A stretch of 32,000 nucleotides of DNA, taken from positions 17,397 to 49,396 of the forward strand of contig NZ_JAYKGW010000257.1 in assembly GCF_035285525.1 (NCBI RefSeq). Reading direction: 5' to 3'. The position numbers and the translations under genes were made by a program. This stretch comes from Okeania sp. (GTDB lineage: Bacteria; Cyanobacteriota; Cyanobacteriia; Cyanobacteriales; Microcoleaceae). How positions within the stretch are numbered: position 1 is the first letter of the stretch; every line of letters begins with the position of its first letter. The notes under the pieces were generated by a model, which was not told where the DNA came from, did not search any database, and saw only the letters and a program-made list of their open reading frames with translations. Below, in pieces: positions 1-32,000 of this stretch.

Positions 1-157
1 AAATACTGAATCGAGTATTTTTTCATCCCCGAACAAGGGGAGGCACATACCCCAATTTTTTGGTAAAAGCACGATATTTTGGGCTGATAAAAAAGTTAGC
101 ATTTGGGTAAGATGGGGGCAGGAAAATCAAGGAACAATTTTTCTGATGTTTACTTCT

Positions 158-204
158 CCCCCACTCCCCACTCCCTTACTCCCTTACTCCCTTACTCCCC
201 TACT
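158..204. repeat. Short 7-8 bp tandem repeat (CCCCACT x2, CCCTTACT x3, CCCCTACT) immediately 3' of the giant gene stop codon
   Basis: Direct reading of 158..204. The stop codon (TAA on the minus strand) is at 208..210. Confidence 0.8.
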
Positions 205-207
205 TCC

Positions 208-3200
208 TTACCACGGACTACCAACCATAGTAAATCCTGACCAATAATAAGGATGAGATAAATTTTTATTTTCAAACTGTCCTAACCCTGAAGGTAAAAC
301 TACTACACCACGGACTCCAGTTCCCCTTAATTCCCCATCTGCGATAACTACCTCCCCTCGTAACATTGATAACTGTGCTTGTCTTAATGCTTCTGCTTTA
401 ATTTTGGTACGATTCAAATGAGTATAAAATTCTGTCATTAACGCCAATGTCCCCTCATCACTCACATACCAAATACTTGCTAAAGCTGACTTAACTCCTG
501 CTGCTACTGCTAGTCCGGCAAATCCTAATTCGGCATCTTTGTCTCCGAAGGCGGTGCGACAAGCTGACAATACTAATAATTCTACTGCTGGTTCGTTCCA
601 CCCTAATTCTCTAATTTGGTCTAACTTGAGTTGCTCTGTTCCCCACAACTGAATATAAGAATTGTTGGCTTTTCCTGGTCTAAATTCTGCATGGGTGGCT
701 AGGTGAATGATGGGATAGGGATAATTTTGTCTTTGACCTAGAAGGTTATCACGAGTAAATTCTTGATTGAGAAATTTGTTGCCTTGCCATATTTCTTGAG
801 ATATTGTTTCTAATTCTGTGGGTACTGCTGGTAATGGATTTTTGTCTATAAATTGACTTGCTCCCATTGCTAATATTTGGGTGTTTTGAAGTGGTCGGTA
901 GTTGGTATCCATTAAACTAATACTGGGTATTAAACTGAGACTATATTTTTCAATGAGGAATTGTTCTCCATCGTGTAATGCTGCCATAGGTAAGGTACGC
1001 AAACCATTGTCCATACTAAAGAGTAGGGTATTGATTTTGGCTGTTTCTAATTCTGCTGCTATGGGTGCAATCAGCCATTTGTATAATTTTTGGGCTGGGG
1101 GTAGATAACTATGGCTGTCACGACGGAGGGGGTTGGTGATTTCTGCTCGTAGGTTTAAGACGGTTTCCATTAGTTCTTTCCGGTTAATTTGGGGTATGGT
1201 TTTGAGGATGGGGTCACTACCTGGTGTATATAATACGAGTTGCAGGGAGTCTGGGTAGGCGGTAATATAAATAATGGCTGAGTTGTTACCTGTTTGACTG
1301 GCAATTTTGGTTAGCACTTCCCGGATATTTTGTGTGGATATAGTTTGGTTGTATAGGTCTGACTGAAAGTAGTCAGCAAATTCATTGGTGCGATTTTGTT
1401 CTATATTTATGATTGTTTGGGAACTGGCAGCAACTGTGAGGGGTGTTGTATTCACTGTGTTGATGTTTATATGGGTAGGCAGGTTGGGGTTGATGTTGTT
1501 TGTCTGGCGATCGCTTTTTTTATTTAGGGGATTAGGGTTATTGGTGGTTCTGATGGAACTGTTATTTTGAACTGATTGAATAATCTTTGTGGCGATGGAG
1601 TTTAATGCTCCATTGGTTATGGGTGTTGGGGGTTCTTCTAGGTTGGGTAAAGTTACTGGTATTTGTGGTAATGCTTCTAGTAGAGTATTGTCTATTGATG
1701 GATTAATTGAAATGATTTCACCTGTATTGAGTGAGTCTGCTAGTAGGTTGATGATGTCTCTGATGTTGCCTATGGGGGTAATGTCTCCGGTGGTAATGTT
1801 TCGATCGGCAATATTGGTAATGTTGGCATCACCGTTTTCGGTAATCGCTGTTTGGTCTCCGGTGGTAATGTTTCGATCGGCAATATTGGTAATGTTGGCA
1901 TCACCGTTTTCGGTAATCGCTGTTTGGTCTCCGGTGGTAATGTTTCGATCGGCAATGTTGGTAATGTTGGCATCACCGTTTTCGGTAATCGCTGTTTGGT
2001 CTCCAGTGGTAATGTTTTGATCGGCAATGTTGGCAATGTTGGCATCACCGTTTTCGGTAATCGCTGTTTGGTCTCCGGTGGTAATATTCCCATCAGCAAT
2101 ATTAGTAATGTTAGCATCACCTGTTCCACTATCAACTGTTTGGTCTCCAGTCTCAATATTTTCCCCAGCTTGAACTTCTATTCCTCCTGCGGTTCCTGAC
2201 TCAGAGCTAGATTCTAAGTCTTGAGTTGTCACGGAACCGTCGGCAGCAATAATTTCTACTTTACCTGCTGCGGTTCCTCCTTGAGTGGTGACGTTGGCAG
2301 TTCTAATATCTCCTTGGGTGCTAAAGGTATTTAAGGCTATATTTCCACTGGTACCATTGGGGGCACGGGTTTGAATTGTTCCTGTATTAATGCTACCACT
2401 AATACTTTGAATGTTTACGTTTCCACTTCCGGCATTACCAAAGGATGCGACGTTATTAATATTGACAATACCACTAGCATCCAGATTAATATCTCCACCT
2501 GTACCATTTGCACCGGAGGAATAGGTGGCAATATGATTAATATTGAGATTGCCGTTTTCTTGGGTTTGGAGGGAGATGAAACCACCTGCTCTATTAATTC
2601 CTGTGGAAAATATAACTTCTGTGTTGATGTTACCATTGTTGTTGATAATGTTCACGGTTCCACTATTTTCTCCACCGAAAGAACTTATGTTGCTGGTAGT
2701 AATGTTTCCCTCTCCTCGCTGAATTATGAAAATATTACCACCACTACCTTCGGGAGCGTAGGAACTAAGGTTTGCAGGTTCTTCTGCAAAGATGGTGGCA
2801 ATATTTTCTGAGGATACGTCAGCATTAGTGGAAATATTTGCTTCTCCATTTAAAAGACCGGCGGTAGTATCAATGTTGCCATTGATTGTGTCTAGAGTAA
2901 TGTCACCACCCCTGGTGCCACCACCACTAAAGCTTTCGATAAAACCTGTGCTAATGTTTGTTGTGGCACTGAGGGTGATGTTTCCTCCTTGTCCTGCGGT
3001 GGAAAAGGAGCTTAGTTCGCCAATGCTGGTATCTATTGCACCGTCGGCAGAAATAAAGATGTTGCCACCCTGACCATTACTTTCTGCTGATGAGCTAATG
3101 GTTGCAGTTGTCACATCACTACCACTTGCAATGTTAACGTTTCCACCATTCCCATTACTTTCTGAAAAGGAGGAGATATTTTCTACTTCAATGTTATCAG

Positions 3201-6200
3201 CACCAATAATATTTACATTACCGCCATTACCTTTTCTGGAGGAAGATGCTAACTCACCATTGGTTGTATTAATAGCTCCTGTTTCACTTTTGATAAAAAT
3301 TTCTCCTCCGTTGCCTGTGCCAACGGTTCCGGAAAAATCAGAACGAGAGTCAATGTCAGCAAGATTAATGTCGCCTTTACTAATAATGGTGACGTTGCCT
3401 GCATTTCCGTTTTGACTGTAGGAAACTATTTCTCCGGTGCTGGTGACGGTTCCTTCTCTACTCTGAATGGTAATGTTACCACCAGGATTTTCTTCTACAT
3501 CTTCAACTTGAGATTGAGTTATAGTCAAGTCTGCTTCCTTGTTTCTAAAGGAGGATCTATCTTCTGGGTCTCCTGCTGAAGAAAGTATTTCACTGGTACT
3601 AATATCACCTGTAGCAGTGATCTCAATATTACCTGCTGCTCCTTTACGAGAAAATGATTCAATTTCTTGGGTTTGAATGTTTTCTTGACTATTTAAAGTA
3701 ATTGCACCTCCTGAACCGTCTTCTGCTCTAGAAGATATTTTTTTTCCTATTTCTATTCCCCCTGTAGTGCTTTCTATTTCAATATCACCACCTTTTCCAT
3801 AGCGATCGCTTCGAGTATTAATTTCATCTTCTATGATAATGTCACTATGACTTTTGATGGTAACGTTGCCTCCATCGTTAAGGTCGGCGAGACTATTTAT
3901 TTCTTTCTGTATGGTGACACTACCTTCTGCACTGGTAACGGTAATATCACCACTCCTGCCTCCATTTGTTTGGGTTGGGGAAATTGGTTCTTCAGGGTTG
4001 CCAGCGGTGGAAAGAAGTTTAGCGGTGGTAATGTTGCCTTCTGCTTCAATGTTAATATTACCTCCATTACTCTGACGAGAGAATGATTCTAAATTCCCTC
4101 TTTCTATTTCAATGGTTCCTCCAGCTCTGAGGGTGATGTCTCCTCCATTTCCCATACCACTTTCATTGTTTGAGATTGCTTCGCTATCGCTCGCAATGAC
4201 AGATGATGATTCCTCTTGGTCTTCAAATTCTGCTCCAGCAAAGGATGAAATATTGTTAGCTTGGATATTTCCCTGAGTCGCAGTAATACTGACACTTCCA
4301 GCATTCCCATTAAAGGATGAGGATATCAGGTCGCCGTTACTGGTATCAATATTTCCCTTGGTACTTTGGAGGGCAATATTTCCCCCATTACCGTTATCAT
4401 CAGAACGGGAATCTATATTACCTGTAGTTATGTCTAAGTTGCTGGTAATATTTATATGTCCAGCATTTCTTAACCCAGAAAAAGAGCTAAGAAAACCGCT
4501 ACTGGTATCAATATTTCCATTCATACTTTCTAGGGTTATGTTGCCACCTTGACCACTACTATTGGCACGAGAATCTATACTTCCTGTGGTTAAGTTACCA
4601 CTGCTAGTAATTTTGACGCTTCCAGCATTTCCCAACTCCGAAAAAGAAGACAGTTCACCTCTGCTAGTATTAACATTTTGATTTTGACTTTCTAAAGTAA
4701 TATCTCCACCTTTACCATCTCCTTTGGAACGAGAATCTATATTACTGGTTGTGAGATTGCCAGAACTTTGAATATTAATATTACCGCCATCACCACTTCC
4801 AGAAGAAGAAGATAACTCACTATCAATAGTTATAGCACCTGTATTGCTCTTGATGAAAATATCACCCCCATCACTATTGGTATTAGCACGAGAATTAATA
4901 GTCGCTGTTTCCTCCTCTGTTTGGTTATTAAGGATTTCAATATCTCCATGACCTTTAATAGTGATATTACCACCCTTGCTGGTAGCACCAAAACTTTCTA
5001 TTTCTGAATTAATAGTTACTGCACCCTCTGTACTTTCAATGATAATGTTCCCTCCTTGACCTATGTTGTCTGAACGGGAGTCAATATTTGCTAATGCTTT
5101 GGTTTCATTGTCACCAATATTAATATCACGAACGGCTTCGATAGTTATATTACCACCATTACCAGAACTGGCAAAACTATTAATTTCTCCTGTGGTGGTT
5201 ACTGCACCTGCTGTACTCTTAATATTAATATCACCACCATTAGCACTATTGCTCTGATTCTCGGTTGTTGATGTGGGGTTATTATTTTCGGGGTCTCCAG
5301 CAGTAGAAATAATAACGTTGGTAACAATATCACCCGTTGCTTCTAAACTGATATTTCCTCCAGAACCATTACGAGAAAATGACGTCAAACTAGACTCTGA
5401 CTCTGTTCCAGCAGTAGTATCAATATCTCCTCCTGCGGTCAAAGTAATATTTCCCCCATTACCAAAATTTCCAGTTCCCGTAAAATCAGAATCTATTGCA
5501 GCACCAAGCTCTTGACCTGCAAAAGAAGAAATATTGCCCGTAGTGATATTGCCATCACTGGTAATACTTATATTACCTGCATTCCCTGTCAGGGAAGAAG
5601 AGATAAGTTCACCATTACTGGTATCAACATTACCAGTCTTGCTTTCGAGAGTAATATTTCCACCCTGAACATTTTCTGAACTAGAATTAATATTACCAGC
5701 AATTAAACTTCCATCACTTTTGACTGTCACATTACCCGCTGTTCCGTCCAGAGAGAGAGAAGATATTTGTGCATCTCCGGCAACACCAGTAGTATCTATA
5801 CTGCCGTTGGTACTTTCAATGGTGACATCTCCACCATTACCACCAGATGTTGCTGACTCAATAGTTTCGGTATTAATATTTCTAGCAGCTTTAATGCTGA
5901 CATTTCCTGCATTTCCACCGACGGCAACAGTATCTATTTCTTTCGTAAGAGTCACCTTACCTTCTTTACTTTCAATAATAATATCACCACCATTCTTATT
6001 ATTTGTGATCGTATTTTCAGCAGTTTCTGTTGTGTCTGTGTTGCCAACATTACCAACAATAGGGTTGCCCGCAGAAGAAAAAACACCCCCAGTAGTAATA
6101 TCACCCTTGCTAGTAATACTAACTCTACCCGCACCACCCAACCGAGAAAATGATTCCAACGTTCCAGCCCTAGTATCTATATTTCCCTCTGCTGTCAGAG

Positions 6201-8931
6201 TAATATTTCCTCCATTTCCATCTGCTGTCTGGGGTTGGTCAAAACTAACATCACTGTCATCGAATGGTGATGAATTTCCTAAATCTCCCTGTTGGTCTAG
6301 TGCTTCGCCCGCAGAAGAAAATATATCTGCTGTAGTAATATCGCCCTCACTGGTGATCGTAACATTTCCAGCATTACCTCCAACAGAAAAAGAAACTATT
6401 TCGTCCCTACTGGTATTAACATTTCCACCTGTACTTTCTAGAGTAATATTGCCACCATTACCACCACCATTGGAGCGGGAGTCGATATAACCTGTAGTTA
6501 AATTGTTATCGCTCGTAATAGTAACATCCCCACCATTACCTTGAAGGGAAGCAGAAAATATTGCACCTGCGGTTGTATTAACTTTACCGCCACTATTTAT
6601 AGTAATATCTCCACCCTTATTATTTCCTTGAGTAGAAGCATTAATATCTCCAGTTCTAATATTACCATTTGCATCGAGAAATATATTCCCACCACTGGTT
6701 GAAATTGAATTAGCTTTCAGGGTAGTTTCAGTAGTATTAATATTCCCGCTGCTAAAAATATTAATATTCCCTGGTTGACCATTAGGAACTGATGTAGTTA
6801 TCTCTTCAATTGCAGTAAAATTACCATTAATATTTAACTCTAAATTGCCTCCACCTCTAACTTTAATCCCAGCAAAATCATCACTAACTTCACCGATAAT
6901 TAAATTATTTATAGAATTAATAAATACCCCTTTTTCTCCTGCTAATACTTCTAAATTATTTACATCTATTCGCAAAGGTGCTTCCGCCAAACCTACACCA
7001 CCAATATCTTGAGTTTGAAATATTGCTTGGTCGGCAGTAATTAAAGAATTAAGAGAAACTTGGTTAATATTGCCTTGATTAGCATTAAGAAAAACTTGAC
7101 CAGTAGTTATTAAACCAGCCAGATTTATATCACCATTATCTCCTAAATTTCCTAGTTCAATTGTGATATTTCCACTACCTGCATCTAAAGTTGTTCCTGC
7201 TTTTTGATTAATAGAAGCTGCCCCTGGTTCGCGACCATTAATATCAACTCCATCATCATTTCCCAAAAGAGTAATATCACCATTGCCACTAGACGTATTT
7301 ATATCAGCATTTAGATTAATATTTCGTCCAGCTTTTAACTCTATAGACTCCAAAGACTCAGAAGTTTCTATTGATTGATTAACAGTTATATCATTGTCAG
7401 CTTCCAAACTAATATTACCCTCTAATTCTCCTATTTTTTCAGCAGAAAATGTTTGAAACTCCCCTGATTCCCCCTTCAAAGAAAGAGATGTTTCCGCTCC
7501 AATAATTATATTTTTTGGGTCAAATAATATAGTCCCTCCTTCTCCTAATGCTGCACTAACATTAACATTCCCATCAAAAATTAATCGCTCCTTGCCAGAT
7601 ACTTCAACAAACCCTCCATTACCAAAAAATTCTCCTCCTTTAGCACTAATATTTCCAGAAAAATTAGTAGTATTATCAGACCAAATTATCACTCGACCGC
7701 CATTACCATTATTAATAGCATTGGCAGAAATAAAAGAGTTATTATTAACAAAAGTTTGTAGAGAATTAGGAACTATTCCATTGCCTTGGAAGTCGCCTCC
7801 AATTAATATATTTCCTCCTCCATTTAAACCATTGGCATTAATGTTGGCGTCTATTATTGCTATTTGGGAACCTAAGATGTTAATTTGTCCACCTTTTTGG
7901 GTTATATCCCCCCTAACCCCCCTTTGAAAGGGGGGGACTGGCTCTCCCCTTTGAAAGGGGGGGACTGGCTCTCCCCTTTGGAACGGGGGAATGTGGGATA
8001 CATCTATATTTCCAGAAATTACCACAGGAGCAAGATGATCCCACTGTTGTACCGTTGTATCTGTCAAAACCAAATTACCTTCAGCATCAACCATTACAGA
8101 TGAGGCGCTGTATCCCCCCTGACCCCCCTTTGAAAGGGGGGAACCTGTTAACAGTTGTGGTAACGATAACAGTGTAATCGACTCTCCCAACAAATTAACA
8201 GCAGCAGGCGATATATCCAAACTTAAAACATGACCTGGTTGAGAGATGCGCAAAACATCTCCACCATTAACCGCAGCGATCGTAATATTTCCACCCGCTG
8301 TAGAAAGTTCCCCTGTATTGACAACCGTGCCGCCAGTCAGAGTAAGATTATTTCCTGGATTTAAAGTTAAATTTCCTTGGTTAACTATAGCCCCTGGGTT
8401 AGAAACATCAAAACGATACCCACTGGGATTACCCACTAAATTTGAGTAGTTGTTTGTACCTAGTGTTTGAAACCAAAAATTATTGTTATCGAAACCAATA
8501 CCCGTGGCAGTAGTAACACTAAAAGAAGCAGGAACATTAAGACTAGCATTAGGGCCAAACATTATACCAGCAGGGTTCATTAAGAAAAGATTAGAATTGC
8601 CACCAATTACTTGAATCAGACCATTAATAGTAGAAGCATTTCCCCCTGTGACTCTACCCAGGATATTCTGAATGTCTGGGGTAGTCAGAAAGTTAGCAGT
8701 TTGATTAGATTTAACATTAAATTCGCCAAAACTGTGAAATAGGTTAGCACCGTCGTTACTAGGAGAGCCACCTTCGATATTAAATTGGTTGCCATTTTGA
8801 TTGACAGTAGTTCCTGTACCGTCCGTTGCTGGAGTAATAGACTGGGAATGAGCGGGGATGGCGACTGTTCCTAACAGGGAAGTCAAAGCCATCAGGGGAT
8901 AAAGATGTAATTTTAAGAGCTTCATTTGCAT
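208..8931 (-). CDS. Giant secreted TpsA/FhaB-like exoprotein: signal peptide, TPS (haemagglutination-activity) domain, long Gly/Asn-rich beta-helical repeat region, Pro/Asn-rich linker and C-terminal CHAT protease domain
   Basis: Uninterrupted 2,939-codon ORF. The likely true start is Met33 of the track ORF (ATG at 8929..8931), giving MQMKLLKLHLYPLMALTSLLGTVAIPAHSQ, a classic signal peptide. The 32 codons upstream lie in dispersed repeat DNA. TPS-type motifs are ANLFHSFGEFNV and NPAGIMFGPNASLNV. Dozens of degenerate GGNITL.S..GN..T / GNAGNV.I.S repeats follow. The C-terminus has a CHAT His/Cys dyad. Confidence 0.9.
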   Translation of the reverse strand: MQMKLLKLHLYPLMALTSLLGTVAIPAHSQSITPATDGTGTTVNQNGNQFNIEGGSPSNDGANLFHSFGEFNVKSNQTANFLTTPDIQNILGRVTGGNASTINGLIQVIGGNSNLFLMNPAGIMFGPNASLNVPASFSVTTATGIGFDNNNFWFQTLGTNNYSNLVGNPSGYRFDVSNPGAIVNQGNLTLNPGNNLTLTGGTVVNTGELSTAGGNITIAAVNGGDVLRISQPGHVLSLDISPAAVNLLGESITLLSLPQLLTGSPLSKGGQGGYSASSVMVDAEGNLVLTDTTVQQWDHLAPVVISGNIDVSHIPPFQRGEPVPPFQRGEPVPPFQRGVRGDITQKGGQINILGSQIAIIDANINANGLNGGGNILIGGDFQGNGIVPNSLQTFVNNNSFISANAINNGNGGRVIIWSDNTTNFSGNISAKGGEFFGNGGFVEVSGKERLIFDGNVNVSAALGEGGTILFDPKNIIIGAETSLSLKGESGEFQTFSAEKIGELEGNISLEADNDITVNQSIETSESLESIELKAGRNINLNADINTSSGNGDITLLGNDDGVDINGREPGAASINQKAGTTLDAGSGNITIELGNLGDNGDINLAGLITTGQVFLNANQGNINQVSLNSLITADQAIFQTQDIGGVGLAEAPLRIDVNNLEVLAGEKGVFINSINNLIIGEVSDDFAGIKVRGGGNLELNINGNFTAIEEITTSVPNGQPGNINIFSSGNINTTETTLKANSISTSGGNIFLDANGNIRTGDINASTQGNNKGGDITINSGGKVNTTAGAIFSASLQGNGGDVTITSDNNLTTGYIDSRSNGGGNGGNITLESTGGNVNTSRDEIVSFSVGGNAGNVTITSEGDITTADIFSSAGEALDQQGDLGNSSPFDDSDVSFDQPQTADGNGGNITLTAEGNIDTRAGTLESFSRLGGAGRVSITSKGDITTGGVFSSAGNPIVGNVGNTDTTETAENTITNNKNGGDIIIESKEGKVTLTKEIDTVAVGGNAGNVSIKAARNINTETIESATSGGNGGDVTIESTNGSIDTTGVAGDAQISSLSLDGTAGNVTVKSDGSLIAGNINSSSENVQGGNITLESKTGNVDTSNGELISSSLTGNAGNISITSDGNITTGNISSFAGQELGAAIDSDFTGTGNFGNGGNITLTAGGDIDTTAGTESESSLTSFSRNGSGGNISLEATGDIVTNVIISTAGDPENNNPTSTTENQSNSANGGDINIKSTAGAVTTTGEINSFASSGNGGNITIEAVRDINIGDNETKALANIDSRSDNIGQGGNIIIESTEGAVTINSEIESFGATSKGGNITIKGHGDIEILNNQTEEETATINSRANTNSDGGDIFIKSNTGAITIDSELSSSSGSGDGGNINIQSSGNLTTSNIDSRSKGDGKGGDITLESQNQNVNTSRGELSSFSELGNAGSVKITSSGNLTTGSIDSRANSSGQGGNITLESMNGNIDTSSGFLSSFSGLRNAGHINITSNLDITTGNIDSRSDDNGNGGNIALQSTKGNIDTSNGDLISSSFNGNAGSVSITATQGNIQANNISSFAGAEFEDQEESSSVIASDSEAISNNESGMGNGGDITLRAGGTIEIERGNLESFSRQSNGGNINIEAEGNITTAKLLSTAGNPEEPISPTQTNGGRSGDITVTSAEGSVTIQKEINSLADLNDGGNVTIKSHSDIIIEDEINTRSDRYGKGGDIEIESTTGGIEIGKKISSRAEDGSGGAITLNSQENIQTQEIESFSRKGAAGNIEITATGDISTSEILSSAGDPEDRSSFRNKEADLTITQSQVEDVEENPGGNITIQSREGTVTSTGEIVSYSQNGNAGNVTIISKGDINLADIDSRSDFSGTVGTGNGGEIFIKSETGAINTTNGELASSSRKGNGGNVNIIGADNIEVENISSFSESNGNGGNVNIASGSDVTTATISSSAESNGQGGNIFISADGAIDTSIGELSSFSTAGQGGNITLSATTNISTGFIESFSGGGTRGGDITLDTINGNIDTTAGLLNGEANISTNADVSSENIATIFAEEPANLSSYAPEGSGGNIFIIQRGEGNITTSNISSFGGENSGTVNIINNNGNINTEVIFSTGINRAGGFISLQTQENGNLNINHIATYSSGANGTGGDINLDASGIVNINNVASFGNAGSGNVNIQSISGSINTGTIQTRAPNGTSGNIALNTFSTQGDIRTANVTTQGGTAAGKVEIIAADGSVTTQDLESSSESGTAGGIEVQAGENIETGDQTVDSGTGDANITNIADGNITTGDQTAITENGDANIANIADQNITTGDQTAITENGDANITNIADRNITTGDQTAITENGDANITNIADRNITTGDQTAITENGDANITNIADRNITTGDITPIGNIRDIINLLADSLNTGEIISINPSIDNTLLEALPQIPVTLPNLEEPPTPITNGALNSIATKIIQSVQNNSSIRTTNNPNPLNKKSDRQTNNINPNLPTHININTVNTTPLTVAASSQTIINIEQNRTNEFADYFQSDLYNQTISTQNIREVLTKIASQTGNNSAIIYITAYPDSLQLVLYTPGSDPILKTIPQINRKELMETVLNLRAEITNPLRRDSHSYLPPAQKLYKWLIAPIAAELETAKINTLLFSMDNGLRTLPMAALHDGEQFLIEKYSLSLIPSISLMDTNYRPLQNTQILAMGASQFIDKNPLPAVPTELETISQEIWQGNKFLNQEFTRDNLLGQRQNYPYPIIHLATHAEFRPGKANNSYIQLWGTEQLKLDQIRELGWNEPAVELLVLSACRTAFGDKDAELGFAGLAVAAGVKSALASIWYVSDEGTLALMTEFYTHLNRTKIKAEALRQAQLSMLRGEVVIADGELRGTGVRGVVVLPSGLGQFENKNLSHPYYWSGFTMVGSPW
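211..1401 (-). other. CHAT (caspase-like) protease module at the C-terminus of the giant protein
   Basis: Typical CHAT layout: EQNRTNEFADYF...IIYITAYPDSLQLVL...LLFSMDNGLRTLPMAALHDG...IIHLATHAEF (His codon at 691..693) ...VELLVLSACRTA (Cys codon at 559..561) ...SIWYVSDEGT...HPYYWSGFTMVGSPW. Confidence 0.8.
1783..2142. repeat. Five tandem 72-bp coding repeats (24 aa: GDQTAITENGDANITNIADRNITT) inside the giant gene
   Basis: Units are 1783-1854, 1855-1926, 1927-1998, 1999-2070 and 2071-2142. The first three differ by only 1-2 nt and the last is diverged. All are in frame. Confidence 0.95.
7903..8000. repeat. Dispersed palindromic mini-element (TATCCCCCCTAACCCCCCTTTGAAAGGGGGG) plus two further 27-bp tandem units, inserted in frame in the giant gene
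   Basis: Encodes HIPPFQRGEPVPPFQRGEPVPPFQRGVRGDIT. The same core occurs at 8111..8141 and, in reverse complement, in the intergenic stretch 25807..25833. Confidence 0.85.
8040..8844 (-). other. TPS / haemagglutination-activity secretion domain of the giant protein (approximate bounds)
   Basis: Sequence ITPATDGTGTTVNQNGNQFNIEGGSPSNDGANLFHSFGEFNV...GRVTGGNASTINGLIQV...NLFLMNPAGIMFGPNASLNVPASF matches the conserved N-terminal TpsA pattern (N.F..F...., NP.G. motifs) directly after the signal peptide. Confidence 0.75.
8111..8141. repeat. Second in-frame copy of the palindromic mini-element (TATCCCCCCTGACCCCCCTTTGAAAGGGGGG) in the giant gene
   Basis: Near-identical to 7903..7937 and to the reverse complement of 25807..25833. 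Encodes SPLSKGGQGGYS. Confidence 0.8.
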
Positions 8932-8935
8932 TTTT

Positions 8936-8958
8936 AGGGAACACTTAACTGGGAACAG
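8936..8958. repeat. Dispersed 25-bp motif CCCTGTTCCCAGTTAAGTGTTCCCT (reverse-complement copy here)
   Basis: Other copies are at 12148..12172 and 21993..22017. This copy ends 5 nt upstream of the proposed start codon of the giant gene. Confidence 0.8.
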
Positions 8959-8959
8959 T

Positions 8960-9057
8960 ATGAACGCTATTAGTAGGGTGTGTTTCGCTACGCGACATGA
9001 AAAGCCCACTTCGTCAGGCATCGACACACTATATATAGTACCTTTGCGTAACTCCTG
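8960..9057. mobile_element. 5'-truncated copy of a ~90-bp MITE family (full TIRs CAGGACTTACGCA ... TGCGTAAGTCCTG)
   Basis: ATGAACGCTATTAGTAGGGTG...TATATATAG..CTTTGCGTAACTCCTG aligns with the full copy at 12186..12274. It lacks the left TIR. Confidence 0.7.
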
Positions 9058-9065
9058 TTAATATT

Positions 9066-9155
9066 AGGACTTACGCACGAAGGCTATTGGTAGAGTCCGT
9101 TAGCGTCAGCGTCACGCACTAATACTCTGTATATAGTGTCTTTGCGTAACTCCTG
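9066..9155. mobile_element. ~90-bp MITE, full copy
   Basis: AGGACTTACGCA at 9066 and TGCGTAACTCCTG ending at 9155. The internal GCGT.AC...TATATAG core is shared with the other copies. Confidence 0.85.
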
Positions 9156-9199
9156 AATATGAAAAAAATAACTATGATTTGTTATTGTATATCTTTTTT

Positions 9200-9361
9200 A
9201 GGACTTACGCACGCGCAACGTGTTTCTGTCATTGCGGGATTCGCAGCTTTGCGATAGCAAGCCACAGGGTTTCGCTCCGCGACATGAATGGGTGGGTCGC
9301 AGTCCGTCAGGATAGCAATCTAAAGCCAAGAAAATTGCGTTCCTCATGGCTTTAGTCCTGT
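9200..9361. mobile_element. Variant or rearranged copy of the same MITE family
   Basis: Starts with AGGACTTACGCA. The internal GGTTTCGCTCCGCGACATGAA...GTCCGTCAGGATAGC resembles 8982..9025. It ends CATGGCTTTAGTCCTG, like the end of the copy at 21880..21968. Confidence 0.5.
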
Positions 9362-9372
9362 TTTTCATTATT

Positions 9373-9462
9373 AGGACTTACGCATAGACCCTATCTGTAA
9401 GGTGCGTTACCCTGACGCTAACGCACCAATACTCTATATATAGTGCTTTTGCGTAAGTCCTG
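9373..9462. mobile_element. ~90-bp MITE, full copy
   Basis: AGGACTTACGCA at 9373 and TGCGTAAGTCCTG ending at 9462. Confidence 0.85.
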
Positions 9463-9589
9463 ATTATATCAGTTGCTATAGTAATTACTATTTGAGATGA
9501 AACAGTCCACTACTTATTAAGGTGACTATAATATTATGAAGCATTAGTCGTTAATTTTTCTGGTTCTACAGGAGAATTATGTAATAACA

Positions 9590-9976
9590 TTAATTGTTCT
9601 TCTTGTAAAGTTTCGATAGCATAAGCGCCCCCGAAGTATAGCTAAATTTAACATCAAAAACAGTTGACTCATGAACTTCTACAATTGTTCCGACCTGTCC
9701 CCTATATAATCCTAATTGGGGTAAGTCTTCTAGTAAAGCAACTATATCTAAGAGTTTAAATTTAAGGTTTTGCTTATTTTCATATTCATCTATTTTTTGA
9801 GATAAACTTTCTACAGTTTCGTTTTCTTGTAGTTGATTTTTGAAAGCTAAATAATCACCTTTTCCTAAATTAACAGTTGCTACAAAGCGCCAAAAATCTA
9901 TAGGGGGTAATTGCTTTTGTAAAATAAGTAAAACTTTTTCGATTAATTGTTGATTTTCAGGTATTTTAATTGTCAT
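9590..9976 (-). CDS. Small protein with a DUF4926-like C-terminal half; its 3' end is probably frameshifted, with the alternative frame running to 9534
   Basis: LLDIVALLEDLPQLGLYRGQVGTIVEVHESTVFDVKF fits the DUF4926 pattern. After the C5 run at 9628..9632 the +1 frame reads GGAYAIETLQEEQLMLLHNSPVEPEKL..., which fits the family C-terminus better than the track ORF tail GALMLSKLYKKNN. Confidence 0.6.
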   Translation of the reverse strand: MTIKIPENQQLIEKVLLILQKQLPPIDFWRFVATVNLGKGDYLAFKNQLQENETVESLSQKIDEYENKQNLKFKLLDIVALLEDLPQLGLYRGQVGTIVEVHESTVFDVKFSYTSGALMLSKLYKKNN

Positions 9977-10025
9977 TTTTCACCTCAGCTATAAAATTAA
10001 TAGAATTAACAGTTTTAATGGTTGA

Positions 10026-10404
10026 TCAAGTTTGAAAACGATTAATTAATTGTTTATCGCCAGTTATAAAATACTCAGAATTTGCTAATTATACACTAGG
10101 AACGTGGAGAACATCAAAGGTTTTAATTCCTTGACTTTCTAAATATTTAGCTCTTTTTTATACTTCTTTTGTTTTGGTTTTTTTTATATTAGCCATTTGC
10201 TGAAAGACTATCATGTTCTGTTTTTGATTTAATTTAGGATGACAGCTATTTTCATAGTCAAGAATACTTGAGTTAACTAACTCAATTTCTTGATTTTTAA
10301 TCATTCCTAAAATCAACAGCTTCAGTTTCTCAGGCGATTTTATTTTGTGTTTGGTCATCAAAAGGACGATGATAAAAACTGGTATCTAAATAAACTCTAA
10401 TCAC
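10026..10404 (-). pseudogene. Decayed PIN-domain (VapC-like) toxin gene
   Basis: Minus-strand reading gives VIRVYLDTSFYHRPFDDQTQNKIA-stop(TGA, 10330..10332)-ETEAV, then a 1-nt frameshift. It continues LILGMIKNQEIELVNSSILDYENS...KEV-stop-KRAKYLESQGIKTFDVLHVPSV-stop-LANSEYFITGDKQLINRFQT. The acidic PIN residues (D, E, D, D) are in the expected order. There are at least 3 premature stops and 1 frameshift. Confidence 0.8.
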
Positions 10405-10619
10405 ATCATACTATAGTCCTATTAATTATACAGTAAGCTGATTGATGACCTCCTTTAACAATTTTTATCAGGACTCAAAATAGTAGGGACTCCCTACTGT
10501 GGTATGCCAAAATTAAAAGTTTTGTAAGGTAAGAGTTAACAGCTATTAACTCCTACAAATGGTTGATAATTTTGTCATTTTTTGGCAAAACCAGATTTCT
10601 TAATTACCACAAATCCCAA

Positions 10620-11741
10620 TTAGGAAAATTCATCTAAAATGAAATCCTCTGCGCTAATACTTGGCGCACCTTTCAAAGTAGCTATTTTGTTGCCACCGCC
10701 CAAACCAGGTAGGGCACCGTTGGCATTATAATATAAATCTCCAGTGGAGCGAACGTAAACGATATCTGCTACAGAACCAGCAACGGCTTTTTTGTTTTTT
10801 ACTGATGCAAATTCTCGCTCAATACTAAATCCTTTTCCTACTTCACTACCAAGAGTGATAAAAGTATCTGTATTGAGAACAATATTGTCAACATTGGGTC
10901 GAAAATCTGTGATAGTATCAACGCCCAAGTCTTCTCTCCTGTAAGCTCTGTTGCTGCCTATCAGAAAATCATCTGCACCGCCACCACCTGTTAATGTATC
11001 GTTTCCGGCGCCACCGAATAGTTCGTCAGCACCACCACGACCGATTAAAGTATCGTTACCGTTTCCGCCATTGATTCTCTCAGCTTGATTAGTTCCTCGG
11101 AGTCGGTTGTTTTCATTATCACCGTTCATAGTTCTATTGGGGCCTGGATCAGAACTGGAAAACTCCCATTCCAGAAGAGCTAGACTGTTTCTATAATCAT
11201 AACCACCGAAGCCAACATAAGCCTTGTTACCGATAATACCTTCAATATCGACTTTTGTAGACAACAAAGGATTTTTAGGTTTAGTAGTCGTGGTAGATGT
11301 AAAAACTTTTAGTCGATCATTCTTGCTCTTATATTCAATCCAAACATTAATCTCTTCATCGCGCTCTAAGTCTAAATCGTCAGGTTGAACTGAAACTAAA
11401 GGTATAGGACTACCGTTGGTATTAATTAAAATACCCTGTAAACTGTCTAATTCTACAGCTACACTTGATAAAATTCCTACGCCACTATCAAAAGAGTGAG
11501 TTGCTACAGCAATATCTTCTCTTGGATCGTCATGTAGTATGAATGTTAAACCAGTGTTTTGTCCTACTTGATATCGAAAATTGGTTTCAAAAGAAGTATC
11601 TTCATCAAACCTAATTTGTTCAGAAAAAAAGGCACTACCTTTATTTTGATCGTTAGCATCAAACTCTAAAGTCTGGCCTATTCTAGCTGCTCCTTCATTA
11701 AAAGTAAACTCGAAAAAGTTGTTAGAACTTAATTTAACCAT
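10620..11741 (-). CDS. Secreted lectin-like (ConA/legume-lectin fold) domain protein with C-terminal RTX calcium-binding repeats
   Basis: The N-terminal 200 aa have a lectin-like pattern (FNEGAARIGQTLEF...GSAFFSEQIRF...SFETNFRYQV...GLTFILHDDP...VAVELDS). These are followed by GGNGNDTLIGRGGADELFGGAGNDTLTGGGGADDF (GGxGxD nonapeptides) and a DIVYVRSTGDLYYNANG tail. There is no N-terminal signal peptide, which is consistent with a type I secretion substrate. Confidence 0.85.
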   Translation of the reverse strand: MVKLSSNNFFEFTFNEGAARIGQTLEFDANDQNKGSAFFSEQIRFDEDTSFETNFRYQVGQNTGLTFILHDDPREDIAVATHSFDSGVGILSSVAVELDSLQGILINTNGSPIPLVSVQPDDLDLERDEEINVWIEYKSKNDRLKVFTSTTTTKPKNPLLSTKVDIEGIIGNKAYVGFGGYDYRNSLALLEWEFSSSDPGPNRTMNGDNENNRLRGTNQAERINGGNGNDTLIGRGGADELFGGAGNDTLTGGGGADDFLIGSNRAYRREDLGVDTITDFRPNVDNIVLNTDTFITLGSEVGKGFSIEREFASVKNKKAVAGSVADIVYVRSTGDLYYNANGALPGLGGGNKIATLKGAPSISAEDFILDEFS

Positions 11742-11846
11742 AATTACCTTGACTGCAATGAATTAAATATTCAGAAGTTGGACTTCAATTCAAATCTTCG
11801 GTTCAATTATAACAATTATTCTGTTCTGTCAACAAATATAATCAAT

Positions 11847-11985
11847 GATATCATGTCCGTTAGCATCGGATTTTTCGGGCACCGTGCGTGTATAAAATCA
11901 AGCTAAGAATAGCAGAAAAGCTTCTGCCTTCAGAATAGCTGCCTTCCTTCCTCCAAAATGTAACTATTCAACCGGACATGATATG
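11847..11985. mobile_element. ~140-bp MITE-like element bounded by a 12-bp perfect inverted repeat ATATCATGTCCG / CGGACATGATAT
   Basis: Left arm at 11848..11859 and right arm at 11973..11984. It is non-coding and intergenic. Confidence 0.55.
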
Positions 11986-12185
11986 ACCTCTAGTCATCTC
12001 TACCTTTTATTTATCAATCTCCTAATTTCCCATTCCCCTCCAAGGAGGGGTGTCAGCATTTTTACACGGATATATAGCAACCGACAAGGCGATTAGGACA
12101 TGGACTAATGATGAATCTTAGAGAGCGGAAAGACTTGAACAACTGTTCCCTGTTCCCAGTTAAGTGTTCCCTGCTATAACTACAT

Positions 12186-12274
12186 AGGACTTACGCATGA
12201 ACGCTATTGGTAGGGTGCGTTAGCCGTAGCGTAACGCACCAAGACTCCATATATAGACCTTTGCGTAAATCCTG
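12186..12274. mobile_element. ~90-bp MITE, full copy (TIR AGGACTTACGCA ... TGCGTAAATCCTG)
   Basis: Aligns along its whole length with 9066..9155, 9373..9462 and the reverse complement of 21880..21968. It is preceded by the 25-bp motif at 12148..12172. Confidence 0.85.
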
Positions 12275-12354
12275 CTACAAAACGGCAGAAAGCATAAACC
12301 CTCCACCGTCTTAACCATTAAATATTTACTTCCGTTCCCGAAAGAAACTAAATC

Positions 12355-14838
12355 CTATTCAGCAACTTGAGGTACTAACTCTCGCTTCTCCTTTTCTTCC
12401 TCTTCACCCTTAGAAACGGTAATCTGACCATCTTCTCCAACATCAACCACAGCAGTATCGCCATCATTGATCTTGCCAGCCAAAATTTCCTCAGCTAAAC
12501 TATCCTCAAGCAAACGCATAATCGCTCGACGCAAAGGACGCGCACCATAACTAGGATTATAACCTTCTTCAACCAACCGCTCCTGGAAGCGCTCAGTAAT
12601 CTCTAACTTAATACCCTTCTCTGTCAAACGACTAAACACTTCTTTCAGCAGAATAACAGAAATTTCCTTCACCTCTTCCTTACTCAACTGACGGAACACA
12701 ATAATCTCATCCAAACGGTTCAAGAACTCAGGACGGAAATACTGTTTCAACTCCTCATTCACCAGATTGCGAATCCGGTTATACTGAGCATCAGCTTCAT
12801 TGTCTGAGAACTCGAAACCAAGACCACCGCCTCCTTTTTCGATTACCTTAGAACCGATATTAGAAGTCATAATAATCAAGGTATTCTTGAAGTCAACTGT
12901 TCTTCCTTTAGCATCAGTCAAACGACCATCTTCCAAAATTTGCAACAGCATATTGAATACATCAGGGTGTGCTTTTTCAATTTCATCAAACAACACCACA
13001 GTATAAGGACGACGACGAACCGCCTCCGTTAACTGACCACCCTCATTATAACCAACATAACCAGGAGGAGAACCAATCAACTTAGAAACAGTATGACGTT
13101 CCATATATTCCGACATATCCAATCGGATCATCGCTTCCTCAGAACCAAAGAAATATGCAGCCAAAGCCTTAGTCAACTCAGTCTTACCAACACCAGTCGG
13201 TCCTGAGAACACAAAACTAGCAATCGGACGGTTAGGATTTTTCAATCCCACTCTAGCGCGACGAATAGCACGAGACACTGCCTTCACAGCATCCTCCTGA
13301 CCAATCAAACGTTGGTGTAAAGTATCCTCCATGTGCAGCAGTTTCTCAGACTCAGACTCAGTTAACTTATTCACCGGAACCCCAGTCCAACTTGCCACAA
13401 TATGAGCAATATCCTCCTCAGTTACCATTGGAGAATCATTTTCATTAGTGGAGTCGAGCTTCTTATTTTGAGCTAAAGAACGGATCTCCGATTTGATTTC
13501 CATTTCGCGATCGCGCAACTCACCCGCTTTATCAAAATCCTGAGAACGCACCGCCTCATCCTTATCTTTCAAAAGTTGACGTAACTCCTTATCCAACTCC
13601 TTAGCTGCGGGTGGCAACTGAGAATTAATCAACCGCACACGGGAACCAGCTTCATCTATTAAGTCAATAGCTTTATCTGGCAAATAGCGATCGCTAATAT
13701 AACGGTCTGATAACTTAGCCGCAGCTTCCAGAGCAGTATCCAAAATTTTCAACTTATGGTGTTGCTCGTAACGTTCCCTCAAACCGTACAATATCTCAAT
13801 AGTTTCATCAACAGAAGGTTCACCCACCATCACTGGTTGAAAACGACGTTCCAGAGCTGCATCTCGTTCAATATGTTTCCGATACTCATCTAGGGTAGTC
13901 GCCCCTATGCACTGTAACTCCCCACGGGCTAAAGCAGGTTTCAAAATATTGGCTGCATCAATGGCCCCTTCCGCAGCACCAGCTCCAATTAAAGTATGGA
14001 CCTCATCAATAACTAGAATAACATTACCCGCAGAGCGAATTTCGTCCATAATTTTCTTGAGACGTTCTTCAAACTCACCCCGGTATTTAGTACCAGCCAC
14101 CAAAAGGCCAATGTCCAGAGTTACCACCCGCTTTTCTTCTAAAATATCTGGGATATCATTATTAGCAATGCGTTGTGCCAAACCTTCAGCGATCGCCGTT
14201 TTACCGACACCAGGTTCCCCGATCAAAACTGGATTATTTTTAGTTCTACGGCCGAGAATTTGAATTACCCTTTCAATTTCGGTTTGTCTTCCCACCACTG
14301 GGTCTAACTTACCTTCAGATGCCATTTGAGTCAGATTTGAACCAAACTCATCCAGGGTCGGAGTTTTTGTCCGACCACCCCCACCACCAGCTGTCACCTC
14401 TGCTGTTTCACCCAAAATTCTAATTACTTGAGTGCGGACTTTTGAGAGGTCTACGCCCAAATTTTCTAGAACTCTGGCAGCTACTCCTTCTCCTTCTCGG
14501 ATTAAACCCAAAAGTAAATGCTCTGTACCAATATAGTTATGTCCTAATTGCCGTGCTTCCTCTAGAGATAATTCTAAAACCCTTTTAGCTCTAGGAGTAA
14601 ATGGGATTTCTACTGCTACAAATCCCGAACCACGGCCAATTATTTTTTCCACTTCAATCCGAGCATCTTTTAGGTTCACACCCATAGATTTTAGGACTTT
14701 AGCTGCTACCCCTGTCCCTTCTCCAATTAAACCAAGGAGAATTTGTTCTGTCCCTACAAAGTTATGTCCCAAGCGGCGAGCTTCTTCTTGGGCCAACATT
14801 ATCACTTTGATTGCTTTTTCGGTGAAGCGTTCAAACAT
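12355..14838 (-). CDS. clpC: ATP-dependent Clp protease ATP-binding subunit ClpC
   Basis: 827 aa. Two Clp_N repeats ([32 protein letters not shown]). Two AAA+ modules with Walker A motifs GEPGVGKT and [12 protein letters not shown]-like linker ([11 protein letters not shown]) and a ClpB_D2-small C-terminus. Confidence 0.97.
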
Positions 14839-15511
14839 AAATAATTAATTCCTATCTTTTTAATTAATTGCCCTAAAGCTTATTCTAGCTTGACATTTTT
14901 ACTAAAACCGTTTCCCACTTTTGAATCTTGAGACTAAGGATACTTACTCAAAATGTAAATTTATTTTGCGATAGTAATCTTTTGAGTCATATCATAAATT
15001 TTTTGGTGGGTAACAATTTTTACCAAACTACTCTAAAACAAAATAGTCTTATTGGTATACTTATAAGTTGGTATTTAGACAGTTTAGCTCAATCTAAAAA
15101 AAATTCAGGTAGGGTAATCCCCTATCTGATGTCTTTATCAATTTGCTTGTTCGATTTACTGTTAATGGTACTGAAAGTTGATTTTTCTCAACTAAGAATC
15201 ATTTTGGTTTGTCAAGTATAGCTCAGATTTTTACTTACTAAATTACTGATGATTAAACTATAATAATCATATTTTATTCATTTCAAAAATTAGCAATATT
15301 TTCGAGAATAGCTTTGGAGATAATAGTGAATTAGTATAAGCTTTTGGTGTCTATTTCTAGTTTTTGAATTGTTACGACTTATTTATAATTGCTATATCTA
15401 TTTCTTTTTCTTATGGAAATTAAATAGTTTTCTCATTCAATATCTTTAAATAAATTATTATTTCTAGTTAAAATAGAATCCCTCAACCTGCTTTTATTGA
15501 ATCTATTTGGA

Positions 15512-15728
15512 ATCTTTGAGATTGATTTTTCTTGACATTTGTGATCGCCAACCAGCTATCCTATTTTCTTTGTTGAATAAAAAATCATGTGTATAGGCGA
15601 GTGACTACCATTAAGCTTCAGCTTATCATAATTTGGTTGAGGATGCAACCCTATATCCTTTTTCATAGCGCCATTTTTATTTCTAACTGAGAATAAGTAA
15701 GAAAAATTTTACCTACATAAATGAAATT
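15512..15728. repeat. Left copy of a ~215-bp direct repeat
   Basis: About 95 percent identical to 16110..16323. Starts ATCTTTGAGATTGATTTTTCTTGACATT and ends ACCTA.ATAAATGAAAT. Confidence 0.9.
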
Positions 15729-15840
15729 ACTAGGGCGTGTCATCAATTAAATAAGTTGACAAAAAGGCTACTAAAAATGGCGATCACGGTTGGGTAGGTT
15801 CAAATATAGCGAGCGCATACCTAAAATTGTGCGGTAGGTA

Positions 15841-15898
15841 GGGGCGGGTTTCTCAGTCAAATGAACGATTGTCACAGTTATTTAGATAAACCCGCCCC
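15841..15898. repeat. GGGGCGGGTTT-N36-AAACCCGCCCC hairpin module (solo copy inside the composite MITE)
   Basis: Perfect 11-bp arms. Preceded by CCTAAAATTGTGCGG. Confidence 0.85.
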
Positions 15899-15969
15899 CC
15901 CCAATGATGTAATGAACAGTTTTAGCTTTGTCAGTCCACTACTTTTGTTGATAAACCTTCTAACATCTA

Positions 15970-16060
15970 CAGGACTTACGCAAGGTTACTATATATAGAG
16001 TTGAAAAACTATTGCACAACAGTTTTAAGCGCTACATCTAGGGTCGCTGCGTAAGTCCTG
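15970..16060. mobile_element. ~90-bp MITE (CAGGACTTACGCA ... TGCGTAAGTCCTG) nested in the composite MITE
   Basis: Perfect 13-bp TIRs. Flanked by ATCTA on both sides, a possible target duplication. It is absent from the homologous position of the copy at 21320..21790. Confidence 0.8.
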
Positions 16061-16109
16061 ATCTAATTGATGACACACCCTAAATTTAAACTACTGATTC
16101 TAATTTGAC

Positions 16110-16323
16110 ATCTTTGAGATTGATTTTTCTTGACATTGGCGATCGCCAACCAGCTATTCTCTTTTTGATTGAATAAAAAATCATGTGTATAGGCGAGTGA
16201 CTACTATTAAGCTTCATCTTATCATAATTTGGTTGAGGATGCAACCCTATATCCTTTTTTATAGCGCCATTTTTATTTCTAACTGAGAATAAGTAAGAAA
16301 AATTTTACCTATATAAATGAAAT
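16110..16323. repeat. Right copy of the ~215-bp direct repeat
   Basis: See 15512..15728. Confidence 0.9.
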
Positions 16324-16438
16324 GAGTAAATTTCCAGCACTGATCCTAAAGGAAGTAAAAATAAACATATTATTGTTGAGTATAGATTTTGCCTCTTACT
16401 TCTAACTACCTTAATAGGCAAACTCTAGAGTGTTAATT

Positions 16439-17056
16439 TTAGACTTCTAACTTTTCCCAAATCACTTCATAACCATTAATACGAGCAACAACTTGTCTAT
16501 ACCATTCAGACAAAGTGCCCTCAAAATCTGGTTCATGGAGATGACCACGCCAAAGAACTAGAGCATCTTCCCCAGTTTTTTGATAATATCCTTTACGACG
16601 ACCTACATCTTGAAAACCAAATTTATGATATAAAGACAATGCAGGAGTATTAGAAACTGCAACTTCTAAGGTAGCTCGCTCCAATCCTCTTTCCCAAGCA
16701 GACCTCATTAAAGTGTATAGTAATAATTGACCAAAACCCAAACCTTGGTATTTAGGGTGGACTCCCAAAATAGTAATGTGTGCCTCCTCCAAAATAGCCC
16801 ATAAACAACCAATGCCGATTATAGATTTATCATTATAGGTAATCTGTGATTTACAGTTAGAGGATTTAAAGGTAACTTCCTCCTTCTCAGTTTTAGTATT
16901 TTGGCTAATCATTAAAATCAGCAAATCGCTATTAGGACTTTCTATCTCTCGCTGATAACCTTGAGTATTCCAGAGTCCACCAAAGCAAAGTTGATCCAAT
17001 TCAACCACCCTAGAAATGTGTTCTGGACTCATTTTTTGAATCGTAATAATGGCCAT
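16439..17056 (-). CDS. rimI: GNAT-family ribosomal-protein-alanine N-acetyltransferase (RimI-like)
   Basis: Acetyl-CoA binding motif ILGVHPKYQGLGFGQLLL and LEVAVSNTPALSLYHKFGF. 205 aa, with a low-complexity insertion (QNTKTEKEEVTFKSSNCKSQITYNDKS). It is divergent from lysA. Confidence 0.75.
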   Translation of the reverse strand: MAIITIQKMSPEHISRVVELDQLCFGGLWNTQGYQREIESPNSDLLILMISQNTKTEKEEVTFKSSNCKSQITYNDKSIIGIGCLWAILEEAHITILGVHPKYQGLGFGQLLLYTLMRSAWERGLERATLEVAVSNTPALSLYHKFGFQDVGRRKGYYQKTGEDALVLWRGHLHEPDFEGTLSEWYRQVVARINGYEVIWEKLEV

Positions 17057-17455
17057 ACCTATTACTAATGGATAATGGATAGTTAATCAATTTCATTTAA
17101 AACATTTCCTTTCAATGAGAAGCAATAAATAATATTTCTTCCCTTGGTTCATTTTTCTCAGTTTTAACCAGAAGTAGTTACAGTAGATTCTATTTTGGTG
17201 AGTTAAACTCCCGGAAGCAAGATGCACGGTTCCGGAAAAATCCCAATGAAAAGATTTAATTATTAAATCTGTACTTTAATATACTGGGAATCTGCTGTAA
17301 TAATTAGAGATAATTTTTATTATTTACTGTTCATTATTTATCATCTATCTAATATAAGTTTAAACTTGAGATGAAAAATAAATCAAAAATAGATAAACTA
17401 AAATAACTACTACTTAATTACATCACTAAAGTACAACTCTGTAAGAAAAACACTC

Positions 17456-18886
17456 ATGGTATCAACCCCATCTAAAATAACTACAATAACTACTAATTCA
17501 GGGCTTCAGTATCTACCAAAATTAGGAGGTTCTATCAAAGAAAGTTCACCTAATCAAGAACTTTTACCACTTACTGCTAAAGTCAATAATTTAGACCATT
17601 TAGAAATCGGAGGTTGGGATGTCCCAGGATTAGTGGAGAAATTTGGCTCACCTTTGTATATTGTGGACGAATATACTCTCAGAACAGCTTGTCGTCAATA
17701 TAGAGAGGCACTAAAACAATATTATCCTGGAGAATCTTTGGTACTTTATGCTTCCAAAGCTTGGAATAGTTTAGCAATATGTGCCCTATGTGGTTCTGAA
17801 GGTTTAGGAATAGATGTTGTATCTGGAGGAGAATTATATACAGCTCTTCAAGCAGGTGTTAAATCGGAAAAAATATATTTTCATGGCAACAATAAATCTG
17901 TAGCTGAATTAAATCTTGCCATTGAAACAGATTGTATAATTGTTGTAGATAACTGGCTAGAATTAGAAACATTAGCAGCTTTAAAAAAGGAACAAAAAGA
18001 GCAACTACAAAATCCTACTAAAATAATGATCAGGTTAACGCCTGGTATTGAGTGTCATACCCATGAATACATTCGTACAGGTCATCTAGATAGTAAGTTT
18101 GGATTTGACCCTAATCAATTGAATGATGTTTTTGCCTTCATTAGTAAACAAGAATTACTATCATTTATTGGTATTCATGCTCATATAGGTTCCCAAATTT
18201 TTGAAATTCAACCCCATCAAGATTTAGCAGATGTAATGGTAGATGCAATAACAACTGCTTCAGTACATAATTTATCAATCAAAGAAATTAATATTGGTGG
18301 AGGTTTAGGAATCCGTTATACTGAAGCAGATGACCCACCTAGTATTGAAACTTGGGTTCAGAAAGTTAGTACAGCAATGGTAGATGCTTGTCAAAGTAAA
18401 CAATTACCATTACCTAAACTATTATGTGAGCCAGGACGGTCAATAATTGGACCAGCCTGTGTTACAGCTTATACTGTAGGGTCTCAAAAACAAATTCCGG
18501 AAATTAGAACTTATATATCTGTAGATGGAGGAATGTCAGATAATCCTCGGCCAATAACTTATCAATCAGTTTATCGAGCCGTTGTAGCTAATAAATTATC
18601 TGAACCAAGCACAGAAACAGTTACTATAGCTGGTAAACACTGTGAATCTGGTGATGTTCTAATTAAAAATGCTAACTTACCAGTTACTCAACCAGGAGAT
18701 TGTTTAGTAGTTATGACTACAGGTGCTTATAACTATAGTATGGCTTCTAACTATAATCGAGTACCACGTCCAGCAGCAGTTTTGGTAGGCAATAATGAAG
18801 TTAATGTAATTTTGCAAAGGGAAACCTACCAAGATTTACTGAATCAAGATATTTTACCCGAAAGAATAACTATGGGTGTTCAATAA
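17456..18886 (+). CDS. lysA: Diaminopimelate decarboxylase
   Basis: 476 aa. PLP-dependent Orn/DAP/Arg decarboxylase motifs YASKAW, HAHIGSQ, GGGLGIRY, EPGRSI, CESGDVL and GAYNYSMASNYN. Confidence 0.95.
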   Translation: MVSTPSKITTITTNSGLQYLPKLGGSIKESSPNQELLPLTAKVNNLDHLEIGGWDVPGLVEKFGSPLYIVDEYTLRTACRQYREALKQYYPGESLVLYASKAWNSLAICALCGSEGLGIDVVSGGELYTALQAGVKSEKIYFHGNNKSVAELNLAIETDCIIVVDNWLELETLAALKKEQKEQLQNPTKIMIRLTPGIECHTHEYIRTGHLDSKFGFDPNQLNDVFAFISKQELLSFIGIHAHIGSQIFEIQPHQDLADVMVDAITTASVHNLSIKEINIGGGLGIRYTEADDPPSIETWVQKVSTAMVDACQSKQLPLPKLLCEPGRSIIGPACVTAYTVGSQKQIPEIRTYISVDGGMSDNPRPITYQSVYRAVVANKLSEPSTETVTIAGKHCESGDVLIKNANLPVTQPGDCLVVMTTGAYNYSMASNYNRVPRPAAVLVGNNEVNVILQRETYQDLLNQDILPERITMGVQ

Positions 18887-19110
18887 TGGATAATTGATAA
18901 TTACTTCTCCTGAAAAGGAAGAAGATTTAATCAAAGGAAGAAGTCTATTTTTTTTCCTTTTAAAGGGAAGGCTTTAAACCTGAATTATTTAATTATTCGG
19001 TAATAGTATTTAATTGGTAACAGAAAGCTAAAAGAAATCACAATTAATCTGTTACCAGCGTAAAAGAGAGTAAATTAAAAGTTGATATTAGATTAATAAT
19101 TGAAAGTTAA

Positions 19111-20028
19111 ATGAAATCGGGTCTTAGTAATGACCCAGGCTTGATGAAGTCCTTATTAATACACAGTATTGATATTGGACTGGTTCTCGCTCTGATATAT
19201 ATGGTGTTGGTCATCATAGGGGAACGTCGTACACTATGGATGGTAAGGGGCTTTATAGTCTTAATGTTAGCCTCTGCTCTAAGTCATTCGGCTGGATTAA
19301 GACTATTAAGTTTTGCCCTTAACAGTCTAGTGATCGGTTCTGCTGTCTCTATGGCAGTTATATTACAATCAGAATTTCGTAGGTTTCTCGAACAGTTAGG
19401 ACAAGGAGAAATTCTGCAAATGTTTGGACGCCATCGTCCACCTTTACCTGAATCAGATAATATTATTGATGTAATAGTCGAGGCAATCAAACAATTGTCC
19501 CAAAATCGGATAGGTGCTTTGTTAATTATAGAAACAAATGGACCGATTGATGAAAGGGATTTTTCTGTACCTGGGGTAAAGTTAAATGCTGAACTTTCTC
19601 GTGAACTATTACAAACTATATTTCAGCCCAAAACTTTATTACATGATGGAGCAGTTCTAATTAGAGAACATAAGATTATCTCGGCTGGTGTGATTTTACC
19701 ACTGTCTGAGAAAATAGCTTCTAGGCAATTAGGGACTCGTCATAGAGCAGCTATGGGAATTACAGAACAAGTGGAAAGATGTCTCTGTATAGTAGTGTCT
19801 GAAGAAACTGGTTCTATTTCTCTGGCTGAAAAAGGAATCTTGAATCGGCCTTTAACAGGTAATAAACTAAAGGAGTTATTAGAGGAACGTCTATTTCTAT
19901 CAGGTAGTGAAAAAAATACAAAATCAATCCCTATATTTAGTCTGGGACGTCAAGTAGGATTAAAAGGATCGCAATTAATTTCATGGGTACTTCGTCAGAG
20001 TCCATCAGCTCCTCGAAAGAAAAGATGA
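19111..20028 (+). CDS. cdaA: Diadenylate cyclase CdaA (membrane-anchored DAC domain)
   Basis: Three N-terminal hydrophobic helices followed by a DAC domain with [20 protein letters not shown] and [12 protein letters not shown]. Confidence 0.9.
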
Positions 20029-20771
20029 ATCAAGGAACTTGTTTACAAGATTTACCTGTTGACTTAAAACCAGAAAAGTTGCCTCGCCATGTAGCTGTGA
20101 TTATGGATGGTAATGGTCGTTGGGCAAAAAATCGTGGTTTACCAAGGATTATGGGACATAGGCGTGGAGTGGAAGTCCTCAAGGATTTGCTACGATGTTG
20201 TAAGGATTGGGGTATAGAAGCATTAACTGCTTATGCTTTTTCTAGTGAAAATTGGGGCAGACCTCTGGAGGAAGTTAATTTTTTAATGACTTTGTTTGAA
20301 AAAGTTCTGTGTCGAGAGTTAAAAGAAATGGTGGCAGAAGATGTTCAAATTAGATTTGTTGGTAATTTGAGTTCTTTGCCTCTATCTTTACAAACTGAGA
20401 TTAAACGCTCAGTGGAAACAACTGGGCAAAATCAAGGGATTAAGTTTACTGTAGCTACTAATTATGGCGGACGTCAGGAAATTATACAAGCTTGTCGGGC
20501 GATCGCTACTCAAGTACAAGAAGGTTTACTTAAACCTGAAGAAATTAATGAAGCAATTTTTGAGAAATATCTTTATACTACTGGTATTTCTCATCCAGAT
20601 TTATTAATTCGTACCAGTGGTGAAATGCGAATTAGTAATTTTTTATTGTGGCAAATTGCTTATTCAGAAATTTATGTGACTGAGACATTTTGGCCTGATT
20701 TTAATCGTGCTGAGTTTCATCGTGCTTTATGTGCTTATCAGCAAAGAGAACGGAGATTTGGCAAAATTTAA
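20025..20771 (+). CDS. uppS: Isoprenyl transferase (undecaprenyl-diphosphate synthase)
   Basis: Motifs [27 protein letters not shown] and [21 protein letters not shown]. The preferred start is ATG at 20025, forming an ATGA overlap with the cdaA stop (20026..20028). The track ORF start at 19983 lies inside cdaA. Confidence 0.92.
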
Positions 20772-20919
20772 TTCGTTCAAGTTATGCTACTAGACAGTAC
20801 ACAGTTCTAGGAATAATTATTACTAGCTAAGTCTTTCAACTATCTAAAGGTTAGAAATTGTCTATTTGGAAGTTTAACTGCTGCCAGCCTATTCCCATGA
20901 TACTTTTAGTATACTCTCC

Positions 20920-20954
20920 AATTCTAAATTCTAAATTCTAAATTCTAAATTCTA
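20920..20954. repeat. STRR-type heptamer tandem repeat (AATTCTA x5)
   Basis: Direct reading. Lies in the convergent intergenic region between uppS and the DUF3143 gene. Confidence 0.9.
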
Positions 20955-20975
20955 AATTTGTACTTTCCAGTTAGG

Positions 20976-21248
20976 CTAAGGTCCAGAAAATATTGCTGCT
21001 TCCAGGTCTTGTCTGGTTAAGGAATATTTAAAAGATCTTTGAATGTCATTACCATCAATACCTGCATCTACATAGCGTACAGTAAGTTGGTCGATATCTA
21101 ATAATAATTCTGCTTTCCAAGTTGGTTTTTCAACCCACCAACAATTTAATTCTTGGGAATTTTGTTGGCAGCCATTTTCTTGTAGCCATTGCTCAATTTT
21201 GGGCAAAGGATGATTATATAAGGGAGTATTTGGATTAGGAAGATTCAT
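20976..21248 (-). CDS. DUF3143-family small protein (conserved in cyanobacteria and plastid-bearing eukaryotes)
   Basis: 90 aa. PLYNHPLPKIEQWLQENGCQQ...CWWVEKPTWKAELLLDIDQLTVRYVDAG...IQRSFKYSLTRQDLEAAIFSGP matches my recollection of the family pattern. Confidence 0.7.
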   Translation of the reverse strand: MNLPNPNTPLYNHPLPKIEQWLQENGCQQNSQELNCWWVEKPTWKAELLLDIDQLTVRYVDAGIDGNDIQRSFKYSLTRQDLEAAIFSGP

Positions 21249-21319
21249 TTCTTTTTTTCTATAAAGAATATCTAGATTTTTTGGGATTCTTCTCTTAAAT
21301 TATATATCTCTTTTGTAGC

Positions 21320-21790
21320 TAGGGCGTGTCATCAATTAGGGTTGGCGCTCAAAAGTCTTATGGGTAGGGGTAGGGGTAGGGGTAGAAGTAGGAGTCAGGA
21401 GACAGGAGTTGTACGGACGCTCCATGAAACGTCCGTACAGAAATTTATAGAAGGCAGGAGGAAGAATTATCTCTTAATTTTTCTATCTCGTGTCAACCAA
21501 AATCCTAACTTTTTTCACCTTTTTAATCAGCAAGCCCCAATTAAATAAGTTGACAAAAAGGCTATTCTCTGTTAAATAAAAATTATGATCGCGGTTGAGT
21601 AGGTTCAGATCAAGGGTAGCACAACTGAAATTGTGCGGTCGTTAGGGGCGGGTTTCTCACTTAAATGAACGATTTTCAAAAGTCGAGTTAGATCAACCCG
21701 CCCCCCAATAATGTAATGAACAGTTTTAGCTTTGTCAGTCCACTACTTTTATTGATAAAGTTTCTAACATCGAATGGATTACACACCCTA
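21320..21790. mobile_element. Second copy of the composite MITE (TIR TAGGGCGTGTCATCAATTA ... TACACACCCTA), with a different ~207-bp nested insertion (21339..21545)
   Basis: Colinear with 15731..16082 outside the nested parts. The insertion is flanked by CAATTA on both sides. It contains a GGGGTA hexamer run and a perfect 9-bp-stem hairpin GTACGGACG...CGTCCGTAC. Confidence 0.75.
21645..21704. repeat. GGGGCGGGTTT ... CAACCCGCCCC hairpin module inside the second composite MITE
   Basis: Same arms and the same upstream GAAATTGTGCGG as the copy at 15841. Confidence 0.8.
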
Positions 21791-21879
21791 GTTAAATAAG
21801 TGTTTATGAAAAATTAATTGTATAATTTCATAAGCAAAATTAATTACACATTCTATTATCAATCTACAATTTTATCTAT

Positions 21880-21968
21880 AGGACTTACGAAAGGCACTGT
21901 ATATGGCGCCTTGGCCTGTGATCCTGATGGCAACGCACCCTACCAATAGCGTTCATGGCTTTAGTTCT
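21880..21968. mobile_element. Reverse-oriented copy of the ~90-bp MITE with one degenerate end
   Basis: Aligns with the reverse complement of 12186..12274. Its distal TIR is replaced by CATGGCTTTAGTTCT. It is followed by the 25-bp motif at 21993..22017. Confidence 0.7.
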
Positions 21969-22121
21969 AATCTAGAAATTATCAATTTTTTTCCCTGTTC
22001 CCAGTTGGGCGTTCCCTATTCCTTTTCTCAACTAAGAAATTAATTTTGCACTACTACTTATACCATTAAACTTCTCTGTTGTATAATCAAAAAGTTGTAA
22101 TGAGGATGCTAGTTTTTTGAT

Positions 22122-22571
22122 TTAAAGTACTGGTGGTTCGATAGATTGAATAGGTATATCTGGACGCATAAGACCGATAACAATAGCTATTATCAAACAA
22201 CTAATCAGAGCCAGGCCCATAATTAAGAGAGCAAATAATTCACCAGCAGATAATGGTCTATCTTTACTGTCTAAGTAGTATGAACGAGATATATGACTAC
22301 TAAAGTTGACCTTTTGCTCAAAATCATTTAAGTACAAGTGCCTAATCTTTTTGTCGTACTCTATTCTTTTCTCGGAGTCCACTAAAGTATGATAAGCTTC
22401 ATAAATTTTCTGGAATTTAACAGTAGCGATCGCTAGTGGCATATCCGTAGTATCTGGATGATATTGCTTACTCAGTTCCCGATACGCTTTTCTAATTTCT
22501 TGATTAGATGCTTTTGGATGTATTCCAAGTAAAGAATAATAAGTCATATCCAAAGAAGTATTTTTTGACAT
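22122..22571 (-). CDS. J-domain (DnaJ-like) protein with a C-terminal transmembrane helix
   Basis: YSLLGIHPKASNQEIRKAYRELSKQYHPDTT carries the HPD motif. The hydrophobic segment LFALLIMGLALISCLIIAIVIGL lies near the C-terminus. Confidence 0.8.
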   Translation of the reverse strand: MSKNTSLDMTYYSLLGIHPKASNQEIRKAYRELSKQYHPDTTDMPLAIATVKFQKIYEAYHTLVDSEKRIEYDKKIRHLYLNDFEQKVNFSSHISRSYYLDSKDRPLSAGELFALLIMGLALISCLIIAIVIGLMRPDIPIQSIEPPVL

Positions 22572-22871
22572 TATTCAAATTCTTGTAACTTTTCCCACTA
22601 AATTGCTCTAAATTAATTTTTAGTAATAGTTATGGTGATCTTTTGAGTTACTAATTTCTTTTGATACTCTACCAACTAAAATTACTGAATATTAAAAATG
22701 ACAAAATATTATTTTTGCTCAATAATTATTTGTATGTTTAAATAAATTAATTTCCAGATTGAGATAATTTTTTAATTGTCTCAATCAGTTCTATCTAGCT
22801 CAACTTTTGAAAGAATTAATCAATACTTATTGTAATGATTAGAGAATAGAAAACGGGGAAAAATTTAAACT

Positions 22872-23105
22872 TTAATCATTCCATTCTCCTCTTGGAGGAA
22901 TAGGAGGGTTTCTCTGAAGAGTGAGAGCTAACTCATCTTCTGGGAGTCCTCCTCTCAACCACTGACGAAGAGCGCTTTCAATTACTTTACTAGGGTCATT
23001 TGTCAAATGCTGAACTTGGTCTAATAACCTAGAATCTATATGTATTGATAGTTCGACTTTTTCGGTTGACTTTTGCTGATTAACTTTAGACTCATTCATT
23101 GTCAT
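22872..23105 (-). CDS. Small hypothetical protein, possibly ribbon-helix-helix-like
   Basis: 77-aa ORF. The pattern VELSIHIDSRLLDQVQHLTNDPSKVIESALRQWL resembles a beta-strand plus two helices, as in RHH proteins. No further support. Confidence 0.45.
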   Translation of the reverse strand: MTMNESKVNQQKSTEKVELSIHIDSRLLDQVQHLTNDPSKVIESALRQWLRGGLPEDELALTLQRNPPIPPRGEWND

Positions 23106-23781
23106 ATCATATAATTCTCAATTGATATATTAAAATATACTAACTAATTTAACTATGTTAGTAAAAAAATAATATAATTGTAAGCATTCAGCTATTTTGG
23201 CGGAATGCGCTCCTATTCAGCAAACCCTATTTAAGAGTTGAAAATGGCTTTAAGTGAAAATAACATTTAAAGTCGGCTTTGATAGTAATACGGAATTTAT
23301 TTTAACTAATAAAGCTTTGATCTCAAACTAAAATAAATAGTTGACCGCTGCTTGCTGACGATCCAGAATGCTTACATATAATTTTGTACTTTGTTGCTTT
23401 AATTATAACATTTTATCTAAAATAAATATCATATTATAATTTTTTTGTCAATCTCTACTGAGTAGAAAGCTATTTCATTTTCTCAAGTTAGTCAGAAAAA
23501 TGAAAAATAGATATAGATAAGGTTAGACTAACTTTTGTAGGACTAAAGCCATGAGGTAGTAAAAACAGGGGTTTGAGATTGCTTCCTGTTGTCGTATCGG
23601 ACGAAAATACGTTGCAGTTACGTAAGTCCTGTTTTGCTCATTTCTAGAATAAAGCTGTTTCTGAGAATGAAACAGCCCTATAGTAAAGAATAGAACTAAA
23701 ATCAGACCAGGCCAAAAAGTCAAAAATTAAAATATGTTAAGAAGATAAATATATTTTACCAAAAAAATTATCAACAAAAAT

Positions 23782-25587
23782 ATGACAAAAGTTCCTGTAT
23801 CTCACATTCGTAATTTTTCCATTATTGCTCATATAGATCATGGAAAATCAACCTTAGCCGATCGCCTCCTACAAAAAACTGGTACAGTAGCAGACCGTGA
23901 AATGAAAGAGCAATTCCTGGACACAATGGACTTAGAAAGAGAGCGTGGTATTACAATTAAACTCCAGGCAGCTCGAATGAATTATACCGCTCAAGATGGA
24001 GAAGAATATGTATTAAATTTGATCGATACACCTGGTCATGTGGACTTTTCTTATGAAGTGTCCCGGTCTCTGGCAGCTTGTGAAGGTGCTTTATTAGTAG
24101 TGGACGCTTCCCAAGGAGTAGAAGCTCAGACCTTAGCTAATGTATATTTGGCCTTAGAGCATGACTTAGAAATTATTCCAGTATTAAATAAAATAGATCT
24201 ACCAGGGGCAGAACCAGATAGAGTTAAACAAGAAATAGAAGATATTATTGGCCTAGATTGTTCAGAGGCAATTTTAGCATCTGCCAAAGAAGGAATCGGA
24301 ATTGGGGAAATTCTCGAATCTATTGTCGAATTAGTTCCAGCACCACAGGATACTATTAGTGAAAAGTTACGGGCTTTAATTTTTGATAGTTATTATGACC
24401 CATATCGAGGAGTAATTGTATATTTTCGGGTGATGGATGGGACTATTGCTAAAGGCGATCGCGTCCGACTCATGGCATCAGCAAAAGAATATGACATAGA
24501 TGAGTTGGGAGTTTTATCCCCTACCCAAAAACCAGTAGAAGAGCTTCATGCAGGAGAAGTAGGTTATTTCTCAGCAGCTATCAAAGCAGTAGAAGATGCC
24601 AGGGTGGGAGATACAATTACTTTAGCCAAAAAACGAGCGGAAACTCCTCTACCTGGTTATATTGAAGCTAAACCTATGGTATTTTGTGGCCTATTTCCCA
24701 CTGATGCTGACCAATTTCCAGATTTACGAGAGGCATTAGATAAACTTAAACTTAATGATGCGGCTTTGTCTTATGAAGCAGAAACATCAAGTGCTATGGG
24801 TTTTGGATTTCGATGTGGGTTTTTAGGACTTCTCCACATGGAAATTGTTCAGGAAAGATTAGAGCGAGAATACAATTTAGATTTGATTGTTACTTCTCCA
24901 TCGGTAGTTTACCAGGTGACTACTAATAAAGGAGAAGTTATGAAGATTGATAATCCAAATTTATTACCCGATCCTAATCAGCGAGCCAAAATAGAAGAAC
25001 CTTATGTGAAGGTGGAAATGATTACTCCAGAAGAATATGTAGGGACATTAATGGAGTTGGGGCAATCACGACGGGGTGTATTTAAGGATATGAAGTATTT
25101 GGCTCAGGGTAGAACTACTTTAGTATATGAGATACCTTTGGCAGAAGTGGTGACAGATTTTTTTGACCAAATGAAGTCTCGGTCTCGTGGTTATGCTAGT
25201 ATGGAATATCAACTTATAGGCTACCGTGAAAATCCTTTGGTGAAGTTGGATATTATGATTAATGCGGAACCTGTGGATGCTTTGGCTGTGATTGTACATA
25301 AGGATAAAGCTTATGGAGTTGGTCGTGCTTTGGCAGAAAAGCTGAAGGAGTTAATTCCCCGTCATCAATTTAAGGTACCGATTCAAGCATCTATTGGTGC
25401 TAAGGTTATTGCTAGTGAACATATACCTGCTTTACGGAAAGATGTTTTGGCTAAATGTTATGGTGGGGATATTAGTCGTAAGAAAAAATTACTACAAAAA
25501 CAGGCAAAAGGTAAAAAACGGATGAAGTCTTTGGGTACAGTTGATGTACCACAGGAAGCTTTTATGGCAGTTTTGCGCTTGGATTAA
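23782..25587 (+). CDS. lepA: Translation elongation factor 4 (LepA)
   Basis: 601 aa. GTPase motifs [17 protein letters not shown] and NKIDL. Conserved LepA C-terminal region ([23 protein letters not shown]). Confidence 0.97.
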
Positions 25588-25599
25588 TTCTAGTAAACT

Positions 25600-25964
25600 G
25601 ACACACCTAAAATAGTGCATGGGGTAGGGGCGGGTTTAAGCAGAAATTTTCATGGTTACTCTCAGATTTATATAAACCCGCTCCCAAGGATAATGGCTTA
25701 TATGATATCGAGCGGGTTTAGCTAACTTAATCCGTAATAAATATAAAATCCGGATAATTAGTTGATGGAAAACTTTGTACCTTTTCACTTAATTTTTTCT
25801 CTTCTGCCCCCTTTCAAAGGGGGTTGGGGGGATATTTTCTGCCGCCTTCCTTGGTGTAGATACGATAAGTATATAACCGGATTCTATATAAAAACTCGCT
25901 AACTAAATGCGTGAAACCCGCCTCTACATATTCTGATTCCTTAATGCACCATTTTAGTTGTGTC
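25600..25964. mobile_element. ~365-bp composite palindromic element bounded by 21-bp inverted repeats (GACACACCTAAAATAGTGCAT / ATGCACCATTTTAGTTGTGTC)
   Basis: The inverted repeats match at 18 of 21 positions. It contains one complete hairpin module (25627..25685). It also contains a split module (GAGCGGGTTT at 25710, AAACCCGCCTC ending at 25924) whose loop holds the palindromic mini-element at 25807..25833. Confidence 0.6.
25807..25833. repeat. Intergenic copy of the palindromic mini-element (CCCCCTTTCAAAGGGGGTTGGGGGGATA)
   Basis: Reverse complement of the element found in frame at 7903..7937 and 8111..8141. Confidence 0.8.
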
Positions 25965-26202
25965 TGTCCAATAGTTATCATTACGATGATAGGAAGCAAT
26001 CTCAGGAAATATGAGAGATTGTTTCCTTCCACTCTTTTAGAATTACAACGACTGACAATAACTGTAACTTAGATATGATAAACTTTCTAGACATTTAATG
26101 TCAGGATTATACTTTATTAGTGGTGTATGATGGAGTTGAATGTGGTTCTTCAATTTTTTGTTGAAAACTACAACAATTTAAACTGCTCGGAAAGTAGAAG
26201 TA

Positions 26203-29200
26203 ATGAGAATATTAGTAACAGGTGGCGCAGGTTTTCTTGGTTCTCATCTCATCGATAGATTAATGGAACAAGGCCATGAAGTCCTCTGTCTGGATAATTT
26301 TTATACCGGAACTAAACGCAATATTTATAAATGGTTGAATCATCCCTATTTTGAATTAATTCGTCACGATATTACAGAACCAATTAGATTAGAAGCAGAT
26401 CAAATATATCATCTAGCTTGTCCTGCTAGTCCAGTACATTATCAATTTAATCCTGTCAAGACAATTAAAACTAATGTGATGGGAACTTTGAATATGTTGG
26501 GGTTAGCTAAAAGGGTTAAAGCTAGATTTTTTTTGGCTTCGACATCTGAGGTTTATGGAGATCCGGATGTACATCCTCAAACAGAAGATTATAGAGGTAA
26601 TGTTAATTGTATTGGGATTCGTAGTTGTTTTGATCCGGAAACGGAAATTTTAACGGAAGCAGGTTGGATAGCTTTTCCCGATTTACAACCAGATGTTAAA
26701 GTCGCAACATTAAACCCAGAGGGTAAGGTTGAATATCATATTCCTGATGAATATATTGTACAACCATATATTGGGGAAATGTATCGTTTTGCTAATGCTA
26801 AATTTGATTTTTGTGTAACTCCTAATCATTGGATGTATGTCCGGAGTGAGACAGATCATTTAAAGTTTATCAGAGCGGATGAAGATAAACATTGGCACAG
26901 TTGGCGGGCATTAACTGGAGGAGATTTTGGAGGAGAAGAGTTAGAATGGTTTGAGTTAGGAACTCCTCCTAGAAATGCTAAAGTAAAAGTAGAAAAAATC
27001 CCCATGGATGACTGGTTAGAATTTTTGGGTTATTACATTTCTGAAGGTTGCGTTGATGTGAAAAAAAGAGCGCGAGTGGTAGGAGGAAATGATTATGATG
27101 TGGCAGATTATAATGTTTTAATTGCTCAAGAAAATTCTGAGGGACGTTTAAAAATTGCTAATTGTTTAAGTCGTTTAGGATTTAAGTTTTTTGATGGGGA
27201 CGAGCATCAATTTCAAATTTGCAGTAAACAGTTAGCTGAGGTTTTATTACCTTTAGGTAAGTCTGGTGATAAATACATTCCTCGTGAGTTATTTGAACTA
27301 TCAAAAAGACAGTTATTAATCCTATTTAATGCTCTAATATTGGGGGATGGTTCGGAACGAGGAAATTGCTTTACTTACTATAGTAAATCTAAACAATTAG
27401 CAGATGATGTACAAGAATTAGCACTTCGTTGTGGTTATGCAGCTTCGGTAGTTTCTCATGCTATTGGGCGCGACCTTTATCGAGTGAATATTCGACCTGC
27501 TAAGGATGCAAGTTTAGTTGAACCAGAACGTTTCCATTATGTAGGAAAAGTTTATTGTGTTAATGTCACAAATCATGTAGTTTTTGTCAGGAGAAATGGT
27601 CGTGCTGCTTGGTGCGGTCAATGTTACGACGAAGGGAAGCGAGTAGCAGAAACTTTGGCATTTGATTACCATCGTCAAAATAAAGTTGATATTCGAGTAG
27701 TCAGAATTTTTAATAGTTTGACTGGAGACCAAAAGGTACTTTATTATATTTGTGAAAAACTCTATTATGAAACTTTTGCTGAGTGTTATGAAAGGATTAA
27801 TGGAGATATATCTAATGTTTCAGTGCCTTGTTTTGATGAAAATTCCCGGACAGTAATTAAACCAATTTCTGCTATTTGGAAACATCATGTTAAGAAGAAG
27901 GGTTTCAAGATTAAAACTCTTTGGGGTAAGGAGATAAAAATTACTGAAGACCATAGTTTATTTACTAGGGATGAAAATGATCGACCTCAAGCAGCTTTTG
28001 GCAGTGAATTAAAGGTGGGAGATGAAATTGGAGTTCCTAGTTATATTAGCTTTTTGGAACAAACTTTACAACCATTCCACATTACAGATAAGATATTAAG
28101 CAAAGCAGAAATATCTGTAGAAAGTCAAGAGACTATTTCCTATCTAGAAAAATATGGAGATAAAATTCGGGAGTATTTATTGGCAAAAGGTCTAAATCCC
28201 GAACAACTTTATTCTACCTTGAAAAATTACGAAGCAACAAATCAAATTCCTTGGCATCTATGGGAATATTTAGAACTGCCTTTACCTGAAAAAGAAAAAA
28301 TTTGCTATTCATCTACAAAAGCAGTTAAAAATTCGATAAGCAACGTAGAAGACTTTTTATGGTTATTAGGGTTTTATGTGTCTAAAGGAAGTTTGATAAA
28401 TAATCAAATTGTTTTCAAAGGAGAAGCTGAAAAATTATCAGAAGTAATAGAGAGAATATTTGATTTTCAGCCAGAAATTAATGAATCAGGAGATGTAACG
28501 ATTGAGTCAAAAATTATAGTTGATTTAATTGCAGATGGATTTAATTTTGGCAGAAAAGAAAAAGATATTCCTAATTGGATTTTACAACTTCCTCCAAAAC
28601 AATTAATTAAATTTTTACAGGGATTTGCTGAAGGTAATGATGTAGAAGATAAATTAAGTTCAAAGTTCGAGTTTGAGAGCGATCGCCAGTTAGTTACTGA
28701 AAAGTTAGTTTTAATCTTTGCTAAGTTTGGGTTAGTAGCAAATGTTTCTGAAATAGAGGCACAAATCTATCGGATAACGGTAGAAGGATTAGAATATACT
28801 AATATCCAGAATTTGTCTAACGTTCAACAGAAAATATTAGCTAAAACAACAGGTGATATTGTTTGGGCAAAAATAGAAAGTATGGAAGAATTTGCCATAG
28901 ATGATTATGTCTATGATTTCTCTGTACCAAATTATGAGAACTTTATTGGGGGAACCTATAGCATTTTTGCTCATAATACTTATGGACCCAGAATGTTAGA
29001 AAATGATGGTCGAGTTGTTAGTAACTTTATCGTCCAAGCTTTACAAGGAATACCATTAACAGTGTATGGCGATGGTTCCCAAACCAGAAGTTTCTGTTAT
29101 GTTTCTGACCTAGTAGAAGGGTTTATCCGATTAATGAATCAAGACTTTATCGGACCAGTTAATATAGGAAACCCAGGAGAATATACTATATTAGAATTAG

Positions 29201-29397
29201 CTCAGAAAATTCAAGAAATGGTTAATCCAGATGCAGAGATAATATTTAAACCTCTGCCACAAGATGACCCGAAACAGCGACAACCAGATATTACTCGTGC
29301 TAGAAAATATTTAGGTTGGGAGCCTACTGTTCCTCTCGAAGAAGGGTTAAAATTAACTATAGAAGATTTTCGAGAGCGACTCAGAGATAATGAATAA
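26203..29397 (+). CDS. uxs: UDP-glucuronate decarboxylase (UXS, extended SDR) interrupted by two inteins
   Basis: The exteins (141 + 31 + 139 = 311 aa) read continuously as a UXS: [12 protein letters not shown] Rossmann motif, STSEVYGDP, ...IGIRS|[31 protein letters not shown]|[22 protein letters not shown]...[18 protein letters not shown]. Confidence 0.93.
26626..27621 (+). mobile_element. Intein 1 (332 aa) with a LAGLIDADG homing-endonuclease domain
   Basis: Block A is [14 protein letters not shown] (Cys1) and block B is VTPNHWMYV (TxxH). LAGLIDADG motifs are [11 protein letters not shown] and [11 protein letters not shown]. Blocks F and G are [24 protein letters not shown], followed by +1 Cys (CYDEGK). 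Confidence 0.9.
27715..28977 (+). mobile_element. Intein 2 (421 aa) with a degenerate LAGLIDADG domain
   Basis: Block A is [10 protein letters not shown] (Ser1) and block B is [10 protein letters not shown] (TxxH). LAGLIDADG-like motifs are [12 protein letters not shown] and [10 protein letters not shown]. Block F is [17 protein letters not shown] and block G is YSIFAHN, followed by +1 Thr (TYGPRM). Confidence 0.9.
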
Positions 29398-29418
29398 TGA
29401 ATAATGAATAATGAATAA
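29391..29418. repeat. Heptamer tandem repeat TGAATAA x4, the first unit containing the uxs stop codon
   Basis: Direct reading. The stop TAA is at 29395..29397. Confidence 0.9.
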
Positions 29419-29479
29419 TAAAGACTATCTCTAATTATCCATTATTCATTGAAAAAGAGAGGCTTTAAACTTCTAGGGA

Positions 29480-29521
29480 TTAATTATTAATTATTAACTA
29501 TTAATTATTAATTATTAATTA
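29480..29521. repeat. Heptamer tandem repeat TTAATTA x6 (one variant unit TTAACTA)
   Basis: Direct reading. Lies between uxs and ugd. Confidence 0.9.
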
Positions 29522-29559
29522 TCCATGTTTCTGTTAAAAAATCTTAGGATCATAAAAAT

Positions 29560-30927
29560 ATGCGTGTTTGCGTTATTGGTACTGGTTACGTTGGTTTAGT
29601 TACAGGAGTTTGTCTGTCTCATACAGGACATCATGTAATTTGTATAGACAACAACGAAGAAAAAGTTAAATTGTTAAAATCAGGACAGTCTCCAATCTAC
29701 GAACCGGGATTATCTGAACTAATGCAAAGTAGCACTCAAGCAGGGTTGCTAGAGTTTACATCTGACTTGAAAGCAGGAGTCGAACATGGTGATATTTTAT
29801 TTATTGCTGTGGGTACTCCTCCACTACCTACGGGAGAAAGTGATACTCGCTATGTGGAAGCGGTGGCAAAAGGTATTGGCGCTCACTTAACTACAGGTTA
29901 CAAAGTAATTGTTAATAAATCAACTGTACCTATTGGTTCTGGTGACTGGGTACGGAGGATTGTTTTAGATGGAGTTGAGGAACGTAAAAAAGAAGAAGGG
30001 GGAACTGCTGCAGAAATTGAAGCAGAATTTGATGTGGTGAGTAACCCAGAATTTTTGCGTGAAGGTTCTGCTATTTTTGATACTTTTAACCCAGACAGAA
30101 TCGTACTGGGAAGTAATAATCAAAAGGCTTTGGATATGATGCAGGAACTTTATGCACCTTTAGTAGAACGGAAGTTTGCTGACGATAAGTCTTTGCCACC
30201 AGTTCCAGTGGTAATTACAGATTTGAGTTCCGCAGAGATGATTAAATATGCTGCTAACTCTTTCTTGGCAACTAAGATTAGTTTTGTGAATGAGATTGCT
30301 AATATTTGCGATCGCGTTGGTGCAGATGTGGTTCAAGTATCTAAGGGTATTGGGTTAGACTCCCGTATTGGTAGTAAGTTTTTGCAAGCTGGTATTGGTT
30401 GGGGTGGTTCTTGTTTCCCTAAGGATGTTTCTGCTTTAGTTCATACTGCTGATGATTATGGTTGTGAAGCACAGTTGTTGAAAGCAGCGATTGATGTGAA
30501 TAAGCGTCAACGGATGATAACAGTGGATAAGTTGCAGCAGCATTTGAAAATTCTCAAAGGTAAGACTGTTGGGTTATTGGGTTTGACGTTTAAACCGGAT
30601 ACTGATGATATGCGAGATGCTCCTTCTCTAGATTTGATTCAAGAGTTGAACAGGTTGGGAGCGAAGGTGAAAGCTTACGATCCAATTATTTCTCAGTCTG
30701 GTATGCGTCATGGTTTAACAGGTGTGGTAGTTGAGACTGATGCGGAAAGACTTGCGGATCATTGCGATGCTTTGGTTTTGGTAACGGACTGGAAACAGTT
30801 TCGGCACTTAAATTATGCGAAGATGGTGAAGACGATGGAGCATAATTTGTTTGTTGATGGTCGTAATTTCTGCGATCGTAAAGAATTAGAAGCTGCTGGT
30901 TTTCAGTATGTGGGAATTGGTCATTAA
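29560..30927 (+). CDS. ugd: UDP-glucose 6-dehydrogenase
   Basis: 455 aa. N-terminal Rossmann motif VIGTGYVGLVTG, NPEFLREGSA, catalytic-Cys motif GWGGSCFPKD, and the C-terminal UDP-binding domain GLTFKPDTDDMRDAPS. Confidence 0.95.
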   Translation: MRVCVIGTGYVGLVTGVCLSHTGHHVICIDNNEEKVKLLKSGQSPIYEPGLSELMQSSTQAGLLEFTSDLKAGVEHGDILFIAVGTPPLPTGESDTRYVEAVAKGIGAHLTTGYKVIVNKSTVPIGSGDWVRRIVLDGVEERKKEEGGTAAEIEAEFDVVSNPEFLREGSAIFDTFNPDRIVLGSNNQKALDMMQELYAPLVERKFADDKSLPPVPVVITDLSSAEMIKYAANSFLATKISFVNEIANICDRVGADVVQVSKGIGLDSRIGSKFLQAGIGWGGSCFPKDVSALVHTADDYGCEAQLLKAAIDVNKRQRMITVDKLQQHLKILKGKTVGLLGLTFKPDTDDMRDAPSLDLIQELNRLGAKVKAYDPIISQSGMRHGLTGVVVETDAERLADHCDALVLVTDWKQFRHLNYAKMVKTMEHNLFVDGRNFCDRKELEAAGFQYVGIGH

Positions 30928-30973
30928 ATAGCTTTTAGCAGTTAGCTTTCAGCTAGCATTGGGGGGAAGGGAT

Positions 30974-31008
30974 AAACCCGGTTTCTTTAAGAAACCGGGT
31001 TTCTTTGG
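30974..31008 (+). terminator. Probable intrinsic terminator of the uxs-ugd unit
   Basis: Perfect 12-bp stem AAACCCGGTTTC / GAAACCGGGTTT with a 5-nt loop, followed by the T-rich CTTTGGTT. It starts 47 nt after the ugd stop. Confidence 0.7.
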
Positions 31009-31062
31009 TTGAATATTAAGGCTAATAAAACATCTTATTATATTAATATTGATGAGTGGGAA

Positions 31063-31293
31063 ATGGATTTAGATAATGCTTTTAAAGATGCTATTTTTGA
31101 AGCTAGTGTGGAAGCAAAAGGAGGTATTTATAAGCCTAATCAATTACGTCAAGTTGTAGATCAAGTGAATATTATGGATATAGCTAATAGATTGATAAAT
31201 TTGACATACAGTTATTCAAAAGAGGATTTGCGAGATGTGATTAATGATAAATTTTGTAAATTAACTGGTGGTGAAGATTGGAATTTTAAATAG
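31063..31293 (+). CDS. Hypothetical small protein (weak call)
   Basis: ORF only. The track start at 31009 is a TTG abutting the terminator hairpin, and the first in-frame ATG is at 31063. No recognisable motif. Confidence 0.3.
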   Translation: MDLDNAFKDAIFEASVEAKGGIYKPNQLRQVVDQVNIMDIANRLINLTYSYSKEDLRDVINDKFCKLTGGEDWNFK

Positions 31294-31480
31294 TAGGCTA
31301 TAAACCAATACAGTTAAGTTAAGGATTTCTTTTGCACTGCTTCAGAATTGTGTGATTTAATTTTTCTGGATGATAATAACTTAGAAAATTATGAGGCAGA
31401 AAAAATAACAGATGAAATAGTTGCCCCTATCCAGGACAGGAAGCAATCTAACTGCGCTTCTGATGATTAAAAACACTGTA

Positions 31481-31537
31481 GGGGCGGGTTTTACCAGAGA
31501 TTTCCCTGTCTAATCTGAGATTTACCTAAACCCGCCC
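31481..31537. repeat. Solo GGGGCGGGTTT ... AAACCCGCCC hairpin module
   Basis: Same arms as 15841, 21645 and 25627 but with a different loop sequence. Confidence 0.8.
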
Positions 31538-31568
31538 TCTTCTCTATAACATCAAAATGTGATTGTAA

Positions 31569-32000
31569 GTGGGGGGCGGGTTTAGTTAGCTGACTGGGAA
31601 TACCATTAGCGCTATCTAATGTGGGGGAGAGGGTTTAGTTAGCTGACTGGGAACACCATTAGCGCTATGGTGAAACCCGCTCCTACTAATGTGGGAGAGG
31701 GTTTAGTTAGCTGACTGGGAACACCATTAGCGCTATGGTGAAACCCGCCCCTACTAATGTGGGGGGGCGGGTTTAGTTAGCTGACTGGGAACACCATTAG
31801 CGCTATGGTGAAACCCGCTCCTACTAATGTGGGGGGGGCGGGTTTAGTTAGCTGACTGGGAACACCGTTAGCGCTATCTAATGTGGGGGGCGGGTTTAGT
31901 TAGCTGACTGGGAACACCGTTAGCGCTATGGTGAAACCCGCCCCTACTAATGTGGGGGGGCGGGTTTAGTTAGCTGACTGGGAACACCATTAGCGCTATG
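31569..32000. repeat. Tandem array of at least 7 hairpin-module units (long 68-70 bp, short 52-54 bp), truncated by the window end
   Basis: Unit boundaries are 31569, 31621, 31691, 31759, 31829, 31883 and 31952. A long unit reads GTGGGGGGCGGGTTTAGTTAGCTGACTGGGAACACCATTAGCGCTATGGTGAAACCCGCCCCTACTAAT. Short units (1 and 5) lack the 3' arm. Units are about 95 percent identical over their full length. Confidence 0.9.

Follow-up and report, generated by a model that had tools for sequence, protein, structure and literature searches.

A giant TPS-CHAT fusion protein of Okeania: a predicted two-partner secretion exoprotein with a caspase-like module that may control its release

Closest described systems

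Two-partner secretion has been studied almost only in proteobacterial pathogens. FhaB/FHA of Bordetella has a Sec signal, an N-terminal TPS domain and a giant beta-helical shaft, and a TPS domain and such a shaft, behind a predicted Sec signal, are also present in the protein described here, which is encoded in a 32,000-nt stretch of Okeania DNA (the window). A large C-terminal region of FhaB remains periplasmic and keeps the protein cell-bound, until proteolysis removes it and so yields the mature fibre. This logic of retention and removal is also the one proposed here for the window protein. The FhaB prodomain is not a protease, whereas the C-terminal module of the window protein is a caspase-like protease. 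The prodomain is degraded by the separate enzymes DegP, CtpA and SphB1. The gene fhaC adjoins fhaB, whereas no TpsB is linked to the window gene.

CdiA and BcpA share with the window protein the order of a TPS domain, a beta-helical filament and a C-terminal enzymatic domain. They are exported by a TpsB, and TpsB-dependent export is predicted for the window protein as well. CdiA carries hypervariable C-terminal domains behind a VENN-type junction, with a paired immunity gene and cdiB next to it. In contrast, the C-terminal domain of the window protein is its most conserved region, with no junction in the protein and neither an immunity gene nor a conserved neighbour at the loci searched. EtpA of ETEC and HMW1 of H. 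influenzae are the nearest solved structures by sequence for the N-terminal ~550 aa. Both are glycosylated pathogen adhesins with linked TpsB genes, and they lack a C-terminal protease.

The CHAT end has its own relatives. Csx29, from 'Craspase' in type III-E CRISPR, and separase have the two-lobed CHAT fold and the His-Cys dyad of the window protein, but share only ~14% sequence identity with it. Both are proteins of the cytoplasm with a TPR fusion, and RNA or securin gates them, whereas the window protein lacks a TPR arm and its predicted location is extracytoplasmic. Much attention has lately gone to CHAT proteases as gated executioners of CRISPR, CBASS and gasdermin defence. A caspase-fold protease that cuts its own chain within a giant secreted repeat protein is found in MARTX and large clostridial toxins, as the clan CD protease domain known as CPD. 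This likeness is drawn from general knowledge, and the CPD differs in being internal, activated by host inositol hexakisphosphate, exported by type I secretion and a member of family C80 rather than CHAT. A CHAT domain able to live in the periplasm is known from DdvA, a transmembrane anti-sigma factor of Myxococcus (PMC11506125). For this periplasmic TPR-CHAT protein it is proposed that one protomer of a dimer cuts the flexible linker of the other in trans (PMC11506125). DdvA is anchored in the membrane and belongs to an ECF sigma switch, it has neither a TPS domain nor a fibre, and its proteolysis is a proposal.

For cyanobacterial TPS proteins, a 2010 survey reports that functional data are absent, and no later study of CHAT fusions was found. 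A targeted full-text search found no paper on the TPS-CHAT fusion, and nothing on this architecture in connection with DUF928 and CHASE2 neighbours or Trichodesmium hemagglutinins. The statement in the first-pass annotation that no function had been shown for this fusion type is in line with that search.

Gene and domain architecture

The gene is a single, uninterrupted reading frame on the minus strand, which in the ORF list runs from a GTG at 9027 to its stop codon. Translation from the ATG at 8931 gives 2,907 aa (Table 1). An NCBI entry, 'CHAT domain-containing protein [Okeania sp.]', is 100% identical to the product, and its model comprises 2,905 aa with a start two codons downstream of this ATG. 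The four-part architecture and the filamentous cyanobacterial origin proposed in the first-pass annotation are both confirmed: the host is Okeania, the TPS (PF05860) and CHAT (PF12770) profiles match significantly, and a repeat shaft and a Pro/Asn-rich linker lie between them.

Table 1. Features of the TPS-CHAT gene in the window (positions of the window; aa, residues of the 2,907-aa product)
Feature	Positions	Strand	Basis
Whole gene, 2,907-aa TpsA-type exoprotein with C-terminal CHAT module	208..8931	-	ORF list, translation; stop 208..210
Predicted Sec signal peptide, aa 1-29, MQMKLLKLHLYPLMALTSLLGTVAIPAHS followed by QS	8845..8931	-	Read from sequence
TPS domain, aa 37-234	8230..8823	-	Pfam PF05860, E=5.7e-41
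Tandem mini-repeat, 27 nt x 2.6, core CCCCTTTGAAAGGGG, encodes PPFQRGEPV x3	7919..7989	-	TRF
Beta-solenoid shaft, aa ~235-2400 (~2,170 aa)	1732..8229	-	Repeat map, AlphaFold2
Tandem repeat, 72 nt x 4.7, 94% matches, 24-aa unit DQTAITENGDANITNIADRNITTG	1783..2121	-	TRF, translation
Unconserved Asn/Ile/Thr/Pro-rich linker, aa ~2401-2507; proposed cleavage site	1411..1731	-	Composition
Complete CHAT module, aa 2508-2907 (400 aa)	211..1410	-	Pfam, AlphaFold2, Foldseek
Catalytic His2747 (HLATHA), codon CAT	691..693	-	Coordinates; invariant 102/102
Catalytic Cys2791 (LLVLSACRTA), codon TGT	559..561	-	Coordinates; invariant 102/102

The signal peptide, judged by eye, has K4, K7 and a hydrophobic core at aa 8-25, followed by A-H-S before the Q. 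TIGR01901 (adhes_NPXG) covers aa 65-142 (E=1.3e-24) in an NCBIfam search with the N-terminus alone. The same search with the full-length protein gave no match, and no NCBIfam model covers the CHAT end. The TPS domain contains an NPAGI motif at aa 119. By sequence, the N-terminal 800 aa match the solved TpsA structures EtpA (8vba, E=1.5e-22) and HMW1 (2odl, E=4.3e-13). PF05860, TIGR01901, these structures and the NPAGI motif all identify a TPS domain, and the shaft has the extended beta-helical form of a TpsA passenger. It is nearly certain that the window protein is a Sec-exported TpsA and a substrate of two-partner (type Vb) secretion, as far as export can be predicted. The mini-repeat is in frame directly after the TPS domain, and homologues have another mini-repeat product (PLSKGGQGG) at this site.

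The shaft consists of repeats of about 26-27 aa with the pattern 'GGNITLxSxxGNIxTxxGxLxSxSxxGN', broken by acidic low-complexity loops. Its composition is dominated by G (15%), S (13%), and N, I and T (12% each). AlphaFold2 models aa 1191-1690 as a confident all-beta solenoid with three strands per repeat and disordered loops (pLDDT 87.7, pTM 0.87). Foldseek with this model gave no significant match, and every weak match is a beta-solenoid. The 72-nt repeat sits at the shaft end. The linker that follows is composed of N (18%), I (15%), T (14%) and P (11%), and neither the homologue alignment nor a motif scan gave a conserved cleavage motif in it.

The CHAT module comprises a pseudo-caspase half and an active caspase half and ends in GSPW. 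The Pfam CHAT match (E=1.8e-69) spans aa 2611-2905 and takes in profile positions 2-289 of 289. The AlphaFold2 model of the module shows the two-lobed CHAT fold (pLDDT 85.8, pTM 0.90). The top Foldseek match is the Csx29 TPR-CHAT (8eex_B, E=4.7e-16, TM 0.61, ~384 columns), followed by separase (5fc2, E=3e-9), DdvA (8rot, E=1.1e-7) and SAVED-CHAT (E=3e-7). Only this fold comparison gave matches; the CHAT alignment, run as a profile against PDB sequences, gave none. The sequence profile, the dyad and the separase/Craspase-type fold place the module among the CHAT proteases. The His and Cys codons lie exactly where they had been read in the first-pass annotation. Cys2791 is the only cysteine of the protein, and its counterpart stands alone in 60 of 101 homologues too, as would be expected of a protein outside the cytoplasm that has retained no cysteine but its nucleophile. 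The one PADLOC match (BovA, E=7.5e-7) is a weak and generic similarity to CHAT, and a defence system is not accepted on that basis.

Family and conservation

A protein search shows that the TPS-CHAT fusion belongs to a very large, database-annotated family, mostly in filamentous cyanobacteria. Up to seven or more paralogues occur per genome, and many hosts are gliding Oscillatoriales. The architecture is not rare and is among the commonest giant-protein types of Oscillatoriales. In the filamentous cyanobacteria that form blooms and mats (Trichodesmium, Okeania, Planktothrix and relatives), TPS-CHAT genes rank with the largest and the most amplified ones. All 101 homologues and the top 150 cluster representatives have the CHAT module at their extreme C-terminus.

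Conservation is highest in the catalytic module. Identity to homologues is 70% for CHAT (median), 58% for the TPS domain and a median of 30-37% for the shaft, while the linker (test window aa 2401-2500) is alignable in only 9 of 119 homologues. This gradient is reversed relative to that of a polymorphic toxin. In the C-terminal part, at least 97% of the 102 aligned sequences have the same residue at each of 75 positions, the dyad among them, and His2743 is invariant like the dyad itself. With the dyad unchanged in all 102 sequences, the predicted catalysis is under strong selection.

Gene surroundings and TpsB

The absence of a visible TpsB was already stated in the first-pass annotation. It holds for the 32-kb window and extends to the homologue loci searched. 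A tblastn search with a Planktothrix ShlB gave no match in the window or in 82 homologue loci. A Pfam tally of 65 TpsB-sized flanking ORFs has no ShlB or POTRA_2 among the families common to at least two members, and no TpsB lies beside five homologues with 10-kb flanks. An adjacent TpsB, as a mark of TpsA membership, was seen at none of these loci. ShlB-type genes are common in cyanobacteria, with 4,165 matches to the Planktothrix query, of which the best 120 are mostly Nostocales or metagenome proteins. TpsA-like/TpsB fusions exist in Trichodesmium (PMC2878562). A TPS-domain search revealed no TPS-TpsB fusion in Okeania, and its matches are only short, mostly partial proteins.

The 207 nt downstream of the gene contain only 8-nt tandem repeats and no ORF start, and no conserved downstream gene occurs in 77 loci centred on the CHAT end. 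This agrees with the earlier statement that no immunity-like gene is visible. The largest neighbour clusters among the 77 loci (5-8 loci each, antisense ORFs inside the giant genes left out) are ABC transporters and IS605/TnpB transposases. Smaller clusters include DUF1838 and response regulators, and none is specific.

Split cassettes in other cyanobacteria

Five other cyanobacterial TpsB (ShlB) loci, a small and non-random choice, were examined. In four of the five, a separate TPR-CHAT gene adjoins TpsB/TpsA (a Planktothrix plasmid, a Nostocales genome, Mastigocladopsis and Coleofasciculus). Three of the cassette TPR-CHAT proteins were checked, and each bears an export signal at its N-terminus and lacks a TPS domain. 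The CHAT of the Planktothrix cassette is 32% identical to the CHAT module of the window protein over 376 aa (E=2e-45). The TPS domains of the cassette TpsAs are 35-44% identical to that of the window protein in five of six compared, and the remaining TpsA (L087) has no match in the TPS region. The cassettes are uncharacterised and are often accompanied by CHASE2, DUF928 and small RTX proteins. In the fifth locus, from Lyngbya (Oscillatoriales), ShlB stands alone, as it should if a single TpsB works for numerous TpsA-CHAT genes to which it is not linked.

The cassettes resemble the window protein in combining a TPS substrate, a CHAT protease and TpsB-dependent export, which in the cassettes are encoded side by side. 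Their CHAT has a gene of its own and comes as an exported protein equipped with a TPR arm, whereas the window family is fused, giant and not TpsB-linked. The cassette TpsAs are also short, at 688-1,231 aa, and their C-termini form a conserved module of ~120 aa that contains Cys and that the window protein lacks. Given a separate TPR-CHAT that lies beside TpsB/TpsA, bears an export signal and lacks a TPS domain, the window protein looks like a fusion of two operon partners. A CHAT partner that is separate, signal-bearing and without a TPS domain also points to a periplasmic, TpsA-directed role rather than to an exported effector.

Proposed mechanism

The domains, folds, conservation pattern and gene neighbourhoods were computed directly, and from them we infer export, periplasmic retention and linker cleavage. 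Retention and removal of the C-terminal region are suggested by the place of the module in the chain, by the unconserved linker and by the exported TPR-CHAT partners of the split cassettes, which lack a TPS domain. In the favoured reading, which is put forward tentatively, the CHAT module stays in the periplasm as a plug and cuts the linker, and would in this way control retention and release of the fibre. The TPS domain would thread through the channel of an Omp85-family TpsB, and the repeat region would fold outside the cell into a long beta-solenoid fibre. The 400-aa CHAT module, synthesised last, would be the last to reach the transporter. It would fold in the periplasm and could not then pass the channel, and thus would form a plug that keeps the fibre on the cell surface. 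The His2747/Cys2791 dyad would cut the flexible linker (aa ~2401-2507) of its own or a neighbouring copy, and the fibre would be released or matured. CHAT would be a housekeeping maturation module common to all paralogues, and the variable shafts would provide the paralogue-specific surface function, in adhesion, filament-filament contact or phage exposure. The fused protein would be a single-chain version of the three-gene cassette of TpsB, TpsA and periplasmic TPR-CHAT, with the covalent tether in place of the TPR substrate-recognition arm.

The CHAT protease resembles a built-in device for maturation or release more than it does a toxin to be delivered. The C-terminal prodomain of FhaB and the C-terminal half of CdiA are kept in the periplasm during TPS export, and giant secreted MARTX toxins are autoprocessed by clan-CD cysteine protease domains. 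Other considerations speak against the plug, among them that the loci searched hold no TpsB and that no conserved cleavage motif was seen in the linker. Globular C-terminal domains of CdiA toxins are able to cross TpsB unfolded, so periplasmic retention is not forced. A catalytic thiol needs protection in the oxidising periplasm, and the cassette TPR-CHAT might act on a target other than TpsA.

Alternative explanations

It is rather unlikely that CHAT is an exported effector at the fibre end that acts outside the producer, whether on neighbouring cells, on prey, on a host or on the producer's own surface proteins, and serves as a contact-dependent weapon or as a protease at the surface or in the extracellular space. 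In its favour, the TPS domain, the filament and the C-terminal enzyme follow one another as in CdiA and other TpsA effectors, the dyad is complete and does not vary, a single Cys suits extracellular life, and divergent shafts on a constant protease could vary the targeting with the payload unchanged. Zhang et al. 2012 predict a toxin role for C-terminal caspase-like domains of polymorphic toxins, but the T5SS row of their table gives only HINT, not caspase, as the associated peptidase (PMC3482391). The C-terminal module, rather than being polymorphic, is conserved at 70% against 30% for the shaft. A motif scan found no VENN/ELYN-like pre-toxin junction anywhere in the protein, and the 207 downstream nt and the 77 loci hold no immunity-like or conserved gene. 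The polymorphic-toxin reading is rejected for these reasons, and the CdiA-type logic suggested in the first-pass annotation is not supported. The CHAT partner of the split cassettes has no TPS domain and is therefore not a TpsB substrate. The earlier description of a fibre 'tipped' with the protease is not supported either, since in FhaB and CdiA the C-terminal region is last at the transporter and is held in the periplasm, so that a C-terminal domain is not expected at the distal tip.

In a further, distinctly improbable reading, CHAT is a transpeptidase or ligase whose acyl-enzyme is resolved on an envelope acceptor or another fibre subunit, which would give covalently anchored or polymerised surface fibrils of gliding filamentous cyanobacteria. 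Precedents in clan CD are the GPI8 transamidase, legumain ligases and the T9SS sortase PorU. The strictly conserved Cys is consistent with it, as is the invariable place of the module at the very C-terminus, the site of a sorting-type reaction. The family is also largely confined to filamentous cyanobacteria, with several paralogues per genome, and many of these organisms are gliding Oscillatoriales. However, upstream of CHAT a motif scan found neither an LPxTG-like motif nor a conserved motif of the C-terminal tail kind, sortase-like enzymes are normally separate from the cleaved signal of the substrate, and the characterised CHAT proteases (Csx29, separase and SAVED-CHAT, partly from general knowledge) are all hydrolases. 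These characterised proteases are also all tightly gated, and DdvA is a periplasmic, phage-sensing example (PMC11506125). On the models of DdvA and Craspase, a latent, allosterically controlled CHAT might fire on phage binding, envelope stress or contact, and the fibre would be jettisoned as a decoy or a downstream response triggered. The fast-diverging shafts fit a phage-exposed surface structure, and the split cassettes are adjoined by CHASE2 sensor proteins, one of which (L089) also carries CHAT. The window protein has no sensor domain, the PADLOC similarity is weak and generic, a mutated Nostoc gene is not established as a CHAT fusion, and the case is purely analogical, so such signal-regulated shedding is improbable. 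That the gene is a decaying or never-expressed relic, which looks functional merely through conservation within a repeat-rich family, is hardly credible. In its favour are the mini-repeats inserted into the ORF and its recent tandem duplications, the crowd of MITE-like elements in the promoter region, and the many short TPS-only fragments in databases. Against this, the 8.7-kb frame is unbroken, all inserted tandem repeats keep the frame, and the 75 C-terminal positions with the dyad among them are nearly identical in the 102 aligned sequences. With the frame intact and the dyad invariant, the pseudogene reading, a condition raised in the first-pass annotation together with frameshifts, is rejected.

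Significance

TPS-CHAT proteins probably shape the cell surface, and adhesion, colony formation, gliding and phage susceptibility would be affected accordingly. If the reading of CHAT as a periplasmic plug and release protease is true, the CHAT fold would have a new role, extracytoplasmic and coupled to a secretion pathway. A giant exoprotein would moreover be held and then released by means of its own, a task for which FhaB needs three separate proteases. A wider proposal, which is doubtful, is that the TPS-CHAT fusions and the TpsB-TpsA-TPR-CHAT operons form a cyanobacterium-wide 'three-partner' type Vb variant. An obligatory caspase-like protease on the periplasmic side would decide when the beta-solenoid fibre is held, matured or shed, possibly on phage attachment or cell-cell contact. 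If so, the multi-paralogue, fast-evolving shafts of Oscillatoriales (Okeania, Trichodesmium, Dapis and Oscillatoria) would be a variable surface coat with its turnover run by a prokaryotic caspase relative.

Other features of the window

Rfam and tRNA scans of the whole window were empty, as were promoter and terminator scans of positions 1-400. The upstream side of the gene is not pure repeat DNA, as had been assumed in the first-pass annotation. It comprises ~450 nt (9018-9470) with 3-4 copies of a MITE-like element, beyond which lie ordinary genes, including those for a DUF4926 protein, a protein with lectin and RTX parts, and ClpC.

Reading frame and N-terminal part

The giant gene occupies a minus-strand ORF of the window that runs from a GTG at 9027 to a stop at 208..210, and the ATG at 8931 gives 2,907 aa. 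The ORF is uninterrupted, and the NCBI record P0001, 'CHAT domain-containing protein [Okeania sp.]' (2,905 aa), is 100% identical with a start two codons later, which bears out the single polypeptide of the first-pass annotation. Profile searches recover both the two-partner-secretion (TPS) and the caspase-like CHAT domain that it had named. The N-terminal 800 aa match solved structures of TPS exoproteins (TpsA) by sequence, namely EtpA (8vba, E=1.5e-22) and HMW1 (2odl, E=4.3e-13). The N-terminus has K4, K7, a hydrophobic stretch at aa 8-25 and A-H-S|Q, and reads as a putative Sec signal peptide. At the site of the in-frame mini-repeat, homologues encode another product, PLSKGGQGG, in 1-3 copies, and SPLSKGGQGG is also present in the window protein at aa ~262. 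The mini-repeats look like small genomic palindromic repeats tolerated within a surface-protein gene.

Positions of protein features and of related exoproteins (aa, window protein; L-numbers, compared loci; otherwise window nucleotides)
Feature	Position	Strand	Evidence or content
TPS domain, PF05860	aa 37-234	(-)	Pfam E=5.7e-41
TIGR01901 (adhes_NPXG)	aa 65-142	(-)	E=1.3e-24, N-terminus searched alone
Mini-repeat, 27-nt x 2.6 tandem, with CCCCTTTGAAAGGGG palindrome	7919-7989, aa ~315-338	(-), in frame	encodes PPFQRGEPV x3, just past TPS domain
Tandem DNA repeat, 72-nt x 4.7, 94% matches	1783-2121	(-)	end of shaft, encodes 24-aa unit
Linker, ~107 aa	aa ~2401-2507	(-)	Asn/Ile/Thr/Pro-rich by composition
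CHAT domain, PF12770	aa 2611-2905	(-)	Pfam E=1.8e-69, entire profile covered
Catalytic His2747	691..693 (CAT)	(-)	coordinate check
Catalytic Cys2791	559..561 (TGT)	(-)	coordinate check
TpsA with ~120-aa C-terminal module	L083:9001-11067
TpsA with ~120-aa C-terminal module	L084:6920-10615
TpsA with ~120-aa C-terminal module	L087:11894-15154
TpsA with ~120-aa C-terminal module	L088:11889-14483
TpsA with ~120-aa C-terminal module	L089:4830-10011

Shaft

The repeat map shows that aa ~235-2400 consist of 26-27-aa units (GGNITLxSxxGNIxTxxGxLxSxSxxGN) broken by acidic low-complexity insertions. An AlphaFold2 model of aa 1191-1690, built on an alignment of eight homologous segments, is confident (pLDDT 87.7, pTM 0.87); the fold is all-beta, each repeat contributes three strands, and the acidic insertions are disordered. 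Foldseek gives no significant match of this model in the PDB; its weak matches are all beta-solenoids (curli CsgA, EtpA, autotransporter passengers, antifreeze beta-helix, tailspikes), so it is the model, and not a database match, that supports the proposed 'beta-helical fibre'.

CHAT module

The His and Cys codons of the dyad lie where the first-pass annotation had placed them. The C-terminal part, for which a structure prediction had been suggested, gives an AlphaFold2 model with pLDDT 85.8 and pTM 0.90 (aa 2508-2907, 20 family members as alignment). Its Foldseek matches in the PDB extend over ~380 positions; the top one is the type III-E CRISPR TPR-CHAT protease Csx29 (8eex_B, E=4.7e-16, TM 0.61), followed by separase (5fc2, E=3e-9), the TPR-CHAT part, periplasmic, of the anti-sigma factor DdvA (8rot, E=1e-7) and SAVED-CHAT (8tl0, E=3e-7). 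Because ~380 positions align structurally, the ~100 conserved residues before the Pfam match form the pseudo-caspase half, and the CHAT unit is complete with both lobes. A profile search of PDB sequences found no relative by sequence alone.

In an alignment of the window protein and 101 homologues, no exchange occurs at His2743, His2747 or Cys2791, 75 positions reach >=97% identity, and all proteins end in ...GSPW, so the CHAT module is always the extreme C-terminus. The same position is seen in the best 150 cluster representatives of a 1.84-billion-protein library. Cys2791 is the sole cysteine in 2,907 aa, and the catalytic Cys is likewise alone in 60/101 homologues; this fits an extracytoplasmic protein keeping just its nucleophile.

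Distribution

The whole-protein search yields at least 1,851 matches at E<=1e-10. Among the best 120, almost every entry is a TPS+CHAT protein (1,600-4,700 aa) annotated as 'CHAT domain-containing protein' or as 'filamentous hemagglutinin family protein'; they come from Okeania, Dapis, Trichodesmium, Hydrocoleum, Oscillatoria, Kamptonema, Planktothricoides, Laspinema, Geitlerinema, and Coleofasciculus. The C-terminal 400 aa are encoded by 407 stretches in a scan of one genome per species. Paralogue counts from 80 of these are minimum figures: at least seven in Dapis sp. BLCC M126 and in Oscillatoria princeps, at least four in Oscillatoria sp. PCC 10802, at least three in each of the Okeania assemblies KiyG1, SIO3I5, and SIO2F4, and at least two in T. 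erythraeum IMS101. One Planktothricoides locus has two TPS-CHAT genes in tandem. Given the many matches and the multiple paralogues per genome, the architecture is well represented in databases and the window protein is an ordinary member. The gene itself is not new, since its sequence and two-domain architecture are already public in large numbers, and the window contributes just one further family member. Bloom- and mat-forming cyanobacteria are the ecological setting of this large family, and its CHAT fold is a topical one.

Large contigs of Okeania, Dapis, and Phormidium encode several TPS-only proteins that look complete at 277-514 aa (P0381, P0394, P0473); these may be what truncation has left of giant TpsA genes, or TPS domains that stand alone. 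In one case, an Okeania TPS-CHAT paralogue has a Peptidase_C14 (metacaspase-type) gene ~700 nt upstream on the opposite strand (L082:8346-9290), with an 80-aa ORF between them.

Conservation and downstream DNA

Median identity against 119 homologues is 58% in the TPS region, 37% in the post-TPS region, 30% in the shaft, 44% in the pre-CHAT region, and 70% in CHAT, while the linker is alignable in only 9/119. In polymorphic toxins the C-terminal domain is the variable cassette; the gradient of the window protein is the opposite. A motif search finds no VENN, ELYN or similar junction motif in the protein. The 207 nt past the stop contain 8-nt tandem repeats and no ORF start, and no downstream ORF family is conserved across 77 loci. 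With antisense ORFs within giant genes set aside, ABC transporters and IS605/TnpB elements make up the largest ORF clusters near these loci, each present at 5-8 of them, and smaller ones include DUF1838 and response regulators. The CdiA-type logic of the first-pass annotation is rejected on the conserved CHAT, the absent junction motif and the absent conserved downstream ORF, and its remark that no immunity-like gene is visible holds. Among polymorphic toxins, caspase-like domains are listed as releasing peptidases and occasionally as terminal toxins, and the T5SS row has HINT only (Zhang et al. 2012, PMC3482391). The 8-nt repeat (CTCCCCTA-like) has ~6 copies at window 156-211 and scores with a 16-nt unit as well; it begins at the giant gene's stop codon and occupies much of the 207 nt.

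Split TpsB-TpsA-CHAT cassettes

Five loci with ShlB-type transporters (TpsB) were inspected, reached via TPS-domain matches on plasmids and ShlB homologues, and in 4/5 a CHAT gene lies beside TpsB/TpsA. Plasmid p1 of Planktothrix agardhii encodes TpsA (1,231 aa), an RTX protein, ShlB (566 aa), TPR-CHAT (922 aa), and DUF928. A Nostocales genome and Mastigocladopsis repens have ShlB, TpsA, and TPR-CHAT, all in one direction. Coleofasciculus has CHASE2-CHAT, DUF928, three small RTX proteins, two TpsAs, ShlB, and TPR-CHAT. The fifth ShlB, of Lyngbya aestuarii, is solitary. Plasmid alpha of Nostoc 7120 has CHAT, CHASE2, and DUF928 genes no more than ~7 kb from a TpsA gene; the interval encodes an ABC exporter and a sigma factor.

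Pfam detects no TPS domain in the four cassette TPR-CHAT proteins, and the three checked (L084, L087, L088) begin with a predicted basic and hydrophobic export signal, e.g. ...RIYRRRSLFLAALLFTLSTISPVIA|KV. The Planktothrix TPR-CHAT is 32% identical to the window CHAT module over 376 aa (E=2e-45), and both have the HLATHA and LLVLSAC.TA motifs. Because of this adjacency, the export signal without TPS and the shared CHAT homology, the window protein appears to be a Rosetta-stone fusion that joins two operon partners, with a covalent tether in place of the TPR arm. The fusion/operon link offers a sharp, cheap test.

The short cassette TpsAs share a conserved C-terminal module of ~120 aa (…RGL..LP…AQ.C…TGRGGLP…GW..N..G.VVLTA…C..) with cysteines near both ends, which the window protein lacks; it could be the recognition target of the separate TPR-CHAT. 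CHASE2 sensor-domain and DUF928 proteins recur beside TpsA/TpsB/CHAT genes (L089:1-1657, L083:14222-17436), one CHASE2 being fused to CHAT, and this suggests a larger, signal-linked cassette.

Proposed mechanism and alternatives

After Sec export, a TpsB would thread the TPS domain and shaft N-to-C, with folding outside the cell, as is established for TpsA proteins. The CHAT module, made last, would fold in the periplasm and be unable to pass the channel, so the fibre would be held on the cell. Retention of this kind is established for the FhaB prodomain and for CdiA's C-terminal half. The dyad would then cut the linker, which is unconserved, either in cis or from one copy to an adjacent one in trans, and the fibre would be matured or released; DdvA has likewise been proposed to have its flexible linker cut in trans by its periplasmic CHAT (PMC11506125). 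A constant protease would serve many paralogous, fast-diverging shafts, which would carry the surface function. Compared with characterised systems, the difference is a TpsA exoprotein with a caspase-like protease as C-terminal 'prodomain'. Everything past domain identity we infer; retention and linker cleavage is the most economical reading and a plausible, if tentative, one.

The exported effector of the first-pass annotation appears rather unlikely: the conservation pattern, the absent junction and downstream partner and the TPS-less CHAT of the split cassettes disfavour it, and it survives because unfolded globular domains can cross TpsB. Fibre shedding triggered by a cue, e.g. phage binding, is improbable, even with a phage-resistant Nostoc mutant whose mutation maps to a TPS-domain surface protein (PMC10811720). 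The analogy with other clan-CD enzymes would make CHAT a transpeptidase or anchoring enzyme, which is doubtful indeed, and that the gene is dead is scarcely credible. A literature search turned up neither experiments nor a dedicated comparison dealing with the TPS-CHAT fusion or with TpsB-TpsA-TPR-CHAT cassettes, in agreement with the earlier statement that no function had been shown experimentally for this fusion type.

Transporter search and neighbouring genes

As first noted, no TpsB is visible in the window, where the neighbours are all of other families: DUF4926, a legume-lectin+RTX protein, ClpC, GNAT, Orn/DAP decarboxylase, DAC, UppS, DnaJ, LepA, an intein-bearing epimerase, and UDP-glucose dehydrogenase. 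None was found in the 10-kb flanks of five homologues that lie on large contigs, in 82 homologue loci by tblastn with cyanobacterial ShlB, or among the families shared by two or more members in a Pfam tally of 65 flanking ORFs of suitable size. ShlB-type transporters are abundant in cyanobacteria (4,165 matches), and hemagglutinin-like domains are joined to TpsB barrels in Trichodesmium (Tery_3487) according to Arnold et al. 2010 (PMC2878562). That study records no functional data for cyanobacterial TPS proteins (see also PMC3297439).

A MITE-like element, ~90-100 nt long and bounded by the inverted repeats AGGACTTACGCA...TGCGTAAGTCCT, is found at window 9018-9470, 12186-12273, and 15971-16059, and single ends occur near 21880 and near 23619. 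A stack of three to four copies adjoins the giant gene on its upstream side and more lie in other intergenic gaps; a 12-mer of the element has 12 matches at <=1 mismatch in the window versus 0.08 expected. The legume-lectin + RTX Ca-binding protein (373 aa, 10620-11741 (-)) is encoded 1.7 kb upstream of the giant gene on the same strand. Small RTX proteins also occur within the cassettes of Planktothrix and Coleofasciculus, a recurrence that may or may not be meaningful. The NAD-dependent epimerase/dehydratase (GDP_Man_Dehyd/Epimerase, 26203-29397 (+)) is split by an intein (Intein_splicing E=6e-21) with a LAGLIDADG homing-endonuclease domain (LAGLIDADG_3 E=1.6e-8), and a UDP-glucose/GDP-mannose dehydrogenase gene comes after it. 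Genes for Orn/DAP decarboxylase, a DAC-domain protein (c-di-AMP synthase) and undecaprenyl-diphosphate synthase stand in a row at 17456-20771 (+), the last two overlapping (19111-20028 and 19983-20771).

Follow-up and report, generated by a model that had tools for sequence, protein, structure and literature searches.

Two inteins within one putative UDP-glucuronate decarboxylase gene of an Okeania species, one of them with a probably inactive endonuclease

A 32,000-nucleotide stretch of Okeania sp. DNA (contig NZ_JAYKGW010000257.1; hereafter the window) contains a single open frame, uxs, which encodes 1064 aa plus stop (26203..29397; this and all features below lie on the plus strand) and in which a putative sugar-nucleotide decarboxylase is interrupted twice. 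A first-pass annotation of the sequence had interpreted the inserts as two independent LAGLIDADG inteins that make up about 71% of the product. The locus raises the question how an active enzyme could be obtained from such a precursor, and whether the two inserts share origin and fate.

Deletion of aa 142-473 (intein 1) and aa 505-925 (intein 2) joins three extein segments into a protein of 311 aa. In the N-extein (aa 1-141, 26203..26625) lie a Rossmann motif (26221..26247, GGAGFLGSH) and, at 26539..26559, the catalytic Thr/Ser region with the sequence STSEVYG; the middle extein (aa 474-504, 31 aa, CYDEGK...RIFN, 27622..27714) harbors the catalytic YxxxK, and the C-extein (aa 926-1064, 28978..29394) completes the enzyme. 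Residues 2-307 of the joined extein aligned to residues 7-312 of human UXS1 (PDB 4gll) without a gap, the N- and C-exteins included, with 201 of 306 positions identical (66%; E 3.4e-137), and this gapless alignment places both insertion points to the residue. Intein 1 is located at ...IGIRS|CYDEGK, its +1 Cys directly preceding the Tyr of YxxxK, and intein 2 at RIFN|TYGPRM. Also the Pfam domains Epimerase and GDP_Man_Dehyd, which matched the precursor in two stretches, became contiguous once the inteins were deleted. The earlier boundaries were exact and restored a colinear UXS; the spacing of 31 residues, the positions before the catalytic Tyr and within RIFN|TYGP, and the residues at the junctions (Cys1 with +1 Cys as opposed to Ser1 with +1 Thr) were likewise confirmed, and the intein share was computed as 753 of 1064 residues (70.8%).

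The host enzyme possesses the features of UXS proteins, namely the N-terminal GxxGxxG, the catalytic Ser/Thr and the YxxxK motif (YDEGK). In a PDB search with the joined extein, the best four matches were human UXS1 entries (E ~1e-137), the next-best being a UDP-glucose 4-epimerase (5e-42), and no NCBIfam equivalog attained its cut-off for the host enzyme. The sequence data support an assignment as a UXS-type extended SDR with putative UDP-glucuronate decarboxylase activity. UDP-glucose 6-dehydrogenase (Ugd) produces the UXS substrate, and the corresponding gene ugd (29560..30927; three UDPG_MGDP_dh Pfam domains) is located immediately downstream of uxs. It is likewise the syntenic neighbour of uxs in 19 of 20 relatives, among which the gene order lepA-uxs-ugd is kept, and this context supports the decarboxylation of UDP-glucuronate to UDP-xylose. 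A consensus scan identified no terminator-like site in the gap between uxs and ugd and, by that scan only, a terminator-like hairpin with a 13-bp stem after ugd (30974..31002); the two genes are probably co-transcribed. No RNA element was detected in the window by either an Rfam or a tRNA scan.

Intein 2 (421 aa, SLTGDQ...SIFAHN, 27715..28977) displays all hallmarks of a class-1 intein, with Ser1, a TxxH block B (TEDH, 27937..27963), a His-Asn end and a +1 Thr, and it exceeded the cut-offs of the curated models Pfam Intein_splicing (77.9 bits, cut-off 35.8, 1e-21), TIGR01445 (intein_Nterm; 36.3 bits, cut-off 24.5) and TIGR01443 (intein_Cterm; 27.2 bits, cut-off 15.6). Its best match, both in structure and in sequence, was PI-PkoII (Thermococcus kodakarensis Pol intein-2, PDB 2cw7), from a different host gene and domain of life. 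The AlphaFold model (pLDDT 91) matched it with E 2e-28 and TM 0.77 in Foldseek, with a target TM of about 0.6 for I-DmoI, and phmmer matches covered the N-terminal Hint, endonuclease and C-terminal Hint regions. The LAGLIDADG fold is kept, but the catalytic acidic residues are missing from both motifs: in the alignments, the degenerate motif one (FYVSKGS, 28354..28392) has Lys for Glu and the degenerate motif two (FAEGND, 28612..28641) Asn for the Asp of GDG, whereas both are kept in relatives and in the active PI-PkoII (LLGYYVSEGY, FIGDGD). The intein 2 of the window had no match to Pfam LAGLIDADG_3. Across the whole clade, Lys, Gln or Arg stands in place of Glu and GN(D/N) in place of GDG; Glu and Asp are kept in the outgroup MAG82 and in P0144 and P0157. 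As both catalytic acidic residues are lost, the endonuclease of intein 2 is probably dead, a degenerate member by descent that is predicted to be inactive. The loss of these residues had not been noticed in the first-pass annotation.

Intein 1 (332 aa, 26626..27621) was less readily recognized by the available models. As a single sequence it passed only Pfam LAGLIDADG_3, with no match to Pfam Hint or Intein_splicing, it scored 17.5 bits against the TIGR intein_Nterm model (cut-off 24.5), and phmmer against the PDB returned only marginal matches (E 0.09 or worse), so that it took a family profile and a modelled structure to recognize it. The family profile matched PI-PkoII, one of its top matches, as well as VMA inteins and the AceL NrdHF intein. 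The AlphaFold (AF2) model (pLDDT 93) matched TliVMA, PI-PkoII, PI-PfuI and PI-SceI in Foldseek (probability 1.0, TM 0.65-0.69), its nuclease core I-DmoI (target TM 0.67) and its splicing core the hedgehog Hint domain 1at0 (E 1e-4). The top structural matches, the best with E 7e-16 and TM 0.69, were the HEN-containing VMA inteins (TliVMA 7qsu/7qss, PhoVMA 7qst) and PI-SceI, which have the two-domain layout of Hint plus LAGLIDADG in common with intein 1; however, intein 1 shares only 10-18% identity with them, is compact with its 332 aa, and differs in its end WCG(N/Q), where Gly replaces the penultimate His.

We found 263 homologues of intein 1, among them alleles at the same UXS site. In the family alignment (18 members), Cys1, His68 of block B (TPNH, intein residues 65-68, 26815..26841) and Cys311 are invariant, as is Cys330, and the +1 residue is Cys, Ser or Thr in every member; the nucleophiles of the window's copy are Cys142 (position 1) and Cys474 (+1). 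In motif one (YISEGC, 27016..27051), the acidic Glu is kept according to the family alignment, L131, F133 and G141 are invariant, and Glu/Asp stands just before in 18/18. Motif two (ILGDGS, 27322..27354; Pfam LAGLIDADG_3 4e-9) retains the acidic Asp, with G240 invariant and D241 and G242 at least 90% conserved. By motifs and fold, intein 1 contains a LAGLIDADG homing endonuclease with putative cleavage activity. The earlier claim of LAGLIDADG in both inserts therefore stands for the fold in both and for the motifs of intein 1, and fails for the substituted catalytic acids of intein 2, for which a working homing endonuclease had been assumed; of the profile searches that it had proposed, intein 2 passed the intein models and intein 1 LAGLIDADG_3, while the Hint models did not recognize intein 1.

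Blocks F and G of intein 1 (27550..27621) end in a penultimate Gly and a terminal Gln instead of the canonical His-Asn. This Gly-Gln end, which was overlooked initially, belongs to a family that ends in Gly-Asn and whose C-terminal motif reads RRNGxxxWCGN|C/S/T with R, R, N, G, C and G invariant; the penultimate Gly is common to the whole family. Non-canonical penultimate and terminal residues such as these have been documented in functional inteins (PMC4031507). As modelled, intein 1 is a class-1 intein despite its end, which is to be viewed as a variant and does not exclude it from the class.

Both inserts combine Hint and LAGLIDADG parts and are separated by merely 31 residues, an arrangement that could also be expected if one intein had been duplicated inside uxs, or if the inserts were permanent domains that are never excised. 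We regard this explanation as extremely improbable. In BLASTP, only a LAGLIDADG motif of the two inteins aligned (19/72 identical, E 0.007), with no significant similarity outside of it, and on this result an origin of the two inteins by duplication was rejected. The inserts are unlike each other in their block sequences, in their termini and in their nearest relatives, and alleles with intein 1 alone or intein 2 alone are common. In addition, both inserts interrupt catalytic or substrate-binding motifs, and their retention could not be reconciled with the fold of an enzyme that is otherwise 66% identical to human UXS1. The BLASTP result, the separate families with unlike host ranges and the unlike distributions among relatives support, at the sequence level, two independent invasions of uxs by unrelated inteins, in agreement with the first-pass annotation.

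Selection on the different parts of the gene was determined as dN/dS across 21 alleles. The exteins yielded 0.07. For intein 2, dN/dS was 0.14 in the N-terminal and 0.08 in the C-terminal part of Hint, and 0.31 in the endonuclease region; in the same order, intein 1 gave 0.22, 0.08 and 0.31. The purifying selection on the exteins and on the C-terminal splicing blocks implies, as far as substitution patterns can indicate, that both inteins splice in vivo. If intein 1 with its Gly-Gln end no longer spliced, its uxs alleles would be non-functional or decaying copies. The non-canonical C-terminus and the Hint HMM scores under threshold would agree with this, and so would the slightly raised extein dN/dS of alleles with intein 1 (0.084 compared to 0.047 without it), a weak comparison as the groups differ in taxon composition. 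However, extein dN/dS remains far below 1 in the alleles bearing intein 1, whose C-terminal splicing block (0.08) is constrained like the extein, and all ten carriers of intein 1, which span Okeania and Trichodesmium, have kept the complete ORF. Also the penultimate Gly is a trait of the whole family, whose members reside in many essential genes, ThyX and ThyA among them, and Gln-terminal inteins do splice (PMC4031507). A loss of splicing by intein 1 is thus very unlikely. The inteins of Pyrococcus abyssi PolII, Methanoculleus marisnigri PolII and Chilo iridescent virus RNR end in Gln and are experimentally splicing-competent, slowly in the case of Pab PolII and efficiently in that of CIV RNR (PMC4031507). 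In these three, the residue that cyclises is Gln in place of Asn, as it putatively is in intein 1; they belong to families unrelated to intein 1, in which Gln is derived within a family using Asn.

We consider it very likely that uxs is translated into a 1064-aa UXS precursor from which the active enzyme of 311 aa arises only after two unrelated class-1 inteins have excised themselves. For the chemistry of this process we infer that intein 1 would undergo an N-S acyl shift at Cys142 followed by transesterification to Cys474, and would be released by cyclisation of the terminal Gln473, where relatives use Asn. Intein 2, with Ser505 and Thr926, may follow the canonical succinimide route through His-Asn925. 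Splicing would rebuild the catalytic segments SCYDEGK and RIFNTYGP, and mature UXS together with the probably co-transcribed Ugd would convert UDP-glucose to UDP-xylose.

An orthologous gene with both inteins at the two identical sites is present in Trichodesmium erythraeum IMS101 (NC_008312.1, locus L016), where ugd follows and the inteins terminate in CGQ|C and AHN|T just as in the window. By intein nomenclature, the shared sites make the elements of the window alleles of the IMS101 inteins, which we take to be the NDP-sugar epimerase/dehydratase inteins entered in InBase under the names Ter Ndse-1 and Ter Ndse-2. Lengths differ slightly (336 and 430 aa in IMS101, 332 and 421 aa in the window), the intein 2 proteins are 73% identical, and dN of intein 1 is 0.12. 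The occupation of both sites in other genomes, which the first-pass annotation had proposed to check, is thereby confirmed. The rarity that it had implied was not borne out: double-intein uxs genes occur in IMS101 and eight other representative genomes and are a known phenomenon, already present in public genomes of Trichodesmium, Okeania and relatives, and not a discovery. In a full-text search of the literature library no paper describing these uxs inteins was found. Several independent inteins per gene have been described in the same lineage, as in T. erythraeum, whose ribonucleotide reductase gene holds four (PMC1635734; PMC2874743). Whereas those hosts are genes of replication or nucleotide metabolism, uxs encodes a nucleotide-sugar enzyme, a less common yet already populated intein niche.

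The distribution of the two inteins was compared across 20 related Microcoleaceae loci, all of which have an intact uxs ORF; the scan of the genome collection was made with intein 2. Intein 2 was present in all 20 loci. Intein 1 was detected in nine of them besides the window and was scattered over the gene tree, as exemplified by Okeania SIO2F4, which carries it, and its sister Dapis M229, which does not; site 1 is empty in some related alleles. That intein 1 is patchy and intein 2 constant among relatives had been missed in the first-pass annotation. Synonymous divergence of intein 1 (about 0.30-0.34) is slightly lower than that of the extein (about 0.41), and the intein 1 tree is roughly congruent with the host gene tree. 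With this small difference and broadly congruent trees, a recent horizontal transfer of intein 1 is unsupported, and the patchiness could result from repeated loss, not from active homing. No diagnostic or immunising substitutions distinguished the site-1 flanks of occupied and empty alleles. The pattern of intein 1, with intact endonuclease motifs and presence or absence among very close relatives, would fit ongoing or recent homing as well as loss via recombination with empty alleles. Intein 2 appears fixed across the Trichodesmium/Okeania/Dapis clade, and as its nuclease acids are lost, it would persist only through having to keep splicing. The two inteins may thus represent different stages of the intein life cycle within one gene.

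Among UXS alleles with intein 1, a Gln end coincided with an occupied intein 2 site in 11 of 11 cases and an Asn end with an empty one in 17 of 17. This could indicate that one or both inteins splice conditionally, e.g., in response to redox state or stress, and that UXS activity and UDP-xylose supply are regulated post-translationally. The short distance between the inteins, the invariant Cys1, Cys311 and Cys330 beside a +1 Cys in intein 1, and the slowing of C-terminal cleavage by the Gln terminus of Pab PolII as well as disulfide switches described for that intein (PMC4031507 and its ref. 79) point in the same direction. However, the Gln-ended alleles form one clade nested among the Asn alleles, and the family member P0041 ends in Gln as well, in an unrelated host protein and with no second intein. 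As a single Gln clade amounts to one evolutionary event, the association has no statistical weight and was dismissed as statistical evidence of coupling. Conditional splicing is therefore unlikely, and slightly less probable again is an adaptive Asn-to-Gln change at the end of intein 1 that would slow or order its excision relative to intein 2, or make it redox-conditional, in which case the conserved cluster of Cys1, Cys330 and +1 Cys might be involved. If true, conditional UXS splicing would affect the UDP-xylose supply for glycans or sheath, and maturation of the UDP-xylose-forming enzyme would be a regulated step and not a constitutive clean-up.

The value as a discovery is little, as ordinary class-1 inteins at these two insertion sites are already found in many public sequences, the T. 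erythraeum reference genome among them. In practical terms, orthologues are often annotated automatically as truncated proteins of 559-730 aa, and spotting the inteins mends the gene model. The well-conserved natural Gly-Gln end within a Gly-Asn family provides a ready-made pair for mechanistic comparison. As its two inteins may stand at different points of the homing cycle, uxs of these cyanobacteria would offer a convenient natural setting in which to study how inteins persist.

The uxs precursor is encoded by a single open frame of 1064 codons (26203..29397, forward strand), 70.8% of which is intein. Removal of residues 142-473 (intein 1) and 505-925 (intein 2) leaves 311 extein residues, which, once joined, aligned with human UDP-glucuronate decarboxylase 1 (PDB 4gll) without a gap (positions 2-307 on 7-312, identity at 201/306 positions, E 3.4e-137); the next-best PDB matches, other extended SDRs including UDP-glucose 4-epimerases, reached E 5e-42 or worse. 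Matches to the Pfam profiles Epimerase and GDP_Man_Dehyd were split in two in the precursor and became continuous over the whole joined extein. The junctions read ...NCIGIRS|C...Q|CYDEGK... for intein 1 and ...VRIFN|S...HN|TYGPRM... for intein 2. Given the gapless alignment to an intein-free UXS and these junction sequences, the coordinates, residues and motif placements of the first-pass annotation, which had described a UXS interrupted by two inteins, are all correct.

Intein 2 (27715..28977) is a textbook example. It scored 77.9 bits with Pfam Intein_splicing (cut-off 35.8) and exceeded the cut-offs of both TIGR models, intein_Nterm and intein_Cterm, and phmmer matched PI-PkoII in both splicing regions, N-terminal and C-terminal, as well as in the endonuclease. 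Its AlphaFold model (pLDDT 91, pTM 0.90) was most similar to PI-PkoII (E 2e-28, TM 0.77), followed by the VMA inteins, PI-PfuI and PI-SceI. Intein 1 (26626..27621) was less obvious from single-sequence HMMs, as LAGLIDADG_3 alone passed, TIGR intein_Nterm remained below its cut-off (17.5 versus 24.5), and phmmer matches in PDB were marginal. Its identity as an intein is nevertheless settled by its 263 homologues, by an alignment of 18 family members (A1), in which Cys1, block-B His68, Cys311 and the C-terminal RRNG...CG are invariant, and by the A1 profile, which matched PI-PkoII (2e-14), VMA inteins (3e-12) and the AceL NrdHF intein (3e-7). The intein 1 model (pLDDT 93, pTM 0.91) matched TliVMA, PI-PkoII, PhoVMA, PI-PfuI and PI-SceI with probability 1.0 and TM 0.65-0.69, its nuclease core resembling I-DmoI and its splicing core the hedgehog Hint domain.

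The two inteins probably represent two separate invasions, as had been proposed earlier, a view supported by BLASTP, by their differing relatives and by single-intein alleles. In BLASTP, the two aligned at the first LAGLIDADG motif alone (19/72 identical, E 0.007). The intein 1 family occupies many different host proteins: same-site UXS alleles occur in other cyanobacteria, Deltaproteobacteria, Acidobacteria and one Woesearchaeote, and full-length relatives, 30-40% identical, in ThyX, ThyA-type thymidylate synthase, dCMP deaminase, PAPS reductase, M23 peptidases and other proteins. Among the relatives of intein 2 (715 matches at E 1e-3 or better), close ones occupy the equivalent position (about 171-173 of the Epimerase profile) in UXS and other NDP-sugar SDRs, and distant ones are archaeal-type polymerase inteins. 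Single-intein alleles are common, with intein 1 alone in P0016 and P0029 and intein 2 alone in P0145 (Cyanaurora), P0146, P0150 and P0152. A further intein 1 family member, P0105 from a JGI metagenome, interrupts another SDR of the Epimerase/GDP_Man_Dehyd type, there at a different site (...HLVKLG|CYDDKTEVLT...), and its C-terminal motif reads WYGG, a corruption of WCGN. Inteins seem to have colonised NDP-sugar SDRs repeatedly.

The observation of a double-intein UXS is thus confirmed and its interpretation supported, with three refinements that the first-pass annotation had overlooked: the Gly-Gln terminus of intein 1, an intein 2 nuclease that is degenerate and predicted to be inactive, and a presence/absence polymorphism of intein 1. 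The intein 1 family shares the motif RRNGxxxWCGN, with Cys, Ser or Thr at +1 and an invariant Gly in place of the penultimate His. Inteins without this His can be functional, and Gln-terminal inteins splice, slowly in Pab and Mma PolII and efficiently in CIV RNR (PMC4031507). The terminal Gln is carried by the window and all Okeania, Hydrocoleum and Trichodesmium alleles, by the Prochloron allele P0058 and, in an unrelated host protein, by P0041. Of the UXS alleles that carry intein 1, all 11 with a terminal Gln had an occupied intein 2 site and all 17 with a terminal Asn an empty one. The Gln alleles group in one clade of Prochloron and Microcoleaceae, nested among the Asn alleles, so this association reflects a single historical event; a functional link between Gln terminus and tandem inteins, by ordered or conditional splicing, is improbable. 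One UXS allele on a 40.6-kb ENA metagenome contig (P0036) lacks the entire N-terminal splicing half of intein 1 (...NPIGPRA|DYNILIAQ...) but still has the endonuclease and the ...FCGN|CYDEGK end of the intein, which suggests decay to a form unable to splice, or an assembly artefact.

Acidic residues of LAGLIDADG enzymes bind the catalytic metal ions (I-DmoI D21 and E117; PI-SceI D218 and D326). The motifs of intein 1, YISEGC and ILGDGS, are intact. Where PI-PkoII, MAG82 and the homologues P0144 and P0157 carry ...AEG... and ...GDG..., intein 2 of the window reads FYVSKGS and FAEGND; in all Trichodesmium, Okeania and Dapis alleles of intein 2, the acidic residue of the first motif is replaced by Lys, Gln or Arg and the second-motif position is taken by Asn, Lys or Glu. 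As the metal-binding residues are replaced, the intein 2 nuclease is predicted to be inactive. The endonuclease region also contains indels. In Okeania sp. SIO3B5 (L015), a 40-aa insert, IEEGVRSQESGVRRENCLWIASPNNFEHRVDGGVLNPQKK, lies exactly within the degenerate second motif, consistent with relaxed constraint on this domain.

Downstream of uxs lies ugd (29560..30927), whose product, UDP-glucose 6-dehydrogenase, makes the UXS substrate. A consensus scan found no terminator-like site between the two genes, a 13-bp hairpin follows ugd, and the order lepA-uxs-ugd is kept in relatives. The exact uxs protein is already public, in a 90%-identity cluster of Okeania, Hydrocoleum and Trichodesmium entries (1064-1090 aa), and across intein 2 and the C-extein an entry from an Okeania sp. 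MAG matches it at 100% identity. Since the same double-intein gene is public, including that of T. erythraeum IMS101 (L016; since 2006), the window's inteins are filed as further alleles of known inteins. InBase lists the IMS101 inteins as Ter Ndse-1 and Ter Ndse-2; the literature searched does not mention them. Public annotation of uxs and its orthologues is inconsistent (P0136, P0006-P0009, P0138-P0143; window 27718..29397 and 26203..29397): older GenBank entries span 1070-1090 aa, and many RefSeq-style entries, named 'GDP-mannose 4,6-dehydratase', are shortened to 559-730 aa, beginning at an internal TTG/ATG that lies either shortly after the start of intein 2 (MTGDQKV...) or within intein 1 (MGDGSE...), despite ORFs that are unbroken in the DNA.

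Elsewhere in the window, a 2939-aa ORF (208..9027, reverse strand) with a two-partner secretion (TPS) domain at its N-terminus and a CHAT protease domain at its C-terminus encodes a giant secreted exoprotein of a kind characteristic of filamentous cyanobacteria. In a 373-aa protein (10620..11741, reverse strand), a legume-lectin domain is joined to RTX calcium-binding repeats. A three-gene run (17456..20771, forward strand) encodes a diaminopimelate/ornithine-type PLP decarboxylase, a DAC-domain diadenylate cyclase and an undecaprenyl diphosphate synthase, the latter two ORFs sharing 46 nt (19983..20028). At 31500..32000, G+C rises to 0.51, compared with 0.31-0.42 across the rest of the last 8 kb, and scanning identified no tRNA, Rfam family or long ORF there.

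A scan with intein 2, limited to one genome per species, returned 20 loci, all from Microcoleaceae-type cyanobacteria (Okeania, Dapis, Trichodesmium including IMS101, NC_008312.1, and MAGs). The uxs ORF was unbroken and intein 2 occupied the same site in all 20; intein 1 was present in nine and absent from 11. On neighbour-joining trees of extein and intein 2 DNA, carriers and non-carriers of intein 1 were interleaved, with SIO2F4(+) beside Dapis M229(-), and KiyG1(+) and SIO3B5(+) beside SIO2B3(-) and SIO1I7(-). The intein 1 tree was broadly congruent with that of the host gene, and its synonymous divergence (0.30-0.34) was slightly below that of the extein (0.41). Long-term polymorphism sustained by homing and loss within the lineage fits these data better than a recent import of intein 1. 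The flanks of the intein 1 insertion site showed synonymous variation only, with no difference separating occupied from empty alleles.

dN/dS was 0.07 for the extein (0.084 in intein 1 carriers, 0.047 in non-carriers) and, for Hint N-part, endonuclease region and Hint C-part, respectively, 0.22, 0.31 and 0.08 in intein 1 and 0.14, 0.31 and 0.08 in intein 2. These low values thus indicate strong purifying selection on the host enzyme and on the splicing blocks of both inteins, which is the best available, though indirect, support for splicing of both inteins in vivo.
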